A DNA stretch of 64,000 nucleotides from Klebsormidium nitens (lineage: Eukaryota > Plantae > Klebsormidiophyceae). The notes beneath the pieces were generated by a model. That model ran no database searches. It was not told the origin of the DNA and worked only from the letters and a program-made list of their open reading frames with translations. A program made the translations under genes and the position numbers. The stretch lies in NCBI GenBank assembly GCA_000708835.1, contig DF237096.1:108497-172496 (forward strand), given 5' to 3'. Below are positions 1 to 64,000 of the stretch, one piece after another; within the stretch, counting starts at the first letter, position 1; every line of letters begins with the position of its first letter.

Positions 1-186
1 AGATGATGAAGCTGTAGTTTTGACTCCGCTCAAGGTCGAAGCGAGAAAACGTCATGGGTCGGCGGAGCTTTCATCGACTTCTCGGGCTCCCTTGGAGAGT
101 CGACCGCCTATGATATCACCATTGTACTTTTCTCACCATTGTAAATTTTCGAAGAAAGACGGTTTGAAGCCATCAACCCAGCTCAC

Positions 187-1118
187 CTTCGTATCTTGCC
201 TTATCCGGATACTCCGTCACCCCGAACCCCTGCTTCAGATTGTCAGCATACTCTCCCTCGTAGAATGCGCCGTTTGCAAAGGTATACTTGCCCTTGCCAT
301 GCCGCCGTCCGTTGGCGTAGATGCCTTCGAAAAGGTCACCGTTTGGAAAAGTCGCTTTGCCGGGGCCGTCAGGCACCCCGTCTAGGAGCTCCCCCTCCCA
401 AACCTGTCAGTCGGTGCGAGTCAGCCTGAGCTCAGTGTGGAATCTGTATTTTCAAACAACGACCTACCTATACTTGCTCTCAGAATCAGCCACTCAGTGG
501 GGGTCATTGTAGAAGTCTGAACAAGACTCGCAGCCCTGCATACTTGCTTTCAGAAAGGGAAATCTTGAGAGGCAATAAGGGACCACGTTACTCAGCACTG
601 AACATGGCAAGAAGGGAAGGGCTTGCTCTCAGAAAATTTGTATCTATCTGAGGACCAGGTTTTACACCTTGCTCAGGAATTGTAGGTTTAGCAGCTCATG
701 AATCATTGTGGATACCTGTTGAACCTTTCAAAGAGCCTTCTCTGGTTAATGTCACCTTGGGGTTCAGCGAGTGCTCGCCCACATTTACGAAAAGCCAGAA
801 CAAACAGCCCCCAGCTTAGCCCGCTTCTCTGCAGCACTTATCTTCTCGAATGTTGCAAAAGAAGGTGGCACTATTGCAACAAATCTGTGCATAATTTGCA
901 TCGTGAGTCAGGAAGCTGCTTCGGGCTTATGCCGCAAAAGGCCGCCCCACTCGATCCTGAGCACAAAGTCCAGGTCTTCAAAACTGGCCCCTTGAGGCAC
1001 AGGGGCATGCAGCTTTCTAGCTCAAGGGCAGCTTGGCATATACGATCAAGCGACCAGACTGCAATTCACAGCTCACCACTGAAGCTGCGACTTCTTCCTC
1101 CCCATCGCTGTCCCCCAT
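187..1118 (-). CDS. RSP10: MORN-repeat radial spoke head protein (RSP10/RSPH1-like), 5' part; the gene continues past the left edge
   Basis: Exon 1118-1077 (MGDSDGEEEVAASV, GTGAGC donor) splices in phase to exon 403-187 (VWEGELLDGVPDGPGKATFPNGDLFEGIYANGRRHGKGKYTFANGAFYEGEYADNLKQGFGVTEYPDKARYEG). This has consecutive MORN repeats (YxGxxxxGxxHGxG), and the VWEG start resembles chlorophyte RSP10. Confidence 0.75.
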
Positions 1119-1803
1119 TGCGCCAAAATGTGGATGGCTTGGCGGTCGATCTGCTGGATTGTATCGTGGATGAAAAGCCTTTCCTCTTCTCCTTTGCCAG
1201 TTCTTTTGGCTGCCCGCATCTAAATACTAGTCTGAGTGTTGCATAGTCTCTAGAGCTATGTACAGCATTTTCGGGGCAAGCTGTACCTACTCACCTACGT
1301 GAAGCCTGTCGAAGCGCTAATTAGAATCTAGAGCTCGTTTTGAACGTGCTCTATGAAATCTCATGAGTGGCAGGACCGCTCATGCAATTTTGCCAACGGT
1401 TTATAAACTTGCTGGAGTGGTCCATGTGCGCGCGCTTTCAAATCTGTGCTTTATAGTCGTCGATCATGGATCATCAGTCAATCTTGACCATTCTCGTTTT
1501 GTTTCAGAGATTGCCAGACAGCTTGCAAGTTTGCATTGCAGCATGCATGTCGCCGCTCGCGAGGGGACGGGAGAACGACGTCGATATTATTAGTGCTTGA
1601 CAAAATGAGACGGAGTCATTTGCATTGTCAAATGCAGATTCGAAGTGAAGTGCTTTTGTTCAAGGCTCCGTTCGCGGGAAGAACGCTTCGTGGGGGTTCA
1701 GCTTGCCTGAATGCAGAGCCGCGCGGGGCTGTGTTCGATGGCAATATGTCTCCTCTAGAGTGTTGAATCTGATTGTACCTATCCAAGAAGCTGCACCGCG
1801 GGC

Positions 1804-4800
1804 ATGGAGAGCGCCTGGGTTAACCAATCGTATGCTCAAGGCATGGCGGACCAATGGTGGTCGCACTATGGAGATGGCGCTCAGACGCCCATCTTCCAAG
1901 CTTGGGAAGCAGCCTATAGCTTTCCTGCTTTTCTTACCACCCTTCCCCCTCCTCCCCCTCCTCCCCCTCACCTAACAGTGCCTCTTCCCCCCTCTCCACC
2001 TTCAGCGGTCCAACCTTCGGCATCCCAACCATTGGAGAATGGAAAAAGCATTCGGCAACTCCGGAGAATGAGACAACGTGCTGCACAAGTCCAGCGAGCG
2101 CAGCTGCAGCAAGCAGCGAGTCAGTCAGGCGTGCCGAAAGGCGTTGGGGTGAAGAGAGCACGAGAGGCATTCCCGGCAGATCGGAAGGTGGGCCCATTTC
2201 AAAGGGCCTTAGAGCGGGGCAGGGAGGAGCAGAGGAGAGGGAAGAAGCAGCGGTTGGAAGCACTGCCTCTGACAAAGAAGGCACTGCCTGAAAAGGGTGC
2301 GAGAAGAGTTGCTCTCAAGGGTGCTAAGGCAACCAGAGTGGCGGGCACACCAACACCTTCAACGTCGTCGCCACATTTGCTTGCGGAAAGCGGCTTTGTG
2401 ACAGACAACAAAGCAGCAAGGGTAGACAACGAACCAGCAAGGGTAGGGGGTGTGGCCACCAAGCCTTGTCTATCCGAAGGGAGGTGTGTGGGGGAGGCGT
2501 TGGAGCTGCAAGCGAAAAAGGTGAAGTGGCGCTCAAGATGGGACCAGAAAGGAGAGGCGGACGCCCCAAGGCGGGAGGATCAGAGTCTGGGCCTTGAAGT
2601 GCAAGACGGGACAGTGTTGTTGGAGAAGCAAACGGGTCAGGCTGGTGGCTCGAAGTCTGCCAACAAGCGGGCGAAAGAAGGGCCGAGTGGAGAAATGGAA
2701 GCATTGAAGCGGGGAAATCAGAGTCTGCTATCCAAACTGCAGAACGCGGTGGTCGAAAAACAGAAGGCATACATTGCTGAATTGGAGTGGAGGTCCACTC
2801 AGGCATGGGTGAACCAGGAGCAGAGAGCGGTGATTGACAGGTGCCAGTGGGCGGAGTCAGAAATGCAGGCGATGAAGACGCTGTGCGACAGTCTGAGCGG
2901 GGAGAGGGACCGGTTGCAGCGGCAGGTGCATGCATCTCAAGAGGAGCTTGAAGCTGCAAAGGCGGCTTCCAAAGCAGAACTTGAGGCTGCCAAGGTTGAG
3001 TGCGAAGCTGACCTGGAGGCGGTCAAGGCTGCTTACAAGAGGCAGATTGAAGCGGCGAAAGGCGAAACTGCTGCGGCAAACAAGCTGCTGGCGGTCGCCA
3101 AGAACGTGAACGCGCTCAGGCTGAAAACGAGCAAAGTGGAGGCGGAAGCGGCGAAGCGTCTGCGAGAGGAGAGCGAAGAAGCGCTCAAGCTGCAGAAGAA
3201 GGCGTGTGCGGAGATGAGCGACGCACTGGCGGCTCTGCAGGAGCGTGACGCTGATGTCAGCGCCCGGCTCGGCGTGATTGGAGCCAAGCTGGGGATTCAG
3301 TCAGCGAGACCGGAGGACATCCAAGTGGCGGTGGTTTCGTCGCAGTCGGCTTTGGGGTCGGCAAAGGAGAGGGAGAAGGAACTAGAGAGGAGACTTTTCT
3401 ACAGCGGAAAGGACAGGACGGATCTGCGCCGAGCGGAGGACAGGGCGAAGCAACTAGAACGGAAGAACCTGGAGCAAGAGAAGATGCTGCAGGAAGGCAA
3501 GGTGCTGTTGGAGGAGAGGCAGCGGCAAGTGCAGGATCTGAAAGCAGATCTGAAGGTGGAGAAAGAAAAGGGGAGGCTCCGAGAGGCTGAGTTTCGAAAG
3601 GACTTGAGGGATGCAGATGCAAGGGTCGCCCGTTTGGAGGCCAGTCAGAAGACTTTCGAACTTGACAATGGGGCTCGGAGACAGTCCTCGGAGGCACGAA
3701 GAGCAAAGAAGGAACTAGAGGAGGGGGAGGTGGCACCGGAGTTGCCAGACATACTCCAGGACGAGTCCTCTCAAGAGGAGGGGCGGGAGAGTCAGGGGCG
3801 CAGCGGGTTTGAAGCTTCTGAGTTCTTGGGGGAAGGAGAACGGGTGGCTGCTGCACAGGCAAAAGAAGGCCGAAACGGTTGGTCTAAAGGCGTTGAGGAG
3901 TTAGAAGGAAAGCTTGCAGCCGAGAGACAGCGGGTCACGGAGTTGGAAAAGGACTTGGAGCTATCGCGGCAGCAAAGGGAAAGTCTGGAGGGAGCGTTAC
4001 GGGTGGCAGAGGTGGAGCGGTTGGAAGAGTTGAAAGCAAGGGAGGGGGAGTTGTTTGAAGAGGTGCAACAAGAGCGACGGCGGAGGGAGTTTCTTGAGAG
4101 AGAGATGGAGGCGGCAGAGGCGGATCAGATGGAAGAGTTGGAAGCAAGGGAAAGAGAGTTGCGAGAGGCGGGGTCGAGGCTACAGCAGATGGAACAGCAG
4201 GTGCAGCACCTCAAAGGGCAGCAGGTGAGGATCTCGGTAACGCCGTCAAATTCTGAATATTTTTGAATCTGCTCTTTGGAGTTGGTGATGATAGTCGACT
4301 GCACGCTTGCGGTTGTCTTTCTTCGAGTTGTCAGGTACATAACGCTTGGGATTTGTTTCTTTCTTGTCAGAATGAGGCATCAGGCGATTCACCGATCTGG
4401 GCTTGCATATGCGAAAAAGGGGTTCTTCGAATGGCTTATGTCGTATGCTGACTGAGATCAATTTCGAACACTCGCTTATACGGGTTGGGTCTGAGAAAAT
4501 CATCATGAAAAGTTCTGAATGCCGGCTTCTATTAGTTGGGTGCGAATTTCCATACGTCGATCAGAAGTGCTTGCATCTTCTCTATTGATGTGCATGTCCG
4601 TTGTGCTCGTTGGTCGCGCTGGCCCAGTTGTTCTCGGTCTTGTTCGGAAATCATCCTAAGACGACTGTTCTTGGTCTTGATCGAAACTTGCTCTTACTCG
4701 ACGCAGGTGGAATTGGAGAAGGCTGCGGATGCAAACCTCTGTCTCTGCTTGGAGAGAGACTCGGACACAGTGGTCGTCCCATGCGGGCACACTATGTGCG

Positions 4801-4970
4801 CGTTTTGTTGGGAGAAGCACGAGAAGATGCACAAGCCTGCGGCGACAAAGAAGAAGGGGTGTAGTCCCATTTTGTGTCCTTTATGTAAAGCCGAAGCTTA
4901 TGCGGTTCAGCCAGTGTATAAATCGGGCCTCATAGAAGACAGCGCCATACTTGTCAGTTGTTGTACATAA
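1804..4970 (+). CDS. Large proline-rich/coiled-coil protein with a C-terminal RING finger (putative E3 ligase)
   Basis: A long exon 1804-4224 (polyproline, then an extended E/K/R/A heptad-rich region) ends at CAG|GTGAGG. It splices to 4707-4970, encoding C-L-C..PCGH..CAFC..CPLC, a RING-HC-like pattern. Confidence 0.75.
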
Positions 4971-5864
4971 AGATAGTCAAGTTGGCGAGTTGCTTCCTTG
5001 AAGCTGTAAAGGACATGAATCTAAACCATCTCGCAAGACGAAGCTTCAACTGCACGCACTGTACCAAACGACGGAAGCTCAAAATATCACCGTTTTGAAT
5101 TTCAAAATTAAAGCGATATATGCAACGAATCGGGGTTTTGGTATTGGCAACACACCAATTGAAGGATTTGCTTGAATTTTCTTCAATTAGGCTCAAATCA
5201 TCGATTCGATTATGTTCAACTTCATATCCGTATTGATTGCATCATGATAAGTCGGACTTCCAATATATCCGGACTGAGCTCTTGCTTAAGATCATCATGT
5301 GTGCAAATAGACAATCTCATGTTACAACTAGCTACTAATGAAAAAGCTAGATACGATCGAGGTTTTGTGATCCAGTTGACATGTACCGTATATACCAATT
5401 GGGGCGCCCGTACAGGCTAACTTTGGTTTTGCGTGGGCCTCGCGCTCTTAAGTCGCGAGTTTGACTCGAGCTGGCATGTGCGCTCGATCTGCGAAAATGC
5501 TCGCGCAGGCCATGCGCAGAATACAATTTGACTTTCGATCCGAATATCGAGAGCCTGCTGCCAACTTTGGCGAATATTTGCAGTGTGGACCGTCTGCATG
5601 AGTAGGAAGTTATACGATAAATGCATGCATGATCAAATATTGCAGGCTCGAGACGGTCTTAAATATCTCGGGCTTGAGTCCGACATCTGCCACATGCGAG
5701 CAGACGTCCCACATGTAGCTCAGTGGCACCCAGCGTGACCGCAATGCAACAGCTCCTCTACTGTCATTCAGAAAACAATTTAGAGCTCGATCGATGAACG
5801 CCCGCTAACGGGCATTAGCCAGGCTGACTCATTCTTGATCAGAATACAGCAGCGTCACTAAGTA

Positions 5865-8540
5865 TCAAGTGACTGTCAATCCACGGTCACCATTGCTGCA
5901 CGGCAAACAGTCACCTCGGCGTGAGTCCCCCGCCCGTGGCCCATCGTCATTTTGCATGAGGTTTATCCTGACTTTACTCGGGCCATTTGGCTGCGCTCCA
6001 GTCGTCTCCTTGGGTCGGGCTACTTCAGCATCCAGCATGAGGACCTCCCATCTGCCTGGCCCAACAAGGTTGTAGTACAACGTGCTGCCACCTGTTGCAA
6101 GGCAAACCGAATAGGTCGATCGACTGCTCTATGAGTATGTGCAATTAGAACATTTGAAAGCCTCGACAGAATCCAGTGAAGGGTAATATGTTAAGCTACG
6201 TTGCAAATCGTTGAACAATCCCAATCCTGGCCCTCAATCGCCAACCCCCACGACGAACTTCAGGAAGGCTCTCTCAATTCGAGAACCGCGGCCCAGGATT
6301 GTTTTCATTCTCAAACGACGATCCCATGGTCGTCTCGGTGCTTCAACGGGCGGGCTTGCACGGCTTTCGGACACCAGGCTTCCCGATCCAAAAGTGTGAG
6401 TCACAGGTCAACGTATACCGAAGCAAGAAGGGACACTCCTCCAAGCTTGTAGCTCTCTTGCAGCTCAACTTGGATCAGAAAGCTACTTTTTCGTTCTTTC
6501 AGCTGCTTCTCTTGAGACGCAGAGAGTCAGCCAGATATGCGTGCTGAAAGCCTGAGGTTGTGTACAAGCGCGGTAAACCATAACGAATCTAAACGAGGAA
6601 GAAGCTGACTCTTACACGATCCGAGGGTACAGGTGAAAGGACACCGTTCAGAGGCTTCTGATTGCCAACGTCGCTCCACGTTGATAAAGCCGGAATGGTT
6701 CACGTTTACTCACAATGAGGGGTGTGATGTTAGCCTGGGGGTCCGCCTTGGTTCATGACGGCGGCAAGGCGAGTAAGGTTTTTAAAACGGTATTTCGACA
6801 CAAACATCGGTTGAAAGACGGAACCGGCAAAACGATTTTGGAAAGTAGGACAAGAGCGGAAAAAACTTGCCGTCGAAACGAATCGCTTTCAGCTGCAGCG
6901 TGGCGGTCCCCCTGGACCCCGAGATGGGAAAGCTGCACGAGGCGGAGTGCCCACTGTGGCCCCGCCCGAGGGATCCCTCGTACCACGGACCGCTCGCAAT
7001 GTCGTCACCCAGGATCTGCTGCAGCCGGGCGTCGGCAGCGGCCACCTCCATAGCTTGGCTGCAAGCGAAGAAAGAGGCGTTCCAGAACAACTAAAACATG
7101 GGTTTCTATGGACGCACGGAGCCTTCACGAGACCAAGATTGATCAGCTGGAAACCTTCACACACTTTCATGCACTTTTCAAATTCAAGACGGGTCTGGGG
7201 CCCAGTCACGTCACACATTGTTATGAGGCGAGACCTGATTCTCAAGGGCTTGATAGGATGCACGGCCCTTGAAGACAAAGAGCGAAGAAGAGACGTCGAG
7301 ATAGGGCATCAATAATCTGCTTGACTGAACTCTAAGCCTCCGGCAAGTGGGCCGACCAGATAGATGAAGAGAGGAAACTTGTTTCTGAGATCCGCCAATG
7401 TCTTTCAGCACCTTTCAAGAAGCTCATTCTCAATAGATCATTTACTTTGATCAGACATGGCCCAGCTGACCAGTCCCGCACTTGACGCTGTAGTTGTTGA
7501 CGCAACCACAGTTTTTGGATAGTGGCGATACTGCCTCGGAAAAGCGATGCATTTGAGCTTGGCCGCATGAAGTGGGCGTGAGCAAACAATACTCAGGAAT
7601 TCAAAGAGCCAGTCAGCCTGCACTCTGTAACTGACCTTAAAAGGGAATTGACATGGAGGAATCGACAATCTGACATCATCGATGTTACAGCGGCAGGTTT
7701 ACCTTCTACATTTGTTGAAGGTCAGCAAGTCATCGACAGCGTAAGATGCGGCAATCCCAGTCGCAGCAAAGAGCCCCACAGCCCCCGCTCGCCATGCCCA
7801 TTGGTTCTTCTTAGAGGCATCATGTGAGACCTCGGTCTCAGGTCGTCCTGAGGTGGATTCCAATGATGCTGCAGTAGTGGCGCTGGTGCTGAACCTGATC
7901 AAAGGCAGGGCTATGATGGGGTCAGCATCCAGGTTTGGTGTGAGCCCAGGGCCCCTAAAGTTGGTTGGAAAGTTTCCTGAAGCGCGCAACCATCACTTCA
8001 ATCAAGCTAAGAAGAGGACAGAACACAAATCTTAAACCTGTTCTTTATGAATGATTGGACGACACCTGAGCATGCTTGGACTTGTTCTTATGAACATGCT
8101 CCTCTCCTACCCCATGAGCATCACTAAGAGATCCAAAAGCAAGAGTATCATCGCTTCGAAGCTTCCACAACTTTGTGTCGGATGCACCACCTTACCATCA
8201 AGCACTGTTCACATGATTGAGTAGGCAAGTTGGCAGCATTGCTACAGACGAATCATGCACCTGGCATCAAGCATGAGCCCCTGTGGCTGAATTGCAAAGA
8301 TCAATAGCAATCTACGCAATCATCATGACACATCCAACAGGAACTACTATGTGCACGCTCAATCGCAAAGAAGTGTAAGTCAATTGCAGCTCCCATATGC
8401 TGTCCTAACCTGGACAGAGAACTCTGATTTGTGGCACAGAGACCTCTACACAAAGCTGCAGGGTGCCCTGCTTTAGTTGCCACCGTTCCAGAGATCCACT
8501 CGGATGCTGCCACTACAGATCTTCCGCCAGGGACTTTCAT
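5865..8540 (-). CDS. Mitochondrial cytochrome c oxidase assembly protein COA1/Tim21-like
   Basis: Exons at about 7975-7703 (transmembrane segment WAWRAGAVGLFAATGIAASYAVDD), 7058-6871 (SQAMEVAAADARLQQILGDDIASGPWYEGSL..SCSFPISGSRGTATLQLKAIRF) and 6091-5865 (PGRWEVLMLDA..RINL) resemble the plant Coa1-domain family. The start (MKVPGG at 8540) and 5' splicing are tentative. Confidence 0.7.
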
Positions 8541-9044
8541 AGCAGCCACAGAGAGCTCAGACGCTGCTTCATTTCTAACTTGGAAATGTCTGCGGAGATG
8601 TACGATGAGCACAGCAGCTGGCTGCGTTTCAACCTGACGGCCACGTTGATCACGAACTTAGCACCAGTCGCTTCTGCTTCTTCCTTTGCTGAGCAGCACG
8701 TTCAGGCAGCGCTCTGCTCCTCTGCTGCCTTGTTCAAGTTGTCATGCCCCTCGATGCTTGTTGGGCCACGTTCAGTACTACAGCAGCTGATGTGAATTGG
8801 CGCTTCTGGAAGCAGCCATGCAGACACGTTCAAGAACTTTGACCCAGGCACGGAGTGTTTTCACACTTTAAACAGGTCGCGTGGACGTTTTTGGCCACAA
8901 TCAGGGACGTCCAGATCATTGAATTTGTGGCGGGTTTCCTTGAAGTTGAAGACTTTCTCACGACAGAAGCAGAAGCCCAGGTCAAGCCCAGGTGGAGGGC
9001 GGTGCTTCAAAGCCGTTCACAGATACGCCTGAAAGCAGAGCGAG

Positions 9045-12000
9045 ATGGCCCTTGCGTCCGGAAGGATGCGTCTGCAGCCACTTCTTAGGCAAGGCGCCAG
9101 GCTCGCAGCAAGCCTGCAAACGAGCGGCAGAGGCGCTGCTGCTCTGGAAGGGGATGCTTTTTCAGCAGCATCGCTGGCAACTGAAAGGCCAGCGGCAGTG
9201 ACCGCCACATGGGGACGCTCGCTTGGCACAGCCGCTGCTTTGGCTGATGGTAAGGCGTACTTAAAAGGAAAAGATATCAGTGATAGCCGTAACTACGGAT
9301 TCTGCAGCTGCAGCTCGGGGCAAGAACACTAGCCACAGGTCTGATGCAAGAAGAGAGGATTTCAAGAGATTTGTGTGGCCCTGATTTGAGGGTGCCAGTC
9401 CTTTGAAGGGCCGAGTTAAGGGGGGTTTTGTCAATCTGATGTTCTTCCATGCTAGCAATCTACGCCGTTGGCAATATCCGCAATGCTGTGGATTGTTGGA
9501 CCAGCTGCCAGTGAAGCAGGCGTGTCCTTGAGTCTTTGCTATCTTACTGGTGGCTTGGTGGTGCATGCCTAAAGTTTTCCTTGCACCATCAAGTCCAGCC
9601 TTGGTGCATCTTTCATGTTTCTAATCTGCAACCCTCGGGAGATGAAGAATGTAAATTCCAAGTTTTCTTTTATATCATCAAGTGGACTTTTCATGGTTAT
9701 CATCAAGATCTCAACAAATAATGAAGAACATAGATTGTACGCTTAGTGTATTCATCTGGTGTAGACACCGAAAAAGCAGTGAAATTTGTGAATGCTGGAA
9801 AGCTCAGGCCCCAATGATCTGAGCATGTATAGATAACTCTTGGCAATAGGTTTAGTTGGTATGTTTTTGCAATCAGAGAGAAGAGTATTGCACCTCTTTA
9901 AGCACCCGGTGTGCTTTGCGCGCAGCTTACAGGACTAATTCATTCGCACCACCTCTTAGCAGACAAGGTCATCGCATCGTGCATGACACCAGTTTCCAAC
10001 GTTCCAAGAACTGTTTTTACTTTGCCTGGTTTTCTGTCTACCTCTGTTTGCCTGGTTTTCTGTCTACCTCTGTTTCGTTAAAGCGACCTACATATAACAA
10101 GTAACTACAGAGTCGCTCATACTCTTCCTTACCCTTCTGTTTCATACAGACCGATCACACATCATAAGTAGTTCAAGAAACACCTTTTCATCAGCATCAT
10201 AATGCCTTTCATATTTTGCAGAGGAGCCCCCTCCCGCTGCTCAGCCTCCTGCTGAGGACGAGGAAGAGGTTGGCATCAACCTAAAAGGCGTGCACATGCT
10301 GGGGAGGCCGCTCTATCTGGACATGCAGGCAACCACGCCGGTTGACCCCCGCGTGCTCGACGCCATGCTGCCATACTACTTAGATCAGGTGAGACTGGAG
10401 GTTTTCTTTGCCCGTTGATTGCTGAGGTGGTCCCTGTACTTCTCGACAGGAACCATGCAAGTGCCCCTGCGTTCGTTGGACCTTGAGTCCTCCTGTCGTG
10501 TGTGATGCGATGAGGAAAATTGTCATCGCCTTGAAGGAACTCTCCAGAGGGAAAGCAGTTTAACTGATCAGTGGGGGCGATGGAGCGCGGGGGCGATGGA
10601 CCGCGAAGATGTCGATGCTTGGATGCAAACGGATTAGAAATCTGAAGCCGATTGATATGTCTGCGCTGCGGTGCCGATTGTGTATCTATGAAAATGTGTT
10701 GTTGGCCACTTATGTCAACTTCACACCGTAAAGGATCATGATTCCATTGAGTAGAGGGCAGGAGTGACAGTTAGTGCCAATCTGAAAAGTTTCTAGACGT
10801 GCATTTTGAGATCCCCCTCCTACTGGTCAGGGATGCTGATTGTTCTTTCCCTCCCCGCATGCAGTATGGCAACCCACACTCAAGGACGCACATGTATGGG
10901 TGGGAGAGTGAGAGCGCGGTGGAAAAGGCTAGACAGGTGAGGTCTTCTTGCGGTTCCCTTCTGCTAGAAATTGCTTCAGGCAGGCCTCATGTTTACTCTC
11001 GATGCTTTGTCTATGTTGATGCCAAAGCAAGCTGCTTGAAGTGAGGATTGTCGGATCAAAGTTGATCTCGTGTTGTGGCGATTCTGGGACCAGCTTCTCG
11101 TTTGATGAATCAGAGTTGCTTCCGTCCAACTTTGGGCCCCTGTTGAGGGATCAGAGTCACTTCCGCCCGACTTTGGGCCCCTCTTCCATCGTGGACATCC
11201 TGTTCTCCGCCGGCTCAGTCACTTTCAATCTGTAGATGTTAATCCTCTCCTTAACCCGCTCTTCTTACCTTTCTACAGCAAGTGGCTGACCTGATTGGCG
11301 CCAGCCCCAAGGAGATTGTCTTCACCTCAGGCGCGACTGAGTCCAACAACATCGCGACCAAGGGCGTGGCCCACTTCTACAAGGGCAAGAAGCGCCACAT
11401 CATCACCACGCAGACGGACCACAAGTGCGTGCTCGACTCCTGCCGGTACCTTCAGCAGGAAGTGAGCACTTCTCAACTTACCTGACCTCAGGAGAAGTTT
11501 CCTGTTTGTTGATCTGTTATGGCAACGACTCAGGTTTAGGTTTCTATTTCTCCTGTGGAAGCCGTTGAATTTAGTCCTTTGTATGAGCGCTTACTTCTGC
11601 CGTCTTTTCCTGCTTTATCCGTGTCTAAGCAGGGGAAGGGGTCTTCTTGGGGCTGCGTCCCGTTACAGATCCTCCCGTGCTTTGAACGGATGCTGAAGCT
11701 TTCGCAACGAACTTTCCAGCAAAGCACGGCGGCTTGTTATTCTGCATTTTCCTGAAGCAGAGCATGCCGTAACCACGAGCAGAAAACTGTTCAAGCGCCT
11801 ATCGGACGCCCCTTCACGACCTCGTTTTGTTTCCCTGCAGGGCTTCGACCTGACGTACCTTTCCATCAAGCAGGACGGTTGAATCGAACCCGAGCTCCTG
11901 AAGAACAGCATCACTACACATTTCCAGACTCTTGATTAGTGTCTATCGAACGCCTGCTTACGACGCCGCTTCGTGCCTTTTGCAGGGCTTCGACGTGACG

Positions 12001-15000
12001 TACCTTCCCGTCAAGCAGGACGGGCTGATCGACCTAGAGCTTCTCAAAAACACCATCACCCCCGAGACGGTGCTCGTGTCGGTGATGGCGGTCAACAACG
12101 AGATCGGGGTGGTGCAGCCGCTGGCAGAGATCGGGCAGATCTGCAGGGAAAGGAAGGTCTTTTTCCATACGGACGCAGCGCAGGTGAGGGGGTCTGAAAG
12201 TACACAATTGCTGACAGCCATTCAGCAACTTCTCCTGAGCCTCTCAGCCCTACTAAGTCTGACCCCCGGCATCATGACGTTATTTGGAAGGTCAGAAATG
12301 TTAGGTTGATTACGCGCTGTCTGTCCTAGGTGAAACGGCTTTTTGGCGTTTCTCGCAGTGGAGACTCAAGTTTGGCTCTTGATTTGAGCGGCCGCTTTGT
12401 CGGCAGTGCGGAAGTCGGAGTACTTATGAATCGTCGAGGTGGCTGCTAAGATTGCCGGTGCGAAAATAGAAGCTAAAGCGGCTGTGTACACCACCGAACT
12501 CAAGGAAATGTAACGCAAGGAGTGCTGCTACGTGAGCGAATTTTGACTACCTCGTCGAGAAGCAAGTTTAGGTTTCTTCCAGTTGATGGTTTACGAGATT
12601 TGAGGAGACTCAATCTGATTCTTCGCCGTAAAGTAAGGTTTCCTGCCTTCCCTCCTGTTGTACGATCCTGAAGTCTACATTGTCCTCGTGTCTGATTAGA
12701 GCTCTACTGCGCCGACTTTCTTGGTTATCCAAACCTTGAAAGCCGGGACACAATAGGACCCATAGATTTGCTCTTTGCGCACGCCAGCACGTTCTTCCCG
12801 CCACCTGATACTCACTCCCTACACATGCTCCTACGGATACCAACTTCGTCTGTTCTTGGCAGGCCGCAGGGAAGATTCCGGTAGACGTGGACACGCACAT
12901 TTCCTCAAAACCTGCATGTCTTCTCCAGACGTCTAATACTCTTTGAACATTCAGATCCGCTAACCAACCTGTGTTTGGCAGGCCGCGGGGAAGATCCCGG
13001 TCGACGTGGACGCTATGAAGATCGACCTCATGTCGCTGAGCGGCCACAAGCTGTACGGCCCCAAGGGCGTCGGCGCGCTCTACATCCGGCGCCGCCCGCG
13101 CGTGCGCATCGAGGCGCAGATGAGCGGGGGCGGCCAGGAGCGGGGCCTGCGCAGCGGCACCATTCCGACGCCGCTCGTCGTGGGCTTCGGGGCGGCGTGC
13201 AGTATAGCACAGGAGGTGGGTCGCTTGGAATATGCTGAAGGTTGTTTTTGGGAACCTGCTGTTTTTAATGGCGCTTCCAAGGTCCTCACTGTGGCTTTGG
13301 CGCCCTATACAGGACAGCACTGGTGGTAGGCTGGTTGAGGTCCTGTTGCTTTAGTCATTGCTTCCCAGCAGCTCTCGAGTAGTGATTGCTTTCCCGCAGC
13401 TCTTGTGGCGTAGCCTCCGGGCGGCTCCCAAACTCATGCAGAAGCTGCGTTGCATGTTGTGTCGTTGGAACTAAGATTTGCGCCGTTGCTACTTTGCGTC
13501 CGCCGTGGACTCAAAGCCATTCCCGTGGACTGATATTCTGTTAAGTTGCGTCCCGAAACCGTTGTGAAATGCTTCTCACCGTTGACAGCAACGGTTCCTG
13601 CAGTGTCAAGCGATTGCTAGGCCTGCGACTCTGAGTATCTTGACCGCGTATACTGAACGAATTACAAGGAACTCGTTCGATGTGCTGCTTGATGCCCTGT
13701 ACCCACTGGTGTCAACCCCTTCCGCTTCGAAGCGCTCATCTGCTCTTGACACTGCAGGAGATGGCCCGTGACCGTGCCCACGTGGACCGGCTGTCGCAGC
13801 GGCTGCTGGACGGAATCCGGTCGAAGCTCGAGGGCGTCGTTCTGAACGGATCAGAGGAGCATCGCTACCCGGGCAACGTCAACCTGTCTTTTGCGTACGT
13901 AGAAGGTGAGCCGCGACCAGTTTTCAAGCTCTTTGCAGCTTGCAAGCATTTGGAGCGAAGTAATCTTAAGAGGGCACTCTCTGTTGGACTGGCTGGAGCG
14001 TAATTCTTATAAGGGGGCACTTTGTTGGATTGCCTGAAGGGAAATCTGCTGGGGAGATTCCTTATCAGCAACTCTACTGCAGTCACGCATGCTGAAATGG
14101 AACAACGGTGTGTTCGTGTTCCGATTGACCGAGTCAGTCGGGCTGAATACGAGTACTTACTGGGAGCTGCAAGTTTAACAATGTGTGCGAAGTTTGCGGA
14201 GTTGATTGTTTCGAGTCACTTCCGACGAGCTTGTTAAGTGGAGGTGGTGTCCTAACTCCCGTTGGCCGACGTCGTCCGAATGTCGAGTGGGAGTCCAATC
14301 TGCCCGCCCTTGGTTCCTCGAAAAGTCCCCAGCGAGTAGAAGAGCATTATTAAGCGGCATCGATCATCGCACGAGAGGCTGCGCTTCTGCTCTTGTTTCT
14401 CGTCTTCGTTTTATTGTACAAGAGTACGTTGAGGGTATTGAGCCTTTATCGTCCTTTAGTCACTCAAATCAGAGGCTGTGCAAAGCACGATACGCCGGAA
14501 GTCTGCTCCGTCTCACAGTGCTGGGCGAGAAGCCCCGGATGCACTTTAAAGAACTGACTGGTTAGTTCAACGTATTCGAAGATTGTTTCGGCAGGGACAG
14601 CGTGGACCTGCAGATGAACTCCACTTTCGTCGTTTTTGTGTTCGTATGTCTACATGATTTTCGAAAGCTATCCGCTTCCATAACACTTTGTACTCATCGA
14701 TCATTTTCTTGACCAGGTGAGAGCCTGCTGTGTATGTATACGAAGGTTTCGTATATTGTCTGCTTTCTTCATACCCGTTTATCATATCTATCAGGTGAGA
14801 GCCTGCTGATGGGGCTCAAGGAAGTCGCCGTCTCCAGCGGGAGCGCGTGCACGAGCGCCAGCCTGGAGCCCAGCTACGTCCTCCGGGCGCTCGGGGTCGA
14901 AGAAGACATGGCGCACACGTCTATCCGATTCGGTGTCGGACGGTTCACGACCGAGGAGGAGATCGATCGTGCAGTCGAGCTGACGGTCGCGCAGGTGAAC

Positions 15001-15081
15001 AAGCTGCGGGAGCTGAGCCCGCTCTGGGAGATGGTCCAGGAGGGGATAGACATAAAGAGCATCCAGTGGGCGCAGCACTAG
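9045..15081 (+). CDS. NFS1: Mitochondrial cysteine desulfurase (NifS/IscS), 8 exons
   Basis: Exons 9045-9249, 10222-10388, 10865-10936, 11279-11461, 11986-12183, 12982-13215, 13758-13905 and 14795-15081 splice in phase. Motifs: transit peptide, [34 protein letters not shown]-lysine [10 protein letters not shown], catalytic SSGSACTS, and the C-terminal [12 protein letters not shown]. Confidence 0.97.
10021..10072. repeat. Perfect 26-bp tandem duplication in NFS1 intron 1
   Basis: TTTGCCTGGTTTTCTGTCTACCTCTG occurs twice, head to tail. Confidence 0.9.
11795..11917 (+). pseudogene. Degenerate duplicate of the NFS1 intron 4 acceptor plus the start of exon 5 (pseudo-exon)
   Basis: CTGCAG|GGCTTCGACCTGACGTACCTTTCCATCAAGCAGGACGGTTGA translates [24 protein letters not shown], versus the true exon [25 protein letters not shown] 145 bp downstream. 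Confidence 0.9.
12850..12893 (+). repeat. Duplicate of the NFS1 exon 6 acceptor and first 10 codons
   Basis: TTGGCAG|GCCGCAGGGAAGATTCCGGTAGACGTGGAC versus the true TTGGCAG|GCCGCGGGGAAGATCCCGGTCGACGTGGAC at 12982. Confidence 0.9.
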
Positions 15082-15808
15082 GTGCGGCCGCGTCAGCGTA
15101 GGGCGGGGGAGTCAGGATGCGGTCTGTTCGGAGAGTCGATCAAAATGAACTCTTTGGCATTCCGATCATGGGGACAGACTAGACTCGTTCTTTGTGAACG
15201 CGAGGTGCAAGCGGAGTCCACGGGGGGCTATTGGGCGGGACATACGTTACCATCGCAGCCATTTCGTCTCTTTGAAACGACAGCTCCCATCAAAGGGCAT
15301 GGGGTTTATTGCCATACGTTACCAGTAGGATCACTATTCTGCCAGACACATGGCTCTCGGTCTTTGTTGGAGGCGCGCATCATCGCCCTACTTTCGCACT
15401 GAGTAGTGCACAGTAGGATCATGATGCGTTGCCTTCCAAATCGCAAATCATTGTAGCGCTAAGCTATCAAAGAACGAGTTATTCTGGGGGTCGTTTCAGA
15501 GGCCATTCAGCGACGGTTCAGTTCGTTTGAACCATACCGTTCAAGTTTGAATATCAAACGTTAGGTTGCCATTGAATGCACTCAAGTAATGCCGCGCCGG
15601 CAAGTCTCATGCATCAGAGGCCTTGATTGAGACGGTCTCGTAGTATGCAATCAAGCCTTTGAGCTTGTTGGAGCGGAGATGAACGAAAGCCATTTTCCAA
15701 TGCGCAGTGAGCCATGGGCGGTCGCCTGGTCGTTTATTATCGTGTACTTCATGACCTGGCGTGCATGTGTGCTGACGGTTTTTAAAAACTCATTGAGTTC
15801 GTCTTGAT

Positions 15809-15884
15809 ACTACCACTACCCGTGATGTGGGACGCTATGAATGCTTACTATCACTACCCGTGATGTGGGACGCTATGAATGCTT
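15809..15884. repeat. 38-bp tandem duplication, intergenic
   Basis: ACTA(C/T)CACTACCCGTGATGTGGGACGCTATGAATGCTT occurs twice with one mismatch. Confidence 0.9.
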
Positions 15885-16623
15885 CTTATTATGATACCAT
15901 TGCACAAGGCATGGGGCCGATAGGGCCGGCCCCCAAGAAATAAAGTTTGGCACCGATTGCATGTCTGTGTGTTCTTCTGACTCTGCAGCGGTATGGTGCA
16001 ATATCGACTGCAAGTAATGTTCGATAAACAACACCCCATAACTCCTAGAAGCACTAGATCATTCACTGAGTAGTAGTAGACTATAATGAAATATTTGGTG
16101 TGCTACTGACCGTGCCAACCTTATATGCGACGGGCGACCACACTTTGAAACTCGAGACATTAGATGGCTGCTTGCGAGCTATTGCGAATATGGACTTAAA
16201 AATTGTGGTCTGCATTCTGGAGAGCAGAGCAGATGAGGCAATCTGCCGGCAATCCAAATGCAAGAGCTTACGCCTTGCTTACGCAGCTTCAAAGGCAGAT
16301 GCTGTGTGGAACATCAGAACATGTTATAAGAAACACAATATGGAATGCCTTCCCTGTATGCAGAGCTGCCTTGCAGCCACTCAAGCAAGGTCGGATTGCG
16401 TTCGCTTGCTACAAGCCTTTTAATGCTGCCCATGCGCCATAGGCACTGGCCGTTGCTTCCACCCTTTTGGTGAATTCGAGTTACTTCCGGGGCCAAGCCT
16501 CTGACTCGTGTACTGCAGGTCTGATTGGCGATCGCTTATTTGAACTCTGTGGCAATTATTCTAGACATGCGGAGCAGCGGATCCCAAGTCAGCAGCGCAG
16601 CGCCAGCAACAAAGTGGCAGCTC

Positions 16624-16983
16624 CTAAGGCAACTTGTTGAAAAACACCAACCAAGGTGTTAGGCTAGCCGTTCGCTTCGTGAACGGCCTCCCCTTGTTCT
16701 TGTTGTGGCAGAAGCGAACTGCTTTCTTAAAGTGGTCCATAAGGTCGTCGCCTTCAGGGAGACCATCTTTCCTCGCATTTGTGCGTGCGAAGTACCACAG
16801 CATGTAGAGTTGCAATCCAGCGTCTATGTCCTTCGTTGCCAAATCTTCTATATCAGCCAAAAACTTCTTGTGCTCAGCGAGTGACAGATCCTGTCGGACC
16901 GCAGTGTCCCCCATGTTCCTGACGTGTCCTGTCCTGATATTAGCTTCCTTCTCCTGACTCTCTTGATGGCCTCCTTCCGCCAT
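16624..16983 (-). CDS. Hypothetical 119-aa protein (possibly one exon of a longer gene)
   Basis: ATG-initiated ORF with protein-like helical composition (LADIEDLATKDIDAGLQLYMLWYFARTNARK). A G-box/ABRE (CACGTGTC) lies upstream at about 17219-17226. No family recognised. Confidence 0.35.
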   Translation of the reverse strand: MAEGGHQESQEKEANIRTGHVRNMGDTAVRQDLSLAEHKKFLADIEDLATKDIDAGLQLYMLWYFARTNARKDGLPEGDDLMDHFKKAVRFCHNKNKGRPFTKRTASLTPWLVFFNKLP

Positions 16984-18194
16984 AGGACATTGCTATATGA
17001 CTTAAGTGTGACTTAAGTCGCTTCTTATGGTTCAAAGCCAAAAGATCAAATCATCACCTCAAAATCCTAGTGCTTCACATCGTTGCGGATGACTCTAGTA
17101 TGATGCACTGCATGTTCGCGCATGTGTCGGATGATCGTCGGCGCTCTCAGTGGCATATCGACGAGGCCGGGCCGCGCGGCGGCCGCTCTGCAACTTTCCA
17201 AAACCCTGCCCGGATGTCCACGTGTCATCCACTGTGCTTTTGAAACATGACCGCCGGCCGACGTCACACCTGTCCAATTTTCCAAGTAGAATGCGGTTCG
17301 TGCGGCCACCAAATTTAAGTCTGACCAATGTACGGCTCTGAGCAAACAACCGGCAGACAGGAAGGTGCCAGACGCCTGGCGGCTCTGCCGCTGCGCAAGA
17401 AATGCTGCCCTGCAGTAGTCCTAGTGCGAACGGCATTGGCACAGCTGCCAGCAGCTGGTGAGCTGCGTCTTCTTGGCACTTGCAGACTGTTGGCAGCGCG
17501 TCTGCACGTCACCAGCTTTGAACAGGTTGATGAGCTTTACCTAGTTGCAGGTTTAGCTTTTCAGCAGATTTCACACGTTGCCGTGGCCACCAGGACGACC
17601 TGCATTTACAGAGCTTTGTTGCGGGAGATCTAAGCGCATCAGGTTCAATCTTTGATCAGGCAAGTCCCTATATTTGTCAGTGCTCACATAATGCGTTTGG
17701 TTTTGTCAGACAGGGGAACAAGGTTCCGCACCCAGTTGTTTCTGCTTTCTTAGTGACAAAGATGACACTTGTGGAAAGGGAAGACTTTTGTGACAGATTG
17801 GCCACATTCCGGGCTGGTATCAGTGCTTCCCCAGGTGTTGTGGAATCAGGGTGACAAGGTCTGTGCAATCTTGAAAGCACCACTTGATGAGATGCCTTAG
17901 GAGGCCAGAGTCTGGCAGTGCAATTTAAGCAGCTCATATTTATGCACTGGTATCTGTACTGCTCGTGATTTCATTTGAAGGTTACAGATAAGAAACTTTG
18001 TTTGATGAGAAGTGCTCATCTGCTCTCAAAAGGGTGGTAAGTACTTACCCTCATCATAAGGGGCTGAATGGGTCAAACACACATCCTTTACTTAAGTTGA
18101 TCAGTACTCATCAACTTGCAGTCAGTCAAGGAAGCACTTTCACCAACAGTGCATTTCTTGTAGCAGAGGCGTCAGCTGACTCCGGGCTGACATC

Positions 18195-21100
18195 ATGAAT
18201 CCCGGTTGGGGGGACAAGCTGGCACTATGCTTAGGTGGTCTCTGCTCCCCTTGTGGTAAGTCAATCCCAGGAACTTCGTCAATCCCAGGAACTTCTGAAC
18301 ACTTCAAAGAACTTTTTGAAGAAAGGACTTATGTCCTTCTACCAGCTCACAAACAGTCATTCGAAGGGCTTTGGGAATTTGTTGATTAGCAAGCTTCTGC
18401 CGTCTTTTCCTTTCATCTTCATAGACTTTGCGAGAACCGATGCGGTGTCAGCTTCTTCATGACAAGCCCGCACTTCGGAATGCCAGGCGCATATGATCAT
18501 TTTTTGTTGAAACATTTGAGTTACTTCTCGCACCTTTTCCAAGGTGCCTTGTTTTGCACTTACAGGCTGAAAGGCACTGCTGATGATCTAACCTGTAACT
18601 GATGAGCTACCTGACCACAATCGCGATCCTTTCTCCTCCGCTTCTTTAGAACTGATGTTCAAGTGATGACCTGGTCACAAGTGGCAAAACACCTAGTTCC
18701 TGTTCTCTTTCTCCAGGTGGTTGCCTGGGGACACCGGCCGTGCGCATGTACGGAAAGTACTTGAAAAAGCAGTTCAACAAGTGAGTGCATCTCTCGCGTT
18801 TGAACACGGGCTCAAGTAATTCCTTATGAAGTAGTCAACTGCAGGAGGCGGCTACTTCTTGTTTCAAGCATGTGCTGGGGACGACTAGTTCCAATTGCAA
18901 CGGGTCAAGTGCTTCTGTCAGCATCGCCAAAGCATCATAGGTATCTCGACAAAATCAGTCGTGTTTGTTGTCACCTTCTTGCAGATGCGTCTTTTCGCAA
19001 TCAAGCTTGTCCGAGCTCTTTCTGAGGAGCTGACTGTACTCATTCCTCGGGACATCACAGTAACAGTTGAGCCACACGTTAAATTTTCAACGAGCTCACC
19101 GTACCTCCTTTTGAGAAGCTACATATACGTCTTCCTGAGAACATCGAAGTAACTTTCCACCCATTTTTTTGTCTGCAGAGCTGGCTTGGTGGAAGAGCAG
19201 GTTGACATCGACGGTGGCGAAACGTCGATGCACATGTGGGTCCCAAAGAAGTTTGCGGACGCAAGGAAAGGGGGCAGAACAATCGAGCAACAAAAGCAGC
19301 CGCCGGTCGTGTTGCTTCATGCTTTCGGGCCGGGGGCAATATGGCACTGGAATGCACAGGTAAGCCTTTTCAGAACGGGTCTCCAATGCACTAACAATCA
19401 TCATACTTTGCTCCCTCTGTGGTCTTTCTAGAATCTCAATACGTTTTCCTTCCTAAAGAAGTCGTGAAGGTTAGGCTATAATGGTATATTTTGATCCGAC
19501 TGAATCGCACGTTGGGGCGTTTAGACTGACCTTTGGGAGGGTCGAAGCCCAAGCCGAGGGGAACGCTGGGTGTCTGGGTGAAGTAGGGATGTGTTCCAAT
19601 TGAAATCCTGTGGGCCTGTCGAGAGGATATATGAGAGCCCTATACGAGAGCCAAAGCCTTACGCTTAAAAAGGAAGCCTTTCAAGTAGATTGTACACGTT
19701 TCCTCTCAGCCTTCCGTCCTTTCGCAAAATCACTATGTCGGCAAGTTAGGATCATTTCGCAAGTAGCTACATAATAGCTATACTGACCGTCGCAGTTCAG
19801 TCCTTTATAAATCAACCTGGTCGCTCATCCTCTGGCAATCTATTGAAGTTCTTGAGAAGGTGTGTCAGCAGATAACGAGAGCTGGACGTCCTTTCCGGGT
19901 GATCAAAGGACCCTCTGCAGGTAGCTGACGCGTTTCATCCCCGGTCTTTTCCTTATCGGACCATATTTCGAAGAAACACCGGCATAAGCCGCCAGGCGAA
20001 CACGGTACTCTAGTTCCCAGGTCAAGGTTGTTCAGGCGACATGAGGTCACATATAGCGTCCACCAACACGTCCGACATACCGTTCCTCGGCAAGCGTATG
20101 CATCAAGGAAGGCGTGCTGTCGCCACCAATGAAAATCCGGATATCCCGTTCAGATCTCGTGCAAAACGACGTACGAGACTTCTTTAACAGGTCAGACATT
20201 TCTGCGGACTGCTCGGCCCTCTTTTTTCTGACGTCCCACTTTCTGAGGAATGCGCGCACACGAGAGCAATCGAAGACAAATAGTTGCGGCCACGATCACC
20301 AAACCACTTAAGTGACTGCGGAACAAGCCTTTCCGCAGGTCAAAGATTTTTGCAAGCGGCTCGACGTGTTCATTCCCGACCTCCCGTTCTTTGGCGAGAG
20401 CACTAGCCGCAGCAATCAGCGGTCCGAGACTTGGGAAGCGGAGTGCGTCAAAAAGGCGTTGGACCAGTACGGGGTGACCACGTTTGACGCCGTGGGCATC
20501 TCGTATGGGGGCTTCGTGGGCTATCGGCTCGCGCAGCTGTACCCAAACAATGTAAGTGCGTTGCTTGGGTCGCTTGTTTTGATCTATTTGAGTTGCTCTA
20601 ACGGCACTCCATATACTCATTACAAAGCGCGAGTCCAGGAAGTCGTTGGAAAGAAGTCCTCGACTAAGGGCTGAATACAAAAGCTGCTGTGCAACATTGC
20701 GCTGCTGATTGAACCCGCTCGACCCGCATATAGCTCATGCCTCGATATTAGTTCTTTGGCAAGGGTTGAGGCAGGATGATCGTGGTATCAGAAAGCAAAG
20801 TCTGGTTTTAAAGCCGGTCCCTGACCCAACTAGTGGGGGGGCAACCGAGTCGCACAGAGTGGTAAAGGGACATTTTCACACGGACACTTTTTCCACGATA
20901 TCAATTCCCGACCGAGCGTGCGCCTCAAAATTTTGAAGTTTTTGTCTCCAGAACCAGGAAAATTGTTGTTGGGTCTCTTTCTGATGCCTATGCGGGTATG
21001 CCCGCCTATGCCCGTTTGGAGACTGGCCATACACCGTTTGCGGTCCACTCCGCACTTTGTTTTGAGCCATGTTGGAGCAATATGTTTTGCAAGCCGTGCA

Positions 21101-24100
21101 GGTTCGGAGTCTGCTTGAACAAACCCCCCGTGCCTCGTGGTTGTAACGGAAAATCTCAAACCCCGGAAAAATTTTTAACTGCTGAAACCCTAAACCCTAC
21201 ATTCGCAACGTGCAGCTTCGGAAGGTGTGTTTGACGGACTCTCCCGGCGTTGTGGTGACTAAGGAGGAGTGGCAAAACGTGCTCAAAGACCTGGGGCTCA
21301 AGGACATGCTAGAAGTGAGCCCTTCCCTTGTCTTTGACGAGTCCGGTTCTACGATGTTCTTCTCTATTCGTACTTACTTGTAGGACAAGGCACGGTTGCT
21401 GAGTCACGTCGTTAACCCAACATGGTTTACCCTGTATGACACCCGTCCGCCTGAAGTTAACAGATTGGTTTGTGGACCTTTCAGTCAGTACCAGCGACCG
21501 ATGGTCTTGGCGTGAATCCGCGTCAGGTGAAACTTAAATTTATAGGTCAGAAGCTACGCAAATCGGTCATCGTTCCATGCTCAGTCGGCTATCAACCCAC
21601 TGTTCGTACGCCAATGAATCCGTTTCAAGGCCCGATCAGCACCTTGTTTTGTCGGTGAAACAACTCTGCTGAGTCCGCCAAAACCTTTGGTCACGCGGTC
21701 CAATGACGCGACAATTGCGCCCATTTTGGAGCCGTATGTTTAATGATCAACACTGTGGTCCACGATTCTGGATTGCAATTTGGGAAACCTAGCTCTCGAA
21801 CAACCTCTCGATGCAGCTAGGCGTGCGAATATGCGACATCACTGACCACAGTCAGTGATGAGCGGATAAGTAGTGGTAAACCGTTCCTCTTCCGCTGCAG
21901 ACGCTTCTTCCCGACAACCGGAAGGACATGCGCGCGGGCATCGGGCTGACGTTCCACAAGCCGCCGCCCGTTCCCGGGTGCATTCTAGACGGCGCATTGA
22001 AGGTGAGCTTTGTTGAAAGTCTCATTCAAGTCGCCGTATTTCGAAAGGTAGCTTTATAGGAAGGGCTCGTTCAAGCACGTGTGTGAAACAGCGGTGTTTC
22101 ACACACGAGGCTGTGAGGGAGAATTTCTTCAAGCCCCCAGTGTTGTAAGCTGAGCTTAGTACGTGGCTGTTGCTCGAATTTTCCAGTCGGAAATTAGCTC
22201 GGAATCATGCAGCTGTCCGCGAGGATTGAAGCGGCAACGTCCTCGCTTGTTTCCAAATGACTTTTGTTGAAGGTTTCGAGCACCTTCTAAAGCTCGCATG
22301 CCGACAGTCCTTTCTACCGACGTTCCGCTGAAACTCAGAACGCAAGGAGCGAAACTCTTGTCGAAGTCTGCGTTCAAATCAGGACCCTGATGAGTAGGCA
22401 TAGGCGCTTCGTGACACGCCAATAGCAGTATGAAGACGCGTTTGGTTGAAGCAATAGTTGTGCGTGAACTTCCTACCAGCGCCCGCTGCTTTAACCAGTC
22501 TAAGCACAGCTTCCGACCCGTTGAGAGTGCGGACCTTTTCCTCCTGCAAAGACTTGCTGACATCTGAGGAGTCCCTTCGCAGGTGACGTTCAGGACCCGC
22601 CTGGACAAGCGGCGCGAGCCAGTACGATTTCAACGCAATAAAACCGACGATAACAACAACCAAAACCACAATTGTAGCGAGAGTAATACTAGCGGTGATA
22701 ATCCGGCCGTTTGGACCGGCCAGCCTTCTTGTTACAATTGTCCGCAAATTTGCTGACGTCAGGGGATCTCTTCGGCAGGTGATGTTCGGGGAAGGTCTCG
22801 ACTAGCGGCGCGAGCTGGTGGAGCATCTGATGCGGTTCCTGGACACTCCGATTGATTTGGATGTGCGGAATTTTGTGTTTCTCGAGGGCTTGCTGACGTC
22901 AGGAAGACTTGCTGACGTCAAGGGGATCCCTTCCGGCAGGTGATGTTTGGGGACGGTCTCGACGAGCGGCGGGAGCTGGTGGAGCATTTGATGCGGTTCC
23001 TGGACAACCCGGAGAGCCCTCTCGGTCGGTACCGCCAGGAGTGCCTGCTCGTCTGGGGCGAGTTCGACCGCGTGTTCCCGCTGCCGCTCGGCCAGAAACT
23101 AAAAGCGTGAGTGTTGAAATTTTAGGGGTTTGTATTATGGGGGTTTTAAGTTTCAGAAGTTGCCTGGTCCGAAACACGGCTCTTCTGACTAGTGATTTAG
23201 TTTCCGCTTGTTCCCCTTGTCGTGCTCCCAATAACCCATGCCCTTCCCGCGGCCGCTCGGGCCATGAAGTAAAAGCGTGAGTCCTGTTGTCGGTTTCAGG
23301 GGCGTTGTGTTTAGTCTTGACTAACTCTCTGCATCCCAACCGTGTGTTACCGTTCCAATTCGGGCAGATATTTAGAGTGTGAGTGGTCGCTTGTTTTCAA
23401 GGTCAAAGCTCGACCGTCTCGCTGTTTGAGCTGAGTAAGAACCGCTAGTCCTCAGAGCATGGACTCCCCACGTGCTGATAAAACCCCGCGTCTCAAGCAC
23501 ACATAACGCTTCAAACCATCTCGAAGGATCTACATCCCAGAACCAGACGGAAAGACCCTCCCCCTTGAGATTCCGTCTCCACAAGACAAGCTAATTTAGC
23601 AAGTGTCATTTCCACTTTCAGCCGTCGCTCGGCCAAAACACCGTTGGTTTGACGAGCTGACGTTTAGGAGCAGCTCTTTAATGCGAATTGCGTGTCATAG
23701 AGACACTGAATGCTGTCCCTCGCATCAAACCGCAAGTATTTGATAGCTTTAGAAATACCTTTTAGTGGGGAATGGGTTTTTTGGATGCTTTCCTCCACAG
23801 CGCTGATTACCACTGAACTGAACCAGGGGTGCTAGCATCTAGTTCCAACAAATGAGTGGGGAAGCCAAATTCGACAAGGTGGTTTTGTCGCTAACGGCAG
23901 CGTGCATTGACTTGTTAGCCGCTCTCTGTGCCATTCTCACGAGTAGTGATCTTCTCAGGGTTTTCAATCCGGAGTGCGGTCTACACATTTTGCCACCTTT
24001 TCAAGTCCTTTCGGATTCGCGTCCTTCACGTTCTTAAGCTGCTTGATGCTGCCAATCTCCGATTTTAATGATGAAGCTTTGCCAACTTTGGTGGCTACAA

Positions 24101-24484
24101 AAATGGACTTGGATGATTCTCCTTACCATGTTCCGTTCTTGGCACAGGTTTCTGGGCCCGAGCGCGGAACTCGTGGTCATCAAGAAAGGCGGCCATCAGC
24201 CGAGCGTCGAGATGCCAAAGGAGTACAACAAGATCGTGCTGGACTGGCTGACCGCCGAACCCAAGGTTATGACCGAAGCCACCGGCAAACCCGTGGTCGA
24301 GGCCGATGGTTACACGCGTAACCCGGGGTCATCGGATTCCGCAGCAGAGACGGGCGAGGCGATCGCAGCGGAAAAGTTGGACGGTAACCGGGGTGGATTA
24401 GCGGAGCATATGGAAACGAGTTTGGGGGAGGCGCGGGCCCCTGCGGGGGACGTGGAGCTCGCGCGTCAGACGCTGACGTCATGA
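18195..24484 (+). CDS. Alpha/beta-hydrolase fold protein (plant Abhydrolase_1/6 family), 8 exons
   Basis: Exons 18195-18255 (tentative), 18717-18780, 19179-19359, 20339-20551, 21216-21314, 21901-22002, 22940-23106 and 24148-24484 splice in phase. Motifs: VVLLHAFG oxyanion region, PDLPFFGES, nucleophile elbow GISYG, WGEFDRVFP (acid), and GGHQPSVE (His). Confidence 0.9.
22750..22850 (+). pseudogene. Degenerate duplicate of the hydrolase exon 7 acceptor plus 5' half
   Basis: GGCAG|GTGATGTTCGGGGAAGGTCTCGACTAGCGG... (VMFGEGLD*RRELVEHLMRFLDTP) versus the true exon at 22940 (VMFGDGLDERRELVEHLMRFLDNP). Confidence 0.92.
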
Positions 24485-24818
24485 GGGGGCTCGGGGGCCA
24501 CGTGAGACATCTGCAAATTCAATGGCTGACACGGGGGGAGTAATGACGCAAGTGCGCTAATCAGGTTCTAGATGGTGATGGGTTCACAACCCGTCGTTTA
24601 GATTATGTTGTCAAGGGGTTGAGTCCGGTTGGTAGTCAAACAGGTCCCGAGGATCTTTTGCTAGTCCCCCCAAGACAGGCCACCCGTTATTGTCGTGTAC
24701 GATGGTGTATAGAAAGAAAACACTTGCGCAGCATTGCGAAGAATCAAGGGCATTTATAATAGATAAGTATTGCAGGCTGCGAGTTTTTGCCCGGTATTAC
24801 AAACGAGTAACTTCGTTT

Positions 24819-25022
24819 AAACCTGCAAAGTTACTCAAGCCGGGAACCTCCAAGTCGGGTGCTGTCGACAAGACTTCATAATCTGCATAGATCCTGTATA
24901 GTAAGTTTCTCGGCTGCGTCAAACCTGCAAAGTTACTCAAGCCGGGAACCTCCAAGTCGGGTGCTGTCGACAAGACTTCATAATCTGCATAGATCCTGTA
25001 TAGTAAGTTTCTCGGCTGCGTC
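24819..25022. repeat. Perfect 102-bp tandem duplication downstream of the hydrolase gene
   Basis: AAACCTGCAAAGTTACTCAAGCCGGG...TTTCTCGGCTGCGTC begins at 24819 and again at 24921. Confidence 0.93.
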
Positions 25023-26368
25023 AATTATATTGGATGAGGAAGTCCTTTCAAAAGCCCCGGGGGCCGGCCAATAACCAGTTCCTTCGATCCGACGGCTCGC
25101 GCTTGATCTCTATAGCTGACAATCAAAATTCTCCATGTCGATGGAGGACTGGCATGTGATGCACTTTGGCATGATGTTGCATGCTCGATACAGGCACGTA
25201 CCGTCCTCACAAGAAGCATCAAGTCAAACATGATGCATGCACCAGAAAAAAGACGATGTGGGCAAATTACTAAACTCAGCATGATATCATGCATAAGTTT
25301 TGACACACGCCAGCTGCAAGTCCATCAGGCCCCAAACTTTGTAGTCGTAGCCGGTGGAGTCGTAATGCATCGAGTCAGCTCATGCGCGTTGATTGAACTG
25401 GCTTCCAAGTTCTTTTCAAAACTTGCAGCCGCGGCGCCTAACAGATGTGCACGCAGACATGTGGCCCAATCCATCACCGATTGCAAATTATGCGCTTGAT
25501 ATCGCACAACGTCGTCAGTGTGCCATCTGAGTTCACGTGTCAAGTCAATTCAACGAACGTACGGTCGAGTCAGCGGACAGCGGCCCGCAGCCCCATACTC
25601 ACCCGCCAACCCTGCTGGCCCGTTCCAACGGCCCACAAGTCGTTCACATGCGCGGCGCACCCGAAGAATCACCCACCGTGGTACTCTGTCTGGTCGGCAG
25701 CCGGCCCCCTGCACTGCTGCTGACGTCAAAATGACGCTGCACTCTTCATCGTAGGTACTCTCGAACGAGTACGGTGCCAGGGGTGTGCTCAACAGATTGA
25801 ATTCACAACTGTAGTATCATACTAAGTATGGCCCGCTGGCTTTAATCTGGACTTGCATGGGCGCAGAAGCTGCCGCGCCGCCCCTCGCGCGAGCAGGACG
25901 GTCACGGCCCGGGTGGGAGGCGGCCGCGGGGCGGCAGGGTTTTGGACGCGGGTCGAAGCGAAAGCGGCAGGAGCGGTAAGCACCTCACATCGTTTTTGCG
26001 CACTCTGCAAAAACCCTTGCGTGTATCATCATCCAGAAAAGCCTTTCCTGCGCTGACCGGATGATGCTGATCAGACCCTGCGCAACTGATTGTTGAACAA
26101 AGCGCTGGGGGATGGGCCGGTACAGGAGCAGCGCTTGCGACTGACGTCAGACACAGGGGTTGGGACGCCAGACAATAGTTTGCGTTCCAATCATCCATGC
26201 AGTGCCTAAGAGAAGTTGGACAAGGTGATAGGATACTCTTCTCGCTAGCTTGGACTCAAGGTCGTCACGGTGGCGATACCCAGCTTCTTTGAGGTTTTTC
26301 GGATCAGACGAGCGTATCTTTCACTGTCAGACCATTTTGCTGGCACTTCAGTCAGAAAGCGCTCAGGA

Positions 26369-27199
26369 ATGGAAGCTCATGATCTTTTTGTTCAAAGAAC
26401 GGAGCTGCCGGAGTTGGGCCAGCTGTCCTTGTCCGAGGATTGCATAAAGACTGCGTCTGTCAAAGGAGCTGTGGCTGTATTAATAACCCAGTTCAATGAC
26501 ATCCCAGAGGAGCTCAAAGAGAACATCCTGCAGAGAGCCTTTAGAGCTGACAACAGAACCATGGCAAAATGCAAATGCGTCTGTAAGAGCTGGTTAGATT
26601 ACTGCCTGACGCTCTCCTTTAGCGCGAGCTTCCAGTCCTGCCATCACCCAAGGGATTCCGTTAGAACCGCAGAGGAGGAAATCAAGGAAGGCATGTTTCA
26701 TGCGGGGCACGAGCATATGCACGCAATCATCCGACTTGAAGCTTCTGACGCTTTCTTGGTTATCCGGACGAAAGGACGCAAGCATCGGGGAGGCTTTTCC
26801 ATTCACTTCACGGACGGAGAAGGAAGGCCTTGCTCCTGGTTTCGGTGCCTGAGCAATCGACAAAGTATGCCGTCTTTAGAAGGTTTGGTTGTGGAGAAGA
26901 CTCTCGGATCCACTCCCAAAAGCGAGCTTCTACTGGAGGCTCGCGGCATCGAGGTGAAGTTTCAGACAACTGGAAGGAAACACCAAGGAGATGTGATCCT
27001 GATCATTGGTGAACATTCGAAAGACTGGTGGGAGGACGACGGCCCATGCCCCGTTTGCACAGAGCACGGTAGCCACGTATGGGTTCTTGACCAGTTCGAA
27101 GAAAACGATCTGCGGATGGATTCGATCATAGAGAGCAGGTTTTACTCTCGCCCGGTATATCATTTTTATGATTTGAAGCTAAAATGTTGGTTAAACTGA
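26369..27199 (+). CDS. F-box protein, tandem paralog 1 (intronless CDS)
   Basis: N-terminal F-box-like motif FNDIPEELKENILQRAF..CKCVCKSW, collinear with the paralog at 28938. The ATG at 26369 is preferred over the upstream GTG start. Confidence 0.8.
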   Translation: MEAHDLFVQRTELPELGQLSLSEDCIKTASVKGAVAVLITQFNDIPEELKENILQRAFRADNRTMAKCKCVCKSWLDYCLTLSFSASFQSCHHPRDSVRTAEEEIKEGMFHAGHEHMHAIIRLEASDAFLVIRTKGRKHRGGFSIHFTDGEGRPCSWFRCLSNRQSMPSLEGLVVEKTLGSTPKSELLLEARGIEVKFQTTGRKHQGDVILIIGEHSKDWWEDDGPCPVCTEHGSHVWVLDQFEENDLRMDSIIESRFYSRPVYHFYDLKLKCWLN

Positions 27200-28937
27200 G
27201 CCAACTAGATTTTCTTCGCATCGTTTCGACGTTCTGGGTGCTTGACAATGATCCAAATAGATGTTCGATTCCTGAGGAATGAGGAGAACATGATTATTTC
27301 CAAGATCGATGCATTGTGCGTTCTTGCAATCGACGTATAAATGATCGAAGCAACGGTTTAAGCGCACACTTCAGAAGTGGCACTCACTTCTAAGTAGGTT
27401 TTTGGCTCTTCTGATTGTCAGGAATAATGAGACCGATAAAGCTAGTACAGGTTATTACGCAGTGCACTGCAGCTGCTAACTGATAGGACCGTCAAGTTAG
27501 TACTAATAGTCCGGGCATTCGATCGACCATGTTATTTTGGGCATACACGTATGCTTCAGTTCTCGTTGGTTCCTCCGGTTCTGGTCGGATCCCAAGTGCT
27601 TAGACGTATTGTATTACACCGATCAAACGCCTGCAATATGAACAGATAATCTTTAAACATCCGCAGTGGCCCATTCTCTTCGGCCGCCCACCTGTCCAGT
27701 TGGCCCTGGCCATTACTTGTGCACATGCGCGGCGCACGCAAGGACTACCCAACCCACCCCGGTGGGCTGCCGGCCCTCGCTTTGCGACCCTACTCGAAGC
27801 TGACGTCAACATGACTCGGCACCCTTCAAGCGACGTATTCTAGCTTGAACGGGGTCGCATGTGCTGAACGTATGATACGGACTAAAATAGTTCGCCCTGG
27901 GCTAGGATGAGGGGATTCAGCGTAAGCAGCGGGGGCCATACGAGCAGATTTCGAAAGGGGCTCCGGGTTCCGTCTGCTTCGCGTTCAACCAATAAGGGCA
28001 GCGATCACGTCAAATATATCTCCCGTGCGCAGCCATTGTCGGAGGATCGTTGTCGCTCAGACTCATGCGGCTCATCAAAGTACGAGGAGCAAAGGATGGC
28101 AAACCATGAAGCTCATCGTGAGAGAGAGCCGACCTGAGGCCGGCAGCTGATCACTTTTCCCTTCGTTGATCGACACAGGAAAGGCGCCGGAGATGGGTTC
28201 AGGTGGAAGCGCTAGTGACCCGCAAACAAGGTGTTGAGTCCAAATAAAACCGGCGTTCGAGCGTGCTGTCAAACGGAGGTTGAGACAAGCAGTTTTCCGA
28301 GCTTGGAAACCGCGCCGTGGTGAGTCCTGAGTGCGTTGCATCCGGCGGCGCGGCTTGATCACGCGCGCGGCTGGGCCGGCGGGCGACAGGGTTTCGGACA
28401 ACTTACTGGATCGGATCAGGGTCAACCGGACGAAGAAGCGCAGCGGTGCCCGAATACCCTACGTAGGAGGGTTTTCGTTGACCCGATTTCGAGCGGCGGG
28501 AAGCCGACGCAGTCTCTGCCAACAATGCGATTCCTCAAGTAGGCTGATCTGCTGACATGCAAAATGAGAGAGGTCGACCGTGAGGCGCAGGCGTTATGAG
28601 GCTGCTTGCGCAAACCTTTGCTTACATGCATGAGATAAGCGGCCACAGAGGAGTAACTTGCACTAGAGTGCCGTAGATGGGTATGGGTGGAGAAGTGGAA
28701 GCGCTCAGTCCTTACAGCAACACGTGTGGAGCCAGGAAGGAACTTCTGGCTTTCCAGCCGAATCGGGGACCTTAGAAGGCTTTCTTCTGGTTAGCTTGGC
28801 CCCAGCGTCGTTGCTGCAGCTGTAATTTGACTGCGGGTTTGTCTAAGCCCAAGGAGCAGGTCTTTCGATGCTCTCCTCCTTGGTATTAAGTCGCGAAGGA
28901 GTCGAAAGTATTTGATGCGGATGTTTTTGTTCGAAGC

Positions 28938-29702
28938 ATGGCGCTGAAGTTGGAGTTGGGTCAGCTCTCCCTATCCGGATATCGTTCTAGAGATGCCGCT
29001 GTCAAAGCTGATGTGGCTGTGACTCAATTCAGCGACATCCCAAAGGAGCTGCAAGAGAACATCCTACAGAGAGCTTTCAGACTAGACAACAGAACCCTGG
29101 CAAAATGTAAGCGCGTCTGCAAGAGCTGGCTGGATTACTGCCTGACGCTCACCTTTAGCGGTAGCTTCCGTTCGTGCCACCACCCCAGGGATCCTCAAGC
29201 TGACGCAAAGGAGGACGCCTTCTATGCGGGTTACGAGCACCTCCATACTATTGTCCGCCTTCAAACTTCGGATGTCTTCTTGGTTGTTCGCACGCGGGGG
29301 CGCAAGCATCGCGGAGGCTTTTCCATCCACTTCAAAGACAGAGAAGGAAGGCCCTGCTCCTGGACTCACTGGCTCAGCAACCGTTCCAAGTCCGTTTCCT
29401 CAGCAGACTTGGCTGCGAGTATGTCTCTTCCAGAGAGTACTAAGACCGAGCTTTCGTTCGAGGCTTGCGGGATTGAGGTGAACTTTCAGACGATTGGCAA
29501 GAAACATCAGGGGCTTGTCGAATTGATCAATGGGGGATTTCTACCAGATTTGGTGGAGGAAAAGCGTCCATGCGCGGTCTGTGCGCGCGCAGACCGCGGC
29601 TGCTTCCCGTGGGTGCTCGACCAATTCCAGGACAACATCTTGGAGATGGACACGGTTGTGGAATATGCGTATTTCCCTCCGAGAAACTGCTGGCACAAAT
29701 GA
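28938..29702 (+). CDS. F-box protein, tandem paralog 2 (intronless CDS)
   Basis: FSDIPKELQENILQRAF..CKRVCKSWLDYC. It shares CHHPRD, RGRKHRGGFSIHF, GIEVxFQTxGxKHQG and CxVC..WVLDQF with paralog 1. Confidence 0.8.
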   Translation: MALKLELGQLSLSGYRSRDAAVKADVAVTQFSDIPKELQENILQRAFRLDNRTLAKCKRVCKSWLDYCLTLTFSGSFRSCHHPRDPQADAKEDAFYAGYEHLHTIVRLQTSDVFLVVRTRGRKHRGGFSIHFKDREGRPCSWTHWLSNRSKSVSSADLAASMSLPESTKTELSFEACGIEVNFQTIGKKHQGLVELINGGFLPDLVEEKRPCAVCARADRGCFPWVLDQFQDNILEMDTVVEYAYFPPRNCWHK

Positions 29703-31216
29703 AATCTGCAAAGAATATATTGATTCACCACCTTCTTGCCGGGAAGCACGCTCAGCTTCGCTTCAAGGAGGTGTGGATGTTCCCGGTCTGTCGGCAAGTG
29801 AGAGCGAGAATGTATACTTAGGCTGCAGGCTCTGACCGAGAGAAAAAAGTTGCCAGAACAAACAACTCAGACGGAGCGGTGTTTAGCTAACCAGGCTATT
29901 GTGGACTTCTGCTAAATTGTGTTTCTTTTATGTGTTCCCTAAAGGGTTTCTGAGACCAGGAACACGACGTTGGGCCTTATTCGTGCTCATGCATCCCTTA
30001 TCGAAAATTGGACAACCGAGTACAGCTCTGTCAACGGCAGCCTGCTTGAAAAGTTGCTCCCAGAAGAGTTGCTCGTCAATTCAGAGTAGATGCTCGATAT
30101 CTCAAAATACTTGACTAGCAATGCCAATCGGTGAATGAAATTTCAAAGCGATATACGGTCTATATCGAGACACAGGCGTATACTTAACCTGTGTAGCTGC
30201 CATCGCAAGCAAGCATCACGAGGTTGCAGCCCCTGCGCGCACAGGTCCATGCCAGGCTGCGGCCTCTCAAATCCGCCTGTTCGACTTGAATGTCAATTGC
30301 ACAATGTTGCGGGTTTCTGTGCTTGTCAGCGGATTGCTCGAGGGTATATGATCGAGGCGAAATCGCCTCATCCGCGTCGTTACGTAGTTAGATGAGAGAG
30401 TACTGGAAACGGCAGCTGAGCTAGTGATTGGTTGCGAGTTCGCTGAATGCTATCAAGCAATGGCTAGCGCCATGGCAGCGCGCGGCGCCAGTCGATCAAC
30501 ACGTGCATGTGTGCCGCGCGATCATATAGTGACTTGCCAACAGAGGGTGAACGATGGCGGTGGCTTGAAAGTTGTATTCAATTGTAGATCGACGACAATC
30601 AAACCGGCCTGTTGACGCAATGCGATATCCTGATACTAGCAAAGCCTGCATGACGGTGCTTGGAGATATCAGGCAGCCATCCGGCCCTGCAGGCTATATA
30701 GTCTGACTCCTCCTGGTTCCCAAGGTCCTCTATGTAAGGTCACCACATGTTTGCCCTCGACCTTAAATATCAAAGTGCACACTATGAGGTCATAGTAAAA
30801 GAATCGAAGGGCCACATGAAGCCCTGGCCGGCATTAGCTAGTCATCCAAGTCTGTACGTGCACAGTCCTCGCGACCATTGCTGGGCAGCGGCGCCATCCT
30901 TGCATGCCCCATATTGCATGAATGTTTCTGCAGCATGCATCAAACTTGAACCACTGAACATCGGTCAAAAACGCTTTCATGATAGTATGTAAAGGAATTA
31001 GGACGCTGGTTCACGCCTTTACAACGCCATTTGCACTCCGCCTTTGACATACACGGGTTCGTTTGTTTAAAGCAAAGCCTTTTACATCTGCGGCACTTTT
31101 TAAATCGATGCACACTGCACGACTCAGTCTTTTCTGCTTGGTCGGCTCGACCTTATCTTACCCCGGAGGAGAACAAGGCACGCAGATTGGCCTCTTGGCA
31201 CACAGCCTTCGTCTTA

Positions 31217-34200
31217 TCAGCCCCTCTTCTTGCCCCCTCCCGGGGCTACTCTCGCAGCAATCCGCTTCTTCCTCTTGTAGTCGATCGCAAGCGCCGACTT
31301 GCTCGCCAGCCATTCCTGTTCCGCCGTCGCCGAACGAACGAAGCTCAGCCCTAGATCCTCGTCCCCAGGCCCGCTTACTGCAACTGAGCGCGGGGCTGCA
31401 GGGTCTGGCCCAGTGCTAACGTCATCGTGACGTGCCGCCCCGGCAGGCGGATTGCCGGCGCCCACACCGCTGGCGTTCGAAGCGTCGGGAAGCGGGGACC
31501 GCCCGGGGGCCGCATCTGCACCGAATTCCGCATTCGATCCGACATTTTGAACGACAGCGGACGTGTTCACACCGGAAGCCATGTTCAAGGCACCGCTGCG
31601 ACCATCACCGGACGATTTGGGGCCATCGGACGGTCCAGGATCGCCGGCGTCCGAAGCGCCCCCGAGAACCGACGCCAAAGAGAACGTGGGTTTGCCGCCG
31701 CCCACGTACCCAACCAGCGCCCGCCAGTTCGGGTTAACAAAAACCTCTTGCTTAACCGGCACTGCTGCAGGTCCGTCCGAGCGGTCCGTACCCGCGTCCA
31801 AACGGTCCGTACTGGCGTCCGCCACACCCGCTACGTCACTCCCCCGCCGTTGAGCGCGTTTCTCCCGTTTCAGGCGCTTCCGTTCTTCTACAGACAAACC
31901 CGCAGCCGTTTCTTCCGGACTGCCCCCTGTTGCCGCTTCATCCGAACGGCCTGTCACGTTCTGCCCGGTAGCTTTTAACCCAACTCTAACATCTCCCCCC
32001 GGTTTCTGCTCGTTTCTTATGTGGCCGTCTTCGTAAACCTCCTCTGCCGCTTCTCGGTCCTTCCTTTTGCTAGGACCCCGTCTCGACTCCTCACGGGGCA
32101 CTCCTTTCCCGGTTGTCGCGCCCGAGAGCCCCACCTCCAACCCCCCCTCTCTAGGTTCCGGACGCTGCCCGCGCTTCTCTTTCTTCCCACTCGCTTCCAG
32201 CCGCTCCTCCGCTTCTCCGGCGCTCCTCATCCCTCCTCTTTCTTTCCGCTTTGCTTCTCCGCCCTCCCTTTTACCCCCTTCTTCCGCCTCTCCTCTCTTC
32301 CTCTTTCCTTCTTTCTCTCCTTCCCCCCTTCTCCTTTTCTTTTCCGTTTCCGTTCCTTTCGACCCTGGCGTCAGCCGTTGCAGCAGGTCCGAGTCCAGGT
32401 ACTTCAGAACCTGCGGACTTAACCGACTCAGGACCTCGCCAACCATTTGCAGCCCGCTGCGAGCACCATTACCGCTCCCCTTTGCAGCGCCACTGTGGGC
32501 TCTTAGTCCCCCTTCCTGTACTAGCCCACTTTTCCGGTTTCCCACCTCTTTCGCTGCCCCCCCTTTCTGTTCCGTAACAGCAGCTTCACCCTCCGAAACG
32601 CCCCTCCGAGGTCTCTTTTCCTCCTTAAGCACGGCCCGCTTTTTCTCCGACTTCTCTTTCCCCGTTTCTCGCGCCTCCTTTCCAATCTCCTCCGGGTTAC
32701 TTGCAGCCGTCGTCGCTCTAGTTACGGTCTTTCTTCCGCTTCCTGTCAACCCGTTCCTAACCCGTTCCTCGCTTTCCATTGGCGCCGCTTCAGTGCGACC
32801 CTCGTTTGCTCCGCTCGCATCCTCGTTGTTTTCCGGGCTTCGCTTCGCAGCCGCGGACGGGTCGAAGCGCGCAATCGGAACGAAGCCCGACGGCCGCTTG
32901 GCCTTCTGAACTGCCTCCTCGCTGCAAATGCAGGTATGGTATAAGAGCGGCTCGTGACAGGAGGCAAAGTTCCCCAGCATTGATTGACAGGTTGGCAATC
33001 TGCCCCTGTTTTTGATGACCCCAACCCCTGAGAACGACATACGAGCAAAGACCGTGAAAGCAAGTGTCAGAATATGGTCCAGAAACTCGTTCAGAAGCTT
33101 CCGTAGAAGTGAAAGATGCTATCGGATGTAAGCGACTGCGAACTTGATATCAAATTTTCCAGACTCCGCTCTGCCATATCCACCTGCGGTTTGAAAACGG
33201 TCGTTGAAATAACTCTGGGCATGGAACAGCAATGCTTTTTCAGCAGCAAGTCAAGGCGTCGAAGAGCGTTCTTTGAGAGGCACGTGTGTATGTACTCGTC
33301 ATTCAAAAACTTGACGCCCAGTGAAACGATACACGCACAAACACTCGAGGAAATAAAAGGGAACACTTTAAAGAAGCGGGAACTGTTCTGTAAAGCAACG
33401 CAAAGAAGCCCGGCTTCAAAGACAACGTGTATGCACTTGATGTAAGCATGCTGCAAGACGACCAAAACTTTCGGCCACATCCATGAAGACGCATCTGAAG
33501 CATGAAAACACCGAGGAAGACCGGAAACAGCAAAGAAGCGCTATGTCAAGTGTGTCAACAATTAGCTTTATACGCACCTGAAGAAGCGCGCGTCGTCCGG
33601 AAACATGGCGCCCAAGATGCCCAGCTGCTTCCGCCGCTCCTCCGCCAGCTGCCGCGCAATCTCCTCTTCGTCCGCCGTCCGTTCCGCCGCCGTTCCGTCC
33701 GCTCCAGCAGATTCCGGCGGAACCCCAGCCGTGGCCGCTTCCTCCTCCAGATCCTCCGCCGGCGCTGTTTCGAAGTCCGCATCGGCGTCGTCCGAAACTC
33801 TTACGGGCCGTTGCAACTTAAGAGCGCTTTTCAGAAGAAGTTTCTCTCGACCAGTATCGTCGTCCAAACCCCCTCTCGCCTTGTCAAATTCCTTCCCGTC
33901 GTCATCCGACTCTTCTTTACTCATCCGGCCATCTTCCTCCGAGTCCAAAGCCCTTCCCTCATCGTCGAATGCCGCATCTGCCCCACCGGAATCCCGTCCG
34001 TCGGACTCCCCTGCTCCGTCGCCGGAATTCCGTCCCTCTTCTTCCGAAACCTCTCCTTGCCACTCCCGCCCTTCCCCTTCCGATACCTCCTTTTCCACGT
34101 CCGTAAAGGACCCCGACAGCTCTTCTTCGCTTCCAAACGAATCCCCGTCACTCTCGTTACCATCTTCCAAACCCTCACCATCAATCGCCCCTCCCGAATC

Positions 34201-36797
34201 TTCCCCGCCAGTCTCCTCTGCTCCATCCCCCACCTCTTCGCCGCCGAAATCGTCCTCTGACTCACCCTCAACCCCGTCAGCACCGTCAATGACGTCCTCA
34301 GCTTCTTCCATGACGTCACCTTCCGAATCCACCTCCTCCCCCCATTCCCTCCACTCCGAGCGTTCCTCCAGCGGGCCACCCTCTAGTTCGTCGTCACCTG
34401 CTGCTGCGACATCATTCAGACCTTCACCCAGAACCCCCGCTCCTAGTTCCTCAGCCCTTGTACTTTCTTCGTTTACCCCTGCTTTCCGAGCCCCATTCAC
34501 ACCCCCGCCGGCCGCCTCTCCTTTCGCAACCTCCTGCCCCTGCTTACTCTCGTACAAATCGAACCCCTCCGACCCTTCGTTTGCGTCCGACTCGCCTTCT
34601 CCGGACGCTTGCTCAAACTCGCCCGTTTCCGGACCGTCCAAACTCTCCTCTTCGTCCAAAGCCCCCGCTGCCTTCTGCATCAGCCGCTCCCAATCACTCA
34701 ACGCCGCCACTTCGGTCTTTTTCGCAGCTTGCGATTCTGCTGGAGCCGACCCGTTGGCCCCCTGCTTGAAACCATCCTTTTTGCCTCCACGCAGTTCCAC
34801 TTTTTCCAACTTCCCCCCAACAAGCCGGCTTTCCTTCCGCCCATCAGTCCCTCTAACCGTTACCGAGTCCCCAGGCGCCTTTCCCCGTGCCCCAAAATCA
34901 TTTAAGCCGCCTGCCTCCTTAGTCCCGCTAGCCGTTCCCGGCTGCCCAGGCGACTTACCCTGGGGCCCAAAACCCTCTAAGCCGCCTGCGTCCTTGGTCC
35001 CTCTAGCCGTTCCTGGATTCCCTGGCGTTTTTCCCAGGGCCTCAAAACCCTCTAAGCCTCCCACCTCCTCGTCAATGAAGTCGTCGTCCTCCTGGCCCGC
35101 CGCCGCCTTCTGCATCAGCTTCTCCCACGCGGTTAGCTCCCTAACCCTGCCCTTAACCCCGTCGCCAGGTTCTGCCCCCTCCGCCTCACGCCCCGAGCCT
35201 TCCGTCCCCTCATCTTCACTGCGCCCCTCCGAATCTTCGCTCCTCTCTTCTGCATCTGGAGACTCGTCCTCTGCCGAGGGCTGGTGTGCTTTCTCTTTCC
35301 CATCCTCTGACCGCTCTCCGGTTTGGCTAACCCCATTTCCACCGAGAGGCCTCGTTTCGATGGCTCTTGTCGAGGTGACGGCCTTAGTTGCAGGCGGCAT
35401 TGCTGCAGACAGGGCCCCTGTCCCTCCCATGCCCTCCAGTTCCCACAGCGACTTCTCAGGCACGTTCCGGAAGCTTTTCTTGATCTTGGCGCCCCCGGCC
35501 GCGGGCATCACCTTCGTCTGTGGAATGAAAAAGCGGATCACAATAACGAAACAGAAAGCAGGAGCACAAGTTCGAACCGTGGGAAAGACAAGGACCTGGA
35601 AACGACATGGATCTTCGGCGTTGCTACTTCGGAGTGGAGCTGGAAATGTTGGGCATTCTGAACCCCATTCGTACCTCAACTCTAGAGGCATGAGAGGGTT
35701 GACTGCTGGCAAACCCAATCGAAACCTCATGCACAAGTTTTTGACAGCTGTTTGGTCTGAAAACAGCTTGCATAGACAGCAAAGCTCGTGTAAGAAGTCG
35801 GATCCTGAAAAGAAGCAAAGATTGTGTTCGCAGCCATACCCTCTTTTCGAACTCCCAGGATCCCCACTTGAGCCTCAACGGCTCAAATATGGGCTTCCCC
35901 TTAGGATCCAACAGCTCCGCTTTTGTTGGCTCCGCCCCCTGCTTGTCAATCTCTGCCCCCCCCTTATCAATCTCTGACCCCAGCTTATCAGCTTCGCTCT
36001 GCGGTTCGTTTTGGGAGGCCCACTCGGCCTTCAGGCGATCGAGGAACGAGGCGCGGGCCTTTTCCACACGGAGCCTACCGCCGCGCCACTTGGTGCCATT
36101 GTACTGGACAGAAAAAACCTCGTTTTAGAATCATGACGTCAGTGTTACGCTTGATATCATGAGCCCAGTTGTAAAGCTCGGGAACTCTCCTTGATGGCGT
36201 GAACGATCAGTCCAACAGAGACAGAATAGTACTACTTCAGGTTGGTACACCTTCTGGTCTTTGCAGCGCAGCGACTTATCCAGAAAACAGTGATTTGGCA
36301 TTATTTATTGTCAAGCAGGACCAGTATCACTTGTGCATCACAGTCCCTACTGCTTCCATCGTTCATCGGGTCCCACTGCGATGCCATCACGTATATCAAC
36401 TCGTATTCTACAAAACATTCACCAGCACGACAGCCACCGGGAGAAGCGAATGCAGAAACAACTCCGAACCTCTCCACTCATCTCCTCAACCAGAATCGAA
36501 ACCCGCACCACTCACCACTGCAAAGCACTTGCTCAGGCTGGCCTCGCTGACCGGCTCCAGGTCAACGTAACCAAACCCGCGGCAGGTCCCCGCATCCTCC
36601 TTCTGGGGCACAATCTCCGACCCAACCACTTTCCCGAATGGCTGAAACCGCGCCTGCAGTTCCTCGGGTGTGACGTCAGCAGGGAGGCCCCCCACAAACA
36701 AGCGGATGCGTCCAACGGCGGTGGCTCCACTCGGGTGGGGGCCGGTAGGCTGGGTGGGAGTGGGAGGGGCGGAGGGGGAGAGCGCTGCTGACGTCAT
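31217..36797 (-). CDS. ROS3: Nucleolar RRM protein, ROS3 (plant) / NOL8-Nop8 family, about 1400 aa, 4 exons
   Basis: Exons 36797-36516, 36103-35840, 35517-33578 and 32921-31217. The N-terminal RRM is RLFVGGL..CRGFGYVDL..LSKCFAVYNGTKWRGGRLRVEKARASFLDRLKAEW, followed by long acidic/basic low-complexity regions and a C-terminal FVRSATAEQEW..DYKRKKR motif. Confidence 0.8.
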
Positions 36798-38501
36798 CTA
36801 GACTGTCGCTAAGCTTCTCAGACTGCCGCTATCCTTGTTACTTTGTTGCTGACCTCGTCAAACGGCTGCCATGGAGCAATGCGAAACAGAGCATTGCAGA
36901 TCCTTGCGGTAAGGCGCAAGTCAATGTTATCTTATTGTTCTTAGCTTCGTTCTTATTCTTGCTATAACTTGAGCTAAGTATAACAATTCCAACGGAGTGT
37001 AGCTGCCACAAACCTTACACACAAAACCACCCCAGACGTTGTGGAGGATCCCAGGTGCAAATATTGCGTCCGGCCGGATAACCTTATTCCGTTTCTAAGC
37101 GCTGAAACTACGAGGATCGAACAGCCAAGAGCGACTTTTGCAAGGCATTACTTCCACGCACAATGTATCAAGCTTCTTTATGAGCGCATCCATCTTTCTT
37201 CTTCACACCTTGTCGCTAATGCGCACCTTCTTTGACCGAGCTTGTTGCCCCAGATTGGTCACAAATGCTGATCAGAGCCGCTGTGGCCCTGGGCCTGGGC
37301 CTCGCTCTGTTCTCACCTTCCGCCCAGGGGTTTCCCACGGGTTTTCGTCCCGGCCAGCCAGCTGCCGGCACCCTCCCGGTTCTACCAGCTGAGAAGTCGG
37401 TGTTTGGGGCTACCGGCCAGCTGAGCCCACTATGTGCTTGCTATTTTTGCCAGCTGCACAGCCGGCGGGGTGCATTCGGCACCAGCCGGGGTTCTTTCCC
37501 GGCCAGCCAGGTCCGCCCCATGCTGCCAGCTGTGGGAAACCCTGCAAGTTCCGCCGACTCATTCACTGCCATCAGAGGGCGCAGACGCCCAGCCAAAGTA
37601 TGTAGCGTCCAGTAGCGAGCAGACCGTATGGGCTCCACCGCTGGCGCGTCCACCAAAATTTGCAGACGTCTTATATGGCCTGTTGGCTACCATTTCCACC
37701 CATTTCCGTGTCAACGCACCCGGTGGAGCCCTCAGTGTCAAGGACGAAGTGAACCTATGTCTGACTTTCCCGGCTAAAATGGAAATTTTGCGCGTTCAAT
37801 TATGGACCGGGCGAATGACACCCAATGATGGCGGAAACTTGTAGAGAGCGTTTTGGGACGTAGTCAAGTCGTTTTGACCTTGTGGGCGGTCTGGATATGA
37901 TGATTCTGCCCGCTTACAATTCTGCTCGCGCCAACATTCTGGCTGGCGTTTGCGCCCTCTGACTGCCATTACCGACTCATTGAAGGAGGAGCATTACCGC
38001 TTCTTGAGGGGTTCTACAAGAGAATCGGCCGCAGGTTATTAATGATCGAGACAGGCACCAAGCGCCGCATTTCAAAATTCTTCTCACCAACAATTTGGAA
38101 CTAGAGCGGCCAAACTGCCAGCTGTTCAAGACGCGGCTGCCAGTGCCAAACTGTTGGGGCGGAAACGCGGTCTGCAGCCTGCAGGAGATCTAAGATCTTG
38201 CTGATTCTTAGCTGAGAAGCTTCGAAGGCATTGGTTGGACCCAACTTCCCAAGTCATTTGACTGGACAGGCTTCGTACAGCCCTCATTTTCCTTCATCCT
38301 GCAAGCTGAAGATTTGTGCTCTCAGGCATAGGTACATATCGGTCGACGAGGCGGATGCTGGGGTAGCGTGCGCAGCTGAGCACGTTTGAAAGGGGGTTCT
38401 TCTGGCGGCTTATGCACAATCTGCTGCAAGCAAGATAGCCCTCATTCTGTTGGACCTTGTGAGTGGTTTTCTGAGAGGAGGATCTTGCTGCTGCCCCGCA
38501 A

Positions 38502-41500
38502 ATGAAAGCAGCATACTTCCCGCCTCTTTTGCTCTGGCTTTGGCTGGCTAGCACGTCTGCATTGATTGCAAGTAGTGAGAAGCTTCAAGATGTGGAGGCA
38601 GGCACTTTCGGAGATGCATATCCGAGTCTCCTCGCAGCGGCGGAGGGGAACTGGGGGGGGATCCTGTCAGATGATGTTGAGAAGGAGACATTGAGGGACG
38701 AAGTGTGGAACAGGCTTGAGATCTTGGGAAAGGTGAGCACTGACTGGACCAAAATTGTCCCTTAGCTGCCGTGCAGCTGTCTGGTTCTGGTTCTGGTTCT
38801 GCTTTCCTCACTTTCAGATCTGAGCCCTGGCTGTACTTCTGAGAGTCAGGCTGGCAATCAGCAAGACTTTGAGGAGAGAGTAATGTGTTTCCTAGAGAGG
38901 ATTGAGAATCTGGTTCTCTTAGCTGCTTCCAGGTCAGGTCGCCACGAGACACAGTGGCGCCAGCTCATGAGTTGTCCTTTTGAAAAGCCTCATCAGTGTG
39001 TCCCAGCGCCTACTCTCAGTCAGAGTGCTGAAGGAACAGTTTAAGCATTTCTCATTGCGTCGCTCCTCTCGTTTTAAAGCAATTTAGCTAGTTTCCTGTT
39101 CTAAGAGTCAGTCTGTTGGACATTAAAGACAACGTTGTTGGCTTCATGGGAGAAGATTGCACATGGTGGTGCTCTGGAATGTGGCTGTCCCAGAGAGGAA
39201 GCGTCCCTTGTCACCAAGAAGAGATACAGAACAGAGAGATTTTGATGTATTCCTAATCAACAATGTTCCACTCGGGGATTTAGCCAAGGCGGAACTCTCA
39301 GCCACTTCTCACTAATGCTCTGTTGTCCAACTCTGAAATCTGACACTTACCACGGATCCAGCTTCGCTTCTTATGCCCTCCAGTGATACAGAAGAGCAAA
39401 GTCTTCAACGTGCTCCTAACCAACAAGGTTCTACTTCAGGGACCTTGCGAAGGGGGAACTCTCAGCCATGTTTACTAACGGTCGTTGCACTTCTCTGAAA
39501 ACCATGCCTTTTAAACTAAACTGCTCATGCCTCCCGTCATGGGCCTTTCTATTTGATATGCAAGTTCGTGGTATGACTAACAAGCTGCAGCATATGTTCC
39601 ACGCCCCATCATGCTGCTCTTTAGCGACGCCCCTCTCTTTCCACCCGCGGCCATAGCTTATGCCCTCCACATCTGCTATGCAGGTCAGCGATGCTCCAGA
39701 CAAGCTCCAGCGCACGTTTCTGAGCCCTGCAATGCAAGAGGCGATGGCTCTCCTGCAAGAGTGGATGACTGACGCCGGAATGCGCACGTGGGTGGACATC
39801 ATGGGGAATGTCCATGGCAGGGTCGATGCGCCCAACTCGACGGCACCCGCACTCCTGCTTGGTTCGCACTTTGTGAGTATTCCGTACGACCAAGGGTGAT
39901 TCGTTAGGTTGTTGTGAGCTTTTCCTCAGCCACGTTTGAGGCAACTTTGAGGCTGTGCGTGTCTTCGATCAACGAAGAAGGGACCTGGGAAACAGACTCA
40001 TTTTACCATTAACTTTGTGCCTGCTCGACAGCGCCAATTTTCCTGCTTGGTTTGCGCTATGTGAGTCGATTCGACAAATCGTCGTGGGCTTTTTTGGGAT
40101 GTTTGAGGCCACCGGATGCTGTGTGCACATGTTGAAAGAAGCGAAGATGGGTCCTCAAAACAGATTTCTTACTCGGCAAGTCTATCATGAAGATGCCCAA
40201 CTGGACGGCGCCTGTGCTCCTGCTTGAGTTGCATTTAGTGCATTGTCCTTAGAGATTGTTGATTGCTCAGCTACGTCAGAGGCTACTTGATGCGCTGTGC
40301 GCAGAATGGAAATGGAGATGGGACATACTTCCACAATCCTTCATGAAAGCTGCCCGCTTGACGATGCCAGTGCTCCTACTTGTTTCGCATTTGTGAGTAG
40401 TCCTTACAGAATGTCGTATGCTCTGCTCAGCTAGGTTTGAGACGTGCGCATGTTTGGAAAGAGAAAACGGCCCCTGGGAACACACCCGCTTCTTTGCAAG
40501 CGGGGCAGTGAAGACTCAAAGTCGGAGTCAGGTAAGGATTCTCGTTTCTGGTATGTTGAGGATGGAGAGGAGGTAGTTATAAACCAAAGTTTCGAGACAG
40601 AAAGGATACCTTAAACTTTTTTTTGTCATATGTAATCCCACTCTTGCAGGACACAGTGATTGACGCTGGCAAGTACGACGGGACTCTCGGTGTCATCACC
40701 TCGATTGCTGCGGTCAAAGGTCTGCTCCAGGGTGGCCATACGGCGTCACTGCTCAAGCGACCGATCGAGCTGGTGGCATTCTGCGACGAGGAGGGGGTGC
40801 GCTTCGGGTCTACATTCCTGGGAAGCAGGTACGCATCTTTTCGCGTCATCCTCTAACCATCTTTTCCGCATCTGCTATAGGCGTCTTTCCTTCCGTGTCT
40901 CTCTCTTTCTTGGGGCCTTCTGTGACAATGAGGGGGTGCGCTTTGGGACCACATTCTCACGCATGTTGCTGCGTGTTTATTGACGGTTTCTCCTTGTCTT
41001 CTGCCGTTTCTTTCCATACTCTCTTTTTTGCAGTGTTGGGGAAAGAGGTGTGTACTCTGAGTACCAGCTTTCCACAGGTCCCCATCCTCTCGAGAAGTAT
41101 ATTTTCCTCTTTGTCCTTGTCTTTTTGCGCCCTTCACTGTCTTGGCTGTGATCCTCCTTCGCTCTCGTCTTCGATCTTGATGAACCTTTCTGATGAAGAA
41201 GGTGGCGTTTTGGGGTTGCATTTAGAGCCGAGCTGTCGTCTGAAGTCGTTCTTTCGGTCCTCCTGCAGTGTCCCGATTGTTATACTTTTGGAATTTTGCT
41301 TTACGCCGTCAACTCTGATCTCGTGGACCTTTCTTAGGCCGATACGAAAGGTTTCTTTTGCGTTTGATTGTCTGGCTGCAAAACACCGGCTGCTGCTGCC
41401 TTTGGATTGATGGTCAATGATCATCAGACCCGAAGTGCGACATGCATCCGCTCCCGTTGGTTTTGAGGACGGCTTATGGGCTCGCAACCTTGTCGGTTTC

Positions 41501-44500
41501 GACACGGGAAATCTACAAAATCTACTGTTGGCGCTGCAGGGCTATCGCGGGAGGCTTCAATCCGAAGATTCTTGACGTGACGGACGATACGGGAACGACT
41601 GTCGCTGCGGCGCTGCTGGAAGCGGGATTGGCAACGGGGCTCGGCAAGTTGCCGGAACAGATCGCGGAGCTGGCGTTTAAGCCCTCAGAAGTTGCAGGTG
41701 TGCTTCAAAAGGAGAGAGACACCGGCACAGGATTCTAGAATGTTGCAATCAGGAACGTAAAGGTTTATGTAGGCAAACGACTTGACTGCACCAGATTGTC
41801 AAACAGGCGAACATGTGCGTTCTCGTTCTTCGTTTGGGCAAAGAAGAGGGTCTTTGCTGCTGACGAAAAACACATGTCGATACGCTACCCTTGGCACCGC
41901 ACATAATGCATCATTGGGTGGTTAAGCTTGCGTTCTACGAAGTCTACGAACCAGCAGGCAATTCCTTGAAGGATTCTGGTGGCCTTGTCGACAATATCTT
42001 GGAAGTCCGGGGCCGGACTGCCCATTCGGATGGCGCTCTTCTCCAACCGCTTGTTTAACCTTTGCTGCCTTTACCATGATGTCACCTTCCGATAACGTCA
42101 CTGCTCGCGTCACCGCCACGTGGCAACCGGCTTTTGCTTATTGAATGCAGAATTGCCTGCTGACCGGAAAAGCCTCTGACGTCAGTCGACTGGCTGAAAA
42201 AAGGCGAGCAGTCCGCCTCAGGAACTCGGCTGACGTCGCTGCTGATGTGTGCAGGCTACGTGGAGGTCCACATCGAGCAAGGGCCCGTTTTGGAACGGAA
42301 GGGCGTCGCTTTGGGTGTCGTTCCGACCATTTGCGGGCAGACGCGGCTGACCGTGACAGTGCAGGGGGCGCAGGCAAGTGCTTGGATCTTGGTTTTCTTG
42401 TTTTTAACGAACTCGGGTTGACACTTTTTTAAGTTTGGGCAGGGTAAAAACGCGGAATGCCGGACCTGTTCTCGGCATAGCTCACTCTGCGTTTGCGGAA
42501 ACCAGAGGCTTTTGTTTCAACCCCCGAAAGTGAAGCACAGGTGTGAGATTGAACCTGTAGAAGTTTCGCGCTTCTTCACGCTTATTCCATCTTGAACTGT
42601 TCCTTTGTGCCTGTTGCTTTTTAAGACATTGCTCGAAAGTCTGGCTTAAACGTGGCAGTGCGGCTTGCAGGGCCACGCGGGGACGGTGCCTATGGCGCTG
42701 CGCAAGGATGCGATGGCGGCCGCAGCGGAGGTGTATGTAACGATCGAGAAGATATGCGGAGGGGGGAGGTGAGGGGACTTTTGTAGTCCTTAAATTCAGT
42801 GTCCTGTACTTGCACAGTGTCGGTTCCGACAGAGGTATATGTAGCGTCGAGAAGTCTGCGGAGGGGGGAGGTGAGGGCACTTTTACATCTCTTGGTTCGA
42901 GTGTGCTCTGCTTGCGTAATGTCGGCCGCGGCAGAGGTGAACGTGACGACCGAGAGAATCTGCGAAAGGGGAGGGTAAGGGACTTTTTCATTTCTCGGTT
43001 CCAGTGTCTTGTGCTTGCGTTGTGTCGGCAGTGGCAGAAGTGAATGTAACAGGTAAGACAAATGCAGAGGGGAAAGCTGAGTGGACTTGTTGTGTGCTTT
43101 GTTTGCTGTCTATCGCGTTGTGTCCTATTCAGTGAGATAGGTAGTCCATAGACCCCCTTCTACTGGACCGGCTGGGGAAGAGATCACACCAGCGTGGCAG
43201 GTTAACCAACAGGTTATGAACGTTGTCTCGAGTCTTTGGCAGGGTTCAAAAGCGGGTTACAAGTACCATGCTGGCCTGAATTGAGTCTAGGACTCGACAA
43301 AGTGTGGAGATTGAAGCTGTTGGGGACTTTTAGAAACGAAGTACGCAGGCCGTTCCGCTAGAGAAGACTGAACGGATGCTGACGTCTGCAGATACGGCCG
43401 CCCTGAGGAGGCGAGCGGGCGACCCGTCTGGCAGGGAGGTACCGGCCTGGTGGGTACCGTGGGTGACGTCAGGGTGTGGCCGGGGGCTTCGAACGTCATC
43501 CCGGGCCGGGTAAGTTTGAGGTCGCTTACTTAGACATCTTTAGTGCACTTACATGGATGTCTGTTCTGCAGATCGCGGCCGCCACTGAATTTCAGACAGA
43601 CTTTTCCGCTTGCCGTTTGGGTATTAGACGACCGATGCGGATGCCGGAAGAACGGAAGGGATTCAGCACTTTGCACAAATGCAACTTTCTCACTTGCAAG
43701 CCTGCCTTCGTGACTGTAAGCTGAATGATTCCAGAGGAGTTTCGATCTAACGCCTTTTGTCGTAGCCCTGTTCTTAGATTACTCAGTCTCAACAACATAT
43801 CTCTTTTGCTCAAGCTCTACAAAGACGTTTTTGCTCTCGCTTTCCCAGGTGATTTTTTCGGTGGACATCCGCGCGCCAATGGACGACCTTCGAGAGACGG
43901 CCGTCAAAGACGTCACGGAGGCGATTTATACCATCTGCATCCGACGGGGCGTGAAGTGCGAGGTCAAACGCAAGGTACGTACCGCGCTACGTACCAAAAA
44001 GTGTCGCGCTGCAGCTCGCGACAAAAGTTGTCTTGAGCATCTTTAAAATTGTCTCTTGTCCACATTACAATGCTTCGTTTAAATAGCGTTTAACCTGCGG
44101 ATTAGGAATGCCTCTGCCGTGCAAAGAGTGCCCTATTGGAAAGAACAGAGATGCTACTCGTTTTGACACCTGTCTTTAGAGCGTCGGAAGCATTGCACAT
44201 ATTTCAAGTCTTTTTGAGAAGACTCTAGTTCGATCATGAACGGCTACTTCGCGTGTGCCTCGAGACTGTGCCTGTAGCACAGAACGAAAAGCTGCTTGAG
44301 CTGATGACGTCACTCTTCTGCAGCACGACGCCATGGCGACGCAGTGCGCGCCGGCTTATGTGAGCAAGCTGCAAAGCGCGGCCAGCCGTGCGATCGATAT
44401 CATCGGAGGGACGACCGGCATCTCGGGCTTGGGGCCCGGGGACGTGCCGATTGTCGTCAGCGGAGCGGGGCATGACGCCATGGCCATGGCAAAGCTGACG

Positions 44501-44912
44501 CAGGTACGCCGACTAGGAAAAAGCCGCAGAAAGTCTATTAAAAGAGTCCGTTTGCATTTCCCTGTCGGTATGCCAACCGCATCTCTCTGTTTCTTCCTTA
44601 TTGTTGGGATTCGACGAATCGGTTGGCGAAATAGAAATGAATCCTGATTAAGTCTCGCGAGGTATAGATGATTCCTGACGAAGTCATCTGGTGGCGAGGT
44701 GACTTGGCGGCGAAAAGAAGATTCGTGGGCAGCGTTTTTCCAAGAGGGCGGGGTTGTAATCTGTCTGTGGTTGTCCGTCGCAGGTCGGCATTCTGTTCGT
44801 GCGGTGCAAGGCCGGCATCAGCCATTCGCCAGAAGAGGCGGTAGAACCGGACGACATATGGGCGGCCAGCCTTGCGCTTATGCTTTTCTTACAGGAGGAG
44901 ACGCTCAAATAG
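38502..44912 (+). CDS. AAH: Allantoate amidohydrolase (allantoate deiminase, M20 family), 10 exons
   Basis: Exons 38502-38732, 39684-39872, 40650-40828, 41540-41697, 42255-42373, 42671-42768, 43392-43509, 43849-43974, 44324-44503 and 44784-44912. Motifs: signal peptide, GSHFDTVIDAGKYDG, DEEGVRF, EVHIEQGP, GHAGTVPM, SNVIPG, SGAGHDAM and GISHSPEE. Confidence 0.95.
42710..43060 (+). repeat. About 102-bp tandem array copying the AAH exon 6 3' end, the donor and the intron start (about 3.3 extra units)
   Basis: Units start near 42725, 42830, 42932 and 43035, each of the form (C)AGAGGT..GT..CGAGA..TGCG.AGGGG.G|GT(G/A)AGG. Confidence 0.9.
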
Positions 44913-46063
44913 TCAAAACAATATATACTCCAGCGATCCCAGAAACGGCGGATCCCAGAAACGGCGGAAGTATAGAGTGGAATTAACAGGTAGGGCTAGA
45001 TGTGACCTTAAGATGTACTGGGTAGCAATGACAGGGCAATAATCTCATTTTCCCGACTAGGTAGCGCGTTGTTTAGGAAGGCTGCTTTATCTTAGCTTGT
45101 GCCATATCTGAAAACATAATCAGCTTAGTAGAACAGCTAGCAACCATGCGTGGTCCGCCCGTTGCATGCCAGCAATGGACGGACGTGCCTATTGTAAGAA
45201 ATAACGGTTGACTAATATCGTAGTGTCGGCCAATACCTAGACCCAAGCCGTAATTGATAGTTGAACTTAGAATCTGTCTGTTCAACTTTGCATGCTGTAA
45301 CCGTTAACATCGCTCGGATATGATTGTTTTTTGGAACTTAGCTATCAAAAGCATGTTCCCTAAAATTTTCTTGATTATATATGGATCAAGGTTTGTGAAA
45401 TTGAGGTTGACTGCTTCCCGGCTCCCGCACGGCACACCCGGTCTAATTTGGCATGTCACGTTCAACCTAATGAATGTAGGTGGACGGATCGCCAGGCGTT
45501 TTTAGCAATAAGCAGTGAGCATCTATCATGCAGAAACACATCGATAATAGCTATATGATTCGCATGCCAGCTGACTGCAACCCGGGATTAGCGCGCAATT
45601 CGTGTCAGTGACCCATGACATGACTTCGTGTCGATCTTATGCCTTGACTTCATAGTGCAGCCAGCTAGTCCTAGGCCACATGTGGCGGCAGACATCGAGG
45701 CCCTTCTTCTCTGAGGATTCCAAGTTCCTGCAAACATACTCTTGACCACCGTAGTCTCTTGCCCGCCTAGCTCTCTCTGCGAGCTCCAAGTCTGAAAGTC
45801 TGCTAGGCTCCTCATGCAGCAGCAACCTAGGCTAGCAGGCCGGTGGCGCCGTCGCGGAAAGCCCAAACATGCGCGCGCGCGCGCTTGAATAAAAGTAGAG
45901 CGAAAAGGATATGCCTGCGCAGCTACCGAGTCTGAATAGGATACGACAGTCCTAGAGGCTAGACAGTCCTTGACAGTGTACTGTGTAGTCCTAATATCTA
46001 CCTGCTTCGATAGCATTGCAAATCCACACCTGTACAGGAGGGGCAACCAGCGAGCCTGCGGCC

Positions 46064-46979
46064 ATGGCGAGACCACGTGGGCTGATGGAGCTCTTCAAGT
46101 TTGCCTGCTATGTTGGCATCCCTATCTCCATGATGGTGGTCTTTGCGAACAACCCCGACAATCTCGAGAAGATCATCCGCAATGTAAGCTTCATCTGACC
46201 TCTCCAAGAGCTGAAGATACTTTTGCTTATGCCTCAGATAAGCCACCCTGAAGAGTCCACGCAGAGATCCTCTAGGCAGGGTTTTCCAACTGGAAAGTGG
46301 TATAAGAGGAAAGAAAGAGAATTTTGCGCTCATGCTTTGTCATTCAAATCCTGCCAGCTGTATCATGAGGGAAATGGTTGACTGCGAGACATATTGCTGG
46401 CTTTCCTCAGCCATGATTTTGCACTTCTTCCTCTCTTCCTCATGTCTGCTAAAGTATAGTGTCCACTCTTGGATATCAATCTTTTCATGCTGGCGTTTGA
46501 CGTGACCATCATCTGCAAGACTTGTGATGACACTTATCCTCAGAAACTTATGTAAGTGACCTTTTTGACCAGTGCTTGCGCTAGAATCTATTGTAGCAGC
46601 ACACTGTCATTTAACGAGTGGCTCGCTTGTTCTTTTGCGGATTTCAAACTTGTGTGAACACCCCCGGTGGTCAAACGCTTTCTCTCCAGGACACAGACCT
46701 TGGGTTATCAGACAGACCACATCATTGATCCTGCATACACACTTCTTAAAGAGCCCCTACTTTTCAGGTTGTCCATTTCGCCTCTTATAGCAGAGATACT
46801 TGCTGTCAAAATATTGAACCCGAGCTCACATAAGCACGTGCACTTACGCTGCTTTCCCCCTGCTTTGGTTGCAGCGTCAGTATGTTGTGTACCCTCCCGA
46901 GGGCCCCCGGCCCCCCTCCGGAGACGAGATGGCTGAAATTGTGAAGAAGAACCGGGACGCGCATAAGGACAAGCCATGA
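46064..46979 (+). CDS. PET100: PET100-like cytochrome c oxidase assembly factor, 2 exons
   Basis: Exon 46064-46183 (MARPRGLMELFKFACYVGIPISMMVVFANNPDNLEKIIRN) plus exon 46875-46979 (RQYVVYPPEGPRPPSGDEM...) match the plant PET100 pattern. Confidence 0.88.
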
Positions 46980-47284
46980 GCGTTTGGCAACTCAGCAAGT
47001 AGTCGGGTGGCTAATTGTCCGGCTCAAACGCCGGGCTTCGGAGTCCCAAGTGAAGGGGAACGCACGACTGCTAATGTTATTAGGCTCCTGTAAGCTGTAG
47101 AGAAAGTTGGTTACCACTTTCTCAAAAAGGTGCCAAGTACTCAGAGAAATTGAGCACCGCAGCTCTGCGCACTGAAAACCTCGTGGACCCAGTAGGAAGT
47201 TCTTCGCTTCAGTCAGGCTACAGATTGGCTGTGCACCTCTCCACTCCCCTCCTTATCTAGATTCCCTGCTCTAAAGTTGCATTC

Positions 47285-48460
47285 ATGGCCAGCTCGGCCG
47301 GGTGGCCTTTCCGCAACGGGGGGTTCAGAGGCTTCGATCTCGGGGTTTTGGGGGGCCCCCGCCAGAAACACGTCCGGCGCTGCGACCCGTCCGACACTTC
47401 GGACGTTTTGCAGTCCCCCTCGTACGACCCCAAGCAGGCATATGCCAGCGCCTACTTGCAAGCGGGGTTGGGGCACGCAGGGGTGGCGTTTGTCGGTGAC
47501 GTCATCGCGCAGCGTGTGGAGGGGCGATGGGGAACCAAGATCCGGGACCCCCCCCGCCAAGAGCGCGAGATTTTGGAATTTCTGGTGGGGGGGGAGTGGG
47601 CAGAGAAGTGGGCAGCCTGGCGCGCGCGGGGGGTGGCGGAGCGGCGGCGGCGGCGGCGGGAGGAGAAGGAGCGACGAGCGCAGGAGGTCGAGGCGGGGTC
47701 CGACGACGAGGGGGGGACGCCGGTGAAGCCTCCTCTGGCTGATGTCAGCAAAAGCGGGTTGGAAAGCGGGCCAACAAGCTTGGTTGATCGCGGGGTGGTG
47801 GAGAGTAGTTTCAGTCCTCAGGGGGGGCCTGGCGAGCAGGGAATGGAGGGGTGTGTGGGGAACAGCGAGGGCGTGCTGTCGTTTGTCCACTCCGCCTTCA
47901 AGGGTTTCCTTAACCTGTCCCCGTTAGCAAAGAACCAGACTGAAAATGCATCCTCGGGCGCTGGCGGCACCTCCGAAAACAGGGCCCGTCCCGCAGGCCC
48001 GTCTCAGGAGTTGCGGAGCAGGCCCCGTCACGACCCGGATGATCCCCCCGGGTACAGTCTGCTGCGGTCGCTGCGGATGGCGAGTTTTGCGTTCTTTGTG
48101 GACCACCCGCTGACGAACTTTTGGATGCAATCGATCCGGTACAACCCCCGGAACGACCCGACGGAAAAGGCGGTTGTGAAGTTAGTGCTCACCGAGGCGG
48201 TGTTAACGCCCGCGCGCATCGTGCTGTTGTTCACGTGGGACTCATTACTGCAGCGGAAGCCAAAGCGGATCTTACGGAAGCTGAGGACGGACTTCCGGCC
48301 GGCCGTGGTGCGGAGCCTCCAGGTGGCGGCGTTTGAGAATGTCGCATTCTACGGGCTGAGTAAAGAGATCCGCTTGCGAGAGGAAGTTGTGTATGCGGCG
48401 GTCGGGCTGCCTGTGTCGCTGTACATGAACTATTTCCAGTCGACGGTCACTGCAAGGTAG
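47285..48460 (+). CDS. Mpv17/PMP22 family membrane protein
   Basis: 391-aa ORF with GDVIAQ in TM1, a long hydrophilic insertion, then F..DHPLTNFW, KLVLTEAVLTP, a KLRTDF.PA segment and a terminal V...YMNY helix typical of the family. Confidence 0.8.
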   Translation: MASSAGWPFRNGGFRGFDLGVLGGPRQKHVRRCDPSDTSDVLQSPSYDPKQAYASAYLQAGLGHAGVAFVGDVIAQRVEGRWGTKIRDPPRQEREILEFLVGGEWAEKWAAWRARGVAERRRRRREEKERRAQEVEAGSDDEGGTPVKPPLADVSKSGLESGPTSLVDRGVVESSFSPQGGPGEQGMEGCVGNSEGVLSFVHSAFKGFLNLSPLAKNQTENASSGAGGTSENRARPAGPSQELRSRPRHDPDDPPGYSLLRSLRMASFAFFVDHPLTNFWMQSIRYNPRNDPTEKAVVKLVLTEAVLTPARIVLLFTWDSLLQRKPKRILRKLRTDFRPAVVRSLQVAAFENVAFYGLSKEIRLREEVVYAAVGLPVSLYMNYFQSTVTAR

Positions 48461-49539
48461 CTCTTAGAAGGAGGTCCGGCCGCGAAGCGGAGTTTGTACT
48501 GCTCAGTCAACGTGCCGCTGTGAGATCAGTGTGCAGAAGAAATAACAGTGCAGCGCGCAGATCACTCGGGTCAGGTTTTCCTCAACGTCGAATGGGTTGC
48601 CCTTTTGAGCAAAGGAGTTGACCTTCTACACCTCCTCTCGTTCTGTCCTTAGAAATGCCAGGTGACTAAATCTTGTGATCGATCGCATCTGTGTTTGCTT
48701 GCCACTGCCTGTAGATGACCGCCCCCTCGGCAGAAGGCTAGGTCACTCCTTAAGGCAGTCGGCTTGTCCTTGAGTTGATTCATGCAGCTGGCTCTTCTCT
48801 TTCCATTTTGTAGGCATGTGCATCGACATGGTCTGCCCGGCCAGGCATTCTCCATATGCACATATGTATAGTCTCAACTGGTACGGCCCCGGATTCGACT
48901 AGCTTCGCGAACATGTATGTTGCCGTTGAAACCCCGGCCATGCATGCGCATGATATGAAACCGGTCATGCAACGCTAGCATTTGTGGCAAAAATATTGCC
49001 GCGGCCAATGCCAAGTCCGGCCAGAACGTAACTAGGCGGCATGCTCAACGCTTCCGACCTCGCATATAAGGTGGACGTTTTAAAAGAAGCACACCGGGTA
49101 AAAGTTAATATGTAAGGGGATTAATTTGGGTACGCGTTCAAACGAATCCATGTCAGAAGCAAATGGTCTTCAAGCACATAGTCTTTCAGTCACTCTCATG
49201 CCGCCACGATGTAGATCACATTGAAAAGTCCGGAGGGTCTTTCCTGAAAGGGGCTTTCGTGCAAAAGCATCCATTCCATGCCTTTGTTAATCAGGTGCTC
49301 TACGGTAGCATTGGAGTACGTGGAGCAGTCGAGTATACGAGAACATGGAATGAGGCCAGTCGAGGTCGGAGGGCAGACAAAAGCTATCACTGGTCGATTT
49401 CCATTTCCAAAAGTGTCTGCGCCACGTCTAGAACACGCGCTGTTCAACTCAATCGGACGCACAAAACAAGGTGGGTATAATCCGGACAGGATCAGGCCCA
49501 CGGGTTTCGAACTTTGACCTGACGCGTAAAGCTGCCCTG

Positions 49540-51944
49540 CTACTGTAGAAAGAGGGCTTCGATGCTGCTGAGCCGGTCGAGAGCGTCTGCTGCACCTTGT
49601 TTGATCGTTGCAACACGAAGCTTTTCAAAGACAGACCGCATGTCTTTCTTGTGGCCGTTGCTAAGCAGCCGCAGCGTCAAGCTGAACCTTCCAGACTTGG
49701 ACAACGCCGTCAGAATGTTCAAGATCTTCTCGACGCAATCTCCGGCTTGCGGATCTGCCCTTCTCTCGTGCCCTTGTAACTCCGTCTTTTGGCTCTCACC
49801 CGAAGCGACTGAGCCAACATGCTGCTGACTTTCTGCTGCATCTTCCGGGCTTCCAGCGGGAATACTTTCTTGAACCGAAGTACTTTCAAAAGCTCCGTCT
49901 GCAGCTTCGCTTGCGAGAGAAGCAGCGTCCGCTCCCATGCCTATCTGAAGCGTCCCCCCACCCTTCTTTTTCCTAAAGCTATCGTCCAGACCCGGAAAAG
50001 CGCAAGTGAGTTCTTGCCTCTGTGGAGCCGCTACTGAAGTGTCCCTGTCCGTTTCGGAAGCGTTTCCGCTCCTCTTCCCGTTTGCTTCTCCTTCTTCTCT
50101 TAAAAGTGCTGACGGCCTCTGAATTGAAAGGGCGCCCATGGTCTTTTCCAGTGCGTTCGTCGTATCTCCGTCTGAAGAAGGGTTTCCCAAAGCGCGTCGA
50201 TCTGTGTCTGTATCCCAGCATTCGCTCAGAACTGAGAAGATCTCCCCGAGCAGGGCCGGGCGGATCTCCACCTTGAACAGCGGAAGGAGCTTCTCGGGTC
50301 CAATCGACATGAAAAGTCTGCACCAGATAAAGGTTCAAGTTCACTCTCTCAAACGATAAAGAAGCTTGAACGCAGCGAAAAGCAGATCAAAGATGAGACC
50401 CACGTGCGTTTTGACGAAGTCAGAGATCAAACAGTGGAACACTTCCCAAAAAAGGCTTTGATTGCTTTTGCGAGGTGCGGCAGGGGGGCTTTGAGCTGTG
50501 CAAGGGTCACAACAAACAGGAGAGCAACTTGACTGCCTTAGGGCCAGGCATTTCGAGGTTCAGGTTCAGAGAAAGGTAAAAGACAAGGGCACTGTGCTTG
50601 CTCCAGGAGGAGCGCAGGAAATCCCTCAGCAGTCCCCGCAGTGTAAGCAACTCTAAGAGTAAAACGTAAAGCACATCATCATCACTCTTGGAAGCTACCG
50701 CACATCCCCGGGCACGCAAGTCTGATCAGATGCTGACCAAGCTTCGGAAATCAGTAAAAGGATCTGATGCATTCTATCACTTGCTCTTCTTTCTCCAGGA
50801 CCTACAGTCCTAACTCTGAAACCGTGCTGACTCATAAGGAGCGTGACCGGCACAAACTCATCAGCTTCCAGAATCAGAACGAGGGAAGTGGATGCTAGCC
50901 ATCCTTCATCTTGCAAACCATCACTAGAGCTTGAAATCGCTTACCTCAGTCTGTCTTCTGCAGAGCCCTTCAAACTCCTCCATCGCTTCTGGAACTCCTC
51001 TGCATTCTTTGGCTCGTTGATCAAGCCACTCAACTGCTCTTCCGTTGCACAATTGCCTTCTGAGGGATTGAGCGTGAGAGCGTTGCCACTCAGGGAACCA
51101 TCCGCTGAGAACTTCCAAGCGGGGGAGCTGTGCAATTCAGCGGGTCTCCGGTACCATTCGTCCCGCTCGATAGGCTTTAGATGAGCAACGGAGACCATTG
51201 CCTGCAAGGAAGATGGTGTATAAAGAGGGTGGCTGAGTCCAGCCCTGTTTCTTACGAAAGATTTAGTGTCCTCTTCTCTAAGTATGGTTCTTGTAATATG
51301 CATGGGCAAATGAAATCTCTAGGGTCACACGAGATGATATCACCTGGTATGACGAAAAAGGGACTTCCGCAATTTAGAAAGCGGCACCAAGCTGATGTTT
51401 TGCCTGTTTGCAGCCATGAGAAGCTTTCACCACAGCAGCAACCCACTAGCTGGTTTAGCAGTTGGAAAGATGAAGCTCGAGTACTAAAGGCTAGGTGAGG
51501 TAAGCATGAAAAGGGATGTAGATAACCACCCTAAATCTTTGATACTTTCTTGGTCTTTGCGTTCAGGAGGTCTTAAAGGTAGACCTGATCAGGTGTCAAC
51601 ACCGGCTTAGACCAACTCTGCAAAATGTCGAAAGCACCAAAGAAGAGCCAGCTGGAGTGCACAGGGTTTTGGCAGCTCCAGCGCCGGTCCAAAAGTCGCC
51701 ACACAACCAGCACAAGTAGCTGAATCCCTACGCTCCGAGCTCCGGTTGCTCTCACCTGGAAGGTTTCGTAGTCGACATGCTGAGAGACGGCTCTCTTTTT
51801 GGCCGAGTCAATCGCCTTTCTCCGAGCGTCATCCTGGACTGCGGAAGCAAGCTCCTTGCTGAGTTTGATGCGGTTCCATGAAGCGGCAGTCCCTCCGGTC
51901 GCTGAGCTCCCTGCAGGAAGCTGCTCAATGGTGCAGCTCATCAT
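49540..51944 (-). CDS. CCDC103: CCDC103/DNAAF19 axonemal dynein assembly factor (Dynein_attach_N plus RPAP3_C), 3 exons
   Basis: Exons at about 51944-51756 (LSKELASAVQDDARRKAIDSAKKRAVSQHVDYETFQ), 51201-50945 (AMVSVAHLKP..PKNAEEFQKRWR) and 50317-49540 (LFKVEI..LL; LTALSKSGRFSLTLRLLS). Confidence 0.85.
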
Positions 51945-53254
51945 TACACTATCTGACATAGACAGCAAATAAGGCTGCCTCTGCAAGAGGTGGATGTCCT
52001 TTGAGAACGCCTCTGCAGCCACACTCAATCGAAGAACAGCAACCTTCCCACTACACAATCCGCCTGGAGCCCTCCACCTTCTCAGCTCCGGCACCTGAAA
52101 GTTCCTTCCCCCTACCAAATATTGTGAATTTGCAACATTGCCTTCACGCCTCGCTTGAAATCACCTAGCTCGAGACTCGAGAGTTGTGCAGTGTCATAAG
52201 TAACGTATGGCTTTCCTATATAGGCGCAGAGTACAAGTACCCACTGTAGTCTGTACTTCCAAGTCTCTACTTGATACTTATGCTGTGTGGCGGTTTCCAA
52301 AATGTGCTGTTCGCGCGCGTAGCACGGTGGACCCTTCGATCGGACGGCTGCTGAGCTCCTTTCAGTTCATCGTTCGGTCATAAGTAATTTTGCAGACGCG
52401 CCGCATGATCTGATTGAATAATGTCGGTAAATATAAATTCGTCTTAAGAGTAGACGAGCTCTGAGGGCTGTCTCCATGGCTCGATTCCTAGGTGAGCGAT
52501 CAAGAGTCAGCACGTTCCCTTTCGCTGGTAAGCCTCTTGTAACAACTTGACTTGATATCGAGATGCTTATTGCACATGATATATAACATTTTCAACATGC
52601 AAACGCTGCTTGAGAATTTTAATGCATGCCAACTGATGATCCTATTAAGTAATTGCATTTGTTGAAAGCATTAGCAACCCATGGTAAGGCTGCTTTCCCA
52701 TACATGCAGCAATCGGGCCAGCTATAAGTAAGTTTTTCATGTGGAAAGTCAGGTTGATCGTGAGACATGTATAATCTCTTGAAACCCATGGGGAAGATTT
52801 GAAAGAAGCGTCTGCGCGAGCATAAGCGAAATCGCAACAACTCGAGCGGACGGGCGCAACAGGTACACAATCCGGCGTGCAACTCATGCATGCTGGCAGC
52901 TCCTGCTGTGACGATATGGATTACCAATAACTGCATTATCCGTGTCGACGTGGATTCCAAGCCAGGTCTCGCCAATGTAATACGTAGTTGTCAATAGATC
53001 CATGGTCAACACGCCTCAATTGAAAACCATGGTCAAAACACTGTGGAGAAGCAAGATTTCGAGGAAGAGCAATCAGTAACAAGGCAGCAACTTTAGATTC
53101 AGAAAATGCCTGGGGCCACGGAAACATGATCAAACATACACATGTTTTGTAAAAGCTTCTTTCCCATTCAAGAAATATTAGCTGCTGCGCGGACTCAATC
53201 AGCATGTGCGTCGGGATACTAGCGTTCGTTATTCGACATGGAATTCCTGCGTCA

Positions 53255-56200
53255 CTATTGCTGAGCGCACTGCACCCGTTGCGGGCCATCCTCATCTTCG
53301 TCATATGCTTCGCGCTCCGCCTGGGCCTTCCTTCTCATCTCCTCCTCGATGTTCACGTCATGGAGGGTCGTCTCCTCGCACTCGTCTAACTCCATGTCCG
53401 TCAGGCCCATCGCCCTCTTTGGTGGCAGAACTGTTTCCAGAACCTGCACACAATGGAAAATGACCATAAAACGATCGCTTCGACTCCTTTGGCTAAGAAT
53501 TTTGAGCGAGTGCTGAGCAAAAGGAACGAAACAATGTAGTACGAGTCCTTTCAGCCTTCCATGGGATCCTGAAGTTGAGAGACAACTGAAACTTCCCCCC
53601 TGCGAAGAGCCCTGAAAGCTGCTCAATAAGGCGGCAGTAGATTCCGCTCGCTATCGATTAAGCACCCTCATACTAGCGCTGCATGTGGAGCTGTCCTCCA
53701 ACAGGAAGGGGACCGTCCGTTGACAGAACATTTAGACCTCGGTTCAATAACAAATCGTCTCTCTGTTATGTCCCCACAAGTCTGGCCCGGTCAGGATTGA
53801 GATCAGGCGACAAGCTCTTTCTACAGAGACGTCCCACAAAAACCGTCCTGGTCAGACTGAGAATCAGGCAAGTAGCACCTTCTATGCAAACGCCCACAAG
53901 AACTGTCCTGCCCAAGGTCGAAACTCAGGCAAAGAGCTTTGATTACAAAACAAGAACATAACCCCAAATAAAAAAAGTAAGGTCAGCATACCTTGATCTG
54001 TTCAAGGTTGAGCGAGCCTGGTTCCGGGAACTCGACGTTGAAATGGACGTACAGGCTGCCCTTTGTGAAGGGGCGCTGGTACTGAGGCATGCCCTCGTCG
54101 TGAATGGCCTTGAATTGATCTGCAACAAAGTTACCACGAATCAGGTCCCCGAAAGTTGTCGAGGGCTCAGTCCCGGAGCCTTTGCGAATAAAGGCAAGCG
54201 TGCTGCTTCTGCATTCCGGGCGAGCTGAGTTTCAATGCTCACGAATGCTAAAACGACCGGCTGTAAATCCGGTCAGCTTTATTACGACTTTGGAATCGTA
54301 CAGATCACAAAAGGGCTAACGTACCAATTGAAGCAGGCGCACAATGACGAGAAGCCGCCACAGCCTGCTTTGATTGGCAGACGCTCATTAATAGAACGTA
54401 AGAATCTGCAACAGAATCCTCACTCGCTACCTGTATCCCCGGCTCACATCAGCGCCCTACCTTTTTTTCTACGGCACCCTTGGTCGCAACCACAAATATT
54501 CGCCGCATACTTGCCAACGACGGTCACTTTCTTAGAAATCTAGAGAAGACCCTCCTCGATCAATGAAATGAGCCAGATCGTCAGATCAAGTAATTGGGCA
54601 GCCGGCGCCCTTCATGCTTGCTGCACGATGATTCCTAAACTGTCACGACGGGGCCGCACCTCCCTTGGCTGGATACCTCCCCCGCAAAAGCACCACCATT
54701 GACGGCCCGCATCTAAACACACCACTTTGCACTTCGGAGCGCTTTACTCTCTCCTTTACAATCAACTCAATAAGCAAGCCCTTGCAATCTAGAACAAACG
54801 ACCCAGGTTTGAGGCCAACCCAAACAACACCGTTACTGCTCAATCCACTTACTCGGCTTGATGATCTCCCCCGGTAGCGACTTGATGAGCAGCTGGCGGC
54901 CGTCGAGGTGCGTGACGGGGAACTGGAAACCGCAGAGCGCCTCCGTGAGGTTGATGTCCAGCTCGTAGAAGAGGTCGTCGCCCTTGCGCTTGAACTTGGG
55001 GTGCTCCTTCATTTGCAGCACGAACACAATGTCGCCCGTCACCGTGTCCGGCTGCCAAAGGCGCGAAGCGTGTCAGTCCAGGTTTCAGAGGCTTCGTTAC
55101 TCAAGTTTCAAATCTGGCTCTCGTTCGGTTCGGTTTCGGGGTCTTGTCACTGAGATCTGTCTCTCGTTCGATTCTTCGAGCGAAGCAGTGACCTTGTACT
55201 TGCTCCTTAATGTGCGGCGTTGACAAGAAGTCGTCCGTTGCTGATCCGGCTGCGCAGGGAGCCAAGTATGTGCGTCCACATGCTCGAAAGTTCAACTTTC
55301 AAATCTGATCTCAGAAGGTGTCGCGAAAATGCTCTGCTCTACTCTTTCAGTCGCAGCACACAAAAATGTGCGCTCTTCGTTGAGTCCTATTGCATGACTG
55401 GCGGGGCGGAGAAGTAGATCGCCAAAAATCAACAACGACAAAGTAACAGAAGTTGAACAGATCCAGATTCCGAAATCGGATCTCAGAAGGTCGGCAAAAA
55501 GGAGACCATGAGATTCTCCACCTTCTGCGAAAGGCTCTCCAAATCCAGTGCTCAGCTCCTCTCAACTTCCAAACCAGCACGTAAGGAGACGGAGAAGAAA
55601 CCAGCATGTAAGGAGACGGAGAAGAGGAGACACAGAGGGACAAGAACAAGCCAGGAACTCGCACGATTGCAGCGCTTACTCTCTCCGAATTGCGTTGGGA
55701 AGAAACGGACAAGGGAAACAACAGCAAGAAGAAAACGAAGAACTAGCGCTCACCATTTGGTCGGCCTCCCCTTGGAACGTGATCTTTTGGCCGTGCTGCA
55801 TGCCCTTCTCTATGTGCACCTCCAGGATCTTCTTCTCCTGCACCACCTTGTTGCCCCGGCACTGCGGGCACCGGTCCTTGTCGTCCAGCTTCTCGCCTGC
55901 GGGATCCCGGCAAGGGCATTTGAGTAACTTAAAAATGCCAAAACACAGCTTGTCTGATTGCTTTTCCGTCTTGAGTAGAAAAGTATTCTGACAAATGTCA
56001 AGTAAGCACTTCTCTGATACACCTTTTTAGGAAAGATGGTTCTGACCGGCAATCGTACGTGGAAAAGAAGCAAGACCTGGCCGACCCCGGCAATGATCTT
56101 CTCATCGACACCAGTGAGGAGGACAAGGGTACTCCGAAGAGATTTTCTGAGCAAGGAACAAGACTTGCGAGACACATGACGTGACAGGTCTGGACCTCCA

Positions 56201-58341
56201 AACTGGTCACACTTGAACAGGCAAGCTCTTTTGAGACAATGATCCATCGATGGTTAGGGAAGCAGGGAAGCACACATCTGGATGATGCCCCAACATCAAC
56301 CAATCCCAACATCAGCGATCCCCAATAATTCCCTGTCTTTTGATCCTGCCGGCAAAAAGTTGGATGATTCCCTACCACCGTAGATTTCCATGGATCCCTG
56401 TCCTCACATACCTGCCAGTGAAAAGTTGGATGATCCCCCAAAACCGAATCCCCTTTACTTTGCAACCAGCTGTCCAGATTGTTCAAACATCTGTCTATGT
56501 TTCAAAGCAATGCTACCTAGATGCAGCGCTCACCAGAGCCGGAGCATTCGTTGCACACCGTCTGCATCTGTTGGATCATGCCCGGCCCCAGCTGCCGAAT
56601 GGTGACCTTCATGCCCGAGCCCTGGCACCCGGGGCATCGCGTCATCTTCCCAGACTTGGAACCCTTCCTGCGAGAGACCAGATTGTATGTTTCAAGACAC
56701 TGAAACAAAAGCGAGAGAAACACTCAGATCAAGAAAGGTGAGGAACTCGTGGTCAGCATGCTATGACACTCTTGCGACGAAAAATCTGAAGCATGCCCCC
56801 CAAATCTGTAGGGATAGCTTAGCCCCATCTTGGTGATTGGCGATTGTGAGCAGTCTGACTACCCGTCTCCCCAAAATGCTCTACTTGCTGCCTGTACCGG
56901 CTGCTGATTCTTGAACACAAAACCCTAACTTTCACACAAGCCGCCAGCACACCCTGTCGGGGCTTGCCAGACAACTTTGCCAGCTGTGCAACTAGCTTCA
57001 ACGAACAGCCCTGCCTTCATTGTATCTTCCGCGCAGCTAGCATCCAGGAGATTAACCTCTTGTGTAACCACTCTACTTACTTGCTCGCATACTTCCAGTG
57101 GTTGCATTCATCAAAGAATTTGACTCCAAGGTCTTGAGACAAGAATGTGAAACTCACCCTTTGCACTTTCCGCAGATCACATTCCTTGACAGACTAAGCT
57201 TCCTCTGCGCCCCGTTGTAAAGATCCTCAAGCGTCACCTTGAGGGGATGCACCAGATCCTCTCCCCGCCGCTGCCTACGCCTGCCCCCACCTAGAACAAG
57301 AACACATAGCTTGAATGTTGCTGCTTTTCCTCGCTCCTCTAGTTTGCTTAAAAACAATACATCTCACGGACTTGTGCAGATTGTGGATGCGAGTATAAAA
57401 ACCTTGTGCTTCACCTTGCCATGCCCTATTGATTTGCAGCCTTCGATTTTGCAAAAAAACTTGAAGAACAACTTAAACTTTACTTATGATGCAAAATACC
57501 TCCACTGAACAGCAGCCAGATAGAGTTGGTGACTGCAGCCTGGCCCAGAACTGACCTTTTGTTCCATTTTTGAGCCGGCCATTACCAGGGATCATTAATC
57601 TTGCTGCAAAACCTTGCGAGCCATGACATTCCAGGTGCATGCAAATTGTAGCTCACTGACAGCTTGTTTGTTCAAAGTACATCAGTATTCTATTTTGCTT
57701 CCTGAACCCATAAACAAGAAGGATTCTTAGGAAACGTACCCATCCCACCACCCATCCCGCCAAACGGATGGCCCCCGCCACCGAAGAACTGCTCAAAGAT
57801 GTCGAATGCACTATGAGAAGGTCCCCCTCCCATCCCATCCTTAAGGGCCTCCTCTCCATACTCGTCATAGATCTGGCGCTTCTCGGGATCGCTCAGGACC
57901 TCATAAGCCTGGCCCAGCTCCTTGAACTGCGATGGCAGCGAACACGAACATGCTCGGTCAGTCCGTGAGCGAAACGAGCGAGTAGTTGACAGCATCTCGG
58001 AAGAACCTGCTGAGACCAACAAACTCATGAACAAACATATGTAAAGACTGACTAGGGCCAGACAAACAGAGCGAGAAAGGGCCAAGTCTTGTAGTGAAGC
58101 GATGCAAGGAGGGATGCTGATTTTCTGGAAGGCTGAAAATCAGGAATGCATTGCACGAGGGCACGAGCGGATGCAGTGCTTCATGAAGTACCTTCTCGGC
58201 ATCCCCTCCCTTGTCCGGATGGTTCTGGATTGCCTGCTTGCGGTACGCTTTCTTCAGTTCGTCTGGAGAAGCACTCTTTGGCACCCCCAGGATGTCATAA
58301 AACCGCTGACTGTCGCCCTTTTTGGGCATACGTCCAAACAT
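53255..58341 (-). CDS. J3: Cytosolic type I DnaJ/Hsp40 (ATJ2/ATJ3, DNAJA orthogroup), farnesylated, 8 exons
   Basis: Exons 58341-58192, 57926-57740, 57290-57158, 56667-56534, 55896-55754, 55051-54853, 54119-53992 and 53443-53255. J-domain with HPD, a G/F region, four CxxCxGxG-type zinc repeats, and a C-terminal CAQQ CaaX motif. Confidence 0.96.
53770..53940. repeat. Degenerate ~61-bp minisatellite (3 units) in the last DnaJ intron
   Basis: CCCACAA..TCCTG/GGCCCG..TCAGGC units begin near 53770, 53831 and 53892. Confidence 0.7.
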
Positions 58342-58633
58342 GGTGTCCCACTATAAGAAGGAGCCCTCTTCACAAAGAGTGCGCCTGAAAGCACAACAGT
58401 CAGATCTAGATCCTCAAAACTTGGCCACTCCGCAAAGATTACCAGGAGCGGCAGGCACACCTCGCTTCACAAAACTTCCCTTGAACCTGGACTCCCGGTT
58501 CGCCGACTTCTGAGGAGAAGGCCAGCGCGATGAACACCCTAGCTGAATGGAGCATTCCTGTCCTGCGCTCAGCGCACAAACTGCTGATCAGACTGACCTG
58601 CTGTGCAAGAGGTGGTAAAGGTTCGCTCCTGAG

Positions 58634-58648
58634 TTTCCAGAAAGTTCG
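58634..58648. promoter_or_regulatory. Perfect three-box heat shock element upstream of DnaJ
   Basis: tTTCcaGAAagTTCg matches nTTCnnGAAnnTTCn, about 300 bp upstream of the DnaJ ATG. Confidence 0.7.
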
Positions 58649-59904
58649 CCTCAGATTCAACCGTCGGCCACCATTACCATAACTTTACCGTGGATGGGAA
58701 TATGATATCAAATATCTGACGGCCAGTGTTTGCGGAGTAGTCTAGCTTCGAGCCGTCCAACGACAAACTGAAAGATCCAACGGTCAATTCTTTGCAGAAC
58801 AAAAGAGAATTGGCGGGTACGCTCAATTGAAGTTGCAGGGCTGAGGCTGCTCTGGGAGTGCCAGCTCAACCGTTTTGCAAGCGCTACAGCCTAGGAGTCT
58901 ACGACTACCGTACCGACCAACCCATTTCGCATCATAAATAATTATTTGGGGGGGTGTGCGAAAACATAAAATAATTCTCAACGCTGGACTGCGAAATCGC
59001 AGAAAATTCGCAAAATTCGGCCGACCGCAGATACCTATATGGATATTTGTCGAAAAAATAAATAAATAAAAATAAAAATAAAATAAAAATCGGTGCCGCC
59101 CTGTCTGCATGCTTGCACACAGACTTGAAAACTGGACCCGTTAAAAACCACAGAAAGAGGAGCTCCCTTTCTTACGTACTTGTTTCCAATGATCATATCG
59201 TGCCATGGAACGATATCTAAAACCATATAATGATCAGCAATCGCACTTCGAGATCATTAAGGTAAAAAGGTACTCTACTCTCCTCATGTAGGTACTTGAA
59301 TGAGCTTCGAATCCGATGCCAGGCAGCTTGACTTGACATTTGCTTCGAATCTGCTTCGATCTTACGAAAGGAAGATTTTCGTCTGTGTTCTTGAATGACT
59401 TTATCAGGCTGGTTCCGTGCTGCTGGAAAAGGCCCTGGAAAGTCTCGGAATTGCTTCGTGAACCAGAAAACCAAAGTTCCAAGTATTCAATGGCACCCCC
59501 TTCATTCGATGACTGAATCCGTATCAAAAGAACACCTACTGAAGCTGGAAGTTTCAATCTTGCACAAGCCAGCAACTGATCACAAACCGTAGGTAACCTC
59601 GAGTCTGTACACTCTGCTTTGTCAACGTGATTGCTCCTGGGATGAGTCGAACCAGGTCTGGTGCTCAAAGCACCAGATGCACCGACAGCAAGCAATCTGA
59701 ATGTTTTTTTTGTTCTTGAAAGTCCAATTTGTGAACTTCGAAGTTCACTTCTGCCCTCCTCGCAGCTGACACTGAAAGATCTGACTGGCAAACACAGTAT
59801 CCTTGACCTACAGTCCAACTCGAAGGGTATAACGTCCAAAGCTAGTTCCAAAAATCGTCATCGCTAAGGTCGAGATCGGACTGGAGCTCCATGTCTTCCA
59901 GCTC

Positions 59905-60097
59905 NNNNNNNNNNNNNNNNNNNNNNNNNNNNNNNNNNNNNNNNNNNNNNNNNNNNNNNNNNNNNNNNNNNNNNNNNNNNNNNNNNNNNNNNNNNNNNNN
60001 NNNNNNNNNNNNNNNNNNNNNNNNNNNNNNNNNNNNNNNNNNNNNNNNNNNNNNNNNNNNNNNNNNNNNNNNNNNNNNNNNNNNNNNNNNNNNNNNN
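59905..60097. other. Assembly gap (N run)
   Basis: Run of Ns. Confidence 1.
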
Positions 60098-61127
60098 GAG
60101 CAAGGAGTTCCTCGTGGGAAAGCCACCGCATCTTCAGAAGGTACGGACTGCAGCAGCACCTTTCTCACACGGAGAAGGCAGCCGTGCGTTTGGGGGGAAG
60201 CACCACCGCTTCCCGACGTGCCTTGGCGTAGGCTGATTGGCAGCCTGCAGGGCAGCAGTTTGGCATCATTGGATGCGCGGTTTGGCGCCTTAGAGTTCAG
60301 ATCTGAGGCTTGTTTCAGCAGACTGTGAGAGCACCACAAGAGGCGGCCTGCTTTGTTTGGCCTCTTGGCAGTAACAGGGCTGCCTAGGGCTGATTTGCGG
60401 CGTCATTCTTGGCGTGTAGACGTTGTTTCTGCGGGTTCTGCCTAGGATTTCTGGTTCCTAGGGCTGGTTGCTGTCGGGCGCTGCCTTGTTTAGCGCACAG
60501 GGACTGTTTGATCGCATTTTGCGCAGGGTTTCCAGCAGGGTTTTTCCCTCAGGGCTGATCTGCTGTTAGGCGCCTTTTCATGCGCGCCTGGAGACTGATT
60601 TAGAGGGAGTTGCGCCGTATTTTGCCGCGCTTCTTGCAGTTGACAGCAGCCTGATTCAGATCTGGCCCCTCAGCAATTGCAGCGTCCAGCTTAGCACGTT
60701 TGGGAGCGTTTTTGAGAAGGGTTTTCCGCCTCAGTGCTGGTTGCTGCTAAGCACACCTTTTCTTGGTGGCAGCGGACTGTTTTGGCGCACGTTGCGCAGC
60801 GTTTGAGTGCATATTCTGCTGCCGTCAGCAGTGCCCGTCAGATCTGATTCTTTTGAGACCTGCATCATTGCCTTTGAGCATTTTGGGCAGGGTTTCGGCA
60901 GTCAGGACTGCCTTGCTGGTTTACGTGTCTTCAGCGTTTTAGCAGGGACAGCAGGTCTGATCCTGTGCCAGCGCGTCGTTCCTGTGATCGTCTTTCTTAC
61001 ACAGGGACTGCAGCCTACTTTGGAGCGGCAGCGCCGCTGAGTGTCAGGACTTACACATCCTGTACTGACGTGCTCTGCATTCTTGCGCACTAATATTTTG
61101 TGAGACATCCGCTGAAAATGGCAGGAC

Positions 61128-61330
61128 ATGGCGAACAACGAGGAGCGCGCCCCTGCAACCCCCGTTGAGGACGACGCTGACGACAACTTCAGCGACCTTA
61201 ACGTGGACGAGGAAGAAGAAAACCCTCAAGATCCTGCAGCTACAGGGCAGCGCCAGCGCAATCGCCGCAATCGCCATCGCCGCCGTGGTCGACGCAACAA
61301 CCACGGTCAGGGCAACAACAACCAGCAGGG
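61128..61330 (+). CDS. Putative Gag N-terminus (acidic, then Arg-rich), interrupted by a gap
   Basis: MANNEERAPATPVEDDADDNFSDLNVDEEEE..RQRNRRNRHRRRGRRNNH lies just upstream of the gap that precedes the protease ORF. Confidence 0.55.
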
Positions 61331-61350
61331 NNNNNNNNNNNNNNNNNNNN
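61331..61350. other. Assembly gap (20 N, likely placeholder length)
   Basis: Run of Ns inside the presumed gag. Confidence 1.
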
Positions 61351-61351
61351 G

Positions 61352-63289
61352 ACTTCAGCTGGCGCCACGACAAAGGCGCCGGCAGACAACGACATCTATA
61401 ATCCGGCTAATCCTAGACTCGCTGCTCTGCTGAGCAGCCTGCCGGGTTCGTATTACAGTGATCGATCGCAGGGCACCTACCGGTCCCCGCGCATCGACAA
61501 TACCGGCCCGCGCCCTGCGATGCTTATCAATGGGCAGGTTCTGCACAACCTGGTCCTTGATTGCGGTGCCGACGTCGTTCTGGTTGGCCCGCGCACTGCG
61601 GCCAAACTGAAGCTGACTGCGGACAAAGTCCGCAAGAACGCCATCGAGATCCGCGTTGCTAGCGGTGAGACGGTTCATATGGACGAGACCATCGAGCCGG
61701 TCGACTTTGTTTTGAACCCCGGCACGCCCCACGAAACCACTGTGTGGGCCAAGATCATCATTGTCCGTGGCGACTTGCCCGACACCCTGATCGGGATGAG
61801 CGTCATGGGCCCTCCTGGTATTCGGCCTGACTACTACAAGCAGGTCGTGACGTACTACGTCAACTGGTGGGAGCCACATGCGCGCGAGGCGCACCTCCCC
61901 TGCTTCCTGCCGGTCAACTACGATCGGCCCGGCGCATCCGGAGCCAGCTGTGCGTGCACCCCTCTTGCCTATAGTGCTGCCAGTACGAGCACAGGCGCAA
62001 ACAACACTCCCGAGCTTGCGCCTGGTGCTCCGATTCCGTACAACAAGCTGCTTCAGATTCCGTCACCCAACCTGGATAAGCCGTTCGAAATCGAGAACGC
62101 GCGCTTTCGGATGTGGCATTATGAGAAGCACATGATGCCCGAGATGACCGACCTATACGAGCGCAGCAAGGAACGGCTGGCCGACCCGCCGCCAAACCAG
62201 CGGCCTGTCACCGTGGAGGCGTACCAGCATCTGCGCCCTCTGGACACGAGCATGTTGGACCTGCGCGGGCCCCTGGCCAAGAACGGCCCGGGCCTAGTTG
62301 TTCTGGAGCTCTTCTCCGGTATCATGGCCAGCACTGAGGCACTTGTGCGCACCGGAGTTAAAATCCAGCACGTCTATGCCTGCGAGAACGAGGCTAAGAC
62401 ACGCGCCGTCGCAGAAGAGCGCCTAAGAGTGCTGTCTGCGACTCGGCCTGAGCAGCTGAGCGCCGAAGCGTTTGCCGATTGCCACGCCTTCCTGCCACAG
62501 GATGTCAGGACGATTACGCGCCAGCACATTGAGAACATGCAGAAGCCCGACCTGGTGATCGTCGGCTTCCCCTGCCAGGGGTTTTCGCGCGCATCTGATG
62601 CGCCCAAGGGGCTCAGAGACCCCCGCACGCAGCTTTTCGAAGAGGCGCTGCGTGTGATCCACCTGATATGGCGCATCCACGGCCCGTGTGGGTACCTTTT
62701 CGAAAACGTAGACGCCGCCGACCATCCGAACCGGGACGTTCGGCGCGAATACACCGAGGTCGTTCAGGCCGTCCTCGGCAAGGGCTTCGTTTTTGACGCG
62801 GTCGCTGTGGGCTCCTACGCCCACCGCAACCGGCGCTGGTGGACCAACCTGGTTCCTGGACACCTGGTTGAGGAGATGGCCGACAAGAAGTTCAAGCGTC
62901 GGCCCCCCGGACAGCGCGTGCAGGACATTCTCGAGCTTGGGCACACCGCCAAAGTGGCTCGACACGCGCAGGCTTCTGGCTCAGTGACGGTGAACATCCC
63001 AGGGCAGACCATCAAGGCTTTTGCCACCTTCGTCTCCCTGGCCAACTCGCACGCCTATCGAGTGGGGCAGCAAAGCATGGTACTCGATCGCGCGAATCGC
63101 GAGCAAGAGCCGACCGCCCTGGAGCGCGAGCGCGCCATGGGTTTTATGGAGAACACCACGGCGGCGCCCACTGATCGGATCAAGGAAGCCGATCGCCGCC
63201 GCCTGCTGGGCAGCACCATGGACATGCACGCCCTGACCTTCTTGGTCGGCTGCATCCAGGTTTTCCAGCAGGCCTTCTTTGCCGATTGA
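61352..63289 (+). CDS. Retroelement aspartic protease fused to a C5 cytosine DNA methyltransferase
   Basis: The frame is open from the gap to TGA 63287-63289. Protease: LVLDCGA (Asp at 61559) and LIGMS. DNMT: motif I LELFSGI (62312), II ACENE, III DVRTI, IV GFPCQGFS (Cys at 62573), VI LFENV (62702), VIII HRNRRWW, IX ERERAMGF, X RRLLGST. Confidence 0.95.
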   Translation, partial: TSAGATTKAPADNDIYNPANPRLAALLSSLPGSYYSDRSQGTYRSPRIDNTGPRPAMLINGQVLHNLVLDCGADVVLVGPRTAAKLKLTADKVRKNAIEIRVASGETVHMDETIEPVDFVLNPGTPHETTVWAKIIIVRGDLPDTLIGMSVMGPPGIRPDYYKQVVTYYVNWWEPHAREAHLPCFLPVNYDRPGASGASCACTPLAYSAASTSTGANNTPELAPGAPIPYNKLLQIPSPNLDKPFEIENARFRMWHYEKHMMPEMTDLYERSKERLADPPPNQRPVTVEAYQHLRPLDTSMLDLRGPLAKNGPGLVVLELFSGIMASTEALVRTGVKIQHVYACENEAKTRAVAEERLRVLSATRPEQLSAEAFADCHAFLPQDVRTITRQHIENMQKPDLVIVGFPCQGFSRASDAPKGLRDPRTQLFEEALRVIHLIWRIHGPCGYLFENVDAADHPNRDVRREYTEVVQAVLGKGFVFDAVAVGSYAHRNRRWWTNLVPGHLVEEMADKKFKRRPPGQRVQDILELGHTAKVARHAQASGSVTVNIPGQTIKAFATFVSLANSHAYRVGQQSMVLDRANREQEPTALERERAMGFMENTTAAPTDRIKEADRRRLLGSTMDMHALTFLVGCIQVFQQAFFAD

Positions 63290-64000
63290 CGGCGCGCACG
63301 GCCGACGGTTAGCGAACCGCACGGCCGCCACTCGGCTGCGTGCGTAGCCGATCACTATCACGGTCCTGAGCTTGTACCGCTTACCCATGTGGCCGCCCTG
63401 TCGAGGGCAAAGTTACTGCAGTACCGCCAATTGAGAGAGGTTCCTCACCATGCCGAGTGCTGTCGGGCCGCCATGCACACGTTTGGGGGGGGAGGACCAG
63501 CGCAACAGACCCCAGCAGAGACGACCGCGGGTCCGCCAGAAGGCCCAGGACCGCCAGAAGGCGGGACGACCGGATCAGCTACCGGTCAGAAAGAGCCGTT
63601 CACCTGGCCCCTCGGTGATCATCTTACCGAAGACCAGAAGACTCAGCTGAGAGAGCTGCTGGACGAGCACATTGATATTTTTGCGTTCGACATGAACGGC
63701 ATGGGCCAGATTAGGAACGAGACGTTCCGAATTCCGGTCACAGATGACACTCCAATTTTCCGGCGCCAGTATCGGCTTGCCGAAGCGGAGAAAGAAATCC
63801 TGAAGGAGCAGGTCGAGGAGCGACTTGCGGCCGGATTCATCCGACCGTCGATGTCCCAGTGGGCGTCCCCCGTGACAATGCCCCCGAAGAAAGACGAATT
63901 CGGGAATTGGACCGCGAAGCGTCCCTGCGGTGACTACCGCGCGCTGAACAAAATCAGCGTGACGGATCACTACCAGCTGCCGACCCCTGAGGAGATCTTT
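63290..64000 (+). CDS. Linker plus Ty3/Gypsy reverse transcriptase N-terminus (partial; same frame as PR-DNMT)
   Basis: Hand translation shows no stop from 63290 to 64000 in the PR-DNMT frame. RT-like sequence starts near 63600 and DYRALN is at 63932. It is missing from the ORF track because it has no stop inside the window. Confidence 0.93.

Follow-up and report, generated by a model that had tools for sequence, protein, structure and literature searches.

A conserved UGA-CGG stop and a predicted hairpin, a candidate readthrough signal, follow the DNMT3-like methyltransferase of a likely Ty3/Gypsy retrotransposon in Klebsormidium nitens

Previous work on Klebsormidium nitens described KnitGypsy-Dnmt3, a retrotransposon family whose methyltransferase domain was placed in the Pol ORF (de Mendoza et al., 2018; PMC5890265), and the authors' reply to reviewers locates the domain in the same ORF as reverse transcriptase (RT) and RNase H, the basis of their argument for action in cis (PMC5890265). 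The element analysed here occupies the 3' end of a 64,000-nt stretch of K. nitens DNA (the window) and, like KnitGypsy-Dnmt3, is a Gypsy element whose Dnmt3-related domain has no introns, keeps its motifs intact and has K. nitens relatives. On sequence grounds it is a member or a very close relative of that family, and the original prediction was right that the class was already known (PMC5890265). The difference is that the published domain shares one ORF with RT, whereas in the present element and throughout its family the domain is directly followed by a conserved UGA. The published same-ORF wording may simply be loose, and two ORFs may have been drawn in the figures; a search of the main text and three supplements of PMC5890265 gave 0 occurrences of the word "readthrough". 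Passages of a later paper citing the family, searched on other terms, mention no stop (PMC12344493), and "readthrough" and "stop codon" have 0 occurrences in 10.64898/2026.05.21.726589 as far as its text was available. SymbioDIRS-Dnmt3, SymbioLINE-Dnmt and EpiLTRs also bring a C5 methyltransferase into a retrotransposon (PMC5890265; 10.64898/2026.05.21.726589), but they represent other element classes or another DNMT clade, and the SymbioDIRS domain lies in one ORF with RT (PMC5890265).

Comparable stop signals are described in viruses. Type II readthrough sites consist of UGA-CGG or UGA-CUA with a stem after a 7-12 nt spacer (Firth et al., PMC3159437) and are found in the replicase genes of tobraviruses, furoviruses, pecluviruses and alphaviruses (PMC3159437, PMC2754532), tobacco rattle virus being a plant example (PMC2754532). 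The present locus shares with them UGA-CGG, a 7-9 nt spacer, a stem of ~12 pairs with compensatory changes, and reduced synonymous divergence beyond the stop. It differs in its compact hairpin (~30-40 nt, against a span of 100-150 nt in the viruses) and in having no A at -1 (T in 4/4 copies). Among Gypsy elements, Tj1, Tosmo1-3 and Tcry1 have Gag separated from Pol by an in-frame UGA, and for Tj1 and the Tosmo elements its readthrough is described (10.1101/2022.12.06.519325). These elements and Candida Tca2 are like the present one in that an in-frame UGA followed by C sets the structural to enzymatic ratio (a predicted role here), but their stop precedes the protease, whereas here both protease and methyltransferase precede the stop. 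In yeast, the UGA of Tca2 with its predicted structure did not direct readthrough (PMC2194720). Ogre elements likewise have a GAG-PROT / RT-RH-INT boundary after the protease, but bridge it with a spliced spacer averaging 274 bp and carry no methyltransferase (PMC6317226).

Features of the element are collected in Table 1. The protease and methyltransferase are encoded in a single open frame of 645 codons, and the order protease, methyltransferase, start of Gypsy RT is real in the window. The alignment with full-length P0074 begins at residue 619 of that protein, on the first base after the 20-N gap, and continues to its end at 74% identity. Zinc-knuckle Gag is present in relatives P0074 and P0076; window sequence upstream of the gap gave no match to the Gag of relatives, and a 71-codon ORF at 61116-61330 matched none of the proteins compared, no Pfam family and nothing useful in the Atlas. 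Searches for an initiator-Met primer-binding motif within 59901-61400, for a repeat family in 60098-64000 and for Rfam matches in 59000-64000 each returned none. The protease matches PF13650 at aa 59-151 (E 1.2e-5, 26.3 bits against a cut-off of 24.3), while PF13975, at 26.0 bits, stays below its own cut-off of 28.2. DCG is the most frequent protease form in relatives (23/49 motif matches among 83 proteins). A retroviral-type aspartic protease 5' of RT is the Ty3/Gypsy arrangement, and the element is likely a Ty3/Gypsy retrotransposon. The closest Atlas cluster is mostly Streptophyta, and the close relatives that carry names come from K. nitens (KFL_ proteins such as KFL_013780020, 60% over the methyltransferase domain).

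Table 1. Features of the retrotransposon and their positions in the 64,000-nt window
Feature	Position	Strand	Remarks
20-N assembly gap	61331..61350	.	~620 codons of Gag expected there
ORF1, 3' part	61352..63286	+	ORF1 of relatives is Gag-zinc knuckle-protease-methyltransferase, 1160-1281 aa; P0074 alignment
Retroviral-type aspartic protease	61526..61804	+	PF13650; catalytic D-C-G at 61559
Complete DNMT3-like C5 cytosine methyltransferase	62288..63286	+	Catalytic PCQ and ENV intact; PF00145, profile and fold searches
TGA then CGG, candidate type II readthrough site	63287..63292	+	4/4 DNA copies; stop column of 24/29 relatives
In-frame linker, 105 codons	63290..63604	+	Family-conserved helix-like motif ~63371-63418, 5' of the first ATG (codon 62)
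Predicted RNA hairpin	63299..63327	+	12 pairs, 4-nt loop, 9 nt 3' of the stop
Ty3/Gypsy RT N-terminus	63605..64000	+	P0132 likeness; cut by the window end
Contigs spanning the junction	X1 record 7, X2 record 15, X4 record 23		X2 and X4 are one sample

The original prediction of a complete DNMT3-like methyltransferase between protease and RT was confirmed by a PF00145 match (E 3.1e-10, 40.4 bits against a cut-off of 22), by matches to DNMT3 structures and by a predicted model. All of the motifs it had named were located: ELFSGI at 62306, FPCQ at 62567, ENV at 62702, HRNR at 62822, ERAMGF at 63128 and LLG at 63203. Motifs I, IV (PC), VI (ENV), VIII (RxR) and X are present in unpermuted order. 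A profile of 18 family members found DNMT3C/3A/3B as top solved structures (E 7e-14 to 2e-10), with HhaI (1.5e-6) and DRM2 (0.005) as weaker matches. The predicted model (pLDDT 80.9, pTM 0.83) matches DNMT3A over ~325 columns and also DNMT3B along its length. By these profile and fold searches the domain is nearer to DNMT3 than to DRM, DNMT2 or bacterial enzymes. Viral contigs yielded 20 loci with distant methyltransferases only, along with 8 pattern matches that included no relative, and there were 0 relatives among 318 candidates from prokaryote genomes.

Directly after the methyltransferase stands an in-frame TGA (63287-63289), the sole stop in 882 codons. This codon had been overlooked in the original prediction. 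That account joined protease, methyltransferase and RT in one ORF; the first two do share a frame, but RT lies beyond the TGA, and the methyltransferase, although indeed between protease and RT, forms the C-terminus of a Gag-protease ORF rather than part of a continuous Pol. A last-helix pattern matched 29 of 96 relatives examined, and 24 of these end at the TGA column of the window, a column thus common to 24 proteins down to ~42% identity. The other five run past it: P0013, P0024, P0046 (Trp), P0060 (Arg) and P0027. Two further relatives escaped the pattern, P0021, which continues with Trp, and P0044, which diverges before the end. The stop column also terminates all seven full-length ORF1 proteins, which measure 1160-1281 aa and of which 6 have a listed zinc knuckle, as well as 4/4 additional representatives reaching the domain end (47-91% identity). 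Among the 120 Pol matches listed of 187, the 12 close relatives (52-96% identity) all lack protease and methyltransferase. Since the same column ends 24/29 relatives and 7/7 full-length ORF1 proteins, and the Pol relatives lack protease and methyltransferase, the TGA is not a product of decay. The consecutive K. nitens locus tags KFL_013780020 and KFL_013780010 are two halves divided at the stop, and two proteins, of 1273 aa and 1116 aa, that come from apparently intact elements occur on contigs of matching lengths (8996 and 9328 bp). In a quick tree of 44 domains, subject to a long-branch warning, the 24 stop-ending rows fall within one 30-row group (SH-aLRT 100), in which PCQ and ENV are retained in 27/30 rows; the run-on proteins P0021, P0024 and P0046 form one nested clade that also lacks PCQ and ENV. 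The conserved stop corrects the published architecture, a methyltransferase fused to RT, on which the cis-acting argument was built.

That methyltransferase and RT belong to nested insertions, or were joined by misassembly, was excluded, since the junction is crossed without gaps by three contigs from two samples and two studies. The prediction of one element held up under this test, and the domain order recurs across the family. Among 40 listed of 290 differences between contigs and window, 31 are at third codon positions of the frame, as are 5 of the 6 listed differences 3' of the stop; none of the 40 falls at 63287-63292, although this does not prove that the contigs keep the stop.

The stop context was compared in DNA copies. 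A metagenome search gave 80 loci, of which three were true relatives (L001, L002 and L003, each damaged elsewhere in the element); the other 77, which matched short stretches at 23-44%, were left out. T-TGA-CGG is present in all four copies with DNA (window, L001, L002, L003), which form two pairs (sub-clades) whose third positions just 5' of the stop are 21-36% identical between pairs. CGG makes up 23/109 Arg codons. The predicted hairpin follows the stop after 9 nt in the window and L003 and after 7 nt in L001 and L002. The 29-nt stem has 7 differences between the window and L003, 6 of which make up 3 compensatory pairs (P 3e-4 by simulation, for a structure derived from the same sequences used in the test), and a slid-partner control gave 0 such pairs; a shuffle control of the pairs, on two sequences, was not significant (72/500). 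Synonymous divergence in this comparison drops to pS 0.30 at the hairpin from 0.54-0.73 nearby. Folding z-scores were significant only in L002 (window, L001 and L003, -0.3 to -1.8). Frameshifting was ruled out, since the 60 nt 5' of the stop hold no slippery heptamer. Thus UGA-CGG, a covarying 3' stem at a 7-12 nt spacer and an in-frame coding continuation were all observed, and together the conserved UGA-CGG and predicted hairpin are likely to constitute a programmed readthrough signal. No RNA run was found among 24 listed runs. A literature search covering few subscription papers found no report of a readthrough signal in such elements; methylase-carrying Gypsy elements are known, and the conserved UGA-CGG-hairpin stop signal appears to be undescribed. 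The verified plant cases of such readthrough were all viral according to a 2009 paper (PMC2754532), and the candidate signal here is in a streptophyte alga.

We therefore put forward, with a probability of about 0.75, that Gag-protease-methyltransferase would be the abundant product of the element, RT-RNase H-integrase-PHD being made by occasional readthrough, and that the methylase is accordingly expressed at capsid level. Most ribosomes would stop at the UGA to give Gag-PR-DNMT, and a minority would insert an amino acid to give Gag-PR-DNMT-RT-RH-IN(-PHD); the few per cent passing the stop would be the only source of RT. Retroelements need a structural to enzymatic ratio of ~20:1 (PMC2194720). 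Because the UGA follows the methyltransferase and precedes RT, the methyltransferase would be supplied at Gag level, and if readthrough is true, the bulk of it would come without RT, in a large surplus. The conserved signal thereby alters how the element should work. Within the particle, the protease would probably free the methyltransferase, which would there outnumber RT, a step we favour with less assurance than the expression scheme. The freed enzyme might then mark CG sites of new cDNA before integration, a step to which we would give even odds. DNMT3 enzymes are slow and oligomeric, and a high copy number would benefit such a slow enzyme. The integrase PHD finger of relatives may, speculatively, pick the chromatin target.

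Self-methylation of cDNA is plausible, but this step is weakened because one Klebsormidium Dnmt3 domain assayed in yeast gave no methylation, a result its authors termed inconclusive (PMC5890265), and because the element has no CpG depletion (CpG o/e 1.05 against 0.86 in the rest of the window). The same two observations favour an alternative in which expression is as proposed and the methyltransferase instead binds or modifies RNA, builds the particle or methylates host DNA in trans. The excess fits dense marking of cDNA, but Gag-level expression would also leave it untethered to RT and permit trans action on host DNA. We regard this alternative as unlikely, though with appreciable weight, since PCQ and ENV are kept across most of the stop-containing clade, fold and best matches point to DNMT3 and not to DNMT2, and related DIRS-borne Dnmt3 domains perform de novo CG methylation (PMC5890265). 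Active SymbioDIRS domains likewise show no CpG depletion (PMC5890265). Our fullest version of the readthrough reading is tentative, and we would lean slightly against all of its parts holding together: the Gag/Pol recoding point would have been moved past a captured DNMT3 by means of a plant-virus-type UGA-CGG hairpin, placing a methylation writer at capsid stoichiometry so that cDNA arrives densely pre-methylated, while sister green-algal lineages keep the domain in Pol at low copy, a natural comparison of methylase dose.

The frame beyond the stop bears on how Pol is made. Past the stop, frame 0 stays open through 110 codons in the window, L002 and L003, against 2-10 stops in the other frames. 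In the window, 237 codons are open to the end and show 75% identity (223 aa) to P0132, whose domains are RT, RNase H, integrase and PHD. This likeness, together with the Pfam matches, bears out the predicted Gypsy element and its protease-methyltransferase-RT order, and by sequence comparison the post-stop frame is the N-terminus of Gypsy Pol. In the profile check proposed with the original prediction, PF00145 was found, PF13650 rather than PF13975 passed its cut-off, and the 236-aa post-stop piece had no Pfam match, as the window stops short of the RT core. Pol relatives show the order RT-RNase H-integrase, and 3/12 also possess a PHD finger. In the element itself, RNase H, integrase and the LTRs would lie beyond the window, as would the element ends at which the DIRS-like repeat arrangement described for KnitGypsy-Dnmt3 (PMC5890265) would be seen.

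It is conceivable, but in our judgement improbable, that the stop is conserved and Pol is made otherwise, from an internal-promoter pol RNA, by re-initiation or by a non-canonical bypass as in Tca2. The Candida element offers a precedent, since it has a UGA and a predicted pseudoknot, yet its junction did not by itself cause readthrough and contained a minor promoter (PMC2194720); moreover, with the protease already within ORF1, a Gag-Pol fusion would be unnecessary for processing. Against this, no Met after the stop is common to the window, P0132 and L003. The window has its first Met at codon 62, L002 at codon 10 and L003 beyond 110, with none in its 110 codons; the codon-62 Met of the window is Lys in P0132 and L003, and the codon-13 Met of P0132 is Arg in the window. 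The linker 5' of these Mets is also under coding selection: codons 14-61, all 5' of the window's first ATG, gave a dN/dS of 0.13 between the window and L003, indicating purifying selection, a value that is imprecise as pS is near saturation. In addition, CGG and the hairpin spacing specifically fit readthrough, and Pol has to be co-packaged.

Splicing of an intron over the stop from some transcripts, as in the GAG-PROT / intron / RT-RH-INT layout of Ogre (PMC6317226), has a K. nitens gene model on its side: P0027 (KFL_000540020) skips the stop from just inside the last helix into the linker. A GT is also present at -42 or -43 in 4/4 DNA copies. However, its phase differs between the two sub-clades, many relatives have Ile, Phe or Met in place of the Val whose codon provides it, the stretch to be removed is under in-frame purifying selection, the other K. 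nitens models just end at the stop, and the ORFs abut here where Ogre has its 274-bp average spacer (PMC6317226), so that we consider an intron very improbable. An ordinary nonsense mutation (e.g., CGA to TGA deamination) in a dead copy of an element that is one ORF when active, as the published same-ORF account (PMC5890265), the uninterrupted distant relative P0277 and the Arg of P0060 might suggest, is largely refuted and scarcely credible, given the identical column in 24 proteins across the 30-row clade, the separate 1273-aa and 1116-aa proteins of apparently intact elements, and the confinement of three run-on proteins to one clade also missing PCQ and ENV.

A broader search, which gave 114 clusters with E values of 1e-30 or lower, placed the stop among other arrangements. 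Only 10 of 119 proteins reaching the domain end stop within 3 residues of it, and distant lineages mostly embed the methyltransferase in Pol, 24 of 142 as RT-RH-DNMT-IN-PHD; P0277 encodes Gag-PR-DNMT-RT-RH-IN as one 2188-aa ORF. Gene models of the elements described here are split or falsely spliced at the stop.

The conserved stop, i.e., the in-frame TGA directly after the methyltransferase, is not shared by all relatives of the element. In the sub-clade of P0021, P0024, and P0046, it was lost together with both catalytic motifs, PCQ being changed to PGK or PGQ and ENV to ETV. More distant protease-methyltransferase proteins (P0081-P0083, P0270, P0272, and P0280) terminate at the domain end or ~110 residues beyond it, hinting, as far as protein sequences can indicate, that other recoding points may exist in sister lineages. 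Three K. nitens models (P0027, P0045, and P0061) are apparently spliced around the stop, joining the methyltransferase to RT or RNase H, and these joins are likely annotation artefacts.

Close relatives P0132, P0134, and P0137 carry a PHD finger (PF00628, E 1.5e-10) at the C-terminal end of the integrase, the site occupied by a chromodomain in chromoviruses. This feature is known from the relatives, the corresponding part of the window element lying beyond position 64000. The same DNMT3-like domain also occurs in other Gypsy layouts (P0085-P0096, P0261, P0268, P0271, and P0277). The order RT-RH-DNMT-IN-PHD was found in 24 of the 142 representatives from the wider search for DNMT3-like relatives, including a protein named pol of Scenedesmus sp. 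PABB004, while the order is DNMT-RT-RH-IN in Closterium and Gag-PR-DNMT-RT-RH-IN, within a single ORF, in P0277. Since mentions of Gypsy-DNMT3 elements in the portions of the literature covered by our search were restricted to streptophytes, with no report from chlorophytes, a chlorophyte branch may be unreported so far. One RT-RH-DNMT-IN-PHD protein, P0086, has a weak C-terminal adenine methyltransferase match (PF02086, E 0.0035, under the cut-off) and, judged from sequence, could possibly be a dual-methylase element resembling the published EpiLTRs, with a PHD finger replacing their chromodomain.

Other features of the window, with coordinates
Feature	Position	Strand	Profile
Type I DnaJ host gene, intron-containing	53255-58350	minus	PF00226
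T/G-rich stretch and ORF start, between two N gaps	60098-61330		
Direct-repeat families	26486-29383; 34846-35070; 39836-40399; 42755-43041		

The ORF start at 61116 (71 codons, first acidic, then Arg/Asn-rich) had no match among the element's relatives, and the stretch containing it may belong to a different element or reflect a gap of the wrong size. The DnaJ gene, which ends CAQQ-TAG, lies ~3 kb from the element. The direct repeats include a duplication spaced 2.5 kb (75-84%) and further families with units of 75, 43, and 82 nt.

What the first reader, a model, noticed from the sequence alone, without database searches (positions are those of the whole stretch)
63281..63350. Candidate programmed stop-codon readthrough (UGA-CGG plus 3' stem-loop) separating DNMT from RT
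Seen in the sequence: the only interruption between PR-DNMT and RT is one in-frame TGA (63287-63289), placed just after DNMT motif X. It is followed by CGG. A stem pairs CGCACG-GCCGA (63295-63305) with TCGGC-tg-CGTGCG (63332-63344), can extend by CGGC/GCCG, and encloses a CGGTT-AGCG-AACCG hairpin. GCACGGCCG occurs twice (63296 and 63319), so two alternative folds are possible. Established knowledge: UGA followed by CGG or CUA with a downstream stem-loop is the type II readthrough signal of alphaviruses and plant tobra-, furo- and pecluviruses. Inference: the element has moved its gag/pol recoding point downstream of the methyltransferase. I am not aware of this being described for DNMT-Gypsy elements.
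Basis: partly seen in the sequence, partly recalled or inferred. Interest (0 to 1): 0.85.

Follow-up and report, generated by a model that had tools for sequence, protein, structure and literature searches.

The report
Leaky stop codon in DNMT-carrying retrotransposon
A jumping gene of a Klebsormidium-like green alga, one that carries its own DNA methyltransferase, keeps a single conserved UGA stop between the methyltransferase and the reverse transcriptase, and comparison with relatives indicates that ribosomes sometimes read through it to make the replication enzymes.

Summary
TGA 63287-63289, followed by CGG, is the only interruption between the PR-DNMT frame and the RT frame. It is not a private mutation. 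All 15 related copies whose DNA I could read (about 40-94% protein identity, including two Klebsormidium nitens scaffolds) have TGA at the same codon, and one decayed copy has CGA. Seven more protein clusters end at the same residue. The next base is always C: CGG in 10 copies, CAA or CAG in 5, and UGA-CAA-UUA in two of those. Wherever the downstream part is intact, RT-RNaseH-integrase is in frame after exactly one stop. The best copy has at least 1118 open codons, then TGA, then 867 open codons.

The roughly 100-codon linker after the stop is under purifying selection in that frame only. It carries a conserved peptide motif upstream of any conserved AUG.

A stable stem-loop begins 6-10 nt after the stop in every subclade. 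In the window's subclade it forms two tandem hairpins with four compensatory pairs.

Best reading: programmed UGA readthrough gives abundant Gag-PR-DNMT and scarce Gag-PR-DNMT-RT-RH-IN. This is inferred from comparison and is untested at the bench. The published KnitGypsy-Dnmt3 description does not mention it.

The parts
61098..61302 (+). 5' part of the element, upstream of gag. It is homologous to L003:4238-4433.
   Evidence: blastn gives 74.5% identity. In L003 about 2.7 kb of gag, with a CCHC knuckle, follows this region. In the window that stretch is replaced by the assembly gap.
61331..61350 (.). Assembly gap of 20 N where gag would be expected.
61351..63286 (+). Protease-DNMT part of ORF1. 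Features: PR active site DCGA at 61559-61570; DNMT motif I at 62306-62320, IV (GFPCQ) at 62564-62578, VI (ENV) at 62699-62710, IX at 63122-63145 and X at 63203-63223.
   Evidence: Translation, Pfam PF00145 and PF13650, motif coordinates. It is 54-80% identical to K. nitens and metagenome copies.
63287..63289 (+). In-frame UGA, the proposed leaky stop.
   Evidence: Same codon position in 15 of 16 loci. Seven further protein clusters end at this residue.
63290..63298 (+). 3' context CGG plus the spacer (9 nt) before the first helix.
   Evidence: C at +4 in 15 of 15 TGA loci; CGG in 10 and CAA or CAG in 5. The spacer is 6-10 nt in all subclades.
63299..63327 (+). Hairpin 1. Outer helix 63299-63304 with 63322-63327; inner helix 63306-63310 with 63315-63319; loop AGCG.
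   Evidence: 98% of cells paired. Three pairs changed on both sides between the window group and the L007 group (two GC to UA, one UA to GU).
63333..63350 (+). Hairpin 2: 63333-63339 with 63344-63350.
   Evidence: 97% of cells paired, with one CG to AU compensatory pair and GU to GC changes.
63290..63589 (+). Readthrough linker of 100 codons between the stop and the RT domain. It contains a conserved peptide motif at about 63368-63442.
   Evidence: dN/dS is 0.17-0.34 in frame and 0.6-2.0 out of frame. The motif aligns across subclades. There is no conserved in-frame AUG before it.
63590..64000 (+). N-terminal part of the reverse transcriptase, cut by the window end.
   Evidence: tblastn and alignment to the RT of L003, L004 and L006. 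dN/dS is 0.03-0.08. In relatives the same frame runs on through RVT_1, RNaseH and integrase.

Best explanation
The element is a KnitGypsy-Dnmt3-type Ty3/Gypsy LTR retrotransposon. Its first reading frame encodes Gag-protease-DNMT and ends at a conserved UGA. Most ribosomes terminate there. A minority decode the UGA with a near-cognate tRNA and continue in the same frame through a 100-codon linker into RT-RNaseH-integrase.

Two things would stimulate the leak. One is the 3' context: C at +4, with CGG here and CAA-UUA or CAA-CUA in some relatives. The other is a stable stem-loop module that starts about 7-10 nt downstream, roughly where the front of a ribosome paused on the stop meets the mRNA.

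The result is the usual retroelement excess of the Gag side over the Pol side, with the difference that the captured methyltransferase sits on the abundant Gag side.

Shown here: the stop is conserved, the downstream frame is kept, the linker is under coding constraint, the context is conserved, and a stable structure with covariation follows the stop. Inferred: that bypass happens by ribosomal readthrough, how efficient it is, and how the polyprotein is processed.
For: Stop conservation. TGA sits at the identical codon in the window and in L001-L009, L088-L092, which are about 40-94% identical at protein level with saturated dS. Protein clusters P0024, P0028, P0032, P0044, P0055, P0057 and P0077 end at the same residue.

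Intact exemplars. K. nitens DF238327.1 (L092) has at least 1118 open codons (CCHC gag, PR, DNMT), then TGA, then 867 open codons (RVT_1, RNaseH, integrase). L089 has 420 open codons, TGA, then 914.

Not decay. L092 keeps 19 intact CGA codons, 70 CAA or CAG and 25 TGG, with no other stop.

Frame. RT is in frame 0 with exactly one stop in every copy whose downstream part is intact.

Context. The +4 base is C in 15 of 15 loci: CGG in 10, CAA or CAG in 5, including UGA-CAA-UUA in two. These match the type II and type I motifs described in PMC3159437.

Linker. dN/dS is 0.17-0.34 in frame and 0.6-2.0 out of frame. A conserved peptide motif lies upstream of any conserved AUG.

Structure. The 55-nt window starting 6 nt after the stop is within the most stable 0-13% of control windows from the same element in 14 of 14 loci, with z from -0.6 to -3.9. 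The two-hairpin model is 97.8% paired, has 4 pairs changed on both sides, and slid controls reach only 14-51%. Consensus stems with 7-8 nt spacers appear in two other subclades.

Synonymous sites. dS is lower in the first 30 codons after the stop (0.19-0.24) than in the rest of the linker (0.41-0.50) between close copies.
Against: There is no experimental measurement. The window's fold alone is not significant.

The covariation in the window's subclade rests on essentially one evolutionary contrast (the window group against the L007 group) among five sequences, two of them decayed.

The region is GC-rich and also coding, so some of the conservation is protein-level.

The -1 codon (GAU, AAU, AAC, AGU) lacks the A-rich 5' context common at viral readthrough sites.

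The Tca2 precedent shows that an in-frame UGA with a predicted 3' structure need not direct readthrough in a heterologous reporter (PMC2194720).

Gag cannot be seen in the window copy because of an assembly gap.
Confidence: 0.75

Rival explanations
1. The stop is real and conserved, but RT-RH-IN is made independently of it. Possible routes are termination-reinitiation, internal ribosome entry, non-AUG initiation, or a separate transcript from an internal promoter in the junction. The structure would then serve that process or some other RNA function.
For: In Tca2 the gag-UGA-pol junction contained a minor promoter and did not direct readthrough in S. cerevisiae reporters. In distant clade B an ATG in good context lies two codons after the stop.
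Against: In the window's clade there is no conserved in-frame AUG between the stop and the conserved linker motif. The window, L009, L007, L006, L002 and L008 have none at all before it. Coding constraint starts right after the stop. The zero frame is kept across the stop in every intact copy, although linker lengths differ between copies (separations of 300-402 nt measured in six of them). The contexts match known readthrough motifs.
Confidence: 0.13
2. The stop is removed by splicing, as in the K. nitens gene model KFL_000540020 (P0018). That model joins the DNMT C-terminus to the downstream linker.
For: The P0018 model skips the last 14 DNMT residues, the stop and about 60 linker codons.
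Against: The skipped DNMT tail and the linker motif are conserved at protein level, with dN/dS well below 1. The published family description says these DNMT copies lack introns. A gene predictor would create such an intron simply to avoid the stop.
Confidence: 0.05
3. The TGA is damage. It would be either a private nonsense mutation in a dead copy or recurrent CGA-to-TGA deamination at a methylated CpG.
For: One decayed copy (L087) has CGA-CGG at this site. These elements are methylated in K. nitens.
Against: TGA is present in 15 of 16 loci across all subclades. The most intact copies have no other stop despite 11-19 intact CGA codons. TGA is kept where the following codon has changed from CGG to CAA or CAG. 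The lineages are separated by saturated dS under purifying selection, so the replicating master copies carried the stop.
Confidence: 0.03
4. UGA is decoded as a standard residue, either as selenocysteine or through a variant genetic code.
For: None beyond the in-frame UGA.
Against: The related clade A uses UAG-CAG-UUA in the equivalent role. No SECIS-like family turned up in the 1.2 kb scanned, although a eukaryotic SECIS would lie in the 3' UTR, which is outside the window.
Confidence: 0.01

Closest known systems
KnitGypsy-Dnmt3 of Klebsormidium nitens (de Mendoza et al. 2018, PMC5890265)
   Same: It is the same family. It is a Gypsy-type element with a Dnmt3-like DNMT between protease and RT. 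K. nitens scaffolds DF237340.1 and DF238327.1 carry copies with 42-54% protein identity (P0035 and P0042) and the same stop.
   Different: The paper describes the DNMT as part of 'the Pol polyprotein ORF' and does not mention a stop or recoding. Here the DNMT ends ORF1 (Gag-PR-DNMT) and is separated from RT by a conserved UGA. The window copy is 80-94% identical to its closest metagenome copies and is not itself in the protein database.
Type II readthrough signals: UGA-CGG or UGA-CUA plus a 3' stem-loop (alphavirus nsP3/nsP4; tobra-, peclu-, furo- and pomovirus replicases; coltivirus VP9); Firth et al. 2011, PMC3159437
   Same: UGA followed by CGG, a stem starting after a spacer of about 7-10 nt, compensatory substitutions, and reduced synonymous change 3' of the stop.
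   Different: The host is an LTR retrotransposon of a streptophyte alga, not an RNA virus. The structure is compact: local hairpins within about 65 nt, rather than a long-range stem enclosing a loop of 100-150 nt. The -1 codon does not end in A.
Type I readthrough signal: stop-CAR-YYA (tobamovirus type)
   Same: Relatives L008 and L090 have UGA-CAA-UUA and L004 has UGA-CAA-CUA. Clade A has UAG-CAG-UUA.
   Different: The window itself has CGG. The relatives with CAA also keep a 3' stem-loop, which classic type I sites do not need.
Gammaretrovirus (MuLV) gag-pol readthrough
   Same: Gag side and Pol side are in one frame separated by one stop, with an RNA structure about 8 nt downstream.
   Different: MuLV uses UAG-G and a compact pseudoknot, and its stop lies between Gag and protease. 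Here the signal is UGA-C with stem-loops (a pseudoknot was not examined), and protease plus DNMT lie upstream of the stop.
Candida albicans Tca2 (Ty1/copia): gag-UGA-pol with a predicted pseudoknot, PMC2194720
   Same: An LTR retrotransposon with an in-frame UGA and a predicted 3' structure.
   Different: In Tca2 the junction alone did not give readthrough in yeast reporters, and the bypass mechanism is unresolved. Here the context matches known plant-virus motifs, and comparative support is broader.

Membership tests
Type II programmed stop-codon readthrough signal | UGA followed by CGG or CUA | tested here: met
   TGA CGG at 63287-63292. CGG follows the stop in 10 of 15 TGA loci and C is at +4 in all 15.
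Type II programmed stop-codon readthrough signal | A 3' stem-loop after a spacer of about 8 nt, supported by compensatory changes | tested here: met
   The spacer is 9 nt in the window and 6-10 nt in other subclades. Four pairs changed on both sides and 97.8% of cells are paired. The window after the stop ranks in the lowest 0-13% of control windows for MFE in 14 of 14 loci. The sample is small and the contrasts few.
Type II programmed stop-codon readthrough signal | Enhanced synonymous-site conservation 3' of the stop | tested here: inconclusive
   dS is 0.19-0.24 in the first 30 codons against 0.41-0.50 in the rest of the linker for the window compared with L003 and L009. Only two close pairs were available and no formal test was run.
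Type II programmed stop-codon readthrough signal | Measured readthrough that depends on the context and the structure | not testable with these tools
   Needs reporter assays or ribosome profiling.
Retroelement Gag/Pol expression by in-frame stop suppression | A single in-frame stop between the upstream structural ORF and RT-RH-IN | tested here: met
   Exactly one stop with RT in frame 0 in the window, L003, L004, L006, L007 and L009 and in L088, L089, L090 and L092. The domains were confirmed by Pfam.
Retroelement Gag/Pol expression by in-frame stop suppression | Gag is in the same ORF upstream of the stop, with no second recoding site | tested here: met
   Met in relatives. P0042/L092 has CCHC, PR and DNMT in one ORF of 1160 aa. 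L090 and L002 have CCHC plus PR in one open frame. It cannot be seen in the window because of the N gap at 61331-61350.
Retroelement Gag/Pol expression by in-frame stop suppression | [quoted passage not shown] | tested here: not met
   The stop is UGA, the +4 base is C, and the structures are simple or nested hairpins. A pseudoknot was not searched for.
KnitGypsy-Dnmt3 | Gypsy-type PR / RT / RH / IN with an intronless Dnmt3-like DNMT, and homology to K. nitens copies | tested here: met
   Pfam results. Hits to K. nitens KFL_000540020 and KFL_003910030. P0042 from GCA_000708835.1 is 54% identical over the full 589 aa.
KnitGypsy-Dnmt3 | The DIRS-like terminal repeat arrangement described in the paper | not tested
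   The window ends inside RT and the 5' end is interrupted by gaps. No repeats of the element occur within the window.

The most novel reading that the evidence does not exclude
The UGA module may be an ancient, tuned switch specific to DNMT-bearing Gypsy elements of streptophytes. Under this reading the captured methyltransferase is made at Gag stoichiometry as Gag-PR-DNMT, possibly packaged into particles or released in bulk to methylate cDNA or the host genome, while RT and IN are kept scarce. The family would swap freely between the two readthrough contexts known from plant RNA viruses (UGA-CGG and stop-CAA-UUA) while keeping a 3' stem-loop. That would show these 'viral' signals work as interchangeable parts in a cellular retroelement of the plant lineage. 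Related clades place the stop elsewhere in the DNMT-RT linker or lack it, so the DNMT:RT ratio would itself be an evolving trait.
Probability: 0.35. Interest if true: 0.7.

Novelty: new member of a known kind. Interest (0 to 1): 0.55.

Why it matters
It corrects the published gene map of the only known DNMT-carrying Gypsy family. The methyltransferase is the C-terminal domain of the abundant Gag-protease product. It is not part of a continuous Pol polyprotein. That changes expectations about its dosage, and about whether it acts in particles or in the nucleus.

It adds a phylogenetically supported readthrough site with plant-virus-type signals in an LTR retrotransposon of the plant lineage. 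One paper (PMC5580714) describes many such elements, plant ones in particular, as having a single long ORF that does not allow recoding.

It gives a compact cassette of about 65 nt, with natural context variants (CGG, CAA-UUA, CAA-CUA, CAG-UUC), for testing how stop context and downstream structure combine in streptophyte translation.

It also explains why the K. nitens annotation splits or splices these genes: KFL_000540020 skips the stop.

Tried and rejected
Single-sequence folding of the window region is not distinguishable from dinucleotide shuffles (z = -1.3), so it cannot carry the claim alone.

I rejected it in favour of two tandem hairpins.

An Rfam scan of 62800-64000 gave only a sub-threshold miRNA-like chance hit.

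There is no second copy of the element in the window for internal comparison.

MAFFT alignments across subclades (A4, A5) do not keep the helices in register. Cross-subclade structure was therefore judged from per-sequence folds and within-subclade consensus folds, not from one joint covariation count.

Pfam on the 237-aa downstream piece found nothing because the RT domain is cut by the window end. RT identity was established by homology instead.

Gao et al. 2003 (RNA 9:1422), on recoding in LTR retrotransposons, is not held in the library. I therefore could not check whether comparable plant or algal Gypsy cases are listed there.

Pfam on other large ORFs of the window gave no help in identifying the host.

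I took no contig for human sequence.
Full report
WHAT IS IN THE WINDOW

The frame that encodes an aspartyl protease (DCGA at 61559-61570) and a C5 cytosine methyltransferase runs to TGA at 63287-63289. The methyltransferase motifs are I at 62306, IV GFPCQ at 62564, VI ENV at 62699, IX at 63122 and X at 63203. The next codon is CGG. The same frame then stays open for 237 codons to the window end and encodes the N-terminus of a Gypsy-type reverse transcriptase. The other two frames are full of stops.

On its own, however, the local fold is not better than chance. The z-score is -1.3 for 63287-63400. The window is a draft assembly. Runs of N lie at 59905-60097 and 61331-61350. The second run replaces about 2.7 kb of gag that the closest long relative has. 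No second copy of the element is in the window.

WHAT FAMILY IT IS

The PR-DNMT protein finds Klebsormidium nitens proteins and many metagenome proteins at 40-80% identity. The family is KnitGypsy-Dnmt3, described by de Mendoza et al. 2018 (PMC5890265). [quoted passage not shown] No other paper in the library uses the family name.

IS THE STOP A PRIVATE MUTATION? NO

Many homologous proteins end at exactly the residue where the window ORF ends.

- Stop position. In the close clade (the window, L001-L009 and L088-L092), TGA sits at the identical codon in 15 of 15 loci.
- The exception. L087 has CGA-CGG at that codon and is broken elsewhere.
- Further clusters. Seven more protein clusters end at the same residue.
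- Divergence. The subclades are 40-65% identical in protein, and synonymous sites between them are saturated.
- Best copy. K. nitens DF238327.1 (L092) has at least 1118 open codons (CCHC knuckle, PR, DNMT), then TGA, then 867 open codons with RVT_1, RNaseH and integrase to the contig end.
- Second-best copy. L089 has 420 codons, TGA, then 914 codons.
- No random decay. L092 retains 19 CGA, 70 CAA or CAG and 25 TGG codons with no other stop. This excludes random decay and recurrent CpG deamination as explanations.

FRAME AND CODING CONSTRAINT

Wherever the downstream part is intact, RT is in the zero frame with exactly one intervening stop. This holds even though the linker differs in length between copies; the stop-to-RT separation is 300-402 nt in the six copies where it was measured.

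Between the window, L003, L009 and L007, the 100-codon linker has dN/dS of 0.17-0.34 in the zero frame. In the other frames it is 0.6-2.0. For comparison, DNMT gives 0.07-0.36 and RT gives 0.03-0.08.

A peptide motif about 27-51 residues after the stop aligns across subclades. In the window, L009, L007, L006, L002 and L008 there is no in-frame AUG before it. ATG 63473 is ACG in L003 and AAG in L007. So the sequence right after the stop is translated in frame, and no conserved AUG is available to start that translation. This points to ribosomes arriving through the stop.

STOP CONTEXT

The base after the stop is C in all 15 loci. The following codon is CGG in 10 loci. It is CAA-CUA in L004, CAA-UUA in L008 and L090, CAG-UUC in L089 and CAA-UUC in L092. 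UGA-CGG is the type II consensus and stop-CAA-UYA the type I consensus of viral readthrough sites (PMC3159437). A family that switches between these two contexts while keeping the stop is hard to explain unless the stop is read through.

RNA STRUCTURE

For each of 14 loci I folded the 55 nt that start 6 nt after the stop. In every case this window lies within the most stable 0-13% of 28-53 control windows from the same element. The z-scores against dinucleotide shuffles run from -0.6 to -3.9.

In the window's subclade (the window, L003, L009, L007, L001) the conserved fold is two tandem hairpins:
- Hairpin 1: outer helix 63299-63304 with 63322-63327, enclosing 63306-63310 with 63315-63319.
- Hairpin 2: 63333-63339 with 63344-63350.

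On the alignment, 97.8% of cells pair. Four pairs changed on both sides (two GC to UA, one UA to GU, one CG to AU). Slid controls pair at only 14-51%.

Other subclades have unrelated sequences but the same layout, an outer helix closing an inner hairpin that starts 6-10 nt after the stop. Small changes keep pairing. One position is G-C, A-U or G-U in L006, L088 and L087. Between L089 and L092, C and U alternate opposite G.

Synonymous divergence between close copies is lower in the first 30 codons after the stop than in the rest of the linker.

Caveats: the sequences are few, the window's subclade offers essentially one evolutionary contrast, and the region is GC-rich and coding.

ARCHITECTURE

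Gag (CCHC), PR and DNMT share one ORF in P0042/L092. Gag and PR share one open frame in L090 and L002. The UGA is therefore the element's only boundary between the Gag side and the Pol side. The DNMT lies on the abundant Gag side, contrary to the published cartoon.

In more distant DNMT-Gypsy clades from moss-associated metagenomes, the boundary differs:
- Clade A (L011). This is an intact copy with 1369 open codons, then UAG-CAG-UUA 72 nt before RT, then 1047 open codons.
- Clade B. It has UAA or UAG, then CAA-CCC, then ATG. Most copies are decayed, so it is ambiguous.
- Clade C. It has no stop.

Many database representatives are polyproteins of 1000-3400 aa with an internal DNMT. The boundary is thus labile within the DNMT-RT linker, but the DNMT is always upstream of it. 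Whether the stop 'moved', or the DNMT was inserted upstream of an older PR|RT boundary, cannot be decided here.

MECHANISM AND RIVALS

The best explanation is programmed UGA readthrough, stimulated by the 3' context and the stem-loop module (confidence 0.75).

- Main rival: independent expression of RT (confidence 0.13). Routes would be reinitiation, an internal promoter or an IRES. The Tca2 precedent shows that an in-frame UGA with a predicted structure is not proof of readthrough.
- Splicing, as in gene model KFL_000540020 (0.05). It is unlikely because the skipped segments are under protein-level constraint.
- Decay or deamination (0.03). Largely refuted above.
- Selenocysteine or a variant genetic code (0.01).

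COMPARISON AND NOVELTY

The recoding kind (retroelement Gag/Pol readthrough) and the signal kind (type II and type I with a 3' stem) are both known, and the element family is published. New here is that this family uses such a signal, that the signal is conserved with structural covariation, and that it places the DNMT in ORF1. I rate this a new member of a known kind, of moderate interest, and directly testable.

SAFETY AND SCOPE

The element is an algal retrotransposon. I took no contig for human sequence.

Noticed in passing
L010-L086 (metagenome loci), P0047-P0187: DNMT-carrying Gypsy-like elements are much more widespread than K. nitens. There are 1087 representative proteins at E<=1e-3. 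Many are polyproteins of 1000-3400 aa with an internal DNMT, at 30-38% identity, and the sampled DNA loci are largely from moss-associated metagenome contigs. The subclades differ in the DNMT|RT boundary: UAG-CAG-UUA (L010, L011), UAA or UAG then CAA-CCC-ATG (L012, L015, L018, L019, L028, L032, L040, L041), or no stop (L022, L027, L043, L046).
   Followed up: partly
L011:4994-8134, L006:3794-6046, L002 about 14572-15402: The integrase of these elements ends in a PHD finger (Pfam PF00628 in L011 and in the L006 gene call; a similar C-terminal motif appears in L002). This could be a chromatin-targeting module sitting alongside the DNMT.
   Followed up: partly
L087:6751-6753: One decayed copy has CGA-CGG where all other copies have TGA. 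Its gene call (P0036) therefore runs from DNMT into RT as a fusion. It still keeps the 3' stem, with a G-U pair.
   Followed up: yes
P0018 (K. nitens KFL_000540020); P0035 (KFL_003910030): The reference K. nitens annotation handles the stop inconsistently. One gene model splices around it and the other ends at it. These look like annotation artefacts of an unrecognised recoding site.
   Followed up: partly
window 59905-60097 and 61331-61350: These are assembly gaps of 193 N and 20 N. The second sits where about 2.7 kb of gag is expected by comparison with L003, so the window copy may be complete in the organism but is incomplete in the assembly.
   Followed up: yes
window 61128-61330: A short ORF begins MANNEERAP and is acidic, then Arg/Asn-rich. 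It is homologous to L003:4238-4433, upstream of gag. It may be the start of Gag or a leader ORF.
   Followed up: no
window 1804-4266 and 31217-35977: Long ORFs (600-820 aa) lie on both strands in regions of strong GC skew (+0.30 and -0.25 to -0.36). They have no Pfam match. They look like compositionally biased or repetitive DNA rather than genes. A 75-nt tandem repeat lies at 34846-35069.
   Followed up: partly
window 24819-25024 and 42713-43050: Tandem repeats of 102 nt (2 perfect copies) and 103 nt (3.3 copies, 73% matches).
   Followed up: no
window 28938-29699: An ORF with a weak F-box-like match (E = 3.6e-5, just under the Pfam cut-off). It is probably an exon of a host gene.
   Followed up: no
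window about 63368-63442 and the equivalent region in L002, L004, L006, L008, L089, L090, L092: A conserved basic, leucine-rich peptide motif lies in the readthrough linker, about 27-51 residues after the stop. Its function is unknown. It could be a protease site or an RT N-terminal extension.
   Followed up: partly
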